DNA of 64,000 bases from an uncultured archaeon (lineage in GTDB: Archaea; Micrarchaeota; Micrarchaeia; Anstonellales; Bilamarchaeaceae), in assembly GCA_963734525.1 (NCBI GenBank), contig CAVTHI010000009.1, positions 3,429-67,428 on the forward strand, read 5' to 3'. The notes beneath the pieces were generated by a model. It saw only the letters and a program-made list of their open reading frames with translations, made no database searches and had not been told where the DNA came from. Below, piece after piece: positions 1 through 64,000 of this stretch. A program made the position numbers and the translations under genes. The first letter of the stretch is position 1, and every line of letters begins with the position of its first letter.

Positions 1-633
1 GACATTGAATCCTATTGGGATCTCGACGACCTAAACAAGTCACACGCATCGGAGGTCGTCATTCGACATAACACCTTTGTCGGCAACATTGCCGGTGACG
101 ACGGCGGCGCCATCTACGCCACCGGCCTCGTACGTGGCCGCTGCGAGGACAACACGGTTACAGCAAACGCTGCAGGAGCAAACGGAGGAGGGATTCGGAT
201 TTCCACAGCTTGCGATTTCGTGATTGAGCGCGGCGACATCACGGGTAATCAATCGAATAGACACATGATTGGATATCGGTGCGAACGCGACCGCAAGGAT
301 GACGAATGGAGGTTCAGTTGGAGTGTGGCGGCCGGTGGTGGAATCGCGAGCAGGACGTCGAATCTTCGACTAGTGAACGTACAGATTGCCGGCAATGTTG
401 CGCACCGATACGCTGGCGGCGGAGTGTTCTTTACCAGTACAGACGATGGCGCTCTTCCGATTTCTGTCAGCGGCTTGGGCACGGACTGGAACAAGATTCG
501 AGATTTACTCGTCCGCGACCCCGCAACAGGCAGAGCGCGGGAGCGCTTCGCCAAATTCAGGCTCGAGGTCGAGCAATGCACGATTTTCCGGCAATTGCTG
601 TGGATGGTGCGCTGGAATAACTGTCCGGCCTGA
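1..633 (+). CDS. Right-handed beta-helix (pectate-lyase-fold / PMP-like) repeat protein, C-terminal fragment; 5' end lies outside the window
   Basis: Frame +1 is open from nt 1 to TGA at 631-633. Gly-rich turn motifs recur: GDDGGAIYA, ANGGGIRIS, AAGGGIAS, AGGGVFF. Confidence 0.45.
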   Translation, partial: DIESYWDLDDLNKSHASEVVIRHNTFVGNIAGDDGGAIYATGLVRGRCEDNTVTANAAGANGGGIRISTACDFVIERGDITGNQSNRHMIGYRCERDRKDDEWRFSWSVAAGGGIASRTSNLRLVNVQIAGNVAHRYAGGGVFFTSTDDGALPISVSGLGTDWNKIRDLLVRDPATGRARERFAKFRLEVEQCTIFRQLLWMVRWNNCPA

Positions 634-731
634 TCCGCAAAACATAGGCGGCCGTTGCTCATCCCACCCGGCGGATTCAGCCGATCCAGACGTCCTGCAT
701 TCAAAGGGGGGCGGGCTTTACGTTTTGCGCC

Positions 732-2604
732 ATGCCGAAGACTCTGACGATCCAGATAGCTTTTTTCCCGCCTCTGGCCGTCCGTTTGACGACGGGAACG
801 ACGTTCAGCCGAAATGTCGCTGCGTTCTCTGCCGGCGCGACGGAGTTGTTCATCGCCGATCAGACGCGACCCGCTCCAAACAATCCTGTAGCCGACACGA
901 CCGCCTTACCGCGCGACGCTGCCGGAAAGCTGCTAAGCGACTTCCGAATACATCTCATCGTGAGCGCGCTGCCGCTGCGTTGGCTGTTGCCTTGGCCTGA
1001 AGCATTGCTTGGTCCGTCGGGCACATCGGCGATTCTCGATCAAGTAATGGTCTCGGATCTGAGAGTCAACAGTGTCGCTGGTGGATGGACAGTACGCGCG
1101 AACGTTCTGGTTGCGGACCCTAACGGGGTCGTGCTCGCACTTCCTGGCTGGGATGAGTTCGCGCTTGTTTTGCGCGAGCTATCGAGCATCGAAGTCGCAC
1201 TGGTCAACGCAAAGTTGCAGGTGCAACTTCAACTCGGTGCGCTAGGCATTCGGTTGCCCAGGTTTTTCAACGAGTACGCCACACAAGTGGCGTTCCCGAT
1301 GCCGACGTCGAGGGAAATTGGATCGTTGAAGCTGGCGTTGTGGAAGTCACAGTAGCGTGGGCCTCTACAGGCGGTGCACGAGAGCATCCACTTACGCTTA
1401 CGCTCGACGCTGACCGGGCGTTCCAGCTGTCCACCACTGGTGCGCCCAGTTTGCCAACTCCCTCCGCGAATCTAACACCGACTCTCGTGAGGCCTGCCGG
1501 GCGTCGTTATAGCGACTCAAGGTCTCACGTTTTCATTCTCTGCAGAAAGTCCGGGCCTTGTAGCTGACACCGCTGCGATTTTTTTACCCAAACGAGTGTT
1601 CGGCGGGGACTTCGTACCTCCGGATTTCCTATTTCGTGGCTTACGCATAGGACCACTCGGTTTCTCAGGCTCGGTTGATGTTACGTGGCCACTTGCGTTT
1701 GACCCGGTGCGCGGGTACTTCTACGACGTCCCTGAAAAGCCTGAAGCAAGGTTGTTTGGTATCAACGGTGGCGTCTCGTCGTTCAGCCTCGCGCTTAGAG
1801 AGCGCCGTAACCTCGTCTTCCATTATCGGTGGTCTGCGAGTGCCGTACTTTGAACAGGCGCTAGATGTAAGCGTACAAGCGTCGCCTGACGGAGATTGGC
1901 GCCTTGCATTGACATCTGTCACAGATGAAGGACTGATCCTAGCGAAGCAGGACTTGATTGCGCTCACTGTGCGGTCATTAGAGATTTCAAGGGAGGCGAA
2001 TGCAGCGGAGCTAAAACTCAGCGGTGGCATTCGGCCGCTGTTGATGTCGAATGAAGGCCTTGAGTGGCCAGAATTGGAAGTAACTGACCTTTACATCGAC
2101 AGCACGGGAAAGTTTCGCATCAAGGAAGCCTGGCTAACGCTTGGGAAGCTCGCGACTTGCGATCTTTGGGGCTTTCACTTTGAGCTTCATCGCATTGGCC
2201 TCGGTAGCCAGGAAGGGGACGACAAGCTATGGGTCGATCTTTCCGGCAGCCTTCGGTTAATGGAACAAGTGCCGGTAGGTCTAGGTGTCGAAGGCTTCCG
2301 TATAACGTGGCCGCGGACCCTTGCCGTCAACGAGTTGCCGACGGTTGAGAGGGCGCTTGCGATCGCGAACGCACTCGATGTCAAATTCGAAGGCGTTCAC
2401 CTCTTCTTTGGTGTGCCCGACGCCGTCGAGTTCGAAGGCTTGATCCGCTTCTTCAAGAATGCCCAGGCTGCGGGCTTCGCCGGCGATATGGCGCTGCGCA
2501 TACCAGCAACCGGGCTCTCCGTCGAAGCCGGTCTACTGATCGGCATGAACTTTGAACCACCGCCCTATCCGATGGCACAGCTGATGAAGGTGGGTGTACT
2601 TTGA
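732..2604 (+). pseudogene. Large hypothetical protein readable only across several frame changes (ORFs 732-1355, 1340-1567, 1596-1853, 1675-2604)
   Basis: Same-strand ORFs abut or overlap, and protein-like sequence continues from one frame into the next (for example around nt 1500). No family recognised. Confidence 0.3.
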
Positions 2605-2740
2605 AATACTTCTGAGTGAAGCTGACAATGCGCTTTGGCAGCTTGCGTGCAGTGCTTAAATTGAAGCCTGATGTGATGAGTTCAGAAACTGGGAACTCTG
2701 CCATCACTGGTATCTGGGGCGAAGTGCAAGTTGCCATCAT

Positions 2741-5122
2741 CTAAAACTGTGTACAATAAGCACAGCAGGGTGGTGGGTGAGGGAAGTTGCACAACACATG
2801 CAAGTGTCCAAGGAGATGTTGCCGTGGCCTTATTAAGGATAGCAAGTTAACCAGGGGAAGCTGTGACCGACCATCGCAGTGCCAGGTGTTCAGTATCAGC
2901 ATCTGCAGTGAGAGCTGCATCGCTTTGATTTCGTGAGGATGCACAGCAATGTAGGCCACCTGGAAATCACTTGTATCCCACATATCAGGAATTGCAGTGG
3001 AGGGGAAATTCTCTAAGTAAGCCGTGGAGTTTTGCTGCAGCGCGCGAAACCACTGAAAGGAGGCTTCTGGTAGAATGTGCTGCATATCTGCCTGTGTGGA
3101 GTTAGGTAGAAGATCCTGATCAAGTGGTTGAGGTGGGATACTGGGAGGTTGCCCAATTGGGAGGCTGCAGAGGATTGTCAGCCTGGAGGAGACTGTGCTC
3201 TTGCAGTGCTTGATGATAGAGCAGCAGAAACAGAAGGAGGAAGACTGAGCTGCTGCATTGTTGTTTGCTGCAGCCGGTGCAGCAGCAGCAGAAGGTGTTG
3301 CCAGTGCAGCAGCTGTTGGACTATCAAAGCCATGCCAGTGCTCCTCTAATTCAGTTGCCTTCCACCACAATCGAGGACGACTGTCCAGCATGGCAATCTT
3401 GAACAAGCGAGCATGTGAAATGGCAGAGATTGATGAATGGCATGCGCATTGTCAAACCATGCCTTCCAGTCGTAGATGTGGGTTACAACACTGGGCTTGG
3501 GGTTGAGTTGGGCAGCATGGCGAAAGGCATGGTTGGGGATCCACCTCACCAGATCATTCCAGAGTTATGGGAAACCCTTGTGGAAGAAGGCGCGTGCCCA
3601 GACACTGAACATTTGGTCCACATCTGCATGAGTGTGTCCTGTAGTCCAAGCAATCCAATGGTGCAGAGAGGCCACAAAGAGGAAGAGAAACAAGATCAGT
3701 GACGAAGGAGGCCGAAGGGATGGCAAGAGCCACTTGTGAAGTGGCACACACCCTGTATCATGCAGCTGAGGTAGATCTCCTCGAAACCAGTTGCGTTGCA
3801 CAAGGAAGATAGGTAGGCAAGCATGTAACATTCTTGTTCTCCTTCCAGCTGTTGTCAGCTTGGAGGTGCAGGGAACTTCAGACACGTAGGTCGGCAGTCG
3901 GAATCCGAGAGGGCGGATCTGAGTCGGTGATGCAACGGTGGAGAGGGGGTTGATTTTGCACCATGGTGCCAGTGTGGAAGAGAGAGGTACACAAACTGGC
4001 GCTTATTGCCGTTATCCATGAAGCCGGTGACAGCAATGGGAAGACGTTTGAGTCTGGCAACAGCTTTGGGGAGTAGACTTGAAGGTTGGGGAGGCAGAGG
4101 GCGTCATGCCATCCATATGAAACTGCAGCACTCGTTGGGGAAGCACGAGACCTCTGCTTGCGCTCCTCGTATCTTACGTCGGTGGCGCGAGTGAAGGTTA
4201 GTGTGTGACATCGAGAGGGCCAAGGTAGTTCGACCGGGCATTGGCAGTGGTGGCCTTGGGGCGCATGCTGGCACAGCATGATGCAGATGTCGCACTTGCA
4301 AGACTGGTGATCTATGGCAGTTTGCAGCCTCGTTGAACTCGGCTTGCGTACAGCCTGGAAGTATGCGAAGCAGGTGGTGCGAAGCGACATGGAGGTGGCA
4401 GGAGGACCACTCGTGCAGCATCTGCTCATAGACAGCACGCCATGTGAAGTATATAGGCAGGTGACGGTCACCAGTGTCCGGAAGAATATCACACATGCTG
4501 GTGAAGAAGGCAGCAAGCCAGACCATGATTGCCAGTACGCAGGGCCGAGGAGGTCTGCGGGTGGTATTGCCATGAGGTGGGGGAACTTCAGCGTGCTGAG
4601 TGCACAGCAAGTGCGAATGCTACGCCAATGCTTAGGCTTGATTCCATGCATGACACAGAACGCATGGTTGCAGACTATGATGCCGTCAATGTGTGTCTCA
4701 AGAGAGGCCACTTCACTCTGTCGGACACACGAAGATAGCACCGTCATGAGCCAATGTGTGCGTGCATCCTCGGTCGGGAAGGAGGTCCACCGAATACCAC
4801 GCGCGTACACGTGTGGCAGGGAACGCAGTGAGGCATGCAGCCTGGCAGCACTGGGATTGTCAGCCATGTCCTGCAAGATGGTTGCCATGTCCAAAAGAGA
4901 CTCAGTTTTGGGGGATGGCGTGGGCGGCTTGGTGGAAGGAGGTCGACCGCGCGTGTGCGGCAAGTGCACCGGCGCTACGGTGTGGGGAGTTGGGCAGCAA
5001 TCACAAGGGGAATGGTGTGGAAGTGAAGACAAATCTGTGTGCGCGAGGGTGGGAACGGGAGAGAGGTGGAAACCGCGTCGATGAGAATGCAGTGCGGGGA
5101 ACCAAGGGCCAGCGTCTCCCAC
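2741..5122 (-). other. Non-archaeal-looking block: staggered minus-strand ORFs (3878-5122, 3565-3885, 3346-3549, 2741-3406), possibly a eukaryote-type intron-containing or degenerate transposon-like gene
   Basis: Products are Cys/His/Ser/Pro-rich with poly-Ala/Asn/Gln runs (AAAAPAAANNNAAAQ). Coding sense hops between frames on one strand. GC is visibly lower than in the rest of the window. No domain recognised. Confidence 0.2.
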
Positions 5123-5137
5123 GAGGGGGACGTCGGC

Positions 5138-5290
5138 AACCGCTCGAAAACGAGCGTAGAAACCGCCGGAAACACGCTAAAGCTCGGCATCGAAGCTGAC
5201 GATATCGTCGCTTTGAGGGCATCAGTGAACGCATACCTCCGGGCATTCCAGGTGTTCGAGGGCATAGCAAATGAAGAGGTGCAAAAATGA
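5138..5290 (+). CDS. pcc1: KEOPS subunit Pcc1, C-terminal ~50 aa only (N-terminus missing at the ~5.13 kb discontinuity)
   Basis: NRSKTSVETAGNTLKLGIEADDIVALRASVNAYLRAFQVFEGI fits the Pcc1 signature (L.I.A.D..ALRA..NS.LR). The stop overlaps the prefoldin start (ATGA), matching the common archaeal Pcc1-PfdB arrangement. Confidence 0.55.
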   Translation, partial: NRSKTSVETAGNTLKLGIEADDIVALRASVNAYLRAFQVFEGIANEEVQK

Positions 5291-5643
5291 AAAAGGAACA
5301 GGAAGACTTGAACAGGGAACTTATCGAATACGAGAACATGGAAAAGCAGCTCGAAGTCCTGCTCATACAGAAACACCAGCTCCAGATACAGCTTAACGAG
5401 ATAAAGCACGCCCTGGACGAATTGAAGAAGGCCAAGGGCGAGGTATACCGCTCTGTCGGCTCGATACTGCTCCACACGACCAGGGAGACCGCGGAAACCG
5501 ACCTCAAGGAGAGGAACGAGCTGATAGACGTCAAGCTCAACGCGATTTCCAAGCAGGAGGAGAAGCTCCGCACGATGGTCGTCGACACCCAGAAAAGGCT
5601 GCAGGAGAGAATGAAGGGATATGCAAAAGGCGGAGCACCCTGA
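5287..5643 (+). CDS. pfdB: Prefoldin beta subunit
   Basis: 118 aa with coiled coil, beta hairpins (GEVYRSVGSILLHT) and coiled coil. QLEVLLIQKHQLQIQLNEIKHALDEL is typical of GimC beta. Confidence 0.8.
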   Translation: MKKEQEDLNRELIEYENMEKQLEVLLIQKHQLQIQLNEIKHALDELKKAKGEVYRSVGSILLHTTRETAETDLKERNELIDVKLNAISKQEEKLRTMVVDTQKRLQERMKGYAKGGAP

Positions 5644-6577
5644 GGTATTCCGCGGGTTCCTCGCAAAATACGCCAAGGGAAAGGTGGCCATAGCCACCCA
5701 CAACCGGGCGGATACCGACGCCATCGCTTCCGCATTCGCGCTAAGCAAGGCCTTGCCCGGAAGCGTGATATGCACCGACGAGGAGCCTAACGAGGGGGGG
5801 CGGATGCTGGCCGAGAGGCTCGGCATCAGGATGGTGCCCCTCGCAACGCTGGACAAGAAAGAATTCGACGGGCTCGCCGTCGTGGATACGAGCGCGTTCA
5901 CCCTGGTCCCCAACGCCAAGGGATGGAAACTGCTCCTTATTATCGACCACCACCGGAGCGACGGGCGCGACATGAAAGGCGAGTTCGAGATACTCGACCA
6001 GGATTCGCCCTCGGCATCCGAGATAATCGCAAACCTGGTTGAACCCGGGCCGGATGCGGCCTTCGCGCTCTCTGTGGGGATAATCGCGGACGCCGCGCGC
6101 TTCAAATCCGCAAGGGCCGGAACGTTCGACACCCTCGGCAGGCTCATGAAGATAGCGAAAGCCGATTACAAGGAGCTCCTGGAAATCGCCGAGCCTGACC
6201 CCAAGCCGGAAACAAAGCTGGCGATGCTCACTGCGATGAAGAGGGTGGAATTCGTATATGCCGCCGGCTACATCATAGCCACCACCGAGGTCGGCAGCAA
6301 CGAGAGCGACGCCGCCTCGCTGATTGCCGATGCGGCGGACGTCTGCTTCGTGGCGAAATGGAAGGATTTCGAGAAGGAGACGAGGATTTCAGCAAGGGCG
6401 CGGAAGAGCGTCAATGTCCCGCTGAACAAGGTCATGGCCAATGTCGCTGCGGCGCTGGGGGGCGCAGGAGGAGGCCATGCGAAAGCCTCCGGAGCCGCGC
6501 TGAAAGCCCACACTGACGAGTCGCTCAAGACGTGCGTGGAAGAGTTCGTCCGGCTGGCCGAAAGCGGCAAGCATTGA
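5621..6577 (+). CDS. DHH/DHHA1 family phosphoesterase (NrnA-like)
   Basis: Motifs HNRADTDAIAS, IIDHHRS (DHH) and a C-terminal GGGH (DHHA1); 318 aa. Confidence 0.75.
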   Translation: MQKAEHPEVFRGFLAKYAKGKVAIATHNRADTDAIASAFALSKALPGSVICTDEEPNEGGRMLAERLGIRMVPLATLDKKEFDGLAVVDTSAFTLVPNAKGWKLLLIIDHHRSDGRDMKGEFEILDQDSPSASEIIANLVEPGPDAAFALSVGIIADAARFKSARAGTFDTLGRLMKIAKADYKELLEIAEPDPKPETKLAMLTAMKRVEFVYAAGYIIATTEVGSNESDAASLIADAADVCFVAKWKDFEKETRISARARKSVNVPLNKVMANVAAALGGAGGGHAKASGAALKAHTDESLKTCVEEFVRLAESGKH

Positions 6578-6590
6578 ACATGGCCTTCTG

Positions 6591-7856
6591 CTATACGAGA
6601 ATCGTCTCTTCCCTTTTCGGGCCGACCGAAACGATTTTCACCTTGATCCCGAGCTTTTTCTCCACGTATTCGACGTATTTCCTCGCGTTTTTCGGCAGGT
6701 CCGCAAGCGACCTGCACCCGGTTATGTCTCCCTTCCAGCCCGGAAGCGTCTCGTACACCGGCACGGATGCCGCAAGGCGTGGGAGGTCGAGGGGGAAGTT
6801 CTCCGTCTTCTTGCCCCCAGCCTCGTAAGCGATGGCGACCTTGATTTCTTCGAGGCCGCTCAGCACGTCGAGCTTTGTGAGCGCGATTTCAGTCACGCCG
6901 TTTATCATGCAGGTGTAGCGGAGCACCACAAGGTCCAGCCACCCGCAGCGCCTCGGCCTGCCGGTGGTCGTCCCGAACTCGTGCCCGACCTTGCGTATCT
7001 GCTCTCCGAAGGAATCCGTGAGCTCGGTGGGAAATGGGCCCTCGCCCACGCGCGTGGTGTATGCCTTCGCTATGCCGATGACTGCGCCGATTTTCTGCGG
7101 CGGTATCCCCGTCCCGGTGCAGCCCGCGCCGGAGGTGGTGTTGGATGATGTCACGTATGGGAACGTCCCGTGGTCTATGTCGAGCAGGGCGCCCTGCGCG
7201 CCTTCGAGCAGGATGCTTTTCCCTTCAGCTATCGCGTCGTTGAGGATGAACTGCGTGTCCGCGATATGCGGCCTTATCGTTTTGGCGCTTTCCATGAGCT
7301 CGGTAACGACGGATTCCGTATCGAAATCAGGAAAGCCCAGGGCTGAAAACAGCCTCTTCTTGTGCGCGGCGATGTGCATGAGCTTCTCCCTCAGCTTCTT
7401 TTCGCTAAGGAAGAGGTCGCAGGCGCGGATCGCGTATGTCCTCGACGCCTTGTCCGAATACGCCGGGCCGATGCCTTTTTTCGTGGTGCCGATTTTTCCC
7501 GTCTGCTCGAGGCCGCCGTCCATGATTTTATGCCAGGGAAGGATGATATGCGCGTCGGAGCTGACGTATAGCTTTTTCATCGAGTAGCCCCGGGATTCAA
7601 CAGACTGGATTTCAGAGACGAGCGTTTCAGGGTTCGCGACGACGCCGTTCCCGATGACCTTGGTCTTTTCCGGGTAGAAGACGCCGGAGGGGACCAGGTG
7701 CAGCTTGAATTCCTCGTCGCCCTTCCTGACGGTGTGGCCGGCATTGTCGCCCCCGTTGAACCGGACGATATACTCGTAATCCTTGGCAAGCAGGTCCACT
7801 ATCTTGCCTTTCCCCTCGTCGCCCCACTGCAATCCCAGGATAAGCGCAACTGACAT
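6591..7856 (-). CDS. purA: Adenylosuccinate synthetase
   Basis: N-terminal LGLQWGDEGKGKIVD P-loop and GTTKKGIGPAY, TTGRPRRCGW motifs. Start set at MSVALILG (nt 7856) rather than the upstream-extended ORF. Confidence 0.95.
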   Translation of the reverse strand: MSVALILGLQWGDEGKGKIVDLLAKDYEYIVRFNGGDNAGHTVRKGDEEFKLHLVPSGVFYPEKTKVIGNGVVANPETLVSEIQSVESRGYSMKKLYVSSDAHIILPWHKIMDGGLEQTGKIGTTKKGIGPAYSDKASRTYAIRACDLFLSEKKLREKLMHIAAHKKRLFSALGFPDFDTESVVTELMESAKTIRPHIADTQFILNDAIAEGKSILLEGAQGALLDIDHGTFPYVTSSNTTSGAGCTGTGIPPQKIGAVIGIAKAYTTRVGEGPFPTELTDSFGEQIRKVGHEFGTTTGRPRRCGWLDLVVLRYTCMINGVTEIALTKLDVLSGLEEIKVAIAYEAGGKKTENFPLDLPRLAASVPVYETLPGWKGDITGCRSLADLPKNARKYVEYVEKKLGIKVKIVSVGPKREETILV

Positions 7857-7924
7857 GAGGGAGATAGGGAAAGAAGGGAATATAAGGAATTGGTGGGGCG
7901 CAGCTGCAGGCCCGGGTGAAGCGC

Positions 7925-9100
7925 TCACTTTCTCGAGAATACCGCCCAGTACGTGGGGTCCTTCTCGGCCCCCATCTGCTTGTGCTTCCACGTGTCGATA
8001 TCGGCGTGCTCGGACCCGCCCATGTAGAAGTGGTTGTAGCCTTCGGAAAAGAATTGGGAAAACAGCTTGATGAAAACGTAGGTCGGGATTGCGGACGCCC
8101 CGGTCAGCAGGCTATCTTGCCCGTTCATCGGTTCCATGGAGTCTGCCTCCCTCTGCCCGGGGGAGTATTCCCTGCCCGTCAGGTAATCGATGTCCCTCAG
8201 GGTGATGCCGGCGTACCCGGAGACGGCGCCGTTGCCGTTGGATTCGCAGATGAAAACGGAAATCGGGATCTTGCCCATCAAGCCGAGGTACGCGTCGACG
8301 GTCTTGAGCGAAAGGATGTCCGGGTGCAGCAGGCCCAGGTAATCGTGGTGGGTGGAGCCGATGAGCTTCCCGCGGGCATCCAGCATGCCGAAGTGCCTTT
8401 GGACGATGTCCCATGCGACATCGGTGTTTTTTGGCGTCAGCGGAACGAGGGAGAATCCCAGGCCGGCCCTCCGCAGGAAGTTCGTGGCGCGGTGGAAATT
8501 CCGGTTCAGCGGGGGGAAGATGATTTTCGAGCCGTCCTCGGAGAACACCTTCCGCAGGTCCACGCGCGAGTGCGAGAGGCTCTCGTCCTCTTCCGGGGCG
8601 TCCCTCAGCCACGGCTCCTCCTTCGCCGGCGTGAAGCCGAACTCCGAAACAAGGCGCACGTAATCCGGGACGCGCAGGAAGCGCACGTATATCCCGTCGA
8701 TGGGCAGCTCGGCCATCGCCAGCCGCGTGAATTCGGATATCGCCTTGAGGTCCGCAGTGAGGGGCAGGATGCTCCCGAACAGCTTGCCGTCGTTCCTGCG
8801 GTAGATGCCGAACGAGAACAGCTCGCCGAACCTCCTGTTGATGTACCCGAACGGGGCGAGTTCCGGGGGGAACACCGCTTTCTGCGTGTATGCGTTCGAA
8901 TATAATGCGATGGCGCAGCTGCTCTGGTGGAAGCGGCCGTGCTTCGCGGATTTGACGTATGGGTAGTCGATAAGGGGCAGGAAGGGCGTCAGCCCGAGCC
9001 GGTTGACGATTGCGTCATGGAGCACCATCTTGTAGCCAGTCCTCTCCGCTTGGGAAGGCGGCCCAGATTGTTTTAGATGGTGAGCGTTCATGATTATCAT
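7925..9100 (-). CDS. Hypothetical protein, possibly DUF2156 / LPG-synthase-C-like GNAT-fold acyltransferase
   Basis: 391-aa clean ORF. The NRNFHRATNFLRRAG and FYMGGSEHADIDTWKHK segments resemble DUF2156 proteins. Assignment by eye only. Confidence 0.35.
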   Translation of the reverse strand: MIIMNAHHLKQSGPPSQAERTGYKMVLHDAIVNRLGLTPFLPLIDYPYVKSAKHGRFHQSSCAIALYSNAYTQKAVFPPELAPFGYINRRFGELFSFGIYRRNDGKLFGSILPLTADLKAISEFTRLAMAELPIDGIYVRFLRVPDYVRLVSEFGFTPAKEEPWLRDAPEEDESLSHSRVDLRKVFSEDGSKIIFPPLNRNFHRATNFLRRAGLGFSLVPLTPKNTDVAWDIVQRHFGMLDARGKLIGSTHHDYLGLLHPDILSLKTVDAYLGLMGKIPISVFICESNGNGAVSGYAGITLRDIDYLTGREYSPGQREADSMEPMNGQDSLLTGASAIPTYVFIKLFSQFFSEGYNHFYMGGSEHADIDTWKHKQMGAEKDPTYWAVFSRK

Positions 9101-9265
9101 CTGTCAGGAAAGTAATATAAATCAAGCGGGGATACGGCGTATTTCCCCGAAAATGCGAATCCGGCAATAATAAATATTCAAAAGGAGGAAATAGAACAAT
9201 ACAAATGCCCAAAATGGGAAAAAAGGACGGTTTTTTGGATTCTTTGCGTCCTTGAACGATGACGG

Positions 9266-10258
9266 GTGATGCCGAAGATGCGCCACTACCCCCTTGACGA
9301 AATCGAGAGGAGGATAATATACGAGCTCGAGAGCGACTGCAAGGTCAGCGTGAACGAGCTCGGCGAGAAGCTCGGCATATCCAAGCGCATGGTCGAAACC
9401 AGGATGCACAAGCTCATCGGGAACAAGGCGATTGTCAATTTCGTCGCAATCGTCGATTTCTCCAAGCTCGGCTATGTGGACCACGAGGTGTGGGTGCAGG
9501 TCCGGCACATGCAGGCGGAGAAGAAAAGGAAGTTCCTGGATTCCCTGATATCGCACCCGCAGGTGGGCTGGGTGGCCTCGTGCGGCGGCAAGTTCGATTT
9601 CGCCTTCAGCATAATGGCCGAGGACAGCGTCACGTTCTCGGACATACTGCGGAAGCTGCTTTCCGACAATCCCGGAATCGTCCAGAACTATTCCATCAGC
9701 ATAGCAACGAAAATCCGGTCGTTCCCCCGCACCTACCTCCTCCAGAAGCCCGGCATCGAGAGGAAGGGGGCGCTCTTTTTCAGCGGGCCGCCGCAGAAGA
9801 TAAAGCTCGACAAGAAGGACATCGCCATACTGACCATCCTGGCAAGGGACGCGAAGACGCCGGCCGTGGAGATAGGCAGGAAGATTGGCATGTCGACGAA
9901 CGCGGCCAGGATGCGCGTGAAAAGGCTGGAGACGATGAAGGTCATACAGGGGTACAAGGCGATTTTCCAGCCGTCCGTGATAGGCATCCAGAATTACGAG
10001 ATACTGATAACGACCGAGGGCATAACGGCGGAGAAGGAGGCCGAGGTGGACGAGTACTGCCGGTCGAACCCGCACATCACGCTTTTCATGAGCTGCATCG
10101 GGAGGTGGGACATCAACCTCTCCGTCGATATCGACGGCCCGCAGCAGCTCCAGCAGACATTGAGCGAGATTCGCGACAGGTTCGGCCCGGTGATAAAGGA
10201 TTTCGAGTACACGCCCATCCTCTACGTGTACAAGTTCAACCTGGGCAGGTCGCAATAA
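9266..10258 (+). CDS. Lrp/AsnC family transcriptional regulator, tandem-duplicated (two HTH plus ligand-domain modules in one chain)
   Basis: Two copies of the HTH_AsnC pattern (LDEIERRIIYELESDCKVSVNELGEKLGIS; LDKKDIAILTILARDAKTPAVEIGRKIGMS), each followed by an ~80-aa RAM-like domain. Confidence 0.8.
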   Translation: MMPKMRHYPLDEIERRIIYELESDCKVSVNELGEKLGISKRMVETRMHKLIGNKAIVNFVAIVDFSKLGYVDHEVWVQVRHMQAEKKRKFLDSLISHPQVGWVASCGGKFDFAFSIMAEDSVTFSDILRKLLSDNPGIVQNYSISIATKIRSFPRTYLLQKPGIERKGALFFSGPPQKIKLDKKDIAILTILARDAKTPAVEIGRKIGMSTNAARMRVKRLETMKVIQGYKAIFQPSVIGIQNYEILITTEGITAEKEAEVDEYCRSNPHITLFMSCIGRWDINLSVDIDGPQQLQQTLSEIRDRFGPVIKDFEYTPILYVYKFNLGRSQ

Positions 10259-10294
10259 AATTGGGGGTAGGAAAAAAACGGGAATAGGGAAAAC

Positions 10295-10699
10295 TCAGGA
10301 ATTGAGCGCCTTGAGGGCCGCCTTGTTGTCGGACGCCCCGAGAAGGACGTATGACAGCGTCGGGGTCATCGTGACCGAGAACGCATAGACGAGGTTCACG
10401 CCCCTGTCGGATATCTTCTTGGCCGCATCGGCCATCGTTCCGGGCTTGTTCTCGAGCTTTATGATGATGACTTCCTTCTCCATCGCGGTCACGCCGAGCT
10501 TCTTGAGTATCGGGCGTATTTTCGGGAGGTCCGCGTTCTCGACGATAAGGTGGGTGTTGATGCTCCGGTCCTCCGGCGGCATGACTATGCATCTGATGCC
10601 AGCGCCTTCAAGGGCCTTTGCTACCCGGGATGCTTCTTTGAAGTTCGGCTTTTCCAAGAAAAGTTCTGTCACGATCCGGTCTTCTTCCATCAGTCTCAC
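10295..10699 (-). CDS. ACT-domain protein
   Basis: IIIKLENKPGTMADAAKKISDRGVNLVYAF is a classic ACT beta-alpha-beta motif; 134 aa. The true start may be the M at 10690, with a T-rich/TATA-like run at 10706-10719. Confidence 0.65.
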   Translation of the reverse strand: MRLMEEDRIVTELFLEKPNFKEASRVAKALEGAGIRCIVMPPEDRSINTHLIVENADLPKIRPILKKLGVTAMEKEVIIIKLENKPGTMADAAKKISDRGVNLVYAFSVTMTPTLSYVLLGASDNKAALKALNS

Positions 10700-10800
10700 C
10701 TGCCATTTTTTTTTAAAACGCGTATGCCAATAATGCCAACATTAATGTTATTAAAAGCGACGGTTGGTCGGGAACGCCCGCATGAAAGAACGGGCAAATC

Positions 10801-10986
10801 TCATCCGCCTATCCTGACGCCCCTAGCCTTTCCGACCTCTTCGGTCAGGCCGGCCCTGTGCGCGGGGCATCTCGTGAACACCTTCCTTTCAGGCTTCTGG
10901 ATTGTGGCCTGGCTCCAGCCAAGCGAAATGAGGATATCGACATCTGCCGAATGATTAGCCTTGCACTTGTCGCACTTGACTTTCAT
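10801..10986 (-). CDS. Small hypothetical Cys-containing protein (possible zinc ribbon)
   Basis: MKVKCDKCK...RCPAH; 61 aa from the internal ATG at 10986. No family recognised. Confidence 0.35.
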   Translation of the reverse strand: MKVKCDKCKANHSADVDILISLGWSQATIQKPERKVFTRCPAHRAGLTEEVGKARGVRIGG

Positions 10987-11049
10987 ATGTAATATGATGT
11001 CCGGGCGTGTTAATAAATATAGGATGCGGAAGCGGGGGGAGACCATCGG

Positions 11050-11862
11050 CTATCCAAAGAGGAAAAAGCTGGCTGCCCCGAGAATAACGCCGAGTATCGG
11101 AAAAATCACGTAGGCAAACGGGATTGCCATCAATGCTATCTCGTTTTGCGGGGAGTACCCGAGTGCGGCGTTGAGATAAGTCAGAAGGTTAAGGGAAATT
11201 GGAACGATTAGGAAAAAAAGCATGGTCGCCTTGGCCGATTCAAACGCGCCGGCGCTGCTGATTCCTATAATAATTGCCGTTCCAAGAAGCGAGAGGATGA
11301 TGATTGCAAGGGAGGCGATGATGAGCGTGAATAATGGGTTGGGGCCAAAACCCTTGATTTTGTCAAAGCTCAATATGCGCGGCAGGAGAAAGAAGAGCGC
11401 CAAAGCCGCCACCGGCACCGCCCCGAGGATGGCGAGGGGGGCCGGCACGCCGTTGTCGGTGAGCAGCGGCACAATTGTCAATAAAAGCGGAGTGGCCATC
11501 CACCACATTAATATGATGTAGTAGAGTGGCGTGAACAGCAATACCACGATAAAGACTTTGGCCACCCGCTCTCGGAAGAGCGAATACCCAGCGGGCTGTT
11601 GGTATAGGAAATATGTGGCTAAAATGATGAGAGGCAGGGCGAGTATGAGGACGAACGGCGTTTCCTGGGCGAGGAAGGGAAGTATCGGCCAGGTGTTGTT
11701 TACGGCATACAATGCGGCCAGGGCAATGAGGCATGCAAACAGGATTGCGCCTAGCCGGTTTAACCGCTTCGAATCGGCCCGGCCGCCCTTCCCTTTGCCT
11801 GATGATTTGGATTTCATCCCGGCGCCTTTCATCGGGGATTTCATTGGTGATGCACTAGCCAT
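11050..11862 (-). CDS. Multi-pass membrane protein, unknown function
   Basis: Lys/Ser/Gly-rich N-tail (MASASPMKSPMKGAGMKSKSSGKGKGG) followed by about 7 hydrophobic helices. Start trimmed to 11862 so the gene does not run into the tRNA. Confidence 0.6.
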   Translation of the reverse strand: MASASPMKSPMKGAGMKSKSSGKGKGGRADSKRLNRLGAILFACLIALAALYAVNNTWPILPFLAQETPFVLILALPLIILATYFLYQQPAGYSLFRERVAKVFIVVLLFTPLYYIILMWWMATPLLLTIVPLLTDNGVPAPLAILGAVPVAALALFFLLPRILSFDKIKGFGPNPLFTLIIASLAIIILSLLGTAIIIGISSAGAFESAKATMLFFLIVPISLNLLTYLNAALGYSPQNEIALMAIPFAYVIFPILGVILGAASFFLFG

Positions 11863-11913
11863 AATGACTACCCGGTGTAATAAATATTTGCATAGGATTT
11901 CGTGAAGGAAAAA

Positions 11914-12047
11914 CGCTGAGGGCAGGATTTGAACCTGCAATCCCAGGGGGACCGGTTTGCTTATGCCGTTTTTGGGGTGAAGCCCTTTTAGGCGGCCCAA
12001 AAAGGGCTCTTCAAGACCGGCGCACTACCAGGTTATGCGACCTCAGC
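11914..12047 (-). tRNA. tRNA-Ser(UGA) with a 52-nt intron at the canonical 37/38 position (intron about 11958-12009)
   Basis: Hand-folded. Acceptor GCUGAGG/CCUCAGC plus discriminator G. D-loop with GG. Anticodon stem CCGGU/ACCGG with loop CU-UGA-A|intron|A. Long variable arm. T-arm GCAGG-UUCAAAU-CCUGC. Confidence 0.85.
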
Positions 12048-12058
12048 TAAGGACAAAA

Positions 12059-12583
12059 TTACAGTGTAGTCTGTTCCGGGGGCGGCTCATCCTCCTTCGG
12101 CAGGCTCTCCTGCTTCGCTTGGTTTTCCTGTGCGAAATATATCTTAAACTTCTCGGTCAGCGTCAGCTTGGACGAGCGGCCGGATTTGTGCGACTTCAGG
12201 AACCCGGCGTCTATAAGCTCCTTTACATCCGCATAGACATGGGTGCCGATTTTGCGCACGAGCTCGGATTTCAGCATGCCGTCGTGCTTCGAAAGGTACG
12301 CGAGCGTCCGCAGCGCGCTCTTCCCGATTTCGGTGTCCTGTGCGTACTGGCGCACGCGGGGGAGGATGTCGGCCCGCACGCGGATGGAGTACTTCCCGTC
12401 CGTCTCGGCGATTTCCACCGCGCTCTCCCGCTCCTCGTAATCCTTCTTCAGCTCGGCCAGGACGCCCTGGATATAGCCGAGGGCCCCGATGCCGGTGAGC
12501 GTCCGGAATTCCTCGAGCGTCATGGAGCGCGAGCTCATGAATAGCGCTGCCTCGATGAGCCTTTTCTCCTCCTTCATAAGCAT
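12059..12583 (-). CDS. scpB: Segregation and condensation protein B
   Basis: The N-terminal KRLIEAALFMSSRSMTLEEF pattern and two winged-helix halves are typical of ScpB. Confidence 0.75.
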   Translation of the reverse strand: MLMKEEKRLIEAALFMSSRSMTLEEFRTLTGIGALGYIQGVLAELKKDYEERESAVEIAETDGKYSIRVRADILPRVRQYAQDTEIGKSALRTLAYLSKHDGMLKSELVRKIGTHVYADVKELIDAGFLKSHKSGRSSKLTLTEKFKIYFAQENQAKQESLPKEDEPPPEQTTL

Positions 12584-13108
12584 CTACCTGAGTTTCAGCA
12601 AATCCTTCAGTTCGCCAGAGTAGTCTACGGTGTCAAGCTTTTTCTTTTTTCGCTTTATGGCGTTTTCAATCTCGCGGACGCTTTCCCCGACGCTTCTCCC
12701 CGAAGTATCCAGTTCGAGGGGGGTTTTGCCGTATTCGGACTTGGCCCGGACGGAACAGTAGTCCAGCATCTCGCCCATCAGGTTGTCGCCGAGCTTCTTG
12801 GCCCCGTAATGCCTCTTGGCGAGGCGCCTTCCTAGGGCCCGGGGATTCGTGCGAAGGACGAATATGAAATCGGCCGGAATCCTGAACTCGCACGCAAGGT
12901 GCCCTTCGACGATGAAATCGCCCTTTCGGACAAGGGGCCGGACAGCCCTCGCCAGCCTGCCGATGTCCACTTCATGGTTTTTTCCTACGAGCTTTTTGCC
13001 GGCGGCGACCCGCTTCAGGTCTATGAGCGTCATGCCGAGGCGCCTGGAAAGCGCCTTTGCAACCGAGGATTTGCCTGTGCCGGGGGAGCCTGTTATTATT
13101 ATGCGCAT
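12584..13108 (-). CDS. fap7: Fap7 / AK6-type adenylate kinase (ribosome biogenesis NTPase)
   Basis: MRIIITGSPGTGKSSVAKAL P-loop; 174 aa with archaeal Fap7-like layout. Abuts scpB with no gap. Confidence 0.7.
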   Translation of the reverse strand: MRIIITGSPGTGKSSVAKALSRRLGMTLIDLKRVAAGKKLVGKNHEVDIGRLARAVRPLVRKGDFIVEGHLACEFRIPADFIFVLRTNPRALGRRLAKRHYGAKKLGDNLMGEMLDYCSVRAKSEYGKTPLELDTSGRSVGESVREIENAIKRKKKKLDTVDYSGELKDLLKLR

Positions 13109-13112
13109 GCCA

Positions 13113-13427
13113 TCACAGCCTGGCCGAGAGCAGCCGGAAATATTCGCGTGCCGAATCCAGCGCGGTCACGCCGTCTTTCGTCAGGCGGTAGTATTTCCGC
13201 CTCTCCTTGAACTCGGATGAAATCAGCCCTTCGGATTCCAGCTTGTAGAGCACCACGTAAACCATTATCTTGTTCGGCCGGAACATGAAGTCCTTCTCGA
13301 TGCGCTCGTCCAGGGCGTACGCGTAGAGCTCGCCCTCGCGCTGGATGAGGGAAAGGAGGTAGAGCCAGAGGTTGCCGTTAGTAAGGAGGTTCTTCAGCCT
13401 CCGTATCGGCCTGGGATTTTTTTTCAT
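13113..13427 (-). CDS. PadR family transcriptional regulator
   Basis: LWLYLLSLIQREGELYAYALDERI...VLYKLESEGLISSEFKERRKYYRLTKDG is the PadR winged-helix signature. Confidence 0.8.
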   Translation of the reverse strand: MKKNPRPIRRLKNLLTNGNLWLYLLSLIQREGELYAYALDERIEKDFMFRPNKIMVYVVLYKLESEGLISSEFKERRKYYRLTKDGVTALDSAREYFRLLSARL

Positions 13428-13435
13428 CCGACCAG

Positions 13436-13975
13436 CTAGCTCGTGTCGCGCTCGGTCTGGCCCAGCCCGGGCACGGTCGGCGTGAGCGGCATCGCGCGGG
13501 CCGTGTCGTACAGCTCAGGCGGGCGCTTGTCGCGGGGAAGGCGGTTTTCGATGTGTTCCTTGACTTCGATCATGTCTTCGGAGCGCCTGGTCCCGTGGCC
13601 GGCACGGACTTCAGCAACGGCCAAACCTATTTCGGCCGGGTTCCCTGCGCCGCCAATCGCATCGCCAACTGCGGCGCCGCCTTCCGGGGATACGGGCTCG
13701 TTCGGGCGTGAACGGTGGTCGGTCTCGAATGAATCTATTCGTGGCAGAGCCGAGGCATAGGCGGTAGCGGCGGATTCCATCGTGCGCGCGGTGTCCGTGT
13801 CTCCCAGCGCCCTCGCCGCCTGTGCGGCTGTGGAATATTCCCTTATCGCGGCACCGACTTCTGCGCGGGCAGAACTGTAATCGCCCCGGGTGACTAGGTC
13901 TTCTACACGCTCCCTGCGGTTCAATTCGACGCTTTCAACCGATGTCGGGTTGTCCCGCTCCCTGGGCCGTATCAT
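13436..13975 (-). CDS. Hypothetical soluble protein, Ala/Gly/Thr/Arg-rich and Lys-poor
   Basis: 179-aa ORF with a natural-looking composition compared with the W/P/R/C-rich opposite-strand ORF. Overlaps the upstream gene by 41 nt. Confidence 0.5.
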   Translation of the reverse strand: MIRPRERDNPTSVESVELNRRERVEDLVTRGDYSSARAEVGAAIREYSTAAQAARALGDTDTARTMESAATAYASALPRIDSFETDHRSRPNEPVSPEGGAAVGDAIGGAGNPAEIGLAVAEVRAGHGTRRSEDMIEVKEHIENRLPRDKRPPELYDTARAMPLTPTVPGLGQTERDTS

Positions 13976-14849
13976 CTCTGCCCAGGAGTCTTGGAGGAAC
14001 TCCCGGGGGCGGCGCGGTGCGTGCGGGCAATTCTCCGAAAGATGTTGAAGCGATGGCAGAATGGTATGTCCCTGAATCGAGGCCGCGGGACGCCTGGCTG
14101 TATTCCGAATCCTGCAGCGCGCCTTCGGTACGGCGGGCGGTGTTTACCATGACGGCCGTGCTATAATCGAAGACGGCATTGTTCACCTGCTCGGCGGTCT
14201 GCGGGCTCGCGGTTTGGCTGACCCGGTAAAGCGTGTCGAGCGCGGCAAGCTCGCGCGCAGGCTGGGCGATGGAATCCGGTATCCGGAACCCGCCGATTGT
14301 CTGGGGTTGGGTGGCCAGCAATGCGCCGGTTCCATCCGGCTGCATCATGTGGCCCGCATTCGACAGATTAGCCAATGCCCCGAGGTCTGTCCCGGACACC
14401 CGGTCGACAAGCGTCCTTCCGCTTTGGTCGGCGTTTCCGGTGAATCCCTGCGTCCCCTGGAGGCGGCCCGTGAATTCCGTCGCGATTTCCCGTGCGCCGG
14501 TCGCTACTGCCGCGAAGGCCATCGCATCTGCCGCTGAAACGCCGGGATTATCCCTCTGGATGGCAGCTGCCAGGTTCGTCTGGTTTGTCGTTGTTATGTC
14601 GCCGACCGACATGCTCCCGAGGGTCCGGGACAGGGCTTGCCCGGCCTGGCCCACGCGGTCAGGGTCCACGCCTGCGGCAAGCGCAAGCGCTGTGGCGCCT
14701 TCCGGAGTGGCCAGTGATGTGAGGCTCGGAACGCCGACCCTTCTCGGCCCTGACGATTCGTCAGCCTCATGGACCGCTATCGCCACGGTTTCCGCCTGGC
14801 CGCGCTGGTGGCCCGGCAAATCGCTCGAACCGGTTGCAACGCCGGTCAT
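13935..14849 (-). CDS. Hypothetical soluble protein, Ala/Gly/Thr/Gln-rich
   Basis: 304 aa with no TM segment or signal peptide seen. Its start overlaps the stop of the upstream gene (ATGA at 14847-14851). Confidence 0.55.
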   Translation of the reverse strand: MTGVATGSSDLPGHQRGQAETVAIAVHEADESSGPRRVGVPSLTSLATPEGATALALAAGVDPDRVGQAGQALSRTLGSMSVGDITTTNQTNLAAAIQRDNPGVSAADAMAFAAVATGAREIATEFTGRLQGTQGFTGNADQSGRTLVDRVSGTDLGALANLSNAGHMMQPDGTGALLATQPQTIGGFRIPDSIAQPARELAALDTLYRVSQTASPQTAEQVNNAVFDYSTAVMVNTARRTEGALQDSEYSQASRGLDSGTYHSAIASTSFGELPARTAPPPGVPPRLLGRDDTAQGAGQPDIG

Positions 14850-16897
14850 CAGCTCCCCTGTCCCGCCATACCGAACATCCGAGGGGGGATGCCAAGGGTC
14901 GTTGCGACCGCTTCCGTGGCAGCATCATATCTCGCCTGCTGGACGGCATCCCGCGCATCCGGATTGCTGCCGAGCTGGGACGCGATTTCGCCTGACCGCC
15001 GTTCCATCTCGAATGCGGCATCCTGCCGGATAGTCTGCTGGAGAGCCTGGATTCCTTGGGTATGGGCGTTGAATGATTCCTGGAATGCGCCGGAGTTCAG
15101 GCCAGGCATCAGGCCGCCGGGGGAGTTGATTGCGGCTGCCATGGCGTAGTCCTGGAAATACATCGGCACTCCGGTCGAGGTCGGGGTTACCGTAGTGAAA
15201 GTCGGGGGGGCGCCCGGGGGGTCGGATGTCCCCCGCTGGTAGACATACGTGCCTCCGGCTTCGGCCGGCGGAAGTATCCTGACAAGCTCGTTATTGCCTT
15301 GCGCGACGCCGTCCCTCATGACCGGCTGGCCCTGCGCATCGCGTGTGGGCATGAATACCACCATATCCATCCGGACCACCTGGCTGTCGGAGGGGTTGGT
15401 GGTGTTGGTCATCACGATGGTCATCCTGCCGTCCGCGGTCTGGCCGCGTTCGGTCCCGGCCGGCACCGCCACGGTATATGCGGTAAGTGAGCGGGGGGGG
15501 TCGCCTTCAGTGACTGCTGCCGAGGCAAGCACCTCGACGCGGCGAGGCCCTGTGCCGGTATCGACTGTTATCATCATACCGCCATTCGGCCCCCGGAGAG
15601 CCGAAAGCGTAGCCGCGGCGTCGACAATGCGGGCGTTGCGGTCGGTAAACGCGCCTTCGAAGATGGAGCTGCCGCGCCCGGCCTGCGCGTTCCATGTCGA
15701 AGCCGAATAGCACGCGTCGATGGCCCTGCCGAGCGTCGTATTCATCACAACGAACAGCGCGATGCGGGCAATCGAGTTCAAGCCAATCGAGTTGCCGCCG
15801 AGTATGTCCCTGCCGCTGACGCTCTGCGAGCCGGTCAGCGTCGCCTGCGGGCCACCCGCAGTCTGCTGCAATGAGGCGCCTCCGCGCCCCGTGGAAGCCC
15901 CGGTACTGGTCCCCGTGCCCCCTCCGGCCGTCTTCGAGGTGGTTTCCGATGCGCGTCCGGCGCTGTAGCCGGCCAATCCGGTCTTGATGGCCATGAATGA
16001 GCCGCTCTTGCCCCCGCCCGCATCGTGCGACCAGACGCCGCCGACACCGCGGGCATTCGCCGCGTCCTTTTCCCTTTTCACGAGCGCGCCGCCGCCCTGC
16101 TTCGATGCGGTGGACGCGGCTTCGCCGACGCTCATGGCAGCCATGGCGAGCTGGGTGAAGCTGAACGAGAAGCCGCGGCCGCGCGCCTGGTAGCGTATGT
16201 GCTGGCCGGTGCGCATGCCGCCGATGTTGAACCCGGCGAACGGGTTCCTGCCGGTGAGGTATAGTGCGCCGGACAGGAGGGAGAATATGAGTATGAGCGG
16301 GAAGCAGAGCGCCGGGGTCGCCGCAAGCGGCGGGGGCGGCGGGCACCATGACGCGGTGCCGAGGCTAGGAAGGTATTTGACCGTGTTCAGGTCGGCCGGG
16401 ACGACCGCGTCCGTCGCGGTGGTGATGCCATCCGCATTGGTCGCGCTCGTGTCCAGGCGGCCGAATTCCACGCACTGCTTGAACCCCTCGCACTCGACTT
16501 CCGGGGGCACGCAGAACGGGCAGTAGAGGACCTTGAAGTTCAGGCATTCGTCATCATACGACGTGTAGCGGAATTTGGCCGTTCCGTTGTCGTCGGTGTA
16601 TGTCTTCTGGAGGACGTATGTGCCGGTGGGGCTCGTGAGCTCGACCAGGACGATGGTGTTCTTCAGCGGCTGCCTCGAAGGCGACGCGGATAGGTTCTCG
16701 TAGAACGCGACGATGTTCAGGTAGCGGTTGGACGAGTCGATGTCGTTGACGAGCACGAAGATTCCCGTGTTGGGCGCATTGATGAGCTCCTCGCACGTCG
16801 CGCATCCGGCCGGGTCGACCGCATGGAGGATGTAGGGTAAGGAGATTGCGAGCAGGACGGAAAATGTAAGCAGCAGCACGAGATTCGGAATGCGCAT
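14849..16897 (-). CDS. Type-I membrane protein: signal peptide, Cys-containing beta-rich ectodomain, one TM, large Gly/Ser/Thr/Ala-rich C-terminal region
   Basis: Start set at MRIPNLVLLLTFSVLLAISL (nt 16897). Ectodomain contains CATCEE..CPFCVPPEVECEGFKQC. TM is ALCFPLILIFSLLSGALYLTG. About 330 aa of low-Lys sequence follow. Confidence 0.65.
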   Translation of the reverse strand: MRIPNLVLLLTFSVLLAISLPYILHAVDPAGCATCEELINAPNTGIFVLVNDIDSSNRYLNIVAFYENLSASPSRQPLKNTIVLVELTSPTGTYVLQKTYTDDNGTAKFRYTSYDDECLNFKVLYCPFCVPPEVECEGFKQCVEFGRLDTSATNADGITTATDAVVPADLNTVKYLPSLGTASWCPPPPPLAATPALCFPLILIFSLLSGALYLTGRNPFAGFNIGGMRTGQHIRYQARGRGFSFSFTQLAMAAMSVGEAASTASKQGGGALVKREKDAANARGVGGVWSHDAGGGKSGSFMAIKTGLAGYSAGRASETTSKTAGGGTGTSTGASTGRGGASLQQTAGGPQATLTGSQSVSGRDILGGNSIGLNSIARIALFVVMNTTLGRAIDACYSASTWNAQAGRGSSIFEGAFTDRNARIVDAAATLSALRGPNGGMMITVDTGTGPRRVEVLASAAVTEGDPPRSLTAYTVAVPAGTERGQTADGRMTIVMTNTTNPSDSQVVRMDMVVFMPTRDAQGQPVMRDGVAQGNNELVRILPPAEAGGTYVYQRGTSDPPGAPPTFTTVTPTSTGVPMYFQDYAMAAAINSPGGLMPGLNSGAFQESFNAHTQGIQALQQTIRQDAAFEMERRSGEIASQLGSNPDARDAVQQARYDAATEAVATTLGIPPRMFGMAGQGS

Positions 16898-16916
16898 GTT
16901 AGATAGTAACTTTAGC

Positions 16917-16930
16917 AAATTTATAAATTT
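16917..16930. promoter_or_regulatory. Palindromic TATA-like box AAATTTATAAATTT, about 27 nt upstream of the minus-strand start at 16897
   Basis: Perfect 14-nt palindrome in the 103-nt divergent intergenic region. The spacing fits an archaeal leaderless promoter. Confidence 0.45.
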
Positions 16931-16971
16931 ACCCATTGGATGCGGATTTCGCTGGTGAAACCTCCATAAGC

Positions 16972-16979
16972 ATTTAAAT
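16972..16979. promoter_or_regulatory. Palindromic TATA-like box ATTTAAAT, about 26 nt upstream of ATG 17001
   Basis: AT-rich palindrome at the canonical archaeal TATA distance from the first paralog's start codon. Confidence 0.45.
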
Positions 16980-17000
16980 GGATAAGCAGGAAATCTACCC

Positions 17001-18176
17001 ATGCAGCCCTGGCGCGCCGTGCTAACTATACTATTAGTATCGTCCACGATATTCGCCGCCGGGACCGACCTTGCGCCCCTCGTCCCGGCCGTCGCCGCGG
17101 TCATGATAGTCGTCCTCGCGCTCACGAACATGCTCGCGGTCTCCATCTCGAATCCGCAGCTGGAGGCGTGGGCCAAGACCGAAATCAGGGAGTTCGTCGC
17201 CGGCGTCTTCCTGATCGGGATAATCATCGCGCTTTTCATCAGCTCGAACGGGGTATCCGTGGCGCTGACAGGCGAAGCGGATTACGTGCAGGCGGCGGGC
17301 GACATCATGGTCGGCTGGGTCGACAACTTGATGGCCGCGTACACCGACCTCGTGACCGCAGCGCAGAAAATCAGGATCGCGGCTTCGTACTCGTCCGGGA
17401 CGAACGTGGCCATATACTGGGTTTCGCTCACGTACCAGACATCGCCGCTGGGGGGCGCGGCCGTCTTCATGATGCCGCTCAGCCTCGCGACGCAGGGGCT
17501 CACCAACGCGATATTCCTCAGCGAGGGCATCCGCATGCTCCTCGTGTTCTTCAAGATAGTCACCCCGAAAATCCTCCTCCCGCTCTCGTTCAGCCTCAGG
17601 CTCATCCCGTTCACGAGAAAAACGGGCAACACGCTTATCGCGCTCTCGCTGGCCACGCTCGTCTTCCTGCCCGCGTCCGTCATTTTCGTCCAGGCCATAA
17701 ACAATGAAATCGTCGTCCCCCAGCCGAGGATTTCCGACATGGGGGCCCTCGATGCCGACCCGTACCCGGTCTATGCTTTCGGCGCAATCTGCGAGTCCAA
17801 GTTCTTCCGCATCCTCTTCGGACTCACCGACCCGCTCTTCGCGCTCATCACCTGCCTCCCGCTCGCGGTCATACCCGGCGCGTTCCCGGCATGCTACAGC
17901 CTCGTCTGGCAGGTGGTCTACCCGATAATGAGCATGATATTCCAGTACGCGAACCTCATCCTGCTCATCGTGTGGGAGGGTGTCGTCAACCCGGGCGAAT
18001 ACGGCGAGGACGTCTTCAACCAGCTCAGGCCGTTCCTGGCGGACGTGACGAACCTGGTCCTTGTAATATATATGGACGTAATCTTCATCGGAATCCTCAC
18101 GATATCCGGCGCGAGGAGCGTCGCGGCCGTGATAGGCGGCGAATGGTACATGGCGGGGGTGCAGAGGCTGCTATGA
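17001..18176 (+). CDS. Polytopic membrane protein, paralog 1 of 6 (unrecognised family)
   Basis: Signal-like N-terminus (..STIFAAG). Shared motifs NPQLEAWAKTEIREF and LLPLSFSLRLIPFTRKTGNTLIALS, with C-tail VIGGEWYMAGVQRLL. Confidence 0.75.
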   Translation: MQPWRAVLTILLVSSTIFAAGTDLAPLVPAVAAVMIVVLALTNMLAVSISNPQLEAWAKTEIREFVAGVFLIGIIIALFISSNGVSVALTGEADYVQAAGDIMVGWVDNLMAAYTDLVTAAQKIRIAASYSSGTNVAIYWVSLTYQTSPLGGAAVFMMPLSLATQGLTNAIFLSEGIRMLLVFFKIVTPKILLPLSFSLRLIPFTRKTGNTLIALSLATLVFLPASVIFVQAINNEIVVPQPRISDMGALDADPYPVYAFGAICESKFFRILFGLTDPLFALITCLPLAVIPGAFPACYSLVWQVVYPIMSMIFQYANLILLIVWEGVVNPGEYGEDVFNQLRPFLADVTNLVLVIYMDVIFIGILTISGARSVAAVIGGEWYMAGVQRLL

Positions 18177-19174
18177 AACTGCATTGCATCTTCCTGCTGC
18201 TGGCCGGGCTTTCGTTTTCCGCATGCATAGAGGACGCCACGCAGACCATACTATTCGAGCAGGGCACCGTCATCATGGCGGTCGTCGGGCTCATGATGGT
18301 GGTCATCGCGCTCGCGTACGCGCTCGGGAACGCGCTCCACCTCCCGAACGCCATCGTATTCGCAAAGGACGAGCTGTACCACCTGGGATTCTCGATGATG
18401 CTCCTCCTGGGTTTCAGCGGGATTGTGGTTTTCTCGTGCGACCTCACCGGGATGTTCTTCACCCAGACGATGGGCAACATCGGCACGGGCTCGTGCTATT
18501 CGGCAGGGAGCGGCACGTCGCCGAATGAGGTCGCGGAATGCTACGTCACGCAGGCGAAGAACGACGCCCGCAGCATGTCCGAGAGGTACATCCAGAAATA
18601 CCTGGACAACATGATGGATTCGACCTTCGCCTGGAGCCTCGCGCTCCCGCTTTTCGAGGCGTACACCGCCACGGCCGGCGCGTACAAGAGGATAGTGTCG
18701 AACCAGTACTCCATGATAATGAACTCGTTCCTGGTGCCGGCGCTCATGAGCATCAGCATGCAGAAGTTCGTCTTGATTTTCATAAACGAGAACGTCATCC
18801 GCTGGATACTGCCCACCGCGTTCGTGATGCGGTTCTTCCCGCCGACGCGCCACATGGGCAACATATTCATAGCCATCGCCATCGGGCTGTACGTCCTGGT
18901 GCCGATGCTCTATGCGTTCAACCTTTCCATGTACGAGGTGGTCCTGAGCGACTGCGGCGCGTTCGCCAGGGCGGCGTGCGACAACGTGATAGACAACAAC
19001 AGCTGCGGAACGGACGTGTCCTGCGCGGGATGCGAGACGACCTGCGGCAACGCAGACAGCCTCTGGAACGTCGCGAGGCTGATTCCGCAGGCGTTCTTCC
19101 TGCCGAACCTGACGATGGCGCTCGTGATAACGTTCCTGTCGTCGATACACAAGGCGCTGAGAGTGATAGGATGA
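18173..19174 (+). CDS. Polytopic membrane protein, paralog 2 of 6
   Basis: ATG overlaps the upstream stop (ATGA). Motifs LPNAIVFAKDELYHL and ILPTAFVMRFFPPTRHMGNIFIAIA. Carries a Cys-rich loop CGAFARAACDNVIDNNSCGTDVSCAGCETTCG. Confidence 0.75.
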   Translation: MKLHCIFLLLAGLSFSACIEDATQTILFEQGTVIMAVVGLMMVVIALAYALGNALHLPNAIVFAKDELYHLGFSMMLLLGFSGIVVFSCDLTGMFFTQTMGNIGTGSCYSAGSGTSPNEVAECYVTQAKNDARSMSERYIQKYLDNMMDSTFAWSLALPLFEAYTATAGAYKRIVSNQYSMIMNSFLVPALMSISMQKFVLIFINENVIRWILPTAFVMRFFPPTRHMGNIFIAIAIGLYVLVPMLYAFNLSMYEVVLSDCGAFARAACDNVIDNNSCGTDVSCAGCETTCGNADSLWNVARLIPQAFFLPNLTMALVITFLSSIHKALRVIG

Positions 19175-21267
19175 AGAAGATTGCATTCGTTTTCCTGCTG
19201 CTGGCGGCGGCCGCGTTCGCGGCGACCGAGTTCGAACAGTCGTTCGGCTCGCAGACCGGAAAAAGCGGCCTCCCGGAGATATTCAGGGACTGGCGCCTCC
19301 TCTCGGTCCTGGCCATACTCACATCCGTCATACTCATCGGCATAGGCTACGCGGTCGGAATCGGCCTCGAGATGCCTGAAATCAAGGCGTGGGCCAGCAA
19401 CGAGCTCGTGCAGGCGTTCGCGAACGTCCTGATAATCATCACGCTCATGGCCACGATAGCCCTCCTCGACCTGGTGGCCGAGGAGATGGTGCAGTACAGC
19501 GGCCTGGCGATACCCTGCACGGGCGGCCAGAGCTGCCTCGGGAACGTCTCGGTCGCATACCTGGATTCGTACATATCGGTGGCGAGCGACGACGCAAAAG
19601 CGGTTGCAATCAACAGCATAGACGCGGCCGGATGGGCCAACCGCAGGTTCGGGCTGTATTGCCTGACGATACTCTGCGCGCAGATCGGCACGTCGTTCTC
19701 GGTCGTGGGCCACTACATGCTCGACCAGGACAGGTACATGATAGTGTTCGAGTATTACGCCAACCTCATCGCCTCGCTCGAGGCCCAGAAGTTTTTCGTC
19801 ACGCACATCTCCTTCAACATCGGCCCGCTCCTGCTCGCCGCAGGGATAGTGGCGCGCACGTTCTTCTTCACACGGAAAATCGGCGGCCTCCTGATAGCGG
19901 TCGCCGCGGGCATAATGTTCTTCTTCCCCGGGATGTACGTGTTCGACTGGCTGACATTGAACACGGCGCTCACGGGGGACAAGGCGAACGAGGACGCGTC
20001 CAGCCCGCTCTGCCCGGAGGAATGCAAGTCCCCGCACGCGTGGGCGGTCATCGAGGACGGCTCCACCGAAGGCGTGAAGCTCGGCTCCATGAAAATGGTA
20101 TTCGACGCATTCCCCAATTCGCAGGCAGCGATAGCGACAGGCATCATCGACGGCTCGGTGGCCAATGCCGTGCCGAATGACGGCACTTACAATGGCATGA
20201 ACGTCATCTCGTGCATGGTGGTGTCCGACGCCGCCTGCCCGCTCTCGTGCAGGGAGCTCCCCTACCCGACATCGCTCACGCAGTGCGTGAACCTGTCGGC
20301 GAACGTCCCGCAGAACTGCGCGACGCTGCCCGACAAGTGCTGGGTGAGGCGCCTGGCAACGGTGACTGAACCGGACGCGGGGACGAAGCCGGTCCTTTCC
20401 ATGTGCCCCAGGGAATGCAAGGTCATCCCCCCGCTTCGCGGCAACTGCGACACGGGCGGCTGCCTCGCGTCCCGCACGGACTGCCGCGTTTACAAGAGAA
20501 TCGGCTATAGCGGGAACGATGCCACCGATTTCGAGTGGGCCCCGAACCCGCCTGAAGGCGTTGACGCGGACCAGCTGGCAAGGTGCGTTGCTGCGGCGGC
20601 GTGCCCGGTTTCAAACGACGCCTACCAGTCATGCTCATACGCCGTCCCGGAGACCGGCAACTGCGTCGAGCTGTGCACGGGCTGCCCTGAGATCTGCCGC
20701 GTGACGACCGACAATATAAACAACCTGCCTTCGCAGTGCATCAATTCAAGTTCGAACCAGCTCCAGATCCCGTGCCAGCAGTGCCCGGTCGGGTGCAAGG
20801 TCAACGCCACGTACATCGAGGAGCTGGACACGCCCGAGTGCTCGGGATGCCTCGCCGAGAGGAGGATAGTCACATACGGCGAGACGATGCCCGGGGATTA
20901 CCTCAACGGCTCATGCGACATCAACACGGACTGCAAGGCCGAGGACCGGGTCCCGATTCCGCGCAACTCGTGCGAGCAGTGCCTGTTCAGCGAGGAGAGC
21001 GAGATGTTCGAGCCGCCCATCCAGACGGCGTGCAACGACATGTGCAGGCCCACGGACGACGTGCCCGTCAAGGGCGCCGGGGCTTACACCGGCATCGGAG
21101 GCGAGGGGCTTGTCGGGCCGACAGAGGTCCAGAACGTCTCCAAGCTGATGCTTCCGGCCTACGTGCTTCCATTGTTCAATATCGCAGCGACCCTGATATT
21201 CATCAAGGGGCTCTCGACCATCCTGGGCGGGGACATAGACATCCCGGGCATATCAAAGGTGTTCTGA
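19171..21267 (+). CDS. Polytopic membrane protein, paralog 3 of 6, with a ~350-aa Cys-rich extracytoplasmic insertion
   Basis: ATGA overlap with paralog 2. Signal peptide MKKIAFVFLLLAAAAFAA. Motifs MPEIKAWASNELVQAF and LLAAGIVARTFFFTRKIGGLLIAVA, with tail ILGGDIDIPGISKVF. Confidence 0.8.
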   Translation: MKKIAFVFLLLAAAAFAATEFEQSFGSQTGKSGLPEIFRDWRLLSVLAILTSVILIGIGYAVGIGLEMPEIKAWASNELVQAFANVLIIITLMATIALLDLVAEEMVQYSGLAIPCTGGQSCLGNVSVAYLDSYISVASDDAKAVAINSIDAAGWANRRFGLYCLTILCAQIGTSFSVVGHYMLDQDRYMIVFEYYANLIASLEAQKFFVTHISFNIGPLLLAAGIVARTFFFTRKIGGLLIAVAAGIMFFFPGMYVFDWLTLNTALTGDKANEDASSPLCPEECKSPHAWAVIEDGSTEGVKLGSMKMVFDAFPNSQAAIATGIIDGSVANAVPNDGTYNGMNVISCMVVSDAACPLSCRELPYPTSLTQCVNLSANVPQNCATLPDKCWVRRLATVTEPDAGTKPVLSMCPRECKVIPPLRGNCDTGGCLASRTDCRVYKRIGYSGNDATDFEWAPNPPEGVDADQLARCVAAAACPVSNDAYQSCSYAVPETGNCVELCTGCPEICRVTTDNINNLPSQCINSSSNQLQIPCQQCPVGCKVNATYIEELDTPECSGCLAERRIVTYGETMPGDYLNGSCDINTDCKAEDRVPIPRNSCEQCLFSEESEMFEPPIQTACNDMCRPTDDVPVKGAGAYTGIGGEGLVGPTEVQNVSKLMLPAYVLPLFNIAATLIFIKGLSTILGGDIDIPGISKVF

Positions 21268-22250
21268 TGGGAAAACTCACGATTGTCTTCCTGATTGCGC
21301 TCATGCCAGCCGCATTCGCAGCCGGGGGCTGGGAAGGGACCGCGGCCATGGCCATCGCGATATCGGGGGGGTTCCTCGGAATCGCCTTCATGGTGGGGAT
21401 GGGCTTCGGCATCAACGAGCTCCAGATAATGTCCAAGGACGAGTTCTACCAGCTGATTGCGACGGGCCTGCTCGTCGCCCTCCTGGTAGGCGGCAACAAT
21501 GTCATCGACGGCCTGTCCGCCGGCCTGGGTTCCGGGGGCCAGAACCTGCAGGACACTGGGATAGCCATCATAGACGACACCCTGACGAACCCGGGATACG
21601 GCCTGTTGGGCATATACAATTCGGTCACGACGATGGACAACCAGGTGGCGAAGGAAAGCTCTAAGACGATGTCCTGCAGCATAGTCAGCATCGGATACAC
21701 CGTGAGCGCCTGCGGGGGCTATTCCATGCTCAGCACCCCGCTCTCGATGTCCGGAAGCATAGTCGGCTTCGCGATCGGCGAGCTGTTTTCCATGAAAAGG
21801 CTCATCAACATCTCCAAGAACTACGCGATGAGCCTCCTCCTGCCGATAGGAATCGTTCTTCGGACGTTCAAGTTCACGAGGGGGGCCGGAGGGTTCCTCA
21901 TCGCGACCGCGATATCGATGCACATACTGATACCGGCGGGCATCCTGTTCAACCAGATGCTTGTCGACACGTTCATAGCGGAGGCCGGGGCCGGATACAA
22001 CGGCGGGCTGAGCACTTCGGTCTCGGAATGCGACCCTGACGCCGGCATAGGCGTCTATGGCGGCGACACGGGCGCCCAGGACACGCTGGCCACGTTCCGC
22101 ACGGACCTGCAGCAGGTCGTCTTCAGCGTCCTGGTGCGGGGCACGCTCGGGCCCGTGCTCGCGCTCCTCATCATGACGGCAGGAATACGGGCACTGACAT
22201 CGCTCGGCGGCGCGGAAGTCGACGTAAGCGCGCTAGGGAGGTTCGTCTGA
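21267..22250 (+). CDS. Polytopic membrane protein, paralog 4 of 6
   Basis: TGATG junction. Signal peptide ..MPAAFAAG. Motifs INELQIMSKDEFYQL and LLPIGIVLRTFKFTRGAGGFLIATA, with tail SLGGAEVDVSALGRFV. Confidence 0.75.
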   Translation: MGKLTIVFLIALMPAAFAAGGWEGTAAMAIAISGGFLGIAFMVGMGFGINELQIMSKDEFYQLIATGLLVALLVGGNNVIDGLSAGLGSGGQNLQDTGIAIIDDTLTNPGYGLLGIYNSVTTMDNQVAKESSKTMSCSIVSIGYTVSACGGYSMLSTPLSMSGSIVGFAIGELFSMKRLINISKNYAMSLLLPIGIVLRTFKFTRGAGGFLIATAISMHILIPAGILFNQMLVDTFIAEAGAGYNGGLSTSVSECDPDAGIGVYGGDTGAQDTLATFRTDLQQVVFSVLVRGTLGPVLALLIMTAGIRALTSLGGAEVDVSALGRFV

Positions 22251-23281
22251 TGGTCGACACGTGCGCAATCTCCGGGTTCGACGGCATAATGGAGAACACG
22301 ATAATGCCGCTTTCGGCCATGGCCACGATTGCGAGCGCGCTGATTTGCGGCTTCACCTACATGATAAGCCAGGTGACGACGAATCCCAAGCTCAGCCTGT
22401 GGGCGAAGACCGAGGCGGTCCAGCTCATATTCTCGGCGGGCTCGGTCTTCCTTCTCATCATGCTCATGAACACCTTCTGCTCCATGAAGGTGAGCGAGGT
22501 CGCGACGCTGTTCGGGAAAAGCTCCGACTCCATATCGGTCTACGACGCGGCCGCGAAATACCTGACCGATGCCGGGCAGTATTCCATCCGCGCGCTCACG
22601 GTCGTGAGGTTCCACCTCGAGGCGTACAGCGTGCTCGGCGCGCTCAGCGTGTTCCAGTGCGAGTTCCTCGGCGGCATCGGGTGCATGTTCGGTTACTCGG
22701 GCACCAACATCCAGGCGCTGGGGGGCTACGGCGCGCACCAGGCGGCGCTCGGCATATTCTTCAATTCCGCCATCATGTCCGTCATGTCGGCCCTTAATTT
22801 CCTGTTCATACTGCAGTACGTATACCGCGGGTTCGTGGTGATGTTCCTGCCGCTAGGCATCTTCATGCGCTCGATGCCGTACATGCGCACGTTCGGAGCG
22901 CTCCTGATTTCCGTGTCGATTTCGTTCCTGACCGTCTATCCGTTCCTCCTTTCGGTGTTCTACATCATGGAGGACGCCATCCTCGACAAGCCCAGCTACG
23001 AGCCGGGCAGTTTCAGCGACTATTACGACGAGACGATATACAGCGAGGGCGGGGCGGGCGAGAGCCTGGAGGCGGCGGTCGCGGGAACGAGCGAGGTATA
23101 CGACAATTATTTCCCCAACGGGGACAATGCGGCCGGCGCAATCATGTTCGCCGCATACGCGTTCATAGCGGCGGTGTTCTTCCCCACGGCCGCGCTTCTC
23201 GGGACCATCGGGACGATTGCGTACCTGACGAGGATGTACGGGGAAGAGATAGACCTCAGCAGGATACTCCAGATGGTATAG
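22250..23281 (+). CDS. Polytopic membrane protein, paralog 5 of 6
   Basis: TGATG junction. Motifs NPKLSLWAKTEAVQL and FLPLGIFMRSMPYMRTFGALLISVS, with tail MYGEEIDLSRILQMV. Confidence 0.75.
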   Translation: MVDTCAISGFDGIMENTIMPLSAMATIASALICGFTYMISQVTTNPKLSLWAKTEAVQLIFSAGSVFLLIMLMNTFCSMKVSEVATLFGKSSDSISVYDAAAKYLTDAGQYSIRALTVVRFHLEAYSVLGALSVFQCEFLGGIGCMFGYSGTNIQALGGYGAHQAALGIFFNSAIMSVMSALNFLFILQYVYRGFVVMFLPLGIFMRSMPYMRTFGALLISVSISFLTVYPFLLSVFYIMEDAILDKPSYEPGSFSDYYDETIYSEGGAGESLEAAVAGTSEVYDNYFPNGDNAAGAIMFAAYAFIAAVFFPTAALLGTIGTIAYLTRMYGEEIDLSRILQMV

Positions 23282-23287
23282 AATGGT

Positions 23288-24343
23288 GTGCATATGATGG
23301 ATATATGGCCTGTGTTCGCGTTCAGCGACCTGACAATCAAGGGCGGCATCACATGGATGAACAGCTGGTTCCCCCTTTCGATTGCAGCGGTCTTCGTGTC
23401 GCTCGTCATCCACACCGCGTTCCTCATGATAGCCAGGGCGTTCTCGATAAAGGAGTTCGAGAATTACGCCATGAGCGAGATTCTCCAGGGCGTCGCCGGG
23501 GCGGTCATGATCGGCTCCCTCATCGTCATGATCAACAGCACGCTCGACATAACGCACAGCTTCATCGCCGGCGACCTGATATGCAACAGCAAGGCAATCC
23601 ACATCGGCACCACGAACCAGAGCACGATGGACGAGGCGTTCGACGCGATAAGGTGCAGGCTGCAGGAGAAGGCGAGGACGATTGCGGGCATCCAGAGCAC
23701 AATCAACACCGAAGCCGAGACCGTCAATTATTTCAACATCATGAACCTGCAGGCGAGCATACTCGGCATCACGTTCCTCAAGGGCGACTGGATAAGCGAC
23801 GTCTACCGGAGCACCGAGACGAAAAGGATAACGAACAACCTCGCCACGGTGATATTGATAGGCCTGAACGCGCAGTCGGCCCTCCTGATGTACATCAAGG
23901 CTAACGCCCTCACGATGTTCATCCCGTTCGGCATCCTGCTGCGCAGCTTCTATTTCAGCCGCGGCGCGGGGGCGCTGTTCCTGTCTATGGGCGTGGCCAT
24001 GTATTTCATATTCCCGATGTTCTACGTCCTCCTCGACCCGAATTTCATACCGGCCCCGCCGATGGATGCGGACCAGGGGCAGGCGACGATATCCCAGCCC
24101 TACTGCTATGCGACGATGTCGAGCACGGTCTCGGTCATCCAGACGCTCCAGGCCGGGGGCATGGGAACGACGAGGATACTGGCGCAGGAGAACATACGCG
24201 ACGAGCTCTCGAAATCGTACATCGAGCTGATGCTCCACCCGCTGGTCGCATTCTTCCTGACGATGGTTTTCGTAAGGTACATGATGACGGTGCTGGGCTC
24301 GGACGCGTTCGAAGTCGTAAGGATGGTCGGCAAAGTGGTTTGA
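23288..24343 (+). CDS. Polytopic membrane protein, paralog 6 of 6
   Basis: 6-nt gap after paralog 5 (GTG 23288, or ATG 23294). Motifs IKEFENYAMSEILQG and FIPFGILLRSFYFSRGAGALFLSMG, with tail VLGSDAFEVVRMVGKVV. Confidence 0.75.
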   Translation: MHMMDIWPVFAFSDLTIKGGITWMNSWFPLSIAAVFVSLVIHTAFLMIARAFSIKEFENYAMSEILQGVAGAVMIGSLIVMINSTLDITHSFIAGDLICNSKAIHIGTTNQSTMDEAFDAIRCRLQEKARTIAGIQSTINTEAETVNYFNIMNLQASILGITFLKGDWISDVYRSTETKRITNNLATVILIGLNAQSALLMYIKANALTMFIPFGILLRSFYFSRGAGALFLSMGVAMYFIFPMFYVLLDPNFIPAPPMDADQGQATISQPYCYATMSSTVSVIQTLQAGGMGTTRILAQENIRDELSKSYIELMLHPLVAFFLTMVFVRYMMTVLGSDAFEVVRMVGKVV

Positions 24344-27300
24344 ATGGACAGGAAGCACTTGGCGGTTCTGGTAGTATTGGCGTTGTTCTTCTCGGGGTGC
24401 CTCCAGTCCCCGGCAAAGCTGGGCTGCTGCCTCAAGCAGAACGCGACCGACCGCGAGGGGTGCGTCCTCTACAATGACAGCGCCGACACCATCACCGACC
24501 TCACCGACAGGACCTACAACGAGGCCGACGGGCAGAAATGCAACGTCACGGCAAGCTACTGCAACGTCTCATACGCCGATGGGGTCCAGGGCTACCTCAT
24601 CCCAGTCTGCACGGAATCCGACATCCTTTCCTGCAGGCAGCCCGACTGCGTGGCCATGGTCTGCGGGGACTTCAAGTTCAAGCCGCCGATTGCGCCGGGG
24701 CTCTCAAGCGACGGCGAGCAGGTGAAGACCGACATCCCGGCCGACTCCCAGGAGGAGGCGGCGATGCAGTTCTTCCACGCGCAATGCCGCTTCCTGGCCA
24801 TGGACGGCAACCTCAAGAAGGTGATGAAAAGCTCGAAGTCCACATTGAACGTGTTCCGCGTGGGCGTGGGCATGTCGTTCGACGAATACGAGCAGTACCG
24901 CTACCTGTTCCCCATGTCGGACAAGTTCTGCACAATCAACCCGCCCAGGGAAGGGCAGCTCCGCGTGGACCGGTACATGAACTACCTGAACCCCACCGCG
25001 ATGACGGCCTGGGACCCCGTAGAGGGCATCACGACGAACTGCATGGTCGACAGCGAGGGCGCGCTTCCGCCGTTCAACAGGGACGAAAGCCTCAGGGCAT
25101 CGCCGACCAACGGCACTTTGGTCCAGTCCTATTACTCCGCGTCGTTCTCATATCCGAAGATAACGCCCGACAAGAGCAGCTACCAGTTCGCCCACTGGGG
25201 CAGGCTGGATTATGACAGCATCGACTACGGGTTCGGGTACCACACCGGCGCGGCGTTCTTCTCGACGTTCAGCATCTACAAGAAAATCGACAACGAATAC
25301 TACAAGAAATGGCTCTCGATAGCGCATGCGGCGACGATTTACGGCAAGAGCGGCTCGCTCGTCAACACGACGAGGGCCCCCTTCGAATGCGACATCGCGA
25401 GCACCGACTGCTACTCGGGAATCTGCACCACGACGACGTACAACCGCGTGGTCATGCTTACGCCCCCTGATGCGAGCGGAATCTCCCAGGAAATAGTGAC
25501 CGACTGCGAAAGCTACACCGACGAGAACTTCAAGACGCGCATCGTCTGCTACCCGACCACGGACGTCCAGATAACCGGCCCGAGCTCGCAGCCCTCAAGG
25601 ACGTTCGCCCAGGTGGACGCGAGGCTCGCGCATGTCGAGGGCGACGGCGCGCTCCGGTATTATAACGCCAACAGGACGGCCTGCGGCATCTTCGACGAGA
25701 AGCAGCTGGAGCGCTTCGTCGACTGGGAATACGCCGGCGGGGGATGGGGATACGGCGGCAACTGGGCGGACAAGTCGTGCACGAACATCATGGACAGCAG
25801 CTTCATGCAGTACGCCCAGCTCCTCGAAAGCGTGGGCAAGATAACCTACACCACCAACTCGTACATGACATGGTACAATTACACCGACGGCACCTGGCAT
25901 TCGGCGTTCAGCCAGTCCGACAAGGGCCCGCCGGCAGGAGGCGCGGTGTTCTTCGGAAAGACCGACCCGCAGACGGAATATGACGGGAAAACCGTGATAG
26001 GATACGCGCTCGTCAGCAACGGGCAGGCGGATGACCTGCTCGTCGTCAAGAACTGCGGCATGGTCGAGGGCGAGGATTACGATTACGTCCAGGTCCCCTC
26101 AAACCCCAAGGACTGGGGGGCGCTCAAGAACGCATTCCTCGGATACTTCAAGCTGAGGTACCAGGGCATGAAGGCGATAAGCACCGAGGACAGCTGCGGG
26201 GCGACCGCCTGCACCCTTTACGAGGATGCGCCGACCAAGGCATGCTCGTACTTCTACGACTTCTTCTTCGCCGGCCTTCCATGGGTCATAAACATGGAGA
26301 AGAACGTGCACCCCAGCGAAGGCTCGCTTTACAGCGGCGTCATCATGAACAACGAGATGCAGCAGGCCATGACGAAGGTGAACCGCTTCAGCGAGGAGCA
26401 GGTCGGCAGCAACATGGGGACGACGTGCGCGCTCCGCGGGCTGAACGCGGGCTACATATTCAACCCCTCGAGGGAGGCCGACGACACGAACTACTACGTA
26501 TGGAACGAGTACTACCAGCCGGTGTACAACCTCCTGTTCAGCGAATACATCGTGCTTTTCTACGACAAGGGGAACCAGAAGATAGGCAACTGCGCGCTCG
26601 ACAAGACGACGCTCATGCCGAAAATCAAGACGTTCGGCTGGTGCGAGCCCTGCACCACCTCCACGCTGGCCTACCAGTACGTCAGCACCAGCGCGGGCGG
26701 GACGTACATGCCCGGAGGCATCGCGAACATGGAGAACGGCGGCACCGTGGACATGTCGGCCACGCAGTCCCAGGTCTGCAAGACCAGCTACGACGAGCTC
26801 CGCTGCGGCAACAACCTGATATCGGACGCCAACGATTTCAGCCTCGAGAACGGGGACCTCTCCGGCGGCCCGCAGACGTATCCCGAAGCGTCCGTCCTCA
26901 AGGAGAGGCTCGGCAACTACATGAAATCCGGCGTCATGCCGATACTCGACATGAGCAGCCCCAGCAACTGGGAGGAGAACCCGGACGGGAACCTCGACGA
27001 GTACGACTTCCAGCGGCTCATAGGCAAGATGGGCGCGGTCATCGTCATCGTCGACAAGGTGGGAAGCTCCGACAACGCGAGCCAGAAGGCCCAGAACATA
27101 TCCACGAGGACCGCGCTCCTCCGCAGCAGGTGCTACGGGTGCCTGACGGCGTTCCACGTCTCATCGCCTTCGAGCAACGAGAGCCTCAGGGAGAGGGCGC
27201 ACGAGATATTCTCCAACAACATCGGGAACAAGTTCACGGTGGACATGGTGACTTACGATTATCCGGTGTCTGACCACAGCGGCATGCTTCCGGCGATGGG

Positions 27301-28282
27301 CGCGGACATCCTCGCCATCGACCCCGGGGCCAACCTCACGGTGAACTACAGCCAGATAATCGCCGAAGATATCGCGAGCTATTCGCAGGCCGTCCTCGAA
27401 ACCGACAACAAGCCCACCGTCCTGGTAGGGCTCTCGCTTGACAACAGCGACCCGGTATTCAACACCAAGGAGAAGCAGACCGCGCTTTTCGGGACTCTCT
27501 TCAGGAACCAGGACATGTTCATCAAGGCCGGGCTGATCGGCATAATCTACGGGCCGGCCAGGCAGGTGCGCATAGGGGACATCTACGTGGGCCCCGAGAC
27601 CGGCATCTTGGATGTCGACGCGAACAACACCGGCACCAAGAACACGAAATTCTGCGCATTGCAGCAGGCCATGCAGATGATGACCTCGGCGCCGCCCATA
27701 GGCGTCTTCGCGATGAAGAACGCGGCCAATTACAGCGAGTGCATTCCCTGCGAGAGCCTGGAAAAGACGCAGGGCGAGTGCACGGCCGACGCCCTGATGT
27801 GCGACAACGGCGTCAGGTGCACCCCGCCATTAGGGCTGGATTACTCTGACATAGAAGGGAATTTCAGGTGCCAGGCGGAGACGGTCATAGACATTCCGGA
27901 AGGTTCGGACGATGAAAGGTGCAAGCTGTGCAAGGACATCCCCGGCACGTATTCGTGCACTTTCTCGTATTCGAACGGCACCATCACGACGCAGGAAGGC
28001 AATATGACCGACCTCGCGTCAGACCTCTACCTGGACATAATCGCGGGAATCGGGCGTACGGACAAATGCTGCCTCGAGGACTCGTACGGAAGGCGCTACA
28101 CGTACATGAAGAAGACCTCCGATACGTCCGTGAACAGGCCCCTCGCATTCTCGAAGACCGGGGACAAGGAGGCCGACTGCGGGCTGAGCACGAGCATCGA
28201 GGCCATCAAGGAGGCGCAATCCTTCTGCGACGTCAAGATTCCCGTGAAGGATTACGACGTCACGTGCACGCTGAGTGGTTGA
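24344..28282 (+). CDS. Giant (1,312 aa) secreted, lipoprotein-like Cys-rich protein, unknown function
   Basis: ATG directly follows the paralog 6 stop. N-terminus MDRKHLAVLVVLALFFSGC is lipobox-like. Many Cys residues and many N-x-S/T sequons. No C-terminal TM. No domain recognised by eye. Confidence 0.8.
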   Translation: MDRKHLAVLVVLALFFSGCLQSPAKLGCCLKQNATDREGCVLYNDSADTITDLTDRTYNEADGQKCNVTASYCNVSYADGVQGYLIPVCTESDILSCRQPDCVAMVCGDFKFKPPIAPGLSSDGEQVKTDIPADSQEEAAMQFFHAQCRFLAMDGNLKKVMKSSKSTLNVFRVGVGMSFDEYEQYRYLFPMSDKFCTINPPREGQLRVDRYMNYLNPTAMTAWDPVEGITTNCMVDSEGALPPFNRDESLRASPTNGTLVQSYYSASFSYPKITPDKSSYQFAHWGRLDYDSIDYGFGYHTGAAFFSTFSIYKKIDNEYYKKWLSIAHAATIYGKSGSLVNTTRAPFECDIASTDCYSGICTTTTYNRVVMLTPPDASGISQEIVTDCESYTDENFKTRIVCYPTTDVQITGPSSQPSRTFAQVDARLAHVEGDGALRYYNANRTACGIFDEKQLERFVDWEYAGGGWGYGGNWADKSCTNIMDSSFMQYAQLLESVGKITYTTNSYMTWYNYTDGTWHSAFSQSDKGPPAGGAVFFGKTDPQTEYDGKTVIGYALVSNGQADDLLVVKNCGMVEGEDYDYVQVPSNPKDWGALKNAFLGYFKLRYQGMKAISTEDSCGATACTLYEDAPTKACSYFYDFFFAGLPWVINMEKNVHPSEGSLYSGVIMNNEMQQAMTKVNRFSEEQVGSNMGTTCALRGLNAGYIFNPSREADDTNYYVWNEYYQPVYNLLFSEYIVLFYDKGNQKIGNCALDKTTLMPKIKTFGWCEPCTTSTLAYQYVSTSAGGTYMPGGIANMENGGTVDMSATQSQVCKTSYDELRCGNNLISDANDFSLENGDLSGGPQTYPEASVLKERLGNYMKSGVMPILDMSSPSNWEENPDGNLDEYDFQRLIGKMGAVIVIVDKVGSSDNASQKAQNISTRTALLRSRCYGCLTAFHVSSPSSNESLRERAHEIFSNNIGNKFTVDMVTYDYPVSDHSGMLPAMGADILAIDPGANLTVNYSQIIAEDIASYSQAVLETDNKPTVLVGLSLDNSDPVFNTKEKQTALFGTLFRNQDMFIKAGLIGIIYGPARQVRIGDIYVGPETGILDVDANNTGTKNTKFCALQQAMQMMTSAPPIGVFAMKNAANYSECIPCESLEKTQGECTADALMCDNGVRCTPPLGLDYSDIEGNFRCQAETVIDIPEGSDDERCKLCKDIPGTYSCTFSYSNGTITTQEGNMTDLASDLYLDIIAGIGRTDKCCLEDSYGRRYTYMKKTSDTSVNRPLAFSKTGDKEADCGLSTSIEAIKEAQSFCDVKIPVKDYDVTCTLSG

Positions 28283-28283
28283 C

Positions 28284-28625
28284 ATGGGGCTGAAAGACCT
28301 TCTTGGCGGCATGCTGAAAGGCCCCCCAGCCTCATCGGACCGCAAGGGCCAGGTGCAGGCATGCCCGAACTGCGGCGAGAGGGTCAGCCTGAGCATGGAA
28401 AGGTGCCCCAAATGCGGCGTACGGGTAAAGAGCATGTTCAGGCGCAAATGCCCCAAATGCCAGAACCTTGTCGAATTGGACGCGAAAAAATGCTCGAAAT
28501 GCGGCTACAGCTTCGAAGCCGAATTAGAAAGGGCTAATAAAACTTTTTATGTATGCCCTATATGCGGGTATAAGATGGAAGCCCTGCTCACGCAGTGCCC
28601 CGCATGCAACACCAAATTCGTGTGA
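28284..28625 (+). CDS. Triple zinc-ribbon protein
   Basis: Three CxxC...CxxC pairs (CPNCG..CPKCG; CPKCQ..CSKCG; CPICG..CPACN). Starts 2 nt after the giant gene's stop. Confidence 0.7.
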   Translation: MGLKDLLGGMLKGPPASSDRKGQVQACPNCGERVSLSMERCPKCGVRVKSMFRRKCPKCQNLVELDAKKCSKCGYSFEAELERANKTFYVCPICGYKMEALLTQCPACNTKFV

Positions 28626-28630
28626 ATGGA

Positions 28631-29198
28631 ATGGTTGAATCCTTCAAGCAGACGGAGAAGAAGCAGGATGTGGAAGCCCCGAAAAAGAAGTTCGTCCACC
28701 TCCTTGACGAGGAAGAGGTAGAGGTAAAAAGGCTGGGCTCCGACGACATCGAGGACTGCGTGAAGGTCATGAGGAAATGCGCCTTCGACGTCACGGAAGT
28801 CGAGGTGGGCAACATCATCGCCTACGGGAAAAGCTTCGGGGCGACCGTGAACCGGATGCTCGTCGGCGTCGGGCTCGCGTGGCCCGCGAAACTCGACATG
28901 GATAAGCAAGAAGATTACGAGCGGGGAGCCGAACGCCCTGTATATGGAGGACCCGGCCGTGCTCCTTGCCTACGAGGGCAGGGGCGTGCGGAGGATACTC
29001 CTCGGCGAGAGGGAAAAGGAGACCATCGATTCCAAGCTCAAGTACTCGATAGGATACCTTTACGAGGACATCCCCTCAGGCGACATCGCCAGCTACATCA
29101 CGGAAGCCGGCAGCACGCTGGAAAAGCTGTACCTTTCCGAGAATTACGAGTTCTTCAGGACCGAGAAGGGGATACTGGCGTTCAAGAAAGTGGGTTGA
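28631..29198 (+). pseudogene. GNAT-family N-acetyltransferase interrupted by one frameshift near 28,900-28,915 (or a consensus error)
   Basis: The N-part (MVESFKQ...VGVGLAWPAKLDMDKQE) continues in another frame as ..ITSGEPNALYMEDPAVLLAYEGRGVRRILL (GNAT motif A) ...LEKLYLSENYEF. Confidence 0.6.
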
Positions 29199-29245
29199 GC
29201 ATTCTTCCGCATGCGCCAGATGCGCGTCCGGCCATCTCTTCATCT

Positions 29246-30004
29246 TCAGGATGACAGCTTCAGCATCACTTCCGGGAAGCCGAACGACCCCATCTTCTTC
29301 CGGATTGCGCATATGTGCCTGGCGATGGCGACCATGCCCCTCTTTCCGACGCTTATGCAGGCTATGCCGCCTTTCAGCTGGAGCCTTGCGGACGGGACGA
29401 TGGAAGAGAGGTATTTTTTTGCTTCCGCGGGCTTCTTCCCGGCCTTCGGCGCCTTCGCCTTGGACTCGGACGATGCGGGCTTGTCCCAGTTGGGGAGCTT
29501 GAATTCCTTGGCGAGGAGGCGGATTTCGGCCTTCGACAGGTTGCTCTCGAGGAGAGGGCTCTTCACGCCGCAGTGGCGCGCGTTGATGAACGACTGCCCT
29601 TTCTCCGAGGCGTCGTCCAGATGCGAGCCGTCGAGGACGTGCTTTATCTTCATCCTCATGGCGACGCCCTTCATCGTGCTGTAAACGTTGCCCCCGCGGG
29701 CGGCGGCCCTTGCGGTGTGCAGGACCGCGCTTTGCCGCCCGGAATCCAGGACGACATGCTTCACGCCGATGATTTTCGCGACCCTCCGGGCCACGCTGAG
29801 CTCGGAGCGGGGGTAGCTTTCGGACAGGGCGGTGACTGCCACCGCCTTCTCGCCCAGCTCCTCGCGGCATATCCGCATGAGGAACGAGCTGTCCACCCCG
29901 CCGGAGAATGCGACGACAGCGCTGTCGAGCTTCCTTATCCTCTCACGCAGGCTTGACAGTTTCTTCTCGAGGCGCTTGTCCATGACTGTTATTCTGGAGC
30001 TCAT
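29246..30004 (-). CDS. PP-loop ATP pyrophosphatase (LarE / TIGR00268-like adenine nucleotide alpha hydrolase)
   Basis: VVAFSGGVDSSFL PP-loop motif near the N-terminus; 252 aa. Confidence 0.65.
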   Translation of the reverse strand: MSSRITVMDKRLEKKLSSLRERIRKLDSAVVAFSGGVDSSFLMRICREELGEKAVAVTALSESYPRSELSVARRVAKIIGVKHVVLDSGRQSAVLHTARAAARGGNVYSTMKGVAMRMKIKHVLDGSHLDDASEKGQSFINARHCGVKSPLLESNLSKAEIRLLAKEFKLPNWDKPASSESKAKAPKAGKKPAEAKKYLSSIVPSARLQLKGGIACISVGKRGMVAIARHICAIRKKMGSFGFPEVMLKLSS

Positions 30005-30161
30005 GATTATAACCTATGGCATTGGGTATGTGTGTTTATATGTAATAAAACGTGTTTATAATGGGGTGTGTCGCCGCCGCACCCCTTTTCCACGATGAGA
30101 GCCCGCAGGGACCGCGCAGGGACCGAAAAGGTATATAACCCTGGGGAAGGAAATTGAAGCC

Positions 30162-31928
30162 ATGCGAAACGCCTTACTCCTGTTGCTCATAGTTTCATCG
30201 TCAATGGCAGCGTGCACCGGCGCGATAACCCAGCGCGTCCCGGCGGTCGTCGGCGACGGGGGAGGGCTCATCAACGTCACGATAAGCCTTGAGGAGGGGC
30301 CCGGGCAGGCATACATCAGCGTCTTCCCGAGAAGCGGCGTGGCGACGCAGGAATCCATAGAGCAGGCGGTATCGTACGCCTACGGCCTTGCGGAAAGCGA
30401 CGAGGGCTGCGACGTCCTGGTGGATTTCGGCGACAACCCCGGCACGAGCTATATCGACGGGCCGAGCGCGGGCGCGGCCCTGACCGTAATGACGTATTCG
30501 CTCCTCGCCAACAAGAACCTCAGGAACGACACCGTGATGACCGGCACCATAGGGCCTAATGGCGAGGTGGGCCCGGTCGGGGGGCTCTACGAGAAGGCGA
30601 AGGGGGCCGCCCAGATGGGCGCGAAGTATTTCATCACCCCGGTGGAGAACGTCTATGAAATCATGGTCCTGCGGGAAATCGAGAACAGCTACGGCATCAA
30701 AATACTGCAGGCAGGCGATGTCGGGGAAGTCATCGGGTTCATGGCGGAAAACAGGAGCATCGCCCAGGACGGGCTGGAAATCAGCAACCGCGGGGTGCCG
30801 GACATTCCGGACTACGACGCGGGCGGGATGGATGGGTTCGCCCAGGTCGCCGCGAGGATGGTCGACGCCGAGGAATCGCTCGCGGACCTGATAAACGGCT
30901 CGGACGATGAGGCGGCGTCCATCCGGGGGTTTTACCAGTCCGAGGTGGCGAGGCAGCGCGGCATCATCGACAAGGGGTATTATTTCTCATCGGCGAATGA
31001 GGCGTTCCTCAACTTCATAGACATCTCGACCATCTCCGCGGTTTCGGCCGGGGAGCCGGACCTTGCGAGGAAGAAGGGCGAGGCCGGAATCTGCCTCACG
31101 GGAATCGGTAGGCCGCCCATGACGGACCGGAATTTCGAATGGGTGGCCGGGGCGGACCAAAGGCAGGGCTGGGCGTATGAGAAGCTCAACAGCACGGACA
31201 TCGACGACAAGGCGCTCGTGGACGAGAAGTTCGCGGCATACAACGAACTGATGTACGCCCAGGCGTGGTGCATCGTGGCGAAAGAGCTTATAAACGCCGC
31301 GCCTTCGGGGGGGGCCAGAATCAATGAAAGCGCGTGGAAGGGAATCGCGGAAGGCCGCATACTCAGGGCGCGGGAGCTGGACCCGCAGGACAGCGAATTG
31401 ATTAAGAGGCTCAACATAGCCCAGGACGCATACGAGAACGGCCGGTACGCCCAGGCGGTATTCGATTCGGTCTACGTCATCGAGAACGTCCAGGCCGACA
31501 AGGGGATGCCTGATGAATCCAACGTAAGCGCGCTGGTCGGCGAGGAACGCAGTTCGCTCTGGGGCCGGGTATACCAGTCCCATGCGGCTTTCCTGCTCGC
31601 GCAGAACCAGACCGGCGGGGCGTACAAGACGGCCAGGCTGGCATCGGGGCTTGATGAGGCCGCGGCCGAGATGGTCGATGCGATGGAACCCGTTGGCGGG
31701 CAGGCGCCTCCCGCTGCGGAAACCGAGCCGGAGGAAGAACGCCAGGACTTCGCGCTTCCGGTAATCCTGGCCGGGGCGATATCAATCTTTTTATTCCTTG
31801 TTCTACTATTAATGATGACAAGGCGAACTCATGGAACTGAAAGCACGGGATCTGGCAAGGCTGATAGAGCTGAACAAAAAAAAGGCGGAGCTGGAGTTCC
31901 AGGTGCGGATACTGGGCGCAAAGCCTGA
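30162..31928 (+). CDS. Extracytoplasmic Lon-like S16 peptidase-domain protein with a C-terminal membrane anchor
   Basis: Signal/lipobox-like MRNALLLLLIVSSSMAAC. S16 catalytic motif YIDGPSAGAAL and GTIGPNGEVGPVGG..KAKGA. TM FALPVILAGAISIFLFLVLLLMM near the C-terminus. Confidence 0.7.
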   Translation: MRNALLLLLIVSSSMAACTGAITQRVPAVVGDGGGLINVTISLEEGPGQAYISVFPRSGVATQESIEQAVSYAYGLAESDEGCDVLVDFGDNPGTSYIDGPSAGAALTVMTYSLLANKNLRNDTVMTGTIGPNGEVGPVGGLYEKAKGAAQMGAKYFITPVENVYEIMVLREIENSYGIKILQAGDVGEVIGFMAENRSIAQDGLEISNRGVPDIPDYDAGGMDGFAQVAARMVDAEESLADLINGSDDEAASIRGFYQSEVARQRGIIDKGYYFSSANEAFLNFIDISTISAVSAGEPDLARKKGEAGICLTGIGRPPMTDRNFEWVAGADQRQGWAYEKLNSTDIDDKALVDEKFAAYNELMYAQAWCIVAKELINAAPSGGARINESAWKGIAEGRILRARELDPQDSELIKRLNIAQDAYENGRYAQAVFDSVYVIENVQADKGMPDESNVSALVGEERSSLWGRVYQSHAAFLLAQNQTGGAYKTARLASGLDEAAAEMVDAMEPVGGQAPPAAETEPEEERQDFALPVILAGAISIFLFLVLLLMMTRRTHGTESTGSGKADRAEQKKGGAGVPGADTGRKA

Positions 31929-32643
31929 TGTCGAGCTTAGGCGCGTCGTTTCCAATGCCGACGAGCTCGCCGACAAGGCTAGGGCCGCCGGCGTGTCGCT
32001 GATTTTCCCCAACCAGACGAAACTTGACGAGTACGCGGAGGCGCTCGAAGCGTTCCCCCCGGACGCCATCAGGGAAGGCCTGAAGATAAGGGACGGGAAG
32101 GCGTACCAGGCGCTCAAGGAACGGGGCATGATTGTCAAGAAGAACTTCGAGAACCGCTCGGAAATCGCAAAGCTCCTCATATTGGTCGCCGGCATGGCGA
32201 AGGAGGAGAGGGGCGCGGCCGAATCCGCGATAGCCTCGGGCGCGGTCGAAACGCCAATCAGCGTCGCGTCCCTGGGCGAGCAGTCCGGAAAAAGGCTGGC
32301 CAGGTTCATGAGACGCTGCGGGATCGCATGCGCCGCATCTGATATCCTGCTGAACCCCGCTCCGGACGGGGGCGGGGAGAAAGAGGCCCGGGTGGAGATG
32401 CCGAACAGGTGGGTCTGGGTCAGCGAAGGGTCGAAGGCGCTTCTTGAGGAGAACCTGCGGAAGATGCAGCACCTGAACGCGAGAATCCAGCTCAAGAACG
32501 CGGAGAGGCAGATAAAGACCTTCTCGGACGAGGAGGAGGGCGTGTTCGCCACGCTCCAGAGCGAATACCTCGCCCTGCTCAAGGAGCAGGACGAACTGCT
32601 CAAGGAATTCAACGAGGAGGACCTCCTCGCGGCAAAAGGATAG
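31831..32643 (+). CDS. Hypothetical coiled-coil protein
   Basis: 270-aa ORF rich in heptad-like E/K/L segments. Overlaps the S16 gene's tail by 98 nt. Confidence 0.5.
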   Translation: MELKARDLARLIELNKKKAELEFQVRILGAKPDVELRRVVSNADELADKARAAGVSLIFPNQTKLDEYAEALEAFPPDAIREGLKIRDGKAYQALKERGMIVKKNFENRSEIAKLLILVAGMAKEERGAAESAIASGAVETPISVASLGEQSGKRLARFMRRCGIACAASDILLNPAPDGGGEKEARVEMPNRWVWVSEGSKALLEENLRKMQHLNARIQLKNAERQIKTFSDEEEGVFATLQSEYLALLKEQDELLKEFNEEDLLAAKG

Positions 32644-32680
32644 CGGGCGGAGGCGGGCTTGGATTGGCCCGCGAACCGGA

Positions 32681-34219
32681 TCAGAGCTTCTTCTCCATAT
32701 ACGGGCCGCAGAGGGAATAACCGAACCTGCGGTAATATTCCCTGGCCCCAACGCCGCTGATTATGCGCATCCGGCCCCAGCCTTCGCCCCGGGCAACCGA
32801 TTCCGCTTCATGGAGGAGGGATGACCCGAAGCCGCTGTGCTGGATGCCGCCCCGGGCGTTCAGGGGCAGTTCGCACCCGTACACGTGGAGCTCGCGGATG
32901 AGCGCGGCATCGGGTTCTCCCTTTTTACCCGGGAACCTCAGGCGGATGAACGCGGCAATCAAATCATCCTTGTTCTCGAAGGACAGGAACGTCTCCTTCC
33001 CGCCGCTGGCGCCATATTCGATGCGGCGCATCGCGAAACCGCGTGGGTCCGGTGCGCGTTTGCCCTGCAGGCCGGCCTCGCGGAAGCGGATTTCCTTCGG
33101 GGCTATCCCTTTTTCCGCGATCCGCCTCTCGACCAGTTCGCGCAGGTTGCTCTTCTTCACGCCCCCCGCGATTAGCGGGGACGGGATGTCGCGCTGTATG
33201 CGCATGACGCGCACATAAGGGGGGATGTTCCGGTAGAATTCCGATATCACGTCCGCCGCCTCTTCGGTGGAATACGGCTCGAACACGCCCCGGTCCGCCA
33301 TTTCCTTCAGCGGCGTCCCCTCGAGCACGAGCGTGGGGTAGATTTTAAGCATGTCCGGGCGGAAGCCGGCGCTTGAGAACAGCTTCCTGACGAACGATAT
33401 GTCCTTCTTTTTCGAGGAGCCCGGAAGGCCGGGCATGATGTGGTATAGCACCTTGAACGAGGCGTCCTTGAGGGCCCGCGTGGAGGCGACTACATCCTTC
33501 ACCGTGTGCCCCCTGCGTATGGTTTTGTAGATGCGGTCGTCGGCATGCTGGACACCCAGTTCGACGCGCGTGGCCCCGTATGAGAGCATTTCCGGTATAT
33601 GGGCGGCGCACACGTCGGGGCGTGTTTCGAGCGTCAGCCCTATTGCGCGGTGCTTCGCGCTTTCATTGGAGGATATGGCCTCTTCCATAGTCGTGGAAAC
33701 CGAGCCGTTGAGGCCGTCGTATACGCCCTTGATGAACGAACGCTTGTAATCGCGGTCCATTTCGAGGAACGTCCCGCCCATCACAATGACTTCGCACTTG
33801 TCCGCCGGATGCCCGGCCCCTTCGTATTGGGCAACCCGTCCGGAGGCCTGGATATACGGGTCGAACCCCGCCTGCCTGCTCCTGAGCGCGGCAGGCTCGA
33901 AACCGCTGTAGCTTTTCGCGGCGAGGTTCGTGGATGGGCAATAGATGCAGCTGTGGGCGCACGAGCCCTGCGGCTTAATCATGACCGCGACGGGGGTGAC
34001 GCCGGAAAGCGTCCGGGTGGGGCGTTTCAGGAGAAGGGCCCGGGTTTCAGGGTTCAGGCGGTCTTTCGGGAAGCGGCAGAGGATTTCCGGGTTCTTTATC
34101 ATGTTGGCGATGCAAAACCGCTTGCACTCCGCCCGCTTTATCCAGTCCAGGCTGTGCGCGTCCGCATCCCCTGCAAGGATGCGCCTGATGATTGAATCTA
34201 TCGCCTTCTGCCTGGACAT
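32681..34219 (-). CDS. elp3: Elp3-type radical SAM / GNAT tRNA-modifying acetyltransferase
   Basis: Radical-SAM cluster motif CAHSCIYCP, the typical Elp3 length (512 aa) and a C-terminal GNAT motif (HSGFGSSLLHEAE). Confidence 0.85.
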   Translation of the reverse strand: MSRQKAIDSIIRRILAGDADAHSLDWIKRAECKRFCIANMIKNPEILCRFPKDRLNPETRALLLKRPTRTLSGVTPVAVMIKPQGSCAHSCIYCPSTNLAAKSYSGFEPAALRSRQAGFDPYIQASGRVAQYEGAGHPADKCEVIVMGGTFLEMDRDYKRSFIKGVYDGLNGSVSTTMEEAISSNESAKHRAIGLTLETRPDVCAAHIPEMLSYGATRVELGVQHADDRIYKTIRRGHTVKDVVASTRALKDASFKVLYHIMPGLPGSSKKKDISFVRKLFSSAGFRPDMLKIYPTLVLEGTPLKEMADRGVFEPYSTEEAADVISEFYRNIPPYVRVMRIQRDIPSPLIAGGVKKSNLRELVERRIAEKGIAPKEIRFREAGLQGKRAPDPRGFAMRRIEYGASGGKETFLSFENKDDLIAAFIRLRFPGKKGEPDAALIRELHVYGCELPLNARGGIQHSGFGSSLLHEAESVARGEGWGRMRIISGVGAREYYRRFGYSLCGPYMEKKL

Positions 34220-34252
34220 AATTGGAAAAAATGCACGGACCGCTTTTTATCG

Positions 34253-35062
34253 TTAATTGAAGATGTTCGAAAGCAGGCCGGCCAGCGCGTATATCGGCGC
34301 CTCGAATATCGGGAAGACTATCGCGCCGCTGTTCGTGGCCTTGTAGTCGCCGAGCAGGTCGGAGCGGACGAAAAGGGTCACGTTCTCGGAGTCGGCGATG
34401 TTCTTGCTTGCGAGCGAGACGACGTCCACGGTCGTCCTGTAGGTCTCCTCTTCGGTCCCGACTATCTCGTAATAGACCGTCTTCGAGCTCTGCGCGGGGA
34501 CGAACACGGGCTTGACGAATTCCCATCTTTTCGCGCCCATGGCGCTCACCTGGAATACGTCGCTGGTCGAGCCCTTGTTGGTGATTTTTATCGCGAACCT
34601 CGCGGGCTGACCCGGGCCGACGGTCTTGTAGTTCGGCGAGACGTCGAAGTCCATGACGTCCCAGGTTATCTTGACCTTCACGATGAACGTGACGTTGCCG
34701 AGCTGCTCGCCGTTCCGTTCGTCAATCACGGTGACGCGCGTCGAGTAGTTGCCTTCGGGGGAATCCGGGTCCGCGGTTATCGTGACCATGAGCGGGTTCT
34801 GGTAAAGCTTGCTGTTCTGGCTCGTCCATCCGCGCGGCAGGTCGCCCACGACCGCCTCGTCGTAGAGGCCTCCCGCGCCGTGGATTCCGCCGGTTGCTTC
34901 CCTGGCGTCGATGAGGAGCTGGACGGTCTGGCCGGGGCCGATTGTGCCCAGGTCGATGACATCGCCGTTCTGCACGTTGCGCACTGCCGGCGAAACCAGG
35001 TCCAATGAGAATGCCACCGAGGCAACAAGCAACAAAGCTACGAACGTCGTCCTGCTGAGCAT
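34253..35062 (-). CDS. Secreted beta-rich (CARDB / NEW3-like Ig-fold) protein
   Basis: Signal peptide MLSRTTFVALLLVASVAFS, then two beta-sandwich-like halves (..RFAIKITNKGSTSDVFQVS..). Hydrophobic C-terminus. Confidence 0.5.
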   Translation of the reverse strand: MLSRTTFVALLLVASVAFSLDLVSPAVRNVQNGDVIDLGTIGPGQTVQLLIDAREATGGIHGAGGLYDEAVVGDLPRGWTSQNSKLYQNPLMVTITADPDSPEGNYSTRVTVIDERNGEQLGNVTFIVKVKITWDVMDFDVSPNYKTVGPGQPARFAIKITNKGSTSDVFQVSAMGAKRWEFVKPVFVPAQSSKTVYYEIVGTEEETYRTTVDVVSLASKNIADSENVTLFVRSDLLGDYKATNSGAIVFPIFEAPIYALAGLLSNIFN

Positions 35063-35077
35063 GGGCGGATATCTGTC

Positions 35078-35716
35078 TTAAGGATTAAAAACATGCTGAG
35101 GTCGGGGCTGCGCAGGCTCATTTTGGCCAAATACCCCTTCCACCACCTGGCTGGCGAGCTTTGCTTCTTCCGGATATTTTCCCGACCGGTCCAGCGCGCG
35201 TATGATGTTCTCGAACTGCATGCGGACCTGCAGCTTGAGGGTTTCGGACTCCGAAGACGCGTCTTTCTCGGATGAATGGCAGAAGCTCGGCCCTGCCATG
35301 GCCGCCGTATGATAAACCAGGGCTGATGTGCCTTCGGGGCGCCTCTCGATGGACAGCAGGGGGCTGCCCCTTTTCTTCACGCTTATCGACAGGTCCGGAT
35401 TGCCTGAGTGGATGCGGGCGGCCGATATCTCGATTCCGTTTGCGCTGTCCATGATTTGCAGGTGGAAGCGGCTGGACTCAAGGCGGGCGAATGTCGCTTT
35501 TTCCTTGCCGAAATCGAGTTCCAGGATTCGGGATGGGGGGTTGGTGAAAATGGCCGGCGGCCTCAGCTCCCCGATATTCGGCCCCGCGCCGAATGAAATG
35601 CCGCTTTCTTCCCGTATTTCCTTGCCCGAGAGGGCAAACACGAGCTTGTCGGCTTTTATCCTGCCCAGCGTTACAAGATGCGCATGGCGCCTGATGCGCA
35701 AGTGCGACCTCTTCAT
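35078..35716 (-). CDS. Hypothetical protein; either a separate gene or the frameshifted C-terminal half of the upstream HExxH protein
   Basis: This frame shows good codon style from MKRSHLRIRRHAHLVTLGRIKADKLVF onward, and it overlaps the Arg/Gly-rich tail of ORF 35478-36524. Confidence 0.4.
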   Translation of the reverse strand: MKRSHLRIRRHAHLVTLGRIKADKLVFALSGKEIREESGISFGAGPNIGELRPPAIFTNPPSRILELDFGKEKATFARLESSRFHLQIMDSANGIEISAARIHSGNPDLSISVKKRGSPLLSIERRPEGTSALVYHTAAMAGPSFCHSSEKDASSESETLKLQVRMQFENIIRALDRSGKYPEEAKLASQVVEGVFGQNEPAQPRPQHVFNP

Positions 35717-36524
35717 CGCTGTGCGCATGGACGTAACGCCACACCGCCCCGAACGAATCGAACCCGGACGCCATGAGGGAAAGGACGCCCAGGTGCACAA
35801 TCCCGGCTTCATCGGCTTTTTTCACATCGGACATGAGCCGTGTTAGGTCGCCATTGAGCTTGTCCGCGTAATAGGAAGCGGCTTCGGGTTTACCGAGGTC
35901 GTTCCACGCCTCCATGCGGGCCGTTTTCAGGTTGTTGATTATGAGGTTCAGGCCGAGGTGCCTGCTGTAATGCGCAGCCACATGCTCGGCGAAATAGTAT
36001 TCGAATGATACGGCCTCGACCTGGCCGATATACCTGCCCAAAGGGTCTGCGCCATGGCCAAGGTCAGGGTGATGGCCCTGCTCGTGCACCCACACCGAAA
36101 AGCGCGAGTCCGCCTGCAGGTCAGCGCTCGGGAGTCCCCTGCACCCGCCGAAACCGCTAGAGTATGAGCCGCTCGTGCGTTCCCCCGCCGGGACATCCGC
36201 CCTGATTGCGATGCCCCCGCTCGCCGGGTCGTAGCAGCCGTCCCGGACGTCCGTGCAGTAGCGCCGGATTCGCTCATCGGAAAGGAAAACCACGCGTTCG
36301 GAGGGGACCGCCTCCTTTCCGGTTATTTCCTCTATGACGGGTTCCCATACCTTGAATTGGGCCGGATTCTGGATGTTGAGGGCGAGGCTGAACCAGTCCC
36401 TTTCCCCGGAATGGTTTTCCATCGCCGGGTTCGACAAGGACAGCGCGGGGACGGGCCTCGGGCCTGCGCAAGAGGAAAGCGATGCCCCGACAGCGAGGGC
36501 TGCAAGGGAGCGTTTAATCTTCAT
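35478..36524 (-). CDS. Putative secreted zinc metalloprotease lipoprotein (HExxH); the 3' end is unreliable
   Basis: Lipobox-like MKIKRSLAALAVGASLSSC and VWVHEQGHHPDLGH (HExxH). The last ~80 codons look out of frame. Confidence 0.45.
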   Translation of the reverse strand: MKIKRSLAALAVGASLSSCAGPRPVPALSLSNPAMENHSGERDWFSLALNIQNPAQFKVWEPVIEEITGKEAVPSERVVFLSDERIRRYCTDVRDGCYDPASGGIAIRADVPAGERTSGSYSSGFGGCRGLPSADLQADSRFSVWVHEQGHHPDLGHGADPLGRYIGQVEAVSFEYYFAEHVAAHYSRHLGLNLIINNLKTARMEAWNDLGKPEAASYYADKLNGDLTRLMSDVKKADEAGIVHLGVLSLMASGFDSFGAVWRYVHAHSDEEVALAHQAPCASCNAGQDKSRQARVCPLGQGNTGRKRHFIRRGAEYRGAEAAGHFHQPPIPNPGTRFRQGKSDIRPP

Positions 36525-36613
36525 AAATGTATACTAAATATAACTATTTATAAATAGGATAAATTGCATATGCGGGATAAATCGCACCGGTGCCAGGGGG
36601 AAGTATATCGCCT

Positions 36614-38124
36614 TCAAAGGAACGCTTCCGCATTCTTCGCCTTCCTTTCCGCCGCCTCTTCGAACTCGATTGCCTGCTGCTGGAGGGGCGCTCCCTTCTC
36701 CCGCTTCAGGGACTTGCGGTCGCGGACGCCGATGAATACGGGCGAGTTCACCGCCTCGCCGACCACGATGGCCTCGCCGACTTTCAGGCCCGTTATGCTC
36801 TTCGCCACTCGCGCGTCGATGCCCTCCGAGCTCATCTGGATGTGGTCCAGATCGTTCGGGTTCGTGACGCGCAGGATGATGTGGGTGTTGCATTGCGAGA
36901 GCGCGGTCGTGCTGAGGTTCACCGGGCGCTGGCTGATGAGGCACAATGATGCGCCGAACTTGCGCCCTTCCCTCGCAATCGTCTCTATGATGGCGCGGCT
37001 GACGGCCTCGCTCTCTTCTGCCTTCTCCCTGGCGAAGTTGTGGGCCTCCTCGATGAGGAGCATGAACGGGGGGATTTTGCCCTTCTTCCGGAGCGAGAAC
37101 AATCTGCGCGCCATCAGGGACACCAGGATTTGCTTCTTCCGAAGAGAGTCGATGGGGGAAAAATCCAGTATGAGCAGGTGGCCCGGCTTAATCTGGGATA
37201 TTAGTTTCGGGTTCTCGGTCTTGCGTGAAAGGAACTTGTAGCGTTTCAGCTCGGAAAGGCTCCGCTTAAGTGCGCGCTTGACCTCGTCCTTCGAGACGTC
37301 CGCCCCGTCTACTGCGGAGAGAAGCTCCTTGAACGAATAGCCGCTCCCGTCCTTCCTTGATTCGCGAAGGGAGTGCAACGCATGCCGGAGCACGTCCCGC
37401 TGCGGGGCGGAGAGGTACGGGAGCCATTCCATCATGGCTTCGGGAGTGATTTTTTTCAGCGGAATCATGATGTCCTGCCCTTCCACGACGGTCGTGAGCT
37501 TGCCGAAGGCAGGGTCGTGCGAGAAGCCGGCGTATTCGCCGTGGATGTCCACGACGATGACCGCCACCCGCCCGTCCTCCTTCTTCCGCGACAGCAGCTC
37601 CTCGAGCAGGACGCTGGCGAGGTGCGATTTGCCGGCCCCGCTCATGGCGAGGATGGCCAGGTGCTTCTGGAGGAGGCGCGTCAGCGAGATTTTCGCAAGG
37701 ACGTCGTGATGCTCGATGGAACCGAGATGCAGCCCCTTTTCGTCGAAGCCGAGGAATTGGCGGAGCACGCCGGGTTCGGCATCGCATACCGCGTCGCCCG
37801 GCGAAGGCGGGATGAACGCGCGCTCGAACCTGCTTCCCCTGAACACGCCGAGGACCTTCACCTGCGCCACCATGTATTCCCAGGAGCCGGAGGGGAATTG
37901 CTCCATCATCCCCGCCCCCTTCTCGTAATCCGCGACGCTTTCCGCGCGCTCGAAATATCGGTTCGACTTGAAAACTTCTGAAACGAAACCGAACAGCAGG
38001 CCCTCGCCGTGGATGACTGGACGTACTGGCCCTTGCGGACGCCCCCGCCCTTGACGACGAACGAGAATTCGGACGTGGATGGCGACTCCTCGGCCGCGAT
38101 CACTGTCCCCAGCGCTTCGCTCAT
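36614..38124 (-). pseudogene. herA: HerA-type (DUF87) hexameric ATPase with one frameshift near 38,010-38,030 (or a consensus error)
   Basis: The N-terminal HAS-barrel-like MSEALGTVIAAEESPSTSEFSFVVKGGGVRKGQYV is in one frame. VIHGEGLLFGFVSEVFKSNRYFE..., Walker A LAMSGAGKSHL and Walker B MLLIEEAHNF are in the next. TATA TTATAAA at 38149-38155. Confidence 0.75.
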
Positions 38125-38183
38125 GGAAGGGAAATACGCACCCGCGGATTATAAACTATCGTCCGCACGCGGCCGTTTATCCC

Positions 38184-38900
38184 TCATTTCTTCATCGCTT
38201 TCAGGAGGACGAACGCGACTGCCATGCCGCCGACGAGAAGGACGGTGCCGCCGCCGATTGCGACGAGGAGCATCGTGTCAAGCTCCTTTGATTTCACGAC
38301 TATGTATTCCCCCTCGGTCATCAGGTCGAGAACGTCGAATTTGGCGGTCTTCTTCCCGGAGGAGTCGAGGGTTATTTCGCCGTCCTGGGCGCTGATTATG
38401 TCGCCGGGCATCTCCACCGAGTATGTCATCGATGCGCCCGCGGCCTTGAGCGTCGCCGCCCCGAGCTTGGCCGAGGGGTCCTTGAAGTCGGAATCGACTT
38501 GCGGGGCGGAACCCGCGCCGGACGAGAGGCCTTCGGAGCTGACGATTTGCGGAACACGCCTCACTTCGAGCGTGTAGATGATATATGGGAATTCCGAGGA
38601 TTTGTTGAACAGGTAGAGGTTATCGCTGGCCTTCACCGGTTTCGTGATTGTCATGACCCCGGAGGCGTATGAGCATTGGGAATCGCTCTCGTTTTTCGTT
38701 ATGTTGTCGCATGCGCCGGAAAGCTGGGACTCCGAGCTGGCGAAGTCCTTGTTCATGGACAGCAATGCGCTCAGGTCCACGTTCTGGGTGATTACCGAAT
38801 TCCCGTCCCGGTCGACCTTCTGTGTGTAGTCGATTGAGATGCATCCTGAGAGGAACAGCGCGAACAGCCCGAGAGCGATGATTGATGAGCGGATTTCCAT
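38184..38900 (-). CDS. Lipoprotein-like surface protein with a C-terminal TM anchor
   Basis: N-terminus MEIRSSIIALGLFALFLSGC and C-terminal TM LLVAIGGGTVLLVGGMAVAFVLL followed by KAMKK. Confidence 0.6.
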   Translation of the reverse strand: MEIRSSIIALGLFALFLSGCISIDYTQKVDRDGNSVITQNVDLSALLSMNKDFASSESQLSGACDNITKNESDSQCSYASGVMTITKPVKASDNLYLFNKSSEFPYIIYTLEVRRVPQIVSSEGLSSGAGSAPQVDSDFKDPSAKLGAATLKAAGASMTYSVEMPGDIISAQDGEITLDSSGKKTAKFDVLDLMTEGEYIVVKSKELDTMLLVAIGGGTVLLVGGMAVAFVLLKAMKK

Positions 38901-38953
38901 GGCTAAACGTAGGGGGCATTTTTTTTAAATGTAGGTCTGGCAACGATGCGGGC

Positions 38954-39739
38954 TCAGAAACGCCTGCCGCGCTGCGCCCGGGCCGATGAGGGCGGTTCGC
39001 TCCGCCGTGCGGCGCCCGCCTTCTCCAAGTCGCTGGAGGAAGGGGCGCCCCTCGGGTTGACGAACCGGTCCGCCGCCGAGCCGGTGATGGGCGGAATCAA
39101 TGAATGGGGCTCGCCTTTCAGTTCCCCGGCCGTGTCCTTGGTGCCGTCAGGGAAGACCTTCGCCACGCTCACCGCTTTTGCGGCCGGCGACCTGTCGAAC
39201 AGGTATAGCGTTGAATGCGGGATTTGGGCCGCCGTATCGACGCGCTCGACCGTCTGCAAATCGACCAGGCCGAGCCGGTTCAGCGTCTTCTTGTCCGGAA
39301 CCAATGGGTTCTCGCCCGGTCGGGGCTTGATGAACAGCACGCCCACGACGGGCTTCGAGCTCCCGCACTCCTTCACATTCGCGCAAATCACGAACGCCTT
39401 TGGCGGGTACAGGAACTTCTCGGCCGCTTGTCCCTCCACCGGCGGCACGAGGAAGCTCGGCTCGCCCGCCACCCTGGCGCGGCTGACCTCCTTGTTCGCC
39501 CAGTCAAGGCGGATGATTTCGACGGAAGCCGGTGCGATGGAACGGCTGAAAAGGCAGAGAGTCGGCTCGGTCGGCTGCCTGGACAGGGGTTTCACCTCGC
39601 CCACTGACTGTATGTCGAAAAAGCCGAGGCGGCTGAGGGACTCCATGTCCGGGGGGCTGTTGGAGAACAGCACGCCTGCGACCGGCCGGACGCTTTCCCC
39701 TTCCTTGGACAAACCTGAGATGATGAATGACCTATCCAT
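38954..39739 (-). CDS. Hypothetical protein made of two ~115-aa internal repeats
   Basis: Repeat 1 is ..VRPVAGVLFSNSPPDMESLSRLGFFDIQSVGEV... Repeat 2 is ..SKPVVGVLFIKPRPGENPLVPDKKTLNRLGLVDLQTVERV... Confidence 0.55.
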   Translation of the reverse strand: MDRSFIISGLSKEGESVRPVAGVLFSNSPPDMESLSRLGFFDIQSVGEVKPLSRQPTEPTLCLFSRSIAPASVEIIRLDWANKEVSRARVAGEPSFLVPPVEGQAAEKFLYPPKAFVICANVKECGSSKPVVGVLFIKPRPGENPLVPDKKTLNRLGLVDLQTVERVDTAAQIPHSTLYLFDRSPAAKAVSVAKVFPDGTKDTAGELKGEPHSLIPPITGSAADRFVNPRGAPSSSDLEKAGAARRSEPPSSARAQRGRRF

Positions 39740-39806
39740 GTTTAATCACCAATGAACAAAAGTGGTTTGGATGGTCGGATTTATTATTTTATGTATCTGA
39801 TGCGGG

Positions 39807-40313
39807 TCAGTCGAAGTTCATGCGGCCGAACTTGATGAACAGCGGCTTCGCCTCTTTCACATCCACGACCGCGATTGCCAGCTCCTTCCTGAGCCTGCCC
39901 GCGGTCTCGAGCGATGGGAGGAGCGATTCGATTCCGCATTGCCAGCCTTTCTTCACGACCTGTATTAGATAGTAGGTCTTGTCCTCCCCGGGCCGGAAGC
40001 CCTTGCGGTGCAGGCGCAGGAACGGCGTCCCGTCCAGGCTCGGGCGGATTATGTAGCCGCGCTCGCGGAAATAGAGTATCACGTGGAATTTCTCGTGCGC
40101 AAGCGGGTCCTTGCCCGCGGCCTTGCCCAGAAGCTCGTCCTTGGGAAGCGGGAGGACGCCGCGCTCGGCGAAATACGCCGCTTCGAGGTAGGTTATTTTC
40201 GTCGTTTCCGCCTCCTCGACCCCGGCGCCGAGGCTGCGCAGCTTCAGAATGAGCGGCTTTTCCTTGATGAGAAGGAAATCTTCAGAGTATTCGATATTTT
40301 CCATGACAACCAC
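39807..40313 (-). CDS. tRNA-splicing endonuclease family protein (EndA-like), possibly a non-catalytic subunit
   Basis: ITYLEAAYFAERGVLPL, ILYFRERGYIIRPSLDGTPFLRL and RLRKELAIAVVD align by eye with the EndA N- and C-domains. Confidence 0.55.
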   Translation of the reverse strand: MVVMENIEYSEDFLLIKEKPLILKLRSLGAGVEEAETTKITYLEAAYFAERGVLPLPKDELLGKAAGKDPLAHEKFHVILYFRERGYIIRPSLDGTPFLRLHRKGFRPGEDKTYYLIQVVKKGWQCGIESLLPSLETAGRLRKELAIAVVDVKEAKPLFIKFGRMNFD

Positions 40314-40346
40314 GTGAAATGATTCGCCCGCCGCCGGAACCCTCCT

Positions 40347-40796
40347 TCAGGTCCCGTCCCCCGGCCCGCCCTTCATCTTTATCTCGCCCAGGATTTTTTT
40401 CAGCTCGGAATGCCTGACGTCGTTCATGCGGATGGCCACGTTGGAGCCGCCGGCGGTATCGACATAGAGCGTCCCCACCCCGAAAATGCGCTGGACTATG
40501 CCCTGGGTGTAGGTGGTCTCGGTGATTTTGGCGTATTGCAGGAGTATCCTGCGCGTGGATATGACTCCGGACTGGTACAGCATGCCGTTCTCCTCAAGCG
40601 TCAGCGTCTGGAACCTGGAGGCGATGAACGCCACCAGGACGAACACGATGCCGATGAGCCATAGCGCGGCGATGAGTGGGAGAAGGATTCGCTCGAGGAG
40701 GTCCCGCACCAGCAGGACGAAGACCGTCAGGAAAACCGTCATGAGGAAAATTTTTGTCGCGCCCACGATCGGATGAGGATGGAAAGAATGCGCCAT
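40347..40796 (-). CDS. Membrane protein with a bacterial-type PH domain (YdbS/YdbT, DUF304-like)
   Basis: Two N-terminal TM helices followed by ...ISTRRILLQYAKITETTYTQGIVQRIFGVGTLYVDTAGG. Confidence 0.6.
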   Translation of the reverse strand: MAHSFHPHPIVGATKIFLMTVFLTVFVLLVRDLLERILLPLIAALWLIGIVFVLVAFIASRFQTLTLEENGMLYQSGVISTRRILLQYAKITETTYTQGIVQRIFGVGTLYVDTAGGSNVAIRMNDVRHSELKKILGEIKMKGGPGDGT

Positions 40797-40819
40797 GCAG
40801 TGGGATAGGCTGACTCAGG

Positions 40820-40825
40820 TTTAAA
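40820..40825. promoter_or_regulatory. Shared palindromic TATA element TTTAAA, centred 26.5 nt from both divergent start codons (40796 minus, 40849 plus)
   Basis: It is the only AT-rich element in the 52-nt spacer, and its placement is exactly symmetric. Confidence 0.45.
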
Positions 40826-40848
40826 TCATTGCGCCCGAAGGATAATCC

Positions 40849-41271
40849 ATGCTTGTAATTTTCACCGACGGGGCGTCGCTGGGCAATCCCGGCCCCATGG
40901 GCGTCGGCATCGTGATATACCGCGATGGCATCATCGTCGAGGAGTTGAGCGAGTATATCGGCAATGGGACGAACAACATCGCCGAGTACAGCGCCGTGAT
41001 AAAGGCCCTTGAGACCGTGCACGGCATGGGCGAATTGGAAGCGCATGTCAAAAGCGACAGCCAGCTCATCGTCCGTCAGCTGAACGGCGAATACAAGGTC
41101 AAGGACCCGGACCTCCGGCCGCTTCATGAGAGGGTCGTGCACCTATGCAAGGGGCTCAAGGTGCATTTCGAGCATATCCCGCGCGAGCACAACGCCGAGG
41201 CGGACAAGCTCTCGAAGGAGGGCGCGGAAATCGGCAAGAAGCGCGCGGGCGGCGCGGGTGCGGGCAAATGA
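40849..41271 (+). CDS. rnhA: Ribonuclease HI
   Basis: FTDGASLGNPGP...NNIAEYSAVIKALE...SDSQLIVRQLNGEYKV...REHNAEADKL contains the type-1 RNase H D-E-D-D active-site blocks. Confidence 0.85.
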   Translation: MLVIFTDGASLGNPGPMGVGIVIYRDGIIVEELSEYIGNGTNNIAEYSAVIKALETVHGMGELEAHVKSDSQLIVRQLNGEYKVKDPDLRPLHERVVHLCKGLKVHFEHIPREHNAEADKLSKEGAEIGKKRAGGAGAGK

Positions 41272-42428
41272 ATATCACCGAGCGGCTCGACCTCGGCCGC
41301 CTGATGACTTTCGAGCTTTCGAAAGAGAAGCCGGTCCACGGCTGGTTCTGGTACAAGGAAGGCTATGCGCCGGAGCTTGTCGAGTGGGCAGTCCAGGCCG
41401 AGCTGGAGAAGAGGGGCAGGAATCCGGAAACGGTGCTGGACCCGTTCTGCGGCGTGGGGACAACCCTGCTTTGCGCGAAGGACAAAGGAATCGAGTCGGC
41501 GGGAGTGGACGCATCGAGCCTCGCCGCGTTCGTCTCGCGGACGAAGACCGACGACTACGACAAGGCGGACATCGAGTCCGCGCTCGCGTTCCTGCAGAAA
41601 AAGCTCGATTACCGCAATGCGGAAAAGATGGACTGGAAGTTCGAGCTGTTCTCCACGAAGGCCGCGTTCCCGAAAAGGAACCATACCGAGATACTCGCGC
41701 TCAGGGAGGCCATTGAGAACGAGGAAGGGCGGACGCGGAACCTGCTGCTCCTGGCGCTGCTGTCGGTCCTGCCGCAGTCGAGCATCATACTCAAGGACGG
41801 GGGCGTCCTGAAAATCGACCGCAGCAAGCGCGCGCTCCCTGCGAGGGAGATATTCAGGAGGAAGGTGAAAAGGATGGCCCGCGAACTCGAAGGCAGGAGG
41901 CAGGGGCATGTGCCGAAGGTATTCCTCGGCGACGCGCGCGCACTCGACATAGGGGGGAGCGAGGTGGACCTAATCGTCACATCGCCGCCGTACCTGAACA
42001 ACATAGACTACTCGAAGGTATACGGGCTGGAGCTGAGCCTGCTCGCGATGAGCATGGCCGAGGCCGAGGAGGTGCGCATGCGCGCGGTCCGCTCGTTCAT
42101 CGGAAGGAGGATGGATGTCGATGAGATGCCCCCGGAAGTCGGCGATGTGGGCCTCCGAATCCCAATTGTCGGCACGTACTTCAAGGACATGGAGGCGTGC
42201 ATCGGCGAGATGTTCCGCGTGCTTGCCCCCGGCGGGGCCGCGTATGTCAACGTTTCGAATTCGGTCATCCACGAGACGCACGTGATTGTCGACGAGATTT
42301 TCGCCCAGATGGCGGAGAGGATAGGCTTTAGCGAGACGGAAATCGTGGTCGGGGCCGAGCGCATCGCGGACGTCCGGCCGCAGAAGGTCAAGACGAGGGA
42401 AAGCGTCGTCATAATGAGGAAAGGGTGA
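41268..42428 (+). CDS. DNA methyltransferase (N6-adenine or N4-cytosine), alpha-type motif order, no adjacent endonuclease
   Basis: Motif I DPFCGVGTT lies ~190 aa before motif IV VTSPPY. The start overlaps the rnhA stop (ATGA). Confidence 0.7.
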   Translation: MNITERLDLGRLMTFELSKEKPVHGWFWYKEGYAPELVEWAVQAELEKRGRNPETVLDPFCGVGTTLLCAKDKGIESAGVDASSLAAFVSRTKTDDYDKADIESALAFLQKKLDYRNAEKMDWKFELFSTKAAFPKRNHTEILALREAIENEEGRTRNLLLLALLSVLPQSSIILKDGGVLKIDRSKRALPAREIFRRKVKRMARELEGRRQGHVPKVFLGDARALDIGGSEVDLIVTSPPYLNNIDYSKVYGLELSLLAMSMAEAEEVRMRAVRSFIGRRMDVDEMPPEVGDVGLRIPIVGTYFKDMEACIGEMFRVLAPGGAAYVNVSNSVIHETHVIVDEIFAQMAERIGFSETEIVVGAERIADVRPQKVKTRESVVIMRKG

Positions 42429-43723
42429 GTTGCATGGGTGGACCGATTCTTGAGGTATCCGGAGCAGCAAATGAATTCGTGGGAAAGACGCTTCTGGGGC
42501 AGGTCGCCCCGCCCCAGCAGGGCCCGCAGCCTTTCCAGCCAATCGTAGATAATTTTTTTAGGGTCAATCCAGCCTTGCTGAGCCAGGTTACTGGCGGGAT
42601 GGCGGCGCTTCCGGCCAATGCGACGCCGCAGCAACAGGAAGCCGCCGCGCTCCAGCTTTATCAGAGGCTCGTGGCCGGGGGACCCGGGGGGCTCCGGTAC
42701 AGTTATTCAGGAAATCGGCTGCCAAGGACGCCGAATGAGGTCCTTACGGCCAATCCAAGAGGCGGCGACTGCGATGAGCTGACGATGCTTTTCATCGCTG
42801 CGGCGAGGCAGCTCAACATCAACACTTCAGGAATGAGCATGGCATATATCTCGATACCGACCATGAAGCCCGGCACGACTCGTGAAGCACGGCACGCGAC
42901 CCTTTTTGTCAGGAACATGAACGGCAGTAACTATATCATGGATTTTTCCATTGGTAGCGGCCCCTTCCGGGTGCCGGATTTCAATCCATCGACCATAAGC
43001 CGGGAGTATAAGGGGTTGAACATAGCAAACGGACCGGGGGCGGGCCATGCGATTATCTCAGCAACCATGCTCCACGAATTCGGGGCTTTGCGGGATATCG
43101 CCGCCTTCGCGTTGATGGACCGGGTGGACGTCATGGTCGACGCGTTCGGAACCGGCAATGCGTCCGCCACGCAACTGAATGCCGCCCTTCGCGTTCTGGG
43201 CCAGGCCTCCACGGCCGCCGCATCGGATTCCCTCAGGGTGATGGTTGCGGACCGGTACCGGGCGATAGGCGAGCGCGCCCTGTCATCCGGGCATCCGAAA
43301 ATAGCCCTTGGCGCATTTACAGCCGGGACGGCGGTCCTCGGCTCCGTTCCTCTTGCGGTGAGGAATGCACAGGCACAACGGAGCCTGGAATATCAGATCG
43401 GAGTCGGCATCGCCGGGGCTCTTGAAAGGAGCGGCTCAAGCTCGCAGGCAGGCGCCCTGGCGCAATACGAACGCATGGTCAGGCTCGACCCGACAAGGCT
43501 GGAAGCGTACGAGGGGATTTACAGGATAAGGCTCGCGAGGTTCAACGCCGCCCATCCGAATAACAGGCCGGCGGCCCAGGCCGAGGTCGATGCGCTCGTG
43601 CCGATGATGCGGTCGGGCGTGGCGTCCTCGGGAACGGACGTGATTATGAGCACCGACCTGGGGCAGAAGCGGGATACCATCGTCAACGGTGCGACGGCCA
43701 GGGGATACACGATTCCCCCATGA
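42425..43723 (+). CDS. Transglutaminase-like cysteine protease-fold protein with an Ala-rich helical C-terminal half
   Basis: Candidate Cys-His-Asp core: RGGDCDELTMLFIAAARQL ... ARHATLFV ... NYIMDFS. The start (GTG 42425 or ATG 42434) overlaps or abuts the MTase stop. Confidence 0.45.
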   Translation: MSCMGGPILEVSGAANEFVGKTLLGQVAPPQQGPQPFQPIVDNFFRVNPALLSQVTGGMAALPANATPQQQEAAALQLYQRLVAGGPGGLRYSYSGNRLPRTPNEVLTANPRGGDCDELTMLFIAAARQLNINTSGMSMAYISIPTMKPGTTREARHATLFVRNMNGSNYIMDFSIGSGPFRVPDFNPSTISREYKGLNIANGPGAGHAIISATMLHEFGALRDIAAFALMDRVDVMVDAFGTGNASATQLNAALRVLGQASTAAASDSLRVMVADRYRAIGERALSSGHPKIALGAFTAGTAVLGSVPLAVRNAQAQRSLEYQIGVGIAGALERSGSSSQAGALAQYERMVRLDPTRLEAYEGIYRIRLARFNAAHPNNRPAAQAEVDALVPMMRSGVASSGTDVIMSTDLGQKRDTIVNGATARGYTIPP

Positions 43724-43767
43724 CGACTCCATAGTTTTTTATTTACGAGGCAGATAAACGCAGGTTC

Positions 43768-44964
43768 ATGCTAATTGGTATAGTCGGAAAACCGTCCACA
43801 GGCAAGAGCACCTTTTTCATGGCCGCTACAAGCGTCCCGGTCGAGCGCTCGCCGCGCCCGTTCACGACAATCAAGCCGAACCGCGCAGTCGCATACGTGG
43901 AAGTCGAATGCGTCGACAAGGAGTTCGGCAAGCAGTGCAACCCGAGAAGCGGGTTCTGCGCGAACGGGAGGCGGTTCGTGCCGGTCGAGCTTCTCGACGT
44001 GGCGGGGCTGGTTCCCGGCGCTCACGAGGGGAAGGGGCTCGGGAACAAGTTCCTCGACGACCTGAGGCAGGCCGACGTCCTCGTCCACATAGTGGATGCG
44101 AGCGGCTCCACGAACGAGATGGGCGAGAAGGTGCCCGTAGGCAGCTACGACCCGTGCAACGACGTCCGTTTCCTGGAAGAAGAGCTCGATTTCTGGATAA
44201 AGGGCATATTGGACAAGAACTGGGAGAAGCTCGTCCGCGAGGCCAAATTGAACAAGAAGAAGAACGAGGACTTCCTCGCGGAGCAGTTCAGCGGCCTGGG
44301 GATGACGAAGGACATCATAGGGCGCGTCCTGAAGGAACTGAAGCTCGACGAAAAAAGCCTCCTGGACTGGAGCGGGGAGGAGAGGCTCGGGTTCTGCAAG
44401 AAAATCCGGCAGATAGGCAAGCCGATAATCATCGCCGCGAACAAGTGCGACCTCTCGGCCGGCTACGACAACTTCCAGAAGCTCAAGAAGACGTTTCCGG
44501 AGTATCTCGTCATAGCCTGTTCTGCCGAAGCCGAGATAACGCTCAAGGGCGCGGCGAAAGCGAACTTCATAGAATATGTCCCCGGCGACAAGGCGTTCCG
44601 CGTGAAGGCGGACCTTAACCCGGAACAGCAGAAAGCCATGGACATCATGAAGGCCGTGTGTGAAAGGTACGAAGGCACCGGCATCCAGAAATGCCTCAAT
44701 GCGGCCGTGTTCGATTTCCTCCATTACATCGCGATTTTCCCGGGCGGCGTCGGAAAGCTGGAGGATTCGGAGGGGCGCGTGCTTCCGGACTGCTTCCTGC
44801 TGCCACCCGGCACCACCGCGCTGGATTTCGCCTTCAAGCTCCACTCGGACATAGGGAGGGGCTTCATCAAGGCCATCGACGTGAAGACACGCCAGGCCGT
44901 CGGTAAGGACCACGCCCTCAGGCACAGGGATGTCATCGAGATAGTGTTCAAGAAACCCGGCTGA
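43768..44964 (+). CDS. ychF: YchF/OLA1-type Obg-family ATPase/GTPase with a TGS domain
   Basis: GIVGKPSTGKSTFF P-loop, DVAGLVPGAHEG, NKCD and a C-terminal TGS-like ..HRDVIEIVF. Confidence 0.8.
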   Translation: MLIGIVGKPSTGKSTFFMAATSVPVERSPRPFTTIKPNRAVAYVEVECVDKEFGKQCNPRSGFCANGRRFVPVELLDVAGLVPGAHEGKGLGNKFLDDLRQADVLVHIVDASGSTNEMGEKVPVGSYDPCNDVRFLEEELDFWIKGILDKNWEKLVREAKLNKKKNEDFLAEQFSGLGMTKDIIGRVLKELKLDEKSLLDWSGEERLGFCKKIRQIGKPIIIAANKCDLSAGYDNFQKLKKTFPEYLVIACSAEAEITLKGAAKANFIEYVPGDKAFRVKADLNPEQQKAMDIMKAVCERYEGTGIQKCLNAAVFDFLHYIAIFPGGVGKLEDSEGRVLPDCFLLPPGTTALDFAFKLHSDIGRGFIKAIDVKTRQAVGKDHALRHRDVIEIVFKKPG

Positions 44965-45007
44965 TGAAGCTTTATAAACTACCCTGGGATATCACGTCGG
45001 TGTCCAT

Positions 45008-45310
45008 ATGGATTTCGACGTTATAACATCCGTCAACCTGGTCTTGTGCGTCCTGATTATCATCGCTGGCTACCTGGCCTACAGGAAGGACGGGGGAGCC
45101 GCCTGGCTGTATATCGCCCTGGCTTTCTCGCTGTTCGCGCTGTCGCACGTGGTTACGCTTGCCGGCGCGGCAGATGCGCTCTATGACCCCATGGTCGTGA
45201 TAAGGGCGCTCGGCTACCTGCTCGTCCTCTTCGCCATATTCAAGGGCACGGCCAAGGTGAGCGTGACGGCGGGGCAGGCTCCCGCAAAGCCTTCAAGGAA
45301 AAGGAAGTGA
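45008..45310 (+). CDS. Small membrane protein (3 TM)
   Basis: 100 aa and mostly hydrophobic. TATA TTTATAAA at 44971-44978. Confidence 0.55.
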   Translation: MDFDVITSVNLVLCVLIIIAGYLAYRKDGGAAWLYIALAFSLFALSHVVTLAGAADALYDPMVVIRALGYLLVLFAIFKGTAKVSVTAGQAPAKPSRKRK

Positions 45311-45314
45311 AAGG

Positions 45315-45719
45315 ATGATAATCGTCCTTTCAACCTTCCCGGACGGCAAAAGCGCGAAGAACGCCGCAAGGGACCTGGTCCGGCTCAGGCTCGCGGCGTG
45401 CGCAAGCATCATCCCGATTGAATGCTCGGTTTACCGCTGGAACGGGAGGGTGGAGGAGCATGCGGAGCGGCTCCTCCTGATAAAGACGAGCAAGAACGCC
45501 TATTCGGCCGTTGAGAGGAGGATAAAGGAGCTTCACCCCCACCACGTACCGGAGATAGTCTATGTGGACGTGGACCACGGGAACAAGGCCTATCTGGACT
45601 GGGTGGAATCCAGCTCCAGGCTTTTCAGGGTGCCGCTCGACTTGAGCGCGACGAGGCGGGCGTCCACGCCTTCCAGGGAACCGAGAAGGGCCAGGAAGCC
45701 GAGGACGCGCTCCAGGTAA
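45315..45719 (+). CDS. cutA: CutA1 divalent-cation tolerance protein; the 3' ~30 codons are doubtful
   Basis: RLAACASIIP.ECSVYRWNGRVEE..E..LLIKT..PEIVYVDVDHGNKAYLDWV is the CutA pattern. The ORF continues ~130 nt into convergent pop5. Confidence 0.7.
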   Translation: MIIVLSTFPDGKSAKNAARDLVRLRLAACASIIPIECSVYRWNGRVEEHAERLLLIKTSKNAYSAVERRIKELHPHHVPEIVYVDVDHGNKAYLDWVESSSRLFRVPLDLSATRRASTPSREPRRARKPRTRSR

Positions 45720-45919
45720 TCCCGCTCGCAGCGCAGCACCCCCTTTTTCGATTTCATATCATAACTGACCAGCTTGAGCGCGGCGTATGAGAGGCCGTAT
45801 TCCCCGAAGAACCTCAGCGCCTCGGCATAGAGGGACCGCTTGAGCGCCTCTTCGCCGGTTTCCCGGCCGCGGAATTCGAAAAGGATGTAGCGCCTCTTCA
45901 GGGCGCGGGCCTTGGTCAT
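45590..45919 (-). CDS. rnp2: RNase P protein component 2 (Pop5/Rpp14 family)
   Basis: KRRYILFEF...GEYGLSYAALKLVSYD...GVLRCERDY follows the Pop5 pattern; 109 aa. Confidence 0.65.
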   Translation of the reverse strand: MTKARALKRRYILFEFRGRETGEEALKRSLYAEALRFFGEYGLSYAALKLVSYDMKSKKGVLRCERDYLERVLGFLALLGSLEGVDARLVALKSSGTLKSLELDSTQSR

Positions 45920-45984
45920 GGGTATATGAGGCCTGAAGCCAATTAAATATCTTAGCGATAAATTGGTTGATTGGAGGTTTTAGG

Positions 45985-46566
45985 ATGTTCAAGCCTGATT
46001 TTCATTTTCCGCCATTGCTAAGGAAGCTCAAGAGGGGCGGCCCCGCGGTGACGCTGCCCAAGGACGCCGGAATGGTGATGGCGTATACCGGCCTCAACAA
46101 GGAATCGCGCGTCATCGAGCTCGGCTCCGGAAGCGGGTTCATGACGGTCCAGATGGCCGGGATAGCCAAGGAGGTCGTCTCGTATGAGAAGAGGAAGGAG
46201 TTCCTGGACCTTGCCGAATCGAATGTGAAGAGGGCCGGCCTCGCTAATGTCACGTTCAGGCTGCACGACGTCCTGCACGGCATAGAGGAGAAGGACGAGA
46301 GCTGGGATTTGGTCTTCTGCGACATCGCGGAGGCGGACAAGGCGGCCGCGATGGCGCACGCCGCGCTGAAAAAGGGCGGGTACCTGGCCGCGCACTGCCT
46401 GCAAAGCGAGCAGGCCAAGGCCCTGCACCTCGAGGCGGCGAAGATGTTCGCCGAGGTCTTCACGGCCGAATGCATCATGCGCGAATTCGAGGTCCGCGAG
46501 TTCGGGTTCCGACCCGCGCATTTCGGGCTCATGCACACGGCATACATGGTTTTCGCGCGCAAGTGA
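45985..46566 (+). CDS. trmI: tRNA (adenine-N1)-methyltransferase TrmI/Gcd14 family
   Basis: RGGPAVTLPKDAG, SAM motif VIELGSGSGFMT, FCDIAE and the C-terminal RPAHFGLMHTAYMVFARK typical of TrmI. Confidence 0.65.
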   Translation: MFKPDFHFPPLLRKLKRGGPAVTLPKDAGMVMAYTGLNKESRVIELGSGSGFMTVQMAGIAKEVVSYEKRKEFLDLAESNVKRAGLANVTFRLHDVLHGIEEKDESWDLVFCDIAEADKAAAMAHAALKKGGYLAAHCLQSEQAKALHLEAAKMFAEVFTAECIMREFEVREFGFRPAHFGLMHTAYMVFARK

Positions 46567-46620
46567 GCGGGGGCATCGGATAAAAAATCTTTTTGCTGAA
46601 GTCTCCCCCACGTGATTCAT

Positions 46621-46893
46621 ATGGCAGAAGTTGAAATCAAGAACGACTCGAAGACGGTCAAGGTGCCTGACGGCGCCCTCCTTGCTGAGCTCGACGGCAA
46701 ATGCTCGATACTTTTCGCATGCAAGGCGGGAAGCTGCGGCTCGTGCAAGGTGAAGGTCGTCTCCGGCATGGAGAACCTCGAAGCGCCGAATGACATCGAG
46801 CAGGCGGGCCTTGCGACCTTCGGCGGCGACCAAAACGAGCGCCTTCCCTGCGTCTGCAAGATAAAGAAGGGCAAGGTTGTCGTGGAATATTAG
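46621..46893 (+). CDS. Plant-type [2Fe-2S] ferredoxin
   Basis: Cluster ligand pattern CKAGSCGSC...LPCVC; 90 aa. Confidence 0.7.
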   Translation: MAEVEIKNDSKTVKVPDGALLAELDGKCSILFACKAGSCGSCKVKVVSGMENLEAPNDIEQAGLATFGGDQNERLPCVCKIKKGKVVVEY

Positions 46894-46948
46894 TTTTTCT
46901 TTTATCTTACCAATACAGTTTTTGATCAAACTTTTTTCTAAAAAGTTT

Positions 46949-47139
46949 GCAGGAGTAGCGAAGCGGTCAAACGTGACAGACTCAAGAGGCTTTTTGACTT
47001 AAGCCTTTCTCCGGGCAAAAACCCTGGAAAAAGCCCTGAGGCAAATCGCCAAAACGGTTGCGTAAAGTTCCTGATCCAATCGTGGTTTGGGAAATCTGTT
47101 GGCCTAGCGCCTTCGAAGGTTCAAATCCTTCCTCCTGCA
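46949..47139 (+). tRNA. tRNA-Leu(CAA) with a 107-nt intron at 37/38 (intron 46987-47093)
   Basis: Hand-folded. Acceptor GCAGGAG/CUCCUGC plus discriminator A. Anticodon stem ACAGA/UCUGU (5/5 pairs) with loop CU-CAA-G|intron|A. Long variable arm. T-arm GAAGG-UUCAAAU-CCUUC. Confidence 0.85.
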
Positions 47140-47153
47140 ATTTCTAAGAAATT

Positions 47154-47188
47154 GCGGGAGCCTTGGCTGAAAAGCCAGGCGCTCCCGC
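47154..47188 (+). terminator. GC-rich hairpin followed by ATTTTATT, downstream of tRNA-Leu
   Basis: GCGGGAGCCTTGGCT-GAAA-AGCCAGGCGCTCCCGC (one bulge), then a T-run. Confidence 0.45.
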
Positions 47189-47318
47189 ATTTTATTCACA
47201 TCACCCGTGTTCGGCCCGTGGTGAACGACAGGGGTTGCATATCCGTTTATAAATAGTTCATGGCATTAACTAATTACCGACTTGCCAGCGATCAGCTGAT
47301 TGACGGCGGAGGCATGAG

Positions 47319-47766
47319 ATGGACGAAACGAGGGTAGAGAGGATTTCACGGGGCATGGGTTCATTCATCAGGTTATTCCAGATAATGAGGAACCGGAGCG
47401 AGTCGGCGGGTATCCGGCCGCCTCCCCTGGACCCCCAGTATGTGATGCTGGCCGTCCTGAGGGAGGGCCCGCTCACCATGTCCGAATTGAGCGGACGGCT
47501 CGGATGCTCCAAGCCGAACGTCACCGCGCTCGCGGGCAGGCTGATAGACGAGGGTCTAGCGAGAAGGCAGCCAGGACAAGTCGGACCGGCGGGTCATCAG
47601 GATAGGGATAACGGGGAAGGGCAGGACGGTGATGGAGAAACGCAGGGAGGCGGCCAAGGCCGCCATCCGGGCGAACCTCTCGAAATTGGGCGAAAAGGAT
47701 CTTGACGGGCTGTGCGAATCCCTCGAAAGGGTGAACATGATTATCGCGAAACTGGGAAGTGATTGA
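47319..47766 (+). pseudogene. MarR family regulator with a 1-nt frameshift near 47,571 (or a consensus error)
   Basis: ..PLTMSELSGRLGCSKPNVTALAGRLIDEGLARRQP in frame 1 continues in the next frame as QDKSDRRVIRIGITGKGRTVMEKRREAAKA..., the canonical MarR wing. Confidence 0.7.
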
Positions 47767-47767
47767 G

Positions 47768-48457
47768 ATGAGCGACCATTCAATGCAGACGAAGGAAACG
47801 CCCCATGGCGAACACAAGGGAATCGGGGAGAACCCCCTGATATCGAGAATCAAGAAGCACCCGCTCATTGCCGAAATCGCGCTGCTGATCGTATTCGTGG
47901 TCATCGCGGGCGCGTACCTCTACATCCAGGATATGGAAGGCAAGATATACATCGAGAAGGCGGAAATCAGCGCGCCGGTGATATCGCTCAGCTCCCCGGT
48001 TTACGGGCCGATTGAAAAGGTTTATGTCGAAGAGGGCGACGGTGTTTCCCAGGGCCAGCGCGTGGCGCTTGTCGGGAACACGACCGTCTACGCGGAGACG
48101 CAGGGGATAATCATCTGGGCCAAGAACACGCCGGGCCAGATGACGGGCCCGGGCGACCCGCTCGTCAAGATGATAGAGCCCGGCCAGTTCCGCGTGGTCG
48201 GCCGCGTGCAGGAGGACAAGGGGCTGAAGGACATACATCCGGGCCAACAGGTGATTTTCACCGTGGACGCCTTCCCCTCGAAGCAGTATGTGGGGTACGT
48301 GGACTCGGTTGCCATGACCGCACGCACGTCCGACATCGTGTTCAGCATCTCGGATAAACGGGAGGCCCGCGAGTTCGAGGTCCGCGCGCTGTTCGACTCG
48401 CGCGCATACCCCGAACTGAAGAACGGGATGTCCGCGAAGATGTGGATTGTGAAGTGA
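47768..48457 (+). CDS. HlyD/EmrA-type membrane fusion protein (short form)
   Basis: N-terminal TM, then AEISAPV..GPIEKVYVEEGDGVSQGQ..A.. and ..VDAFPSKQYVGYVDSV beta-barrel motifs. Confidence 0.65.
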   Translation: MSDHSMQTKETPHGEHKGIGENPLISRIKKHPLIAEIALLIVFVVIAGAYLYIQDMEGKIYIEKAEISAPVISLSSPVYGPIEKVYVEEGDGVSQGQRVALVGNTTVYAETQGIIIWAKNTPGQMTGPGDPLVKMIEPGQFRVVGRVQEDKGLKDIHPGQQVIFTVDAFPSKQYVGYVDSVAMTARTSDIVFSISDKREAREFEVRALFDSRAYPELKNGMSAKMWIVK

Positions 48458-48490
48458 AGGCTGCGAAAACGACAAGGACGCTGGTTTCGA

Positions 48491-49976
48491 ATGTCTAATA
48501 CCGGGGACAGCCTCAAGTGGTGGATACTGCTCACAGTCATCATAGGCACTTTCCTAGGGCGGCTGGACCAGACGATAGTCAACCTCGCGCTCCCGAAAAT
48601 CATGGAGGACTTCTCTATCACGGTTTCGGAGGCCGGATGGATAGCGACCGCGTACATACTCGCGAACGCCGTCTTCGTCCCGGTCTGGGGAAAGCTCGGG
48701 GACACCATCGGAAGGAAGAAGGTGTACATCTGGGGCTTCTCCATCTTCATCTTCGGCTCGGTGCTCGCGGGCCTCGCGTGGGACCTGAACTCGATGATTG
48801 CGTTTCGCATCATACAGGCGATTGCGGGCTCCGCGGATTATCCCGACGGCGATGGCCATCATCGCGGTGACGTTCCGCGGGGCGAGGGAGAGGGCGGAGG
48901 CGCTCGGCATCTGGTCGTCGGCATTCGCCGCATCCGCGGTCTTCGGGCCGCTTCTTGGCGGGCCGCTTATTGACAGCTTCGGGTGGCGCTCGGTCTTCCT
49001 CGTAAACCTCCCGGTCGGGATACTCGGCCTTGCGATGGCGCTCATTTTCGTCCGGGAATCGGTCTCCGAAAAGCGCACGGTGAAGTTCGACGTCTGGGGC
49101 GCGCTCACGCTCGGAATCACGCTGTCCGCGCTCGTCCTTGTCCTGGACAAAGGGCTGGACTGGGGCTGGACCTCGTTCGAGGCATTGGCGTGCTACGCGG
49201 CGGTCCTGGTGTTCGGATACGCGTTCTACCGCATCGATTCGGTGCATCCGGAGCCCATCGTCGATTTCAAGTTCTTCAGGATAGGGGCCTTCATGGGCGC
49301 GCTCACGAACAACTTCACCGTGTTCATGGGGATGATGGGCGGCGTGTTCCTCATCCCGGTGTTCGTCCAGACATTCCTCGGCTATGATGCGACGCAGACC
49401 GGGCTCATGTTCATGCCGATGGCGGCGGGCATGATGATTGCCGCGCCGCTCGGGTCCAGGCTGGTCGGAAAGGTGAATCCGGGAATCGTGATTACGGTCA
49501 GCACGCTGATTGCCGCCGTGGGCATACTCATGTTCGTCAACCTCGACCCCCGCTCCGGCCCCCTGGACATAATCATACCTGTTTTCGTCATGGCTTCGGG
49601 AATGGGGTTCGGCATGGCGCAAAGGACGAACATAATCGCGTCCGCGGTCCCCGAGGAGGAGATAGGCGTCGCATCCTCGGTCCTCGCCCTGGTCCGCAAC
49701 ATTGCCGGAGCGTTCGGGATTGCCATTTTCGCGACCATCCTGAAGAATGCCACGGAAAGCAGCCTCCTTGCGATATCCGGGAACAGCGTCATAAACACGC
49801 ACGACCCGGTCATGCTCCAGCAGATAGCCGCGCTGATGGTCCTGAAGGCGCAGATTCTGGGCTACCATACGGTGTTCATCATCGCCTCGGGAATAATGTT
49901 CGTTTCGGCGGCGCTCGCGTTCTTCATGATAAAAGTGAAGGAGAAGAAGAGCGGCGTCGAGGTATTCGTCGAGTGA
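48491..49976 (+). pseudogene. MFS (DHA2/EmrB-type, 14-TM) efflux transporter with a 1-nt frameshift near 48,833-48,837 (or a consensus error)
   Basis: LDQTIVNLALPKI and GKLGDTIGRKK MFS motifs. ..IQAIAGSA in frame 1 continues as IIPTAMAIIAVTF..ALGIWSS in the next frame. Confidence 0.75.
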
Positions 49977-49979
49977 TTG

Positions 49980-51401
49980 TCACCGGTATGCCGACATCAG
50001 CTGTTCCATGTGCGCCAGGGCGACCGGGTCGTAGTAGTCCTTTCCCAAGTCGCGCATGACATCCCCGCCCTGCGTCGGCCGGTACCAGTTCTCCGCATGG
50101 CAGTTCCTGAAGCATCCGACCTCGTCGGCGCCGCTCCCCGTGCCGATAAGGGAGCCCCACTTGTCCGCGCACGTGTAACCGGGCGTGTCGCTGGCGCAGT
50201 TCGGGTAAGGCGGGTCGATCGTGTTGTTCCAGCTCCCGTCGTAAGTGTCCCCGAGGTCCCCGAACGAATGGGAGAACTCGTGGACGAATATCCCGGGCGA
50301 TGATGAGCCTATGAACAGGATATTGTCTTCGCCCTCGCCCCGGGCATAAGGCGTCTGCACGGCGCCATTGTCGAAAAGGACGACGAGCTGGTCCCCGCGG
50401 CCCCGGTCGAATCCGCAGGCTGATGCCATCATGCGCATCGCGCTGATATTGCAGAAGGGGGTCGTGTTCCCTGCAAGCTCGCAACCGTCAGAAGCGTCAG
50501 CCTCCGCAAGAAAGAAGACATTGATTTTACCCTCGCGGGAGCCGAAGAACGGGAAATCGAGCAGCGCGTCCTTGAACGTTGCCGTGTCTGAGGCGAAATC
50601 CGACATGTCCGAGTAATGATGGGACGGGAGGAAGATGATGTTGAGCTTGTCCGCCATATCCCCGCTCGCAAGAAGCTCGTTGCATGAGCCCTCGGTGAAA
50701 TTGGCGGCCGGCGGTTCCTCCTGTGGCGGCGAGGCGCCGCAGCGGCTGACTGTGGAGGGGTTTTCCTTGAAATAAACCTCGCATTCGCCGCTAAGTGGGG
50801 CCCCGGTCATGAACTTGCCGCACCACGCGCCATGCGGGCCTACGGCCACCGGGCTCTCCGAGTATGCCACACTGCATTCGCGGCAGCATTTCGGGCCGAG
50901 CTGCGGGTCCGCATTCGCCGGTTGCGGCGCTTTTGTGCACGTGCCGCTTACGCATTTTGCCGTGAAATCGTCGTTGACGGACATGACGGCGCAGCCGGGA
51001 GCCGGGCCGCAGTCCGCCTTGCCGGGGCAATAAGCGCCTTTTCCGGCTTCGTACCAGGCCTTGCTGACCGCAACCCATTTTTCGAGCGAGTAATCGATGG
51101 CGTCGCAGGCGCCTGCCCAGCAGCAGCCGAACCCCAGCGAGCCGTCCGCAAGGACGCAATCCGAATCGGTAGCGCAGGAGATGTCCTTGTCAATGTCGAA
51201 GCGGTCTTTCTGGGAGGCGAAAGCCGGGCAACCTGGGGCCCTGCACTGGCGGGGGTATGATTCCATGATGGGATAGCCGGCGGCGGCGCACTCGTCGAAC
51301 GATTTGATGCTGCACGCCGTCCCGTTGGCCGGGGGCGGCGGGGTGATGCACCCAAGAACGAATATGCACATCAGCATCGGCAGGATGAGGCGGGCTTTCA
51401 T
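49980..51401 (-). CDS. Secreted lipoprotein with a Cys-rich N-terminal half and an M64-like (IgA-peptidase-type) zinc metalloprotease domain
   Basis: Lipobox MLMCIFVLGC. About 25 Cys in the first ~230 aa. FVHEFSHSFGDLGDTY resembles the M64 HExxH..L.DEY motif. Confidence 0.55.
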   Translation of the reverse strand: MKARLILPMLMCIFVLGCITPPPPANGTACSIKSFDECAAAGYPIMESYPRQCRAPGCPAFASQKDRFDIDKDISCATDSDCVLADGSLGFGCCWAGACDAIDYSLEKWVAVSKAWYEAGKGAYCPGKADCGPAPGCAVMSVNDDFTAKCVSGTCTKAPQPANADPQLGPKCCRECSVAYSESPVAVGPHGAWCGKFMTGAPLSGECEVYFKENPSTVSRCGASPPQEEPPAANFTEGSCNELLASGDMADKLNIIFLPSHHYSDMSDFASDTATFKDALLDFPFFGSREGKINVFFLAEADASDGCELAGNTTPFCNISAMRMMASACGFDRGRGDQLVVLFDNGAVQTPYARGEGEDNILFIGSSSPGIFVHEFSHSFGDLGDTYDGSWNNTIDPPYPNCASDTPGYTCADKWGSLIGTGSGADEVGCFRNCHAENWYRPTQGGDVMRDLGKDYYDPVALAHMEQLMSAYR

Positions 51402-51431
51402 AAGCGGATAACCCGAAGGTTGTTAATAATC

Positions 51432-51947
51432 CTAACCGTAGACGATGACCTGCGCCCATGCATGGCCGGTGTATCCGCCTGCGACCTTCACCACGAGGAT
51501 GCGGTAGCTCCCCCCGTCCGGGCTGACCCACATCTCGGACTGGCCCGGGCAGATGAACATCTTCTCGATGAGGGAGCCGTTTGCCGCCCAGAGGCTGAAT
51601 ATGCCGCAGGGCTCGGCCGATGTCGGCACAATGGACACGTCGTCGAGCGCGATTACATAGCTATTGTTTGCGAACGCGAGCCCTTCGGGCGGCTTGGGGG
51701 GTGCGGGTTCTGTGTTTTGCGGGGTTACGTTAATCTGCGGCGCTTCCGGTGTTTCGTTCTGTAAAGGCGTTTCGTCGGGAATGATGGAGATGTTGCCGGA
51801 CGTTTCCGGGGGAGGCACGGCAATCTGCGAATCGTTTGCCGGAGGCGAAATGGAAGGCGGGTCCGTCAAGTTGGAGCTGTTTTCAGCGGTTTCCTGGGTG
51901 ACGCATCCGGCGAGCATGATTGCGAAAACGAGCAAGATGAGCCTCAT
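51432..51947 (-). CDS. Lipoprotein with a Pro/Thr/Glu/Asn-rich linker
   Basis: Start set at MRLILLVFAIMLAGC (nt 51947), followed by a PPxxS/T low-complexity linker and a ~80-aa beta-rich domain. Confidence 0.55.
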   Translation of the reverse strand: MRLILLVFAIMLAGCVTQETAENSSNLTDPPSISPPANDSQIAVPPPETSGNISIIPDETPLQNETPEAPQINVTPQNTEPAPPKPPEGLAFANNSYVIALDDVSIVPTSAEPCGIFSLWAANGSLIEKMFICPGQSEMWVSPDGGSYRILVVKVAGGYTGHAWAQVIVYG

Positions 51948-52007
51948 GATTAGAATGGGTTGCGCGGCCATATAAACCTGAGCGCGCCATGGGTAGGCAG
52001 GGATAGG

Positions 52008-52304
52008 ATGTACCTCAGAATACACAAGAACCCCCGGGGCAGGGTGGTCGCGGTATGCGACGAGGATTTGCTGGGCAAGGTCCTTGAGGACAAGGGCGCA
52101 TACATGGACCTGGACCGCTACAGGTCCTTCTACGATGAACGCAAGGCCGGAGCCGCGGAAGTCGAAGAAGCCCTTGCCAGCTTCGATTCGGCCAATATTG
52201 TGGGAAAGGAAGCGGTCGGTGTGGCGATAAAGATGGGATTAATCGGGAAAACGGACGTTATGTATATAAAGAAAACGCCTTATATCCAGATTTACAGATT
52301 ATAA
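52008..52304 (+). CDS. DUF424-family archaeal protein
   Basis: MYLRIHKNPRGRVVAVCDEDLLGK...FYDE...ANIVGKEAV...YIQIYRL matches the DUF424 pattern as recalled. Confidence 0.5.
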   Translation: MYLRIHKNPRGRVVAVCDEDLLGKVLEDKGAYMDLDRYRSFYDERKAGAAEVEEALASFDSANIVGKEAVGVAIKMGLIGKTDVMYIKKTPYIQIYRL

Positions 52305-52320
52305 CCTTAGAGGTGGGGAT

Positions 52321-52728
52321 GTGAAATCAGTCACTATTGTAGCGGACGACAAGGTAGGGCTTCTTGCGGACATATCATACATACTGGCCAAGAGCAAAAT
52401 CAACATCGACGCAATCAACGTTGACGTCGTTGGCGGAAAGGCGATAATTTCGCTCGCCCTCTCCGACGCGGTCAAGGGAAAGCAGGTCGTCGAGGCGGCC
52501 GGCTACAAGTGCGAGGACCCGAACGCGGTCGTGATAAAAATCCCCGACAAGCCAGGAGAGCTGAACAAGATGACCACGCAACTCGCGAAGGAGGGCGTGA
52601 ACGTCCAGAACGTCCATGTGCTTTCCAAGGACGGCGCGAACACCGTGCTTTCAGTCGTCGTGGACAAGCCGAAACGGGCCGCGCTGGTCCTCCAGCCGCA
52701 CCTGATAACGAACGATTCGGCCATCTGA
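52321..52728 (+). CDS. Tandem ACT-domain protein
   Basis: Two ACT motifs (VTIVADDKVGLLADISYILAKSKINI; VVIKIPDKPGELNKMTTQLAKEGVNV). GTG start preceded by AGGTGG. Confidence 0.65.
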   Translation: MKSVTIVADDKVGLLADISYILAKSKINIDAINVDVVGGKAIISLALSDAVKGKQVVEAAGYKCEDPNAVVIKIPDKPGELNKMTTQLAKEGVNVQNVHVLSKDGANTVLSVVVDKPKRAALVLQPHLITNDSAI

Positions 52729-52750
52729 GCGGTTTCTTCTGAATTGAGAA

Positions 52751-53746
52751 TCAGAGGTCGGCTTCGACCGACTTCTCCTTTTTATCCAATTTTCCATTGT
52801 ATTTCTTTTCCAGCTCGTCCTGCTTGCCGGATTTCGCGAGAGCGATGATTTCCTCGGCTTTCTGGTAATTGGAGTATATGTAATCCCCGGCCTCCTTGCC
52901 GGCCTTCTCCTCAAGCGCTAGCTGGGAAAGGCGCTCCCTCTGCTTCTCGAGGCGCTCCTGGAGCCTTTCGAGCTTCGGGTTCGGCTTCTCGGCGTGCGCG
53001 TAATATTCGTCCGCGGCCTCGCTCAGCGAAGGGAAATCCCGTGTTTCTTGCCTCGCGAATGCGGCGAGGGCGGCGAGCGAGTATTCGGACATTTTGCCCT
53101 CTTTGAAGAATGCGACGGGCTTCGCCTGCGCGACGATATTGGAGATTTCCTGCTCCAGCTTCAGTATCTGGTTGCCGCTCAGCGAGTTGCCGGGCGTTTT
53201 TTCATCGATTTTAGCCCTTGCGAGGGCTTCCAGCGCATAGTCCTTGCCGAGGGGGAGCTTCATTAGCGAGACGATTATGTATTTGTCCGTGACTTCGAGC
53301 TTTTCCACCGGGGCGGTCTTGGGCGGCTTGTAGGGGCTTCCGGCCTTGATTTCCCGGTCCGACCAGGATTCGTACTTGTGCGCGCTGACCGTTTTTCCGT
53401 CCTTGACGAATATTGCATTCCCCTGCCCGAACATCTCGAATATCAGCTCGCCCTTGTCGAACACGAACGAGACGATGCGGTCGTTGTTGATTTGCCTGAT
53501 TTCCAGGAGGCGCGCGTTGTCCAGCTCCTTTTCCACCTTTTCCGTGAACTTGTCGGATTCGGCCGGCTCGATGTACCGCGTGGAATGGATTCGCACGCCG
53601 AGCTCGCATATGACTTCGATTCCGGCGATTTTCATGCGGTAAACGCCGTCGCCGACTTTGCGGATGCGGCCGAAGTGCTTGCCGTTAAGCTGGCGGCCGA
53701 GCTCGCCGACAATGAAGGAGTATTCGAGGTTCGACATCTTGTGCAT
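52751..53746 (-). CDS. NFACT-N (RqcH/Rqc2/FbpA N-terminal) domain protein plus coiled coil; no NFACT-R/C part
   Basis: YSFIVGELGRQLNGKHFGRIRKVGDGVYRMKI...IFEMFGQGNAIFV is the NFACT-N pattern. The protein ends after a coiled coil at 331 aa. Confidence 0.6.
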   Translation of the reverse strand: MHKMSNLEYSFIVGELGRQLNGKHFGRIRKVGDGVYRMKIAGIEVICELGVRIHSTRYIEPAESDKFTEKVEKELDNARLLEIRQINNDRIVSFVFDKGELIFEMFGQGNAIFVKDGKTVSAHKYESWSDREIKAGSPYKPPKTAPVEKLEVTDKYIIVSLMKLPLGKDYALEALARAKIDEKTPGNSLSGNQILKLEQEISNIVAQAKPVAFFKEGKMSEYSLAALAAFARQETRDFPSLSEAADEYYAHAEKPNPKLERLQERLEKQRERLSQLALEEKAGKEAGDYIYSNYQKAEEIIALAKSGKQDELEKKYNGKLDKKEKSVEADL

Positions 53747-53845
53747 GGGGTAGAATTGCGCGGGGAGGTTAAAGAAATATGAAGTAGTGATAATAAGTGA
53801 TTATTACTGACTATTTATAAAACGTTAGACGCAAAGCATTAATCG

Positions 53846-54565
53846 ATGAGGCTAAGGAGAGGCGACGAAGCAAAGGCCGCGCGTGCGGGGGCAGCTGCGC
53901 ATAACCAATGGGGCAGGCCCATCGCCGAATGCCTATCAACGCTCGCAATAGCCGGGGCAATCGGTTGCGCCCATGCGCAGGAGCATCTCTACGACCCGCC
54001 ACGGGGCAGCATCGCCATCTATTCGCTCGAGGACGGCATCCGCCCGGAAAGGGTGGCAATCGGCAACGACATCAACGTCATCGCGCACGCGGATGTGCGC
54101 GTCATGCGCGGAGGGAGGCTGGTGAGCCTGAGCGGCCTGGATGCGAAATACGGGGAGGCCGGACTCACGTTCTGCTGGTTCATGTTCCAGGACATCGGAG
54201 TGGGCCCGGACAGCAATCCAACCTGGTTCCTGCTCAATCCGAGATACAGCGAAATCAAAGAGCCGAGATACATCGGCGCGGCGGTCTTCCGCGTGGACGC
54301 GAAAGGAAACGATTATGCCATGGTCGTGCCGGTGAAGCACGATGATACCGCTTTGCAGGATACCGGATGGTCCGTGCAGGCGGCAATCAGGTCCCGAAGC
54401 GACTTCCTGTTCCGCCTCCGCCCGGGCTCGCTCGTCCCGCAACTCGACGCGCATGCGATTTACCGGATGCCGGATTACTGCAAGGAGACCGCGCTTCCGG
54501 AAATCGCGGTCGTGGAGTTCGGCCGGACAATACCCATGCTTGCCGTCTATCCGGACCGGGAGTAG
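53846..54565 (+). CDS. Hypothetical protein
   Basis: 239-aa ORF with a possible signal-like LSTLAIAGAIGCAHA. TATA-like TATTTATAAAA ~29 nt upstream. No family recognised. Confidence 0.45.
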   Translation: MRLRRGDEAKAARAGAAAHNQWGRPIAECLSTLAIAGAIGCAHAQEHLYDPPRGSIAIYSLEDGIRPERVAIGNDINVIAHADVRVMRGGRLVSLSGLDAKYGEAGLTFCWFMFQDIGVGPDSNPTWFLLNPRYSEIKEPRYIGAAVFRVDAKGNDYAMVVPVKHDDTALQDTGWSVQAAIRSRSDFLFRLRPGSLVPQLDAHAIYRMPDYCKETALPEIAVVEFGRTIPMLAVYPDRE

Positions 54566-54605
54566 CTTCCCAATCTTTTTTATCAGTTCTCTGTGAAAGC
54601 CGTGC

Positions 54606-55566
54606 ATGGACCTGGAACCAGAGCTGCTCAAATCCATTTCCAAGGACGAGCTCGAGCGCCAGGTTTCGGGGAAGATAGAGGCCTTCCACGGCTTCCTCAC
54701 GCGCGAAGTGGCCATCAGGCTGATAGCGAAGGAGAAGGGGCTGCTGAAAATCGAGGAGAAAACGTTCAGGCTTTCCGAGATACCCAAGGGTGAGAAGCGG
54801 ATAACATTCAGCGCAAGCGTCAAGAGGGTATGGCCCGTTGCGTCTTATTCATCCGGCAAAAAGTCCAGGGTGGTGGACGTGGAGGACGAAACCGGCGCAA
54901 AACCCCTCGTGCTATGGAACGGTGATGTCGAGCTGGCATCAAAGCTCAGGGCGCAGGATAAGATATCGGTGCGCGGGGCCTATGAAAAGAACAATGAGCT
55001 GCACCTGGGGTACAGCGGCAGCCTCGAAATCGTGGACAAGGCGGCATTTTCCGACCTCGGGGCCCTTGCCGATGGGGAGACGGTGCACCTGAGGGGCGTC
55101 GTTTCCCGCGTCGAGGGATATGACGGGTTCGTGCGGGGGACGCGGACAGTGAAGGGATTCGCATTCATAATATCGGACGGGAAGAACGAGCGCCGGTGCG
55201 TGGTGTTCGAGGGCATGGAGCGCGCGGAACACATACGCGACGGGGATGAGATGATAATCGAAAGCGCAGGGATACATAACGGGAATATCGAAATCGGGGA
55301 GCACAGCCGCATGCTCGCGAGGAGGAGCAAGGAGATGCTCCTTGGGGAAATCACGGTGCTTGAAAGCGCGGGCGACGCGCTTTCATGTCCGAGTCGGGGG
55401 GAAGGATGCGCTTCTGGAACGCGCGAGCGCCCTGCGCTTTTTGGGCGTGGAGGCCGCGCAGGACATCGCGCTTTCCACCGTCGTGAGCCTTAAAAAAGAA
55501 TCATTATTAAATAGTAGAATCGCGCTCAGGATTGAGGAAAAGGGCGGGAAGACCGTCATAAGGTGA
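54606..55566 (+). pseudogene. OB-fold (RPA-like, two OB domains) protein with a frameshift near 55,380-55,384 (or a consensus error)
   Basis: The patterns ..SASVKRVWPV...VVDVEDETG and ..LRGVVSRVEG..GFAFIISDG suggest OB folds. ..VLESAGDAL continues in the next frame as (F)HVRVGGKDALLERASALRFLG... Confidence 0.45.
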
Positions 55567-55570
55567 TGAT

Positions 55571-57719
55571 ATGCCTCCAGTCATGCTTAAAGTCGCTGAA
55601 GCGTTCCAGAACGATATCGGCCGCGGCATCGCGAGGATTGATTCCAAGGCCAAGAGCGAGCTGGGCGTCTCCACCGGCGACATCATCAGGCTCACCGGCA
55701 AGAAGGCGGCGCTCGCTATTGTCTGGCAGGCGCACCCGGACGACGAGGGCCTGGACATGATAAGGATGGACGGCATCCTCAGGCAGAACGTCGGCGTCGG
55801 CCTGGGCGAGAAGGTGACGCATCGAGCAAATCCAGCGAAAGCCGCGAAGAAGGTGGTGCTCGCGCCGCAGGAGCCGGTCCGCTATTCGGTGGGGTTCGAC
55901 CAGTATGTCAAGAAGAGGCTGATCGGCAAGGCGGTCCTCAAGGGCAACCTGCTACCGGTGGGCATATTCGGGACGTCGATCCCGCTTGTCGTCGCGCAGG
56001 TGTTCCCGCAGGGCCCGGTCATGATAAACGAGGAGACCGAGGTCAAAATCAACAAGGAGCCGATCAAGGAAATCAAGAACGTCCCGAACATCACATACGA
56101 CGATGTCGGCGGCCTGAAGGACACGATACAGAAGGTCCGGGAGATGATCGAGCTTCCGCTCCGCCACCCGGAGATTTTCGAGCGCCTGGGAATCGACCCG
56201 CCGAAGGGCATCCTGCTCTACGGCGCGCCCGGGACCGGCAAGACCCTGCTCGCCAAGGCCGTCGCAAACGAGTCCGACGCCAACTTCTACTACGTCGGCG
56301 GCCCGGAAATCATCAGCAAGTACGTCGGGGAAAGCGAGGAGAGGCTGAGGAAGCTGTTCGCCGAGGCGCAGGAGAACGCGCCGTCCATAATATTCATCGA
56401 TGAAATCGACGCCATCGCGCCGAAACGGGAGGAGGTCACGGGAGAAGTCGAGAAACGGATGGTCTCCGCAGCTCCTCACAATAATGGACGGCCTGAAAGC
56501 CAGGGGCGAGGTCATAGTAATCGGCGCGACGAACAGGCCGGATTCGATAGACCAGGCACTCAGAAGGCCGGGCAGGTTCGACCGCGAAATCGAAATCGGC
56601 GTGCCGGACAAGAAGGACAGGAGGGAAATCCTCAACATCCATGTGCGGAACATGCCGCTCGAAAAGGACGTCGATTTGGCGCAGGTCGCGAACATCACGC
56701 ACGGATACACGGGCGCGGACCTCTCGCTTCTCACCAAGGAGGCCGCCATAAAGGCGCTCCGCCGCGTGCTTCCGATAATAAACATCGAGGAGGAGACGCT
56801 ATCGCCGCAGGTGCTGGAGAAAATCATCGTCATGAAGGACGACTTCTTCAACGCCATGCACGAAATCCAGCCTTCGGCGCTCCGCGAGGTGTACGTCGAG
56901 CGCCCGACCGTTAAATGGAACGACATCGGAGGGCTCGAGGAAATCAAGCGCGAAATCCAGGAAGCCGTCGAGCTCCCGCTGAACAAGCCGGAGGTCTTCG
57001 AGAAGATGGGCATCCGCCCGATAAAGGGCATCCTGATGTACGGGCCGCCAGGGACCGGGAAGACGCTCCTTGCAAAGGCCGTCGCGAACGAGAGCGAGGC
57101 GAACTTCATATCAATAAGCGGCGCGCAGGTGCTGACCAAATACGTCGGCGAATCCGAGAAGATGGTCCGCGAGATATTCAAGAAGGCCAGGATGGCCGCG
57201 CCGTGCGTGCTTTTCATAGATGAAATCGACGCGATAGCGATGCGCAGGAGCGGGAGGGGCGAATCCGGAACCCTCGTCATGGAGCGCGTCGTGGACACCC
57301 TGCTCACCGAGATGGACGGGCTCCGCAGCCTGAAGAACGTAGTTGTAATAGCCGCGACGAACAGGCCGGACATGCTGGACCCGGCGCTCATGCGCGCGGG
57401 CAGGTTCGACCGGCTCGTGGAAATCACAGCCCCGGACGAGCGTGCCCGGCTCGAGATATTCAAGATTTGCACGTCGAAAATGCCCCTCGACAAGGAGGTC
57501 AGCCTCAAGGACCTGTCCCGGCTCACGGAAGGGTACACGGGCGCGGACATCGACAACCTTGTCCGGGAGGCCGGCATGAGCGCCATCCGGGACGGGGCGA
57601 AGAAGGTCACGCCGAGGCATTTCGAGCTGTCGTTCAAGAACATCGTGCCGAGCGTGAAGAAGGAGGACGTGGAAAGCGTCCAGAAATTCAAGATGGCGGC
57701 CGCGACGATGTACAGGTGA
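55571..57719 (+). pseudogene. cdc48: Cdc48/VCP-type double AAA+ ATPase with a 1-nt frameshift near 56,466-56,468 (or a consensus error)
   Basis: N-domain (GIARIDSKAKSELGVSTGDIIRLTG). D1 Walker A GAPGTGKTLLAKAV and [12 protein letters not shown]. ..GEVEKRMVS then switches frame to [24 protein letters not shown]. The second AAA module (GPPGTGKTLLAKAV) is intact. Confidence 0.9.
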
Positions 57720-57786
57720 GCGGAATGGGCTTGCGGCATCCGATGGCTGATGCGTGGAACCGAGGGCGCGCGTGTTTGGTGGTCTG

Positions 57787-58167
57787 ATGAGAATCGCGAT
57801 ATTCTTCAAGCTGATGATTGCGTCGATATGCATCTCGCTGCTGGCATTCGCCCTCGTCCCGGGCGTCGGGATAATCGAGGCGCTCAAGCTGCTTGCCCTC
57901 AGCACGGTCATCAGCATAGCCGTTACGGCGTTCTATCCGGACATCCGGGGAATCAAGGCCGGCGACACGGTGTCGGTCGTCAACGATTCGAACATCCCGA
58001 GCATCATCGGGAGGATGGGCATCGCGGCCGCATCAGGCAGGAAGAACGGGCAAATCAAGATAACGCTTTCGAACGGGAACGAGGTAATCGGCGTGGTGGA
58101 GAGCTACGTCGGGCTTATAAGCCCCCCTAAGATAAGGATATTATACGAAGAGAAGCTGGTGGAATAG
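57787..58167 (+). CDS. Small membrane protein (2 TM plus a beta-rich soluble domain, NfeD-like?)
   Basis: MRIAIFFKLMIASICISLLAFAL... followed by IKAGDTVSVV...GQIKITLSNGNEVIGVVES. Precedes the M50 protease. Confidence 0.45.
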   Translation: MRIAIFFKLMIASICISLLAFALVPGVGIIEALKLLALSTVISIAVTAFYPDIRGIKAGDTVSVVNDSNIPSIIGRMGIAAASGRKNGQIKITLSNGNEVIGVVESYVGLISPPKIRILYEEKLVE

Positions 58168-58896
58168 TTGTACGGATTATACCTGGAGAAGGACGAGGTC
58201 GTGCAGATAACCATCAGCGTGCTCGCCATATCGCTGGCCCTCGGCATAGTGTTCGCGGGCGCGGAGGGGATGCTCGCGTATCCGCGCGAGTTCCTGTTCT
58301 TCCTCGCCCCGCTCATCGTCACCGTCGGAAGCGGGTTCATCCTGCATGAGATGGCGCACAAGCTCGTCGCCATCTACTACGGCGCGGAGGCGAAATTCCG
58401 GATGTGGACTCAAGGCCTCCTTTTCATGCTGGCGACATCGTTCTTCGGGATACTTTTCGCCGCCCCGGGCGCGGTTTATATCTATTCGAATAAAATCAAC
58501 AAGAGGCAGAACGGCATCATCTCGATAGCCGGGCCCGCGCTCAACGTCGTGCTGATGTTCTTCTTCCTGGCGCTCGAATTCCTCGCGCCGATACGGCAGT
58601 TCTTCAGCTTCCTGCTGTTTTCGGGCGCGGACTTCGCGCCGTTCGGGATAGGCGCCGGGGTGCTCAGCGTGTGGAGGTTCGGCGCGGCGATGAACATCAT
58701 GCTCGGGCTCTTCAACATGATACCGGCGTTCCCCCTGGACGGGAGCAAGGTCTTCGCCTGGAACAAGCTGATATGGTTCGGCGCGGTCTCGTTCCTCCTC
58801 ATCCTCGGCGCCGTGGTCATAAGCCCGGGGATAGTCATAGGGTGGGGCATAATGCTGCTCCTGTTCGGCGTGCTCTCGAAGCTGCTTTTCGGATGA
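58168..58896 (+). CDS. Site-2 protease family (M50) intramembrane metalloprotease
   Basis: HEMAHK (HExxH) within a TM helix and NMIPAFPLDGSKV (NxxPxxxLDG). TTG start immediately after the upstream stop. Confidence 0.8.
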   Translation: MYGLYLEKDEVVQITISVLAISLALGIVFAGAEGMLAYPREFLFFLAPLIVTVGSGFILHEMAHKLVAIYYGAEAKFRMWTQGLLFMLATSFFGILFAAPGAVYIYSNKINKRQNGIISIAGPALNVVLMFFFLALEFLAPIRQFFSFLLFSGADFAPFGIGAGVLSVWRFGAAMNIMLGLFNMIPAFPLDGSKVFAWNKLIWFGAVSFLLILGAVVISPGIVIGWGIMLLLFGVLSKLLFG

Positions 58897-58900
58897 TTGC

Positions 58901-59461
58901 ATGCGGGGCGCAGAGGCCGTTTTGACGAAAAAGAGCCTTCTTGGGGGGGCCTGCGTCGTGAAGGCCAGGATGGTCAAGGGATACAGGGCCAGGGAGCTGG
59001 ACGAGAAACTGCGCCAGGAAAGGACGAGAAGCGAGGCCAGGCTCCTGCACAAGGCGAAGCTGGCCGGCGTGATGTGCCCGACAGTCCTTGAGATTGACGA
59101 TTTTTCTATTACGATGGGTTTTATTGACGGCGAGCGCCCTGTGATGGGCGCAGCCGAGGCAAGGGAAGCCGGCAAAATCCTTGCGAAGCTGCACGCTGCG
59201 GACATTATTCACGGGGACTACACCCCGGCCAACCTGATTCTGGAAAGCGGCGGGCGCAGGATGTTCGTCATAGACTTCGGACTCGGGTTCGTATCGAACG
59301 ATATCGAGGACAAGGCGGTCGACGTGTTCACCATGATGCGGGCCATCGGCAAGGACGGGAAGCAGGACGCGTTCATCAGCGGCTATTCAGACTACGCCAA
59401 ATCGAAGTCCGTCCTCACCCGCGTGAAGGACGTCGAGAAGAGGGTCAGGTACGCTTTCTGA
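58901..59461 (+). CDS. bud32: KEOPS kinase/ATPase Bud32 (PRPK)
   Basis: 186-aa minimal kinase with ..RTRSEARLLHKAK.., IIHGDYTPANLIL and VIDFGLG. Confidence 0.75.
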   Translation: MRGAEAVLTKKSLLGGACVVKARMVKGYRARELDEKLRQERTRSEARLLHKAKLAGVMCPTVLEIDDFSITMGFIDGERPVMGAAEAREAGKILAKLHAADIIHGDYTPANLILESGGRRMFVIDFGLGFVSNDIEDKAVDVFTMMRAIGKDGKQDAFISGYSDYAKSKSVLTRVKDVEKRVRYAF

Positions 59462-59511
59462 GGCATCTCCGGGTATTATACATATTAAACCGTTTCCTGC
59501 GAATATAATCC

Positions 59512-60246
59512 ATGGATGAGAGGCAGAGGGGCGCGATAGTCAATGCCGTCCAGGCGGCAGGGAAATACCTTCGCGACTCGAACGGCAACAAGAAGACTCC
59601 TTATGAGCTCGAGAAACGGGCGCGTGAAATCATGCTCAGGGGGCTGCGCTCCGAGATGCCCCAAATCAGCGTTTATGGCGAGGACGCGGAAGGCCGCAGC
59701 GCGATAGCGCTATGCCCTCTCGATGCGCAGGTCAATTTCGAGCGCGGCGTGGGCCCCTACGGGTCGATGGCTGCAATTATCGAGGGCGGCGCGGCCGTTT
59801 TCGGCGCGCTGTACCTTCCTGAATCGGACGAAATGCTCGTTGCCGAGGAAGGGAAGGGGGCAAGGCTGAACGGGAAGAAGGTCGAATTAAACGGGAGGCG
59901 CACCCTCTCAAGGGCGCTTGTATGCTGCGGATGCAACATCTACAACGAGGAGCTGGTCCCGCTAAGCATGGGCACGATAGAGGCCCTCGCAAGGAATGCC
60001 ATAATTTGGAGGAACCTCGGCTCCCCGGTGGCAGAGTTCATATATCTCGCCACGGGGAGGATTGATGGCCTGGTCGTGCCGATGCTGGAGACCGCCCATG
60101 CCGCGGGATACCTCGCAATGCAGGAAGCCGGGGCGGTCGTGAGCGGCACGGACGGCAAGCCTTATACGCTCCGCTCTGCGGGCATCATCGCCGCCGGCCC
60201 GTTCCTCCACCAGGACCTTTACGAGCTGCTGAAGGACTCGCTTTAG
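59512..60246 (+). CDS. Inositol monophosphatase / FBPase (SuhB) family protein, divergent
   Basis: YGED..., CPLDAQVNFERG (compare DPIDGT.NF), and WRNLGSPVAEFIYLATGRIDG. The metal-site motifs are partly degenerate. Confidence 0.55.
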   Translation: MDERQRGAIVNAVQAAGKYLRDSNGNKKTPYELEKRAREIMLRGLRSEMPQISVYGEDAEGRSAIALCPLDAQVNFERGVGPYGSMAAIIEGGAAVFGALYLPESDEMLVAEEGKGARLNGKKVELNGRRTLSRALVCCGCNIYNEELVPLSMGTIEALARNAIIWRNLGSPVAEFIYLATGRIDGLVVPMLETAHAAGYLAMQEAGAVVSGTDGKPYTLRSAGIIAAGPFLHQDLYELLKDSL

Positions 60247-61454
60247 CCTGCGCCTGCACCATCATTGGGGCCGGCAATTTCGGCTTGGCCAAGGGCCGCC
60301 CTGATGCCTTCAAGCACCTTTTCGAAGAACCCGTCCGGTATCGTCTTGCCGCATTTGGGGGGGCAGCCGACGTTCATCATGCCGCCGAACCGGCGGAGGT
60401 TCTCGCTTTGCGCCCATATTTCCGCAAGGCTCTGCGTTTTCAGGCTTCCTTGGATGCTTACGTCGTCGCCGGGGCACCTCAAGGCGAGCCCGTCCCTCCG
60501 CACGAACATGCCGTGCCCGACCTGCTGGCATGGGCGGACGCCCACATAGGGGCTGACGCCTTCGCGCTCGATGTCCGGAAGGGCGTAGATGCCGTTCCGG
60601 ATTGCCCAGGCATTTATCCTCACGTACAGGCTGACGAGCTCGGCCTCGCTTGGGTTGATGGCGTTGAAGACCGAGGCGTCCCTGCAGGAGCCTGAAACCA
60701 TCGTGGGCGACGAAATGATGTACATGTGCCTCCTTCTGGCCCAGACGTGGATGTCGAAAATCTCGTCGTAATTGCTCCTCAATATCGGATTGACTATGAG
60801 TGAGAGCCTCGTCGGTTCGCCGGGGATGAAATCATTGTAACCGATGCCCGCGAGAAGCTCCATGGCGCGGTTGCGCACGGCAGGGTAGCCGCTTCGCCCG
60901 ACTATCCCGGCCTGCGTCTGCGGGTGGAACGAGTTGGCGCCGAAGAGTATCGTGGCCCCGAAGTCGTCCCTCAGCCGTATTGCCAGCTCCTCGCTCGACA
61001 GGCCGTGAATCTTCTTCGAAAGGCGCTCGTCCCCGAGGGCGGTGGCCTTCGTGAATATTAGCGGGGTTATGTCGCGCTTTGCAAGGTAATCGAGGAAATG
61101 GAGCAATGTCTTGTCTTCGAGCGGTTCCCCAGGGCCGATTATCTTGATTGAGCGCAGGCCGAGGGCCTTGCCCTCGTCCACGACGCGCAGTACATCGGAG
61201 TCGGTCAGAAGCATGTTCCGGACCTGCATCAGCTTCGCGGTGGGGTTGAAGCAGTGCGCGCAGCGCAGGCTGCAGCTCGCGCTGCCAGTCATGTCCAAAT
61301 CTATAGAGAGCATCCGCCCCGCCTGCGCGGATTCTGTAAGCACGGATTGGGGGAAATTCCAGCCCTTCACGTCATTAACGTGGCCTGCTGGAAAGCGTCC
61401 GGGGAATTTCACATCAACTTTCGGGAAATCCAGTTTCTTCTGTAGTGGTTGCAT
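60243..61454 (-). CDS. Radical SAM protein with a Cys-rich (SPASM-like) C-terminal region
   Basis: CSLRCAHCF (CxxxCxxC) plus C-terminal ..CQQVGHG..LRCPGD..VGCPPKCG. Its stop overlaps the convergent IMPase stop by 4 nt. Confidence 0.7.
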   Translation of the reverse strand: MQPLQKKLDFPKVDVKFPGRFPAGHVNDVKGWNFPQSVLTESAQAGRMLSIDLDMTGSASCSLRCAHCFNPTAKLMQVRNMLLTDSDVLRVVDEGKALGLRSIKIIGPGEPLEDKTLLHFLDYLAKRDITPLIFTKATALGDERLSKKIHGLSSEELAIRLRDDFGATILFGANSFHPQTQAGIVGRSGYPAVRNRAMELLAGIGYNDFIPGEPTRLSLIVNPILRSNYDEIFDIHVWARRRHMYIISSPTMVSGSCRDASVFNAINPSEAELVSLYVRINAWAIRNGIYALPDIEREGVSPYVGVRPCQQVGHGMFVRRDGLALRCPGDDVSIQGSLKTQSLAEIWAQSENLRRFGGMMNVGCPPKCGKTIPDGFFEKVLEGIRAALGQAEIAGPNDGAGAG

Positions 61455-61566
61455 GAAGTAATTAGTGTAATAAGCGCGATATTACGCTAATCCTTGTCCA
61501 GGCAAGCGGTTATGTGTTTTTTCTGACGTGGCTGGCGCTGGGAAGATAACCTTCAGACGCGGAAGA

Positions 61567-62271
61567 CTAGTTCTGAAGCTCTATTATTTTCGCGATTGCC
61601 GGCATGAGCTTGCGCTCGGCCTTGCGGAGCAGCTCTCCGGCCGCGGCCTCGCTGATGCCCATCTGTCGGCCGATTTTCTCCAGCGACGTCCGCTTGGGGA
61701 TGTCGTAATAATCGAGGCTGCCGGCCAGGCGAAGGGCTTCGGCCTGCCTTTTCGTGAGGAGGTCGGCCGCGGACACGAACTCCATGAACCCGCTCTTGAT
61801 CAGGCTGTCCGGGCGCACGCGCTCGTCCTCCTTCAGGAAGTGCTTCGATGCGACCTTCACGTTATAGCTGTTCTTCAGCGAATCGAGGAAGGATTTCAGG
61901 GAGTCGAATGAAGGCGCGAACAGGTGCGCCTTCTCGATGCCTTCAGAATAGACGGGGTTCGAGAGGAACGCGCAGCCGGAGCTCTTCAATGCGTATTTCG
62001 TGGATGCGTCGTTCTTCGTGACCGTGATTATCTCGGAAGACCCCTTGCCCCGCCTCACAACCCTGACATCGAACGTGGTGTGGTGGGCCCGCAGGGATTT
62101 GATTAACTTCGGGACATCGGGCCCGGACACGTTGAAGAAGTGGCTGATTGCCTTGCCCCGCTCCCCGAGCTCGGCAAGGTAGCGGATGGAAGTGTCCGGG
62201 TGGCGCTCCGGGACGTCCGAGCAGATGCAGTCGTGGTTGTATTCTATCGTCGCGATGAGGGGCCTTGCCAT
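61567..62271 (-). CDS. HTH_10 (Bat / bacterio-opsin-activator-type) transcriptional regulator
   Basis: C-terminal LTKRQAEALRLAGSLDYYDIPKRTSLEKIGRQMGISEAAAGELLRKAERKL. TATA TTTATAAA at 62295-62302, ~27 nt upstream of the start. Confidence 0.7.
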   Translation of the reverse strand: MARPLIATIEYNHDCICSDVPERHPDTSIRYLAELGERGKAISHFFNVSGPDVPKLIKSLRAHHTTFDVRVVRRGKGSSEIITVTKNDASTKYALKSSGCAFLSNPVYSEGIEKAHLFAPSFDSLKSFLDSLKNSYNVKVASKHFLKEDERVRPDSLIKSGFMEFVSAADLLTKRQAEALRLAGSLDYYDIPKRTSLEKIGRQMGISEAAAGELLRKAERKLMPAIAKIIELQN

Positions 62272-62397
62272 AGGTAATAATATGGCTGAAAGTGTTTATA
62301 AAGTTGTCTTTTATGGAAAATCGTATATATTGGGGAACTTGTGAGGTGAGAGCGGATGCGCGGGCCGAACTGGAAACCCAAAACCCATGAGTTATGC

Positions 62398-62404
62398 TTA
62401 TAAA
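62398..62404 (+). promoter_or_regulatory. TATA box TTATAAA, ~26 nt upstream of the predicted SRP RNA 5' end
   Basis: GCTTATAAAGAAC lies at the canonical distance from GGGCUAGAG... Confidence 0.5.
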
Positions 62405-62426
62405 GAACGTCGGTGGAATAGCATAC

Positions 62427-62685
62427 GGGCTAGAGGGGGGCCAGGGGTCCCCGCACCGCAAGTCCCCTTAGGCGGCTCGAATGCCCGGGGCGTTTTGTCT
62501 TGTATGCATGCCCTTATTCCCAAGCGTTGACGTCCTGCCTTATATGGCGGAACAACATGTGAACCGGGTCAGGCCGGAAGGAGCAGCCCTAAGCGTTTTG
62601 TGCCGTGCTTGTAAGATTCAGGACCGAGTGTAGGGTCTGAGGCTCCTTGCATATCTGCCATTGCTAACCGGGATGCCCACTTTCC
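62427..62685 (+). ncRNA. ffs: Signal recognition particle RNA (7S); the 3' boundary is approximate
   Basis: Helix-8 signature GAACCGGGUCAGGCCGGAAGGAGCAGCCCUAAG at 62561-62593. Alu-domain hairpins with complementary loops (..CCAGGGG.. and ..GUCCCCU..). A 10-bp helix-5 closing stem pairs 62488-62497 with 62669-62678. Confidence 0.8.
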
Positions 62686-62756
62686 ATTAGTTCCCAGTTC
62701 CGTATCTTGTGTTCAACCTCACGGAAAGTGGGCTGATTTGACCGACCGGAGGGAGG

Positions 62757-63764
62757 TCAAACTGGAAGCCCACTTCTCATTATACAAAGAATCGTGAATG
62801 CTGATAGGAGAATCATTCCGGCGCAGGTTCCTGATTGCGCTTCCTCCCCCGTTCCGCCGCTTTCGTTACCTGTAGCGTTCGTCAGGTTCGTCGCATTTGT
62901 CTGGTTGATTTCGTTGGCGGGGTTCAGGATTGGCGGCTCGGGCGGGAGCGGCTTTATTTCGCAAGTGTTGTTAGCGCAGAACATGTTTTCATTCCCGCAA
63001 TCGGCATCCTCGCAGCAACCATACGCCACCCACGTGTGGTTTTCGGGATAGCCGCAAACGCCCGTGACATTTTCGCAATCGCCGGAAGGCCCGCAGAACT
63101 CGAAACCATCGCAATCCGAACTCGAAACGCATTCCGGGGGCGGGAGGCACCTCGCATCGAAATAGAACTCCCGGCCCGTGTAGTTCGCGCGCTCTGCGCG
63201 GATGAATATGAAATCCTTCTCGAACGGGATGGAAACGAGCCCGCTTTTCCCGGTGAACGATGACCAGTTCCCGGCGAGGATGAACACGCCTTCGAGGGGC
63301 GAGCCGGTCGCATTCGCGCGGGCGGTGATGGACAGCCGCATGGCATCGCAGTCCGGCTCGACCGAGACGTCCATCTGCTTCGGTGGCGGGGGCGGGCACA
63401 TGCGAGGATAATCGAATTCCACGTATTTCTCGTGCTCGTAGAGGCCGGTGTTCATATATACGCGGTAGCTCCCGTTTTTCGTGAGTTCAACGGACGCCAG
63501 GCCGTCCTTGTCGGTATGTTGGATTGCGCGGAGGCCCTGGTAGGGCAGGTAAAGCACGAGGCGCAGCTCGACATCGGGTGCGGGAAGGCCGTCCGATGCC
63601 GTGGTGTTCATGAGGAGCATGTTGCCGGGGCAGGAAGAGGTCAGGCTCAGGGAAAGATAGCGGGTGATGTTCGCTTCAGCCGCCATCGCCGTCGTGGACG
63701 ATAGCAGGAAAAAAAGTAGCGAGAGGGGCAGGATTCCCCTTGGACATCCCATAGGGATTACCAT
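62757..63764 (-). CDS. Secreted Cys-rich surface protein with a C-terminal TM anchor
   Basis: Signal peptide ..LLFFLLSSTTAMAA, two beta-rich (carboxypeptidase-regulatory-like) modules, the cluster CVSSSDCDGFEFCGPSGDCENVTGVCG..CCEDADCGNENMFCANNTC, an N-x-T-rich stalk and a C-terminal TM. Confidence 0.6.
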   Translation of the reverse strand: MVIPMGCPRGILPLSLLFFLLSSTTAMAAEANITRYLSLSLTSSCPGNMLLMNTTASDGLPAPDVELRLVLYLPYQGLRAIQHTDKDGLASVELTKNGSYRVYMNTGLYEHEKYVEFDYPRMCPPPPPKQMDVSVEPDCDAMRLSITARANATGSPLEGVFILAGNWSSFTGKSGLVSIPFEKDFIFIRAERANYTGREFYFDARCLPPPECVSSSDCDGFEFCGPSGDCENVTGVCGYPENHTWVAYGCCEDADCGNENMFCANNTCEIKPLPPEPPILNPANEINQTNATNLTNATGNESGGTGEEAQSGTCAGMILLSAFTILCIMRSGLPV

Positions 63765-64000
63765 GAGAGGTCCTGCGGATTGACGCCAAGCTGCCTGCAG
63801 ACTTCGGTGAATACCTGGCGGGAGTCCGTATATTCCCGGTTGCCCACCTTGAAGCGCTGGAATATGTCTTGGTAGTCTCGGAGGAGGCTCTTGAGGTGCC
63901 CGGGGTCGTGGCTCGAGTGGTAGTCGCGCAAGAACGCCTCGACCCTCTGCCTGGGGCCCTGGACGAAGAACTGCACTTCGACCGGGCTCTGGGAATTCGG
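63758..64000 (-). CDS. Hypothetical protein, 3' part (the frame stays open to the window edge)
   Basis: ..VEAFLRDYHSSHDPGHLKSLLRDYQDIFQRF... There is no stop upstream within the window. No family recognised. Confidence 0.4.
   Translation of the reverse strand, partial: PNSQSPVEVQFFVQGPRQRVEAFLRDYHSSHDPGHLKSLLRDYQDIFQRFKVGNREYTDSRQVFTEVCRQLGVNPQDLSW

Follow-up and report, generated by a model that had tools for sequence, protein, structure and literature searches.

Origin and layout of the gene array

Six consecutive genes on the plus strand of a 64,000-nt stretch of DNA from an uncultured archaeon (here called the window) raise the question of what a tandem set of membrane proteins without a recognised family might build, and whether its members work as one device in the cell envelope. 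A reading of the sequence alone had described the genes as translationally coupled paralogs and had guessed at a hetero-oligomeric envelope complex, perhaps for host contact, in a small-genome archaeon. All six open reading frames at positions 17001-24343 were borne out, as were their junctions (ATGA, ATGA, TGATG, TGATG and a 6-nt gap), and GC3 values of 0.70-0.88 indicate that these frames are the coding ones. The first gene, p1 (17001-18176; 391 aa), encodes a signal peptide and seven predicted transmembrane (TM) helices, i.e., a five-TM core that has gained two helices in the stretch from TM4 to TM5. It is overlapped (ATGA) by p2 (18173-19174; 333 aa, signal peptide, five TM, 11 Cys), which is overlapped in the same way by p3 (19171-21267; 698 aa), where an ectodomain of about 400 aa with 32 Cys lies between TM4 and TM5. 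The family is centred most closely on p4 (21267-22250; 327 aa), a minimal protein of five TM, which overlaps p3 through TGATG, as p5 (22250-23281; 343 aa) overlaps p4. Neither p5 nor p6 (23288-24343; 351 aa), which has a GTG start 6 nt past the p5 stop, encodes a signal peptide.

As the next gene, G (24344-28282, plus strand), directly abuts the p6 stop codon (TGAATG, gap 0), the coupled set comprises seven genes and not six. Junctions of -4, -1 or 0 nt predominate at all six positions (37-38 loci), and the p6-G spacing is -1, 0 or +1 nt in 35 of 37 loci. G encodes a predicted lipoprotein of 1,312 aa that is rich in cysteine (47 Cys), with a lipobox (FSGC), then an invariant GCC motif, and without a C-terminal anchor. 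Its orthologues lie directly 3' of p6 in 40 loci and range from 1,200 to 1,450 aa in the related loci; the lipobox and the cysteines are conserved (about 24 Cys are invariant), and the overall level of conservation equals that of the membrane subunits. G had no match in Pfam, NCBIfam or PDB, and two of its orthologues likewise had none in Pfam.

Upstream of the array and divergent from it lies U (13436-16897, minus strand), a large single-pass membrane protein that consists of a signal peptide, a Cys-containing ectodomain of about 170 aa, a PPPPP stretch, one TM helix, a conserved cytoplasmic motif (GRNPFAGFNIGGxRxGxHIRYQARGRGFS) and a long tail; this distal region is poorly conserved and low-complexity or coiled-coil in character. 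In the window, U is split over three frames (14849-16897, 13935-14849 and 13436-13975), and a tblastn comparison with the intact orthologue of locus L006 places two frame changes in it. Homologues of 900-1,566 aa occupy the same divergent position in 40 loci; apart from one weak coiled-coil match, U matched nothing in Pfam, NCBIfam or PDB. The region between the two divergent genes (16898-17000), read from its sequence, contains TTTAAAT, a TATA-like element, at 16973-16979, some 25 nt ahead of the p1 ATG, and TTTATAAA at approx. 16920-16930, about 25 nt ahead of the U ATG on the minus strand. These putative promoter elements suggest two leaderless transcripts.

Paralogy and invariant residues

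Judged by sequence comparison, p1 to p6 are paralogs, far beyond chance. All six proteins are connected by phmmer even with E-values scaled to a database of 1e6 sequences, and hhalign comparisons among the six orthologous-group profiles (38 genomes per group) gave probabilities of 93.6-99.7% (E 2e-7 to 1.7e-25). Five residues (E, R, R, G and P; in p4 numbering E59, R199, R205, G208 and P223) are invariant in 228 sequences. The three motifs that had been noticed in the window recur in this wider set. The first, A-K-x-E before TM2, holds the invariant Glu; the second, L-P-x-G-x-x-x-R-x-x-x-x-T-R-x-x-G-x-x-L-I-A, holds both invariant Arg and the invariant Gly, with the invariant Pro 15 residues past it; and the third, G-(G)-E/D-x-D...V in the C-terminal tail, is retained in five groups, the exception being p2, whose short end (...ALRVIG) is conserved among its orthologues as well. 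The motifs are highly significant, and the possibility that they were chance resemblances was rejected. Signal peptides of the AFA|A type had been assigned to paralogs 1, 3 and 4, correctly, with p2 left out; groups 1 to 4 all have a conserved one, the p2 version reading SFSAC in the window and AFAAS|C in the group consensus, while groups 5 and 6 have no signal-peptide-like N-termini.

Conservation of the locus in Micrarchaeota

The guess of a small-genome archaeon was right, as the window belongs to a Micrarchaeota genome and every named homologue to the same DPANN phylum, in which p1 orthologues show 41-97% identity. The family, which numbers about 3,100 clusters at 50% identity, has so far been seen only in this phylum. 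All 38 sufficiently long loci carry exactly six members in identical order and of the same sizes, and the joint synteny of the six-gene array and the giant gene G, which had been put forward as a check, was found in every locus long enough to show both. Besides U and G, the neighbours of the array are PadR, AAA_18 and ScpB. Since the housekeeping genes ScpB and AAA_18 adjoin the array in 28-29 loci, the array is chromosomal and vertically inherited; the divergence of the paralogs is ancient and predates the split of the sampled Micrarchaeota lineages. The whole module, i.e., U, the six genes and G, is present twice in two metagenome-assembled genomes (loci L008/L045 and L018/L031), and one variant array retains the layout despite enlarged members.

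Pairwise distances of p1 to p6 and G correlate with each other at r 0.76-0.93, as compared to 0.50-0.73 with the neighbours ScpB and AAA_18; partial correlations among p1 to p6 and G were 0.53-0.86, with the p6-G pair highest. This signal could also stem from rate variation shared by envelope proteins or from noise in the short control proteins. The fixed gene order, the conserved overlapping junctions, the duplication of the module as a unit and the correlated evolutionary rates lend indirect support to the idea of a hetero-oligomer.

Predicted topology and structure

Hydropathy, charge, the signal peptides of groups 1 to 4 and domain logic predict an N-terminus outside, five membrane helices and a C-terminus inside. 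Lys and Arg abound in the TM3-TM4 loop, whereas acidic residues and Cys are frequent in the outer loops, and the accessory domains found in relatives are all of extracellular Ig-like types (CARDB, CHB_HEX_C_1 and DUF1573/Big), placed N-terminally or in the outer loops. The AlphaFold models of p1 (pLDDT 82.1, pTM 0.69) and p4 (pLDDT 86.5, pTM 0.78) have helices 36-51 residues long, and their TM2-TM3 loop contains a beta-hairpin. All conserved motifs are predicted to face the cytoplasm, with the long helices pointing outward; within groups, identity is 55-81% for the cytoplasmic elements versus 29-50% for the outer loops. The ectodomain insert of p3 showed no relation to G or to the U ectodomain.

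Searches for a known family or fold

The six proteins fit no described family or solved fold. Searches comprised Pfam and NCBIfam scans (the six proteins and 87-139 relatives), a sequence profile against PDB, hhalign against VirB6, and Foldseek, and none of them confidently placed the proteins in VirB6/TrbL, FlaJ/TadC, ABC or any other family, in keeping with the initial failure to recognise one. No above-threshold match to Pfam, NCBIfam or PDB sequences was found for any of the six, the profile search of PDB chains returned nothing at E ≤ 10, and Foldseek of the p1 and p4 models against PDB returned nothing at E ≤ 0.001, a soft negative for these models as Foldseek is weak on long helical membrane proteins. 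The FlaJ/TadC/PilC family (Pfam T2SSF) had no match in the Pfam or NCBIfam scans, and ABC and other permeases gave only scattered single sub-threshold matches (NirC, KefC, BCCT and MerT, in 1-2 members each). The top Foldseek matches of the models were TTYH proteins, which also have five membrane helices, an N-terminus outside and a C-terminus inside, and an extracellular domain made of membrane-helix extensions and a beta-hairpin. However, TM-scores were 0.14-0.20 and E-values 0.02-0.6, and TTYH proteins come from eukaryotes and are unrelated in sequence to the Micrarchaeota family; identity of fold was rejected, and we treat the resemblance as chance or convergence.

A possible distant relation to VirB6 and to the Ced system

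One alternative, which we consider unlikely but a real contender, is that the family represents a very divergent VirB6/CedA/TedA branch, so that the module would be a domesticated chromosomal apparatus of the type IV secretion system (T4SS) or Ced kind, moving DNA or proteins between the Micrarchaeon and other cells with a VirB4-like ATPase encoded elsewhere in the genome. The lowest-E NCBIfam families for the array proteins and their relatives are CedA and CedE, both archaeal VirB6 homologues: p5 matches CedA (E 1.3e-4, residues 166-246), CedA is matched by 7 of 139 members (best E 7.9e-5) and is also the most frequent family, CedE is matched by 2 of 139 (best E 3.4e-5), and the group-4 consensus matches both, CedA at 0.0015 and CedE at 0.016, in one and the same conserved segment (TM3-loop-TM4), on which the p5 alignment and that of the consensus are roughly in register. 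The scores shown are, however, only 15.0-21.7 bits against curated cut-offs of 330 and 400 (NF041796 and NF053657). Moreover, Pfam WCOR413, an evidently unrelated plant membrane family, recurs comparably (11 of 139 members, E 9.8e-5), and because it scores equally well, recurrent matches of this strength can be spurious. The two Ced matches are also not independent evidence, as CedA and CedE are paralogous to each other; in Sulfolobales these paralogs act together, and CedE, like the array core, has five TM helices (PMC11868833).

Further points favor this relationship. The TM1-TM2 hairpin of the all-family consensus weakly matches a VirB2-like conjugal pilin family (0.017), which echoes the VirB2-like N-terminus reported for VirB6/CedA (PMC9905601). 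VirB6/TrbL proteins (e.g., TrwI of R388 and the Agrobacterium protein), which like the array proteins are polytopic and of about 300 aa, make up the base of the T4SS stalk in the inner membrane; their long helices leave the membrane as a stalk that carries the extracellular VirB5 (PMC9259494). By hydropathy, Agrobacterium VirB6 has a layout similar to that of the array proteins, in which a TM1-TM2 hairpin is followed by an outer loop of 75-125 aa, TM3, a short inner loop with Arg, TM4 and TM5. The topology predicted for the array proteins (N-terminus out, five TM, a loop of 80-125 aa past TM2, C-terminus in) is VirB6-like, although such a topology is not family-specific. For VirB6 itself, Jakubowski et al. 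in 2004 reportedly placed the N-terminus outside and the C-terminus inside. In addition, chromosomal T4SS genes have been reported to be essential for the epibiotic growth of a CPR bacterium (PMC12102498).

On the other hand, PF04610 (TrbL/VirB6) was matched neither by the six proteins at E ≤ 1 nor by 139 relatives at E ≤ 0.1, while 118 of 120 listed Agrobacterium-type VirB6 homologues, used as a positive control, carry this domain. Comparisons (hhalign) of the six group profiles and the pooled profile with a 116-sequence VirB6 alignment, which represents only the MPF-T Agrobacterium-like branch, gave probabilities of 0.1-3.9%, no better than with the reversed alignment, and VirB6 structures (TrwI, PDB 7o3v and related) were absent from the 50 best Foldseek matches of either model; the PDB profile was negative as well. 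Gene content also argues against a T4SS: no VirB4/CedB or other ATPase homologue and no recognised pilin gene (by a survey without a dedicated small-ORF search) was present up to 10 kb from the array in the 43 loci, VirB2, VirB5 and VirB8 are likewise missing nearby, no plasmid match was found, and the sole nearby ATPase in the window, a HerA-like protein at 36617-37909, is 8 kb away and not syntenic elsewhere. VirB6 is a homo-pentamer made from one gene, in contrast to the six fixed paralogs of the array, whose locus is a core chromosomal one and not a mobile element. CedA, CedE and TedA of the Ced and Ted DNA exchange systems of Thermoproteota are, like the array proteins, archaeal polytopic membrane proteins, but their loci also encode an ATPase of the HerA/VirB4 type and a pilin resembling VirB2, neither of which is found at the array. 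Ced genes occur in Thermoproteota only, whereas the array family has been seen only in Micrarchaeota. The tandem RvhB6 genes of Rickettsiales, i.e., 4-5 paralogous polytopic genes with large variable hydrophilic extensions in small-genome, host-dependent organisms (PMC2653234, PMC7648143), are recognisable TrbL/VirB6 members within an rvh T4SS gene set, and the parallel with the array is one of gene organisation only. VirB6 still stands as the analogy it was first offered as, with the weak CedA/CedE matches leaving room for very distant homology.

A proposed hetero-oligomeric envelope complex as the best explanation

The best explanation, to which we give about an even chance, is that the six proteins form a hetero-oligomeric envelope complex that serves, in the manner of VirB6, as a stalk or platform. 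Paralogy, conservation, synteny, gene coupling and the lack of known relatives are established, whereas topology, assembly, partners and role are inferred. Most likely, a single transcript, leaderless and translationally coupled, would supply near-equal amounts of the six subunits, which would join into a ring or bundle in the cytoplasmic membrane, plausibly with one copy of each. TM2, TM3, TM4 and TM5 are predicted to extend 15-25 residues past the membrane and, with the beta-hairpin at the tip, would build a stalk of helices outside the cell. Cys-rich or Ig-like domains would be borne by the variable outer loops, and the stalk would hold the lipoprotein G and probably the U ectodomain too. 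On the cytoplasmic face, the invariant Glu, two Arg and Gly, together with the conserved C-tail, could join the subunits to each other, act as a gate or dock a cytoplasmic partner, one candidate being the juxtamembrane motif of U with its many Arg. Much like the VirB6 stalk base, such an assembly would be a platform in the membrane, bearing a structure outside the cell and moving something across the envelope, presumably at the surface where the host-dependent archaeon meets its host. Against this proposal, no ATPase or other energy source is encoded in or near the module, and VirB6 assemblies are as a rule five-fold and not six-fold (PMC9259494). A more specific version, which is possible but doubtful, holds that the module is a Micrarchaeota-specific envelope nanomachine, i.e., a pseudo-symmetric hetero-hexameric ring of new fold that, with its stalk and G, makes up an organelle for taking up host material such as lipids, metabolites or nucleic acids and whose link to type IV secretion, if there is any, is ancient.

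Alternatively, the six proteins could be a structural pedestal that anchors the surface layer or helps to build it; G would then be an envelope protein or lie below the S-layer, and there would be no conduit. A core chromosomal locus conserved over the sampled lineages would fit this, as would outward long helices resembling stalk-type anchors, and the conservation of G with its invariant cysteines is more in line with a structural protein than with an adhesin that varies. For S-layer anchoring in Micrarchaeota, a separate membrane stalk protein has been proposed; the S-layer protein described there, SLP_Mh, carries PF05123 and has almost no sulfur-containing residues (bioRxiv 10.1101/2021.04.28.441871). 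With 47 Cys and no Pfam match, G differs from this known protein and was rejected as one of its type. A passive anchor would also leave unexplained both the retention of six distinct subunits and the fact that invariant residues and best-conserved segments lie on the predicted cytoplasmic face, and we regard the pedestal as distinctly improbable. That the six proteins are not co-assembled, each acting alone or as an alternative subunit (e.g., as substrate-specific permeases, in lipid handling or as interchangeable surface variants for different hosts), could draw on the strong divergence of the outer loops among paralogs, the differing Ig-like domains of relatives, the weak matches to the lipid-associated, five-helix TTYH proteins and the need of DPANN archaea to obtain lipids from their hosts, but is very improbable, as interchangeable variants should differ in number and order from locus to locus and not form exactly six one-to-one groups, which keep their order in 38 loci and have stop codons that overlap the next start, TTYH offers no fold match, and no transporter family was matched above threshold.

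Implications for DPANN biology

Micrarchaeota and other DPANN archaea have tiny genomes, are unable to produce many building blocks for themselves and live attached to archaeal hosts; their means of attachment and of uptake are a question for the field. The module takes up eight genes and about 15 kb of a roughly 1-Mb genome, and every locus examined has retained it, in a core position on the chromosome. Six paralogs and two large partners probably make up one cell-surface machine. If its subunits are co-assembled, it would be a rare prokaryotic example of a fixed six-paralog membrane assembly. The family, with its approx. 3,100 clusters, also marks a gap in Pfam and NCBIfam. As the locus is conserved and core, its proteins have no known relatives and the confidently predicted folds have no match in PDB, the module is a concrete and testable candidate for the missing envelope machinery.

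Six tandem genes encode one family of membrane proteins

The six genes, p1 (17001-18176, 391 aa), p2 (18173-19174, 333 aa), p3 (19171-21267, 698 aa), p4 (21267-22250, 327 aa), p5 (22250-23281, 343 aa) and p6 (23288-24343, 351 aa), all lie on the forward strand, and the ORFs read in the window are joined by ATGA, ATGA, TGATG, TGATG and a 6-nt gap, as the sequence-only reading had claimed. As third-position GC is 0.70-0.88 in these frames and in that of G, the gene for a Cys-rich predicted lipoprotein that follows p6, the seven frames were taken as coding and the many long antisense ORFs as by-products of this GC bias.

Motifs common to all six proteins were found in their alignment, and phmmer linked all of them, even with E-values scaled to a million-sequence database. 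Using group profiles built from 38 orthologues per paralog, hhalign related every pair of the six groups with a probability of 93.6-99.7% (E 2e-7 to 1.7e-25), which bears out the paralogy proposed from the sequence. Across the 228 sequences pooled in one alignment, E59, R199, R205, G208 and P223 (p4 numbering) are invariant, and L192, P193, I212, A213, P296 and G315 are kept in > 80% of the sequences; the three shared motifs of the sequence-only reading are thus real, and the short C-terminus it noted in p2 is a conserved trait of the p2 orthologous group.

Conservation of the locus and its taxonomic range

In each of the 38 loci with enough sequence, a family HMM searched over all ORFs found six members, no more and no fewer, always in one order and with a common size pattern (about 400, 335, 700, 330, 355 and 345 aa). 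A G homologue is located downstream of p6 in 40 loci, so that the check on synteny of the six-gene array with the giant gene, suggested along with the original observation, was positive. U, a gene for a large single-pass membrane protein, occupies the divergent position upstream of p1 in 40 loci, and is itself flanked by the housekeeping genes ScpB and AAA_18 kinase in 28-29 loci. Stop/start spacings of -4, -1 and 0 predominate at all six junctions, including that between p6 and G (37-38 loci). The layout is unchanged in a distant lineage (L003) and in a variant array (L049), which has much enlarged members (519, 326, 1,555, 769, 752 and 382 aa) and, after them, two giant genes. The whole unit of U, the six genes and G is present twice in two MAGs (L008 and L045 in JAKEGJ01; L018 and L031 in JBNLBN01), in each of which ScpB and AAA_18 adjoin only one copy. 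Overall, the fixed gene order, together with U, G and the ScpB and AAA_18 neighbours, indicates a vertically inherited chromosomal locus rather than a mobile element; the consensus of the p4 orthologues had no tblastn match among 72,556 plasmids.

Apart from a short contig labelled "Nitrososphaera sp." and a single record under the title "Candidatus ainarchaeum", the named homologues of p1-p6, of which the closest are 90-97% identical, are from MAGs of Candidatus Micrarchaeota or Micrarchaeia, the latter being the class that includes one named source, Bilamarchaeum. The guess of a small-genome archaeon was correct. A genome scan with two p1-specific peptides, which covered one genome per GTDB species and detects p1 orthologues only, yielded 43 loci with titles of Micrarchaeota, Micrarchaeia or plain "archaeon", except for the "ainarchaeum" record. 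An alignment of all the paralogs together was too diverse to serve as query here, and with p1 orthologues alone the range outside Micrarchaeota is poorly sampled. When all 1.84 billion representative proteins were scanned, the family comprised 3,139 clusters (E <= 1e-3), or 2,611 at the stricter E <= 1e-10; this is roughly the size expected if a few hundred lineages at species level each have the six genes.

Several other features of the window were recorded. Two tRNA genes found by Rfam and missed by ARAGORN (11914-12047, reverse strand, 134 nt; 46949-47139, forward strand, 191 nt) presumably contain introns, and a tRNA-intron endonuclease gene is located at 39807-40313. For the SRP RNA of this archaeal genome (62425-62680, forward strand; Rfam), the highest-scoring model was that of the bacterial large SRP RNA. 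On the forward strand at 30162-31928, a 588-aa protein has as its sole match the C-terminal proteolytic domain of Lon protease (residues ~30-190); no AAA+ domain was detected in it, and its other ~400 aa had no match. The first ~100 aa encoded by the ORF at 28595-29254 (forward strand) match a soluble protein of ~190 aa located beside the array in two distant lineages (L003, 6427-6996, reverse strand; L047, 5524-6117, forward strand), at differing positions relative to it. As the remainder of this ORF is Arg-rich, unlike its homologues, a frameshift is suggested; the protein may represent a ninth, loosely linked component.

Partner genes G and U

The p6 stop codon is followed without a gap by the start of G (24344-28282, forward strand, 1,312 aa). 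In G orthologues the lipobox, [AS]-G-C, is conserved and the G-C-C motif after it is invariant; they contain 36-54 Cys, about 24 of them invariant, and have no C-terminal anchor. G is not the Micrarchaeota S-layer protein, which carries PF05123 and is almost devoid of sulfur-containing residues (bioRxiv 10.1101/2021.04.28.441871).

U has a signal peptide, an ectodomain of ~170 aa in which the motif C-x-x-C-E occurs, a run of prolines and a single TM helix, followed by a strongly conserved, predicted cytoplasmic motif (GRNPFAGFNIGGxRxGxHIRYQARGRGFS) and a long, poorly conserved C-terminal part of low complexity or coiled coil; the divergent gene of L003 encodes 359 aa with only the signal peptide, the ectodomain and a C-terminal TM helix. 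Neither G nor U matched Pfam, NCBIfam or PDB sequences, apart from a weak coiled-coil match of U to the PDB. As this was its only PDB profile match and no Walker A motif is conserved, U was rejected as an ATPase. The p3 insert and the ectodomain of U are unrelated to each other and to G (hhalign probability < 2%).

Related loci that contain the whole of U encode it in one ORF (roughly 900-1,570 aa), whereas in the window (13436-16897, reverse strand) it is spread over three frames (14849-16897, 13935-14849 and 13436-13975). Homology is continuous across both breaks, and the first two ORFs overlap by 1 nt; the breaks may be two frameshift errors, or the gene may have decayed to a pseudogene or have been truly split. 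The 100-nt intergenic region between U and p1 (16860-17040 inspected) shows AT-rich TATA-like boxes ~25 nt upstream of both start codons, a spacing that suggests leaderless transcripts for p1 and U.

Membrane topology and predicted structure

Hydropathy, charge and signal-peptide features predict, for p2-p6, five TM helices with the N-terminus outside and the C-tail inside. In this prediction, TM1 and TM2 are joined by a short inner loop with A-K-x-E, TM2 and TM3 by 80-125 residues on the outer side, TM3 and TM4 by a short inner loop that is rich in Lys/Arg and has R-x-x-P-F-T-R-x-x-G, and TM4 and TM5 by an outer loop that varies; p1 has two more predicted helices. The predicted outer loops are acidic and Cys-rich, with ~400 residues and 32 Cys in the outer region of p3. 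Some relatives (P0184, P0159, P0158 and P0077) carry additional Ig-like domains (CARDB, CHB_HEX_C_1 and DUF1573/Big repeats) at the N-terminus or in outer loops, a placement that fits the predicted orientation.

Of the parts compared inside the individual orthologous groups, the three predicted cytoplasmic elements are most conserved (55-81% mean pairwise identity) and the outer loops least (29-50%), and all five invariant residues fall at the predicted cytoplasmic ends of TM2, TM3 and TM4 or inside TM4. AlphaFold models of p1 (pLDDT 82.1, pTM 0.69) and p4 (pLDDT 86.5, pTM 0.78; orthologues gathered by protein search) show a beta-hairpin at the tip of the TM2-TM3 loop and helices of 36-51 residues, a length at which the modelled membrane helices would reach well beyond the bilayer.

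Comparison with known families

The sequence-only reading had recognized no family for these proteins, and the searches agree: p1-p6 gave nothing above threshold in Pfam and NCBIfam, the family profile matched no PDB sequence at E <= 10, and Foldseek found no PDB match to the p1 and p4 models at E <= 0.001. The top Foldseek matches (TTYH1-3, fumarase-type lyases, BAR domains and designed helical bundles) had TM-scores mostly < 0.3.

The only lead to a known family is a set of sub-threshold NCBIfam matches to CedA and CedE, the archaeal VirB6 homologues (PMC9905601, PMC11868833). CedA was matched by p5 of the window (E 1.3e-4) and by 7 of 139 relatives (best E 7.9e-5), CedE by 2 of 139 (best E 3.4e-5), and the consensus of the p4 orthologues matched both over TM3-loop-TM4. 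In addition, the TM1-TM2 hairpin of the pooled consensus matched a VirB2-like conjugal pilin family, also below threshold (E 0.017); this pattern is suggestive since VirB6 and CedA have been reported to have a VirB2-like N-terminus (PMC9905601). However, 11 of the same 139 sequences matched WCOR413, a plant cold-acclimation membrane protein, in Pfam (best E 9.8e-5), showing that recurrent sub-threshold matches of such strength to unrelated membrane families do occur, and CedA and CedE, being paralogs of each other, are not independent witnesses.

For VirB6 itself, a profile of 116 aligned homologues of pTiC58 VirB6 gave no signal against the six group profiles, with local, greedy and global hhalign runs no better than a reversed control. 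VirB6 does share the hydropathy layout of the family and forms a stalk of long helices carrying VirB5 (PMC9259494); on these grounds we use it as the best working analogy and do not assign the family to it. No VirB4-type ATPase was found within 10 kb of the array in any locus, nor was a pilin gene recognized there by general ORF annotation, as distinct from a small-ORF search. TrbL was not matched in any scan. A HerA/FtsK-superfamily ATPase in the window (36614-37909, reverse strand, 431 aa), with best matches to HerA and a weaker one to CedD, was rejected as a partner of the array, because it is a generic HerA and other loci show no synteny between it and the array; its neighbours had no family match, and no NurA was recognized among them.

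A proposed assembly and its meaning

Among 23 shared loci, pairwise distances of p1-p6 and G correlate with one another (r 0.76-0.93) more strongly than with those of neighbouring housekeeping genes (r 0.50-0.73). Partial correlations are 0.53-0.86, highest for the pair of p6 and G, and lower for U (0.35-0.49). These correlations are supportive but weak evidence for one assembly, the control proteins being short and noisy. From the six fixed one-to-one orthologous groups, the near-universal translational coupling, the duplication of the unit and the correlated rates, we infer that p1-p6 and G act as one assembly. In the simplest form that we propose, this would be a ring or bundle with one copy per subunit, with a stalk, built from the outward extensions of the helices, that would display the Cys-rich and Ig-like domains and hold the lipoprotein G. 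At the inner face, the invariant Glu-Arg-Arg cluster and the C-tails may join the subunits, act as a gate or provide a site for docking; for the acidic G-G-E-x-D tails, a candidate partner is the basic juxtamembrane motif of U.

No description of the six-paralog cluster was found in the literature searched, and we regard the family, absent from Pfam and NCBIfam and with a predicted fold that has no PDB match, as new. We consider it rather unlikely that a link to the VirB6/CedA superfamily will in time emerge from sensitive comparison of profiles or structures; if one did, the family would represent a striking new variant, with six fixed paralogs, encoded on the chromosome and lacking the usual T4SS partners.

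Follow-up and report, generated by a model that had tools for sequence, protein, structure and literature searches.

It has long been asked how DPANN archaea attach themselves to other cells and trade material with them; cryo-ET has shown intercellular tubes and bridges, and to our knowledge almost none of the proteins on the symbiont side have been named. Among the machines that come closest to the locus described here are the Ced system of Sulfolobales and the Ted system of Thermoproteales, both for DNA import, and the bacterial T4SS/conjugation systems. Neither a set of six paralogous membrane proteins nor a Cys-rich lipoprotein of 1,300 aa is known to us from any Ced, Ted or T4SS system. 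Most of the archaeal lipoproteins known so far are of ordinary size and serve in substrate binding or as redox proteins. Glycosidases of clan GH-A have two catalytic Glu residues, one at the C-terminal end of strand beta4 (the acid/base, usually within N-E) and one at that of beta7 (the nucleophile). Lipidation of the archaeal lipobox by AliA and AliB has been demonstrated experimentally, and AliA has been reported among DPANN archaea ‘with some gaps’ (PMC12462473). The characterised S-layer protein of Micrarchaeota, SLP_Mh (Micr_00292), has a mass of about 101 kDa, carries PF05123 and contains almost no sulfur amino acids (10.1101/2021.04.28.441871).

The locus lies in the window, by which we mean the whole stretch of 64,000 nucleotides that was analysed, and has the following features.

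17001 to 24343, forward strand: six translationally coupled genes for paralogous polytopic membrane proteins (the array), at 17001-18176, 18173-19174, 19171-21267, 21267-22250, 22250-23281 and 23288/23357-24343
24344 to 28282, forward strand: gene for a giant Cys-rich predicted lipoprotein (the giant) of 1,312 aa; mature form about 142.6 kDa, pI 4.6
24344 to 24400, forward strand: signal peptide with lipobox (residues 1-19; FFSG/C)
24401 to 26473, forward strand: N-terminal half (residues 20-710), Cys-rich, predicted mixed alpha/beta domains (AF2 pLDDT 78.3, pTM 0.71)
26891 to 27733, forward strand: predicted TIM-barrel domain (residues ~850-1130), glycoside-hydrolase-like (AF2 pLDDT ~90-97 where beta and alpha elements alternate)
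27734 to 28279, forward strand: Cys-rich C-terminal domain (residues 1131-1312); about 14 of its Cys are invariant, and the sequon at N1211 is conserved
28284 to 28625, forward strand: gene for a 113-aa multi-zinc-ribbon protein (Pfam DZR, UPF0547, Zn_ribbon_3), starting 1 nt past the stop of the giant
28631 to 29198, forward strand: final operon gene, ~190 aa, without a match to any family, split over two frames in the window

A previous sequence-only reading of this DNA had described an ORF of 1,312 aa with zero gap to the stop of the sixth paralog, and both statements were exact. The ATG at 24344 abuts the TGA at 24341-24343, and a start further upstream in frame is impossible. The same reading had pointed to Cys-rich strings, to at least a dozen N-x-S/T sequons and to the lack of a second transmembrane segment. 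Indeed, all four of the quoted strings are found in the translation, 17 sequons were counted, and the signal segment is the sole hydrophobic stretch. No identical record was returned by an exact-sequence look-up, no internal repeats were found upon self-comparison, and sequence searches of the giant against Pfam, NCBIfam and the PDB gave zero matches. Likewise, the family profile matched nothing among PDB sequences at E≤10. The family itself comprises 78 homologs of ~1,150-1,760 aa with identities down to 26%, the named ones all belonging to Micrarchaeota. With this many homologs over such a range of identities, and about 35 Cys residues that are invariant across the family alignment, the family is far beyond what chance would produce. 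It was found in 46 of the 48 sampled genomes of the order to which the window belongs, and was unrecognisable in the other Micrarchaeota orders sampled. Within the order all domains can be aligned, with a mean column identity of 31%. The two terminal parts are conserved and the middle is variable, with insertions at 454-477, 576-586, 662, 816 and 882. The giants form two subfamilies, and paralogous giants are present inside single genomes. Papers on comparative genomics of Micrarchaeota, on their S-layer and on cryo-ET of DPANN cells mention neither the family nor the gene cluster, and nothing was found in the literature on DPANN Cys-rich surface proteins.

The N-terminus of the giant, MDRKHLAVLVVLALFFSGC, consists of an n-region (MDRKH) and an h-region (LAVLVVLALFF), a layout that is common to all homologs with an intact N-terminus. 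The strict layout was scored as a K/R n-region, a 12-15-residue h-region and x-G-C, and this pattern (h-region plus [GAS]-Cys) fits 76 of the 79 family members. Of the remainder, two have an xGC box as well and one lacks the N-terminus. G18 and C19 are invariant in the family alignment, position -1 being Gly throughout. At position -2, A or S prevails and F or L is found occasionally, and position -3 varies (A, V, F, L). Judged by the criterion L/V/I at -3, A/S/T/V/I at -2, G/A/S at -1 and C at +1, the F-S-G-C of the window is a looser fit at -3 than the bacterial consensus. These features lend support to the earlier designation ‘lipoprotein-like’, and they suggest that the giant is lipidated on the lipobox Cys.

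With 47 Cys residues (3.6%), the giant is richer in cysteine than most cytoplasmic neighbours sampled within the window (0-2.5%). The number of Cys residues after the lipobox Cys is even in 69 of 76 homologs, with totals that span 41 to 77, and the protein is likely to be stabilised by about 23 disulfide bonds. A heavily disulfide-bonded archaeal lipoprotein would imply that extracytoplasmic disulfide formation takes place in organisms with such reduced genomes. The third paralog has a Cys-rich ectodomain, which showed no homology to the giant. The 17 sequons exceed the number in shuffled sequences (10.9±2.9; P~0.03), and N33, N44, N74, N945 and N1211 are kept in 23 to 35 of 36 homologs, which points to N-glycosylation at a few conserved sites.

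The array paralogs were detected in 135 of 151 Micrarchaeota genomes, including genomes without the giant. In at least 24 genomes, the giant lies at most ~150 nt downstream of the last paralog on the same strand, and junctions with 0-nt spacing and 1-nt overlap recur at 56% and 33% identity. A divergent giant relative of 1,674 aa, which is recognisable solely via the TIM-barrel profile (E~1e-19), is again located behind a six-gene array. Furthermore, one genome (G089) has two giants that are 40% identical, each beside an array of its own, array and giant having been duplicated together. The giant is an addition by one order, and the array is phylum-wide. Co-occurrence with the paralogs had been proposed as a check on the view that the giant is the extracellular partner or cargo of the array: the two adjoin as described, and the array is also found phylum-wide without the giant. 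The first half of that view, a partner, fits the recurrent adjacency, the divergent relative and the duplicated units. The second half does not hold up well, since a protein with its own Sec-type signal peptide is unlikely to be cargo. From gene context, we infer that the giant is physically associated with the array proteins, although neighbouring genes need not encode a single complex. Downstream, the zinc-ribbon gene is kept behind the giant in two divergent genomes (L001 and L002). When the intact homologs of the last operon gene from these two genomes were used in tblastn, residues 1-96 and 69-191 matched the window in different frames.

In the taxonomic families f9, f10 and f11, which are from outside the order of the window, the array shares an operon with an ATPase: directly behind it come two genes for membrane proteins (~270 aa each) and the ATPase gene, the product of which matched AAA_10, DUF87 and P-loop_TraG above cutoff. 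The genome of the window encodes an ortholog of this ATPase at 60% identity, which is located together with its membrane-protein partners on contig C7, apart from the operon of the giant. A second ATPase module, on contig C6, lies beside a seventh paralog. The best NCBIfam matches of the ATPases are CedB, VirB4-like CD1110, CedD and TraC, all far below the equivalog cutoffs. The array-giant system is chromosomal and vertically inherited, and not located on a mobile element. For the giant, no homology to T4SS/Ced components (VirB1-11, CedA/A1/A2/B) was detected in Pfam, NCBIfam or the PDB. The paralogs were also considered as CedA/VirB6 proteins. This assignment was rejected: one paralog gave a weak CedA match, and when 18 paralogs of three genomes were re-tested, just one of them gave it, so that it was taken as a chance match. 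A DUF87 gene within the window (36614-37909, reverse strand) was likewise rejected as the motor. It is 24% identical to the array-linked ATPase, the orthologs of which are on contigs C7 and C6, and it is probably an ordinary HerA.

The statement that no domain is recognisable in the giant holds for sequence methods but not for structure prediction. For the model of the N-terminal half, no fold match at E<1 was obtained in the PDB or BFVD, and residues ~100-200 are poorly predicted by AF2 even though conservation is highest there. The giant thereby adds a 700-residue region without a structural analogue. For the barrel model, Foldseek returned 175 PDB matches at E≤0.001, the top ones being GH10, GH53, GH2 and GH51 enzymes, and the best matches had E~3e-6, a probability of 1.00 and target-normalised TM values of 0.42-0.50. 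The DSSP string of the model, from which the positions of the barrel residues were read rather than from 3D coordinates, shows only seven clear strands, and the barrel may therefore be irregular. The catalytic Glu pair of GH-A enzymes is missing, no strand end having a near-invariant Glu in the family alignment. At the beta4 end lie D972 and Y973, the former position being D in 51 of the 72 sequences, and acidic residues are lacking from the last strand (1118-1126). The absent Glu pair and the incomplete conservation of D972 make enzymatic activity of the barrel doubtful. Conserved residues at the C-termini of the strands are D869, N875, W876, D904, H938, D972, Y973, N1031, W1039, Y1069 and R1073, and from the types of these residues our guess is that the barrel may bind glycans. 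The isolated domain gave no match to a GH or any other Pfam family at E≤1 in hmmscan, and its 163 sequence relatives among 1.84 billion representatives all fall within the protein superfamily of the giant. Shorter lipoproteins of ~600-850 aa with the same barrel were found away from arrays. An identification of these short relatives as SLT proteins was rejected, since the matches were below cutoff and outside the shared domain, and are therefore uninformative. Clear homology to a glycosidase, protease or S-layer protein, which had been named as evidence that would speak against the earlier view, was not seen; the barrel is glycosidase-like in fold only, without the catalytic residues.

With respect to the S-layer, a Pfam search found neither PF05123 nor PF05124 (S_layer_N and S_layer_C) in the giant. 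The genome of the window encodes a separate 993-aa protein with PF05124 at 50.9 bits (cutoff 23.9), and a second S-layer-family protein, a full-length relative on contig C3.

Taken with its gene context, the sequence of the giant leads us to favour, by somewhat better than an even chance, the view that it is a lipid-anchored, glycosylated extracellular subunit, added by one order to a T4SS/Ced-like envelope machine and bearing a glycan-binding or non-canonical glycosidase module. Because it follows six paralogs that elsewhere adjoin a conjugation-type ATPase, the giant probably forms the outward side of a cell-envelope machine not described before. In such a mechanism, the giant would be exported via Sec, and the lipid on the lipobox Cys would hold the ~143-kDa protein at the outer face of the cytoplasmic membrane. 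Translational coupling would cause it to be made in a fixed ratio with the six upstream membrane proteins, and it would serve as outward subunit or accessory of the complex that these paralogs would form. This complex would represent the membrane part of a Micrarchaeota-wide machine, with a VirB4/CedB-like ATPase of the T4SS/archaeal DNA-import type as its motor. The TIM barrel would most likely bind glycans, or cleave them by a non-canonical mechanism, and its target could be the S-layer of the cell itself or the surface of a partner cell. Its action on glycans could then anchor the machine or open a path through the envelope for it.

An explanation that we regard as unlikely is that the giant is a free-standing enzyme for the degradation of polysaccharides or glycoproteins, a nutrient-scavenging lipoprotein that shares the operon but stands outside the array complex. 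Such a role would suit a glycosidase-like barrel whose pocket holds conserved polar and aromatic residues and the occurrence of ~600-850-aa lipoproteins with the same barrel away from arrays; Micrarchaeota also need external nutrients (PMC12892359). However, the barrel makes up only ~22% of the giant, lacks the GH-A Glu pair or any invariant acidic residue at the strand ends, and has no sequence match to a GH family even at E≤1. Moreover, strict adjacency and translational coupling persist as far as the relative that is seen only by the TIM-barrel profile, and array and giant were co-duplicated.

Similarly improbable in our judgement is a role as host-recognition adhesin, in which the giant would be a variable, lineage-specific tip that docks a symbiont conduit on the host and has no core structural role. 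The restriction of the giant to one order compared with the phylum-wide array, the variable middle regions with insertions between conserved termini, the paralogous giants in one genome and the lectin-like barrel pocket without catalytic residues would all be in line with this. On the other hand, a mean column identity of 31% is high for host-driven diversification, and some members of the order may be less host-dependent (PMC12892359). It should be noted that this explanation overlaps with the favoured subunit reading more than it excludes it.

It is very unlikely that the giant is the S-layer or main cell-wall protein of the order, with the six membrane proteins as anchors or assembly factors: although it is large, acidic (pI 4.6), secreted, sequon-bearing and near-universal in the order, and PF05123 is undetected in the genome of the window and weak in the order, we rejected this candidate because the genome encodes the two separate S-layer-family proteins described above, and also in view of its 3.6% Cys as opposed to an SLP_Mh nearly without sulfur amino acids, the phylum-wide occurrence of the array without the giant, and its place as seventh gene in a translationally coupled operon, a place that speaks for stoichiometric and not for bulk expression.

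The subunit reading can be taken one step further, to a possibility that we put forward only tentatively. The giant could be the head that crosses the envelope and touches the partner cell in a conduit specific to Micrarchaeota, which would be built from six different membrane subunits arranged as a ring and driven by a VirB4-like motor. Its orphan-fold N-terminal half would dock on the Cys-rich ectodomains of the paralogs, and the catalytically remodelled barrel would recognise or locally open the glycans that coat the S-layer or a host cell. If true, the giant would be the first surface protein to be identified on the symbiont side as part of a DPANN apparatus for exchange between cells. More generally, the giant represents a large, conserved, predicted surface protein that is genetically tied to a phylum-wide membrane machine with a probable conjugation-type motor. 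It offers an experimental handle, as a target for localisation by antibody or tag and as a source of soluble barrel for glycan and hydrolase assays, and it is a marker that sets the version of the machine in one order apart from the others.

Compared with the Ced, Ted and T4SS/conjugation systems, the likeness lies in the genetic tie, seen in other orders, between the array and a CedB/VirB4-like ATPase, and in the small polytopic membrane partners that accompany the Micrarchaeota ATPase. The giant resembles SLP_Mh in being a large, acidic, secreted and probably N-glycosylated surface protein, but differs from this PF05123-bearing, nearly Cys-free protein by its 47 Cys residues and the lack of an S-layer domain. 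With the clan GH-A glycosidases (GH10 xylanases, GH53 galactanases, GH2 beta-glucuronidases and GH51 enzymes) it shares the (beta/alpha) barrel topology, yet at only ~10% identity and an rmsd of ~6.7 Å. Lastly, the Sec-type signal peptide, the Gly at -1 and the invariant Cys at +1 are as in the archaeal lipobox lipoproteins that are substrates of AliA and AliB in Haloferax volcanii. In contrast to such lipoproteins of ordinary size, the giant is a multi-domain protein of 143 kDa with ~23 predicted disulfides, and as such a striking case of an archaeal lipoprotein with dense predicted disulfide bonding.

The open reading frame at 24344..28282 (+) is real and encodes a protein of 1,312 aa, here called the giant. 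Its ATG at 24344 comes directly after the TGA (24341-24343) of the gene before it, confirming the zero spacing after paralog 6 that had been read from the sequence alone, and an earlier start is impossible. The N-terminus, MDRKHLAVLVVLALFFSGC, is the sole hydrophobic segment, in line with the earlier view that the protein has no further transmembrane segment. All Cys-rich strings quoted in the sequence-only reading are present in the translation, which contains 47 Cys residues, and the at least a dozen N-x-S/T sequons claimed there number 17 (10.9 +/- 2.9 in shuffles), 5 of which are conserved across the family. The predicted mature protein has a mass of 142.6 kDa and a pI of 4.6. Among the window ORFs sampled for comparison, the highest Cys content (6.3%) was observed for a 473-aa ORF at 49980-51401 (-).

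The proposed lipoprotein-like N-terminus is a property of the family. A strict lipobox pattern (K/R n-region, h-region of 12-15 residues, x-Gly-Cys) was found in 76 of the 79 members, and position -1 is always Gly; of the remaining three members, one has a truncated N-terminus and two still have an xGC box. The count of Cys residues after the lipobox Cys is even in 69 of 76 homologs, despite totals that range from 41 to 77; lipid modification of the first Cys and pairing of all others would be expected to produce this pattern. The naive binomial P-value of 6e-14 should be read as an indication and not as a probability, because the sequences are related. Lipidation of archaeal lipoboxes by AliA and AliB has been established experimentally, and the AliA family has been reported in DPANN archaea (PMC12462473).

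A word-indexed search yielded 78 homologs of about 1,150-1,760 aa with identities from 95% down to 26%, none of which has an informative Pfam domain. Every named homolog is from Candidatus Micrarchaeota (DPANN), the names including Bilamarchaeum and Bilamarchaeaceae, which suggest Anstonellales as the order of the window. About 35 Cys residues are invariant in an alignment of 36 sequences, and conservation spans the whole length. Neither the protein nor the family profile matched Pfam, NCBIfam or PDB sequences, no internal repeats were found in the giant, and the literature searched contained no description of the family or the gene cluster. In a profile search of 151 Micrarchaeota genomes, the family was found in 46 of the 48 genomes from the window's own order; outside this order, only 3 genomes matched, and in these the match was limited to about 130-170 barrel residues of shorter proteins (634-714 aa). 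The giant is without known relatives beyond its own family, and its larger half is without a known fold.

The giant is encoded by gene 7 of a tightly packed operon, in which the six upstream genes for paralogous polytopic membrane proteins (the array) are separated by 4-nt or 1-nt overlaps or by gaps of 6 nt or less. The locus includes the following features.

14849-16897 (-): 682-aa signal-anchored protein, divergently transcribed, upstream of the array
19171-21267 (+): paralog 3, with a Cys-rich extracellular insertion of about 350 aa
Starting 1 nt after the giant stop: multi-zinc-ribbon protein, 113 aa
28631-29198 (+): last operon gene, ORF of about 190 aa, after the zinc-ribbon gene
30162-31928 (+): Lon_C (S16) protease-domain protein without an AAA module

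The gene order and the flanking housekeeping genes (for a PP-loop protein, the Lon_C protein and an ELP3-type radical-SAM enzyme) are kept where the giant is 56% and 33% identical, which argues that this locus belongs to the core chromosome and not to a mobile element. In both related contigs examined, the gene for the Lon_C protein keeps its place downstream of the giant. The last operon gene is split over two frames in the window (residues 1-96 versus 69-191), and its homologs on two related contigs are intact (191 and 196 aa); the split may reflect either a genuine frameshift or an error in the assembly. These intact homologs have no Pfam match in the contig tables, and the GNAT label given earlier to this gene is not upheld. 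The 682-aa protein matches no family and has no detectable relation to the last protein of the motor module in other orders, which is anchored and about 800 aa long; counterparts of the 682-aa protein vary greatly in size (at least 890 and at least 1,302 aa in two related contigs). The insertion in paralog 3 is not similar in sequence to the giant. In other orders, a large Cys-rich ectodomain is found on a different array member, for example one of 882 aa with 18 Cys at locus L010.

In at least 24 genomes, coordinate comparison put no more than about 150 nt between the last paralog and the giant, on the same strand; in the other genomes listed, the giant lies within about 2.6 kb. A much more divergent giant of 1,674 aa (barrel E-value of about 1e-19) also has a six-gene array directly upstream, and the two overlap by 4 nt. 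Another Micrarchaeota genome encodes two giants with a mutual identity of only 40%, each adjoining its own array, and two giants sharing one locus-tag prefix also occur among the word-indexed homologs; both pairs suggest that array and giant were duplicated together. The sequence-only reading had proposed an extracellular partner or cargo of the array. Gene context makes the former the best-supported reading, whereas cargo is unlikely because the giant has its own export signal.

The paralog family is present in 135 of the 151 genomes, usually in six to seven copies, and the giant is therefore much younger and less widespread than the array. In three families outside the window's order (f9, f10 and f11), the six genes are directly followed by a motor module and no giant is found there. 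The modules are composed as follows.

f9, f10 and f11: two membrane proteins of about 270 aa each; an ATPase of about 505 aa that exceeds the Pfam cutoffs for AAA_10, DUF87 and P-loop_TraG; a protein of about 257 aa; a signal-anchored protein of about 800 aa
G000:C7:9059-15443 (own genome; locus L014 5059-11443), minus strand: 269-aa membrane protein, 527-aa ATPase, 266-aa protein, 855-aa signal-anchored protein
G000:C6:28928-33875 (own genome; locus L015 7928-12875), minus strand: second, smaller module, adjoining a seventh paralog-family gene

Three components occur in each of the two own-genome modules: a VirB4/CedB-like ATPase, a membrane protein of about 265 aa and a coiled-coil-like protein of about 250 aa. 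The 855-aa protein is encoded by the C7 module alone. The C7 ATPase is the ortholog of the array-linked ATPase (60% identity). The best NCBIfam matches of the two ATPases were CedB, VirB4-like CD1110, CedD and TraC, all far below the equivalog cutoffs. The window's DUF87 gene (36614-37909, minus strand) was rejected as the motor, being only 24% identical to the array-linked ATPase, and is probably an ordinary HerA. A faint CedA match of one paralog was not replicated (1 of 18). The ATPase linkage in other orders suggests that the array works with a T4SS/Ced-type motor, but its subunits cannot be called CedA or VirB6 by sequence.

On balance, and with modest confidence, we favour the view that the giant would be a lipid-anchored, disulfide-rich and glycosylated extracellular subunit or accessory, added by one order to the membrane complex that the six paralogs would form in a Micrarchaeota-wide machine driven by a VirB4-like motor, and that its barrel would bind glycans or act on them by a non-canonical mechanism.

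The giant was modelled with AF2 as two halves, split at a poorly conserved linker. In the C-terminal half (residues 711-1312; pLDDT 84.3), alternating beta and alpha elements from about residue 850 to 1130 make up a domain predicted with very high confidence, and a Cys-rich beta domain comes after it. In Foldseek comparisons, this TIM barrel resembles clan GH-A glycosidases (GH10, GH53, GH2 and GH51; E-value of about 3e-6, TM 0.42-0.50, about 10% identity), a likeness that would suit a free-standing glycan-degrading lipoprotein. Overlaying the secondary-structure string on a 72-sequence alignment revealed no conserved Glu where beta4 or the last strand ends: at beta4 the family has D972-Y973, with Asp in 51 of the 72 sequences, and strand 1118-1126 lacks an acidic residue. 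The GH-A catalytic pair is thus absent and, given also the linkage to the array, we regard a free-standing enzyme as unlikely. A cluster of conserved residues (Asp, His, Asn, Arg and aromatics) does occur at the strand C-termini (D869, N875, W876, D904, H938, Y973, N1031, W1039, Y1069 and R1073), where a ligand pocket is usually located.

A barrel-only profile retrieved 163 relatives from 1.84 billion representative proteins, nearly all of them giants (1,100-1,900 aa) in which the relative position of the domain is unchanged, the few others being proteins of 600-850 aa, which makes the barrel a sequence orphan confined to the giant superfamily. Short barrel-containing proteins of 630-800 aa were found at six loci.

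L003, 1581-3953 (-)
L004, 2194-4590 (+)
L008, 1960-4230 (+)
L005, L006 and L007

These proteins, from the same and other orders, have only part of the giant's barrel in common with it. At least four have lipobox-type N-termini, and none adjoins an array. Three short barrel proteins gave weak, sub-threshold SLT (lytic transglycosylase) matches outside the common region.

The N-terminal half (residues 20-710; pLDDT 78.3, pTM 0.71) has no structural analogue in PDB or BFVD (best E-value above 1). Residues of about 100-200 (24644-24940) form the most conserved stretch (column identity 0.7-0.8), yet their pLDDT is 43-60, whereas the flanking domains are less conserved but well predicted. One may speculate from the model that this stretch is a surface ordered only against a partner. 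A pure host-recognition adhesin, a reading that overlaps with the subunit reading, seems improbable to us.

The characterised Micrarchaeota S-layer protein has about 101 kDa, includes PF05123 and contains almost no sulfur amino acids (10.1101/2021.04.28.441871). The own genome gave no PF05123 match, and the matches in the window's order were weak and always in ORFs of about 910-950 aa. With one of these ORFs as query, two full-length relatives were found in the own genome.

G000:C8:214180-217152, minus strand: S-layer-family protein, 993 aa, PF05124 at 50.9 bits (cutoff 23.9)
G000:C3:49111-52077, minus strand: S-layer-family protein, about 1,000 aa

Judged by sequence, these two are likely to be the S-layer proteins of the cell and have diverged beyond the reach of PF05123; with such ordinary candidates the giant is not needed as S-layer, and we consider that role very improbable.

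The motor relates the system that the giant would join to type IV secretion and to the Ced/Ted systems of archaea.
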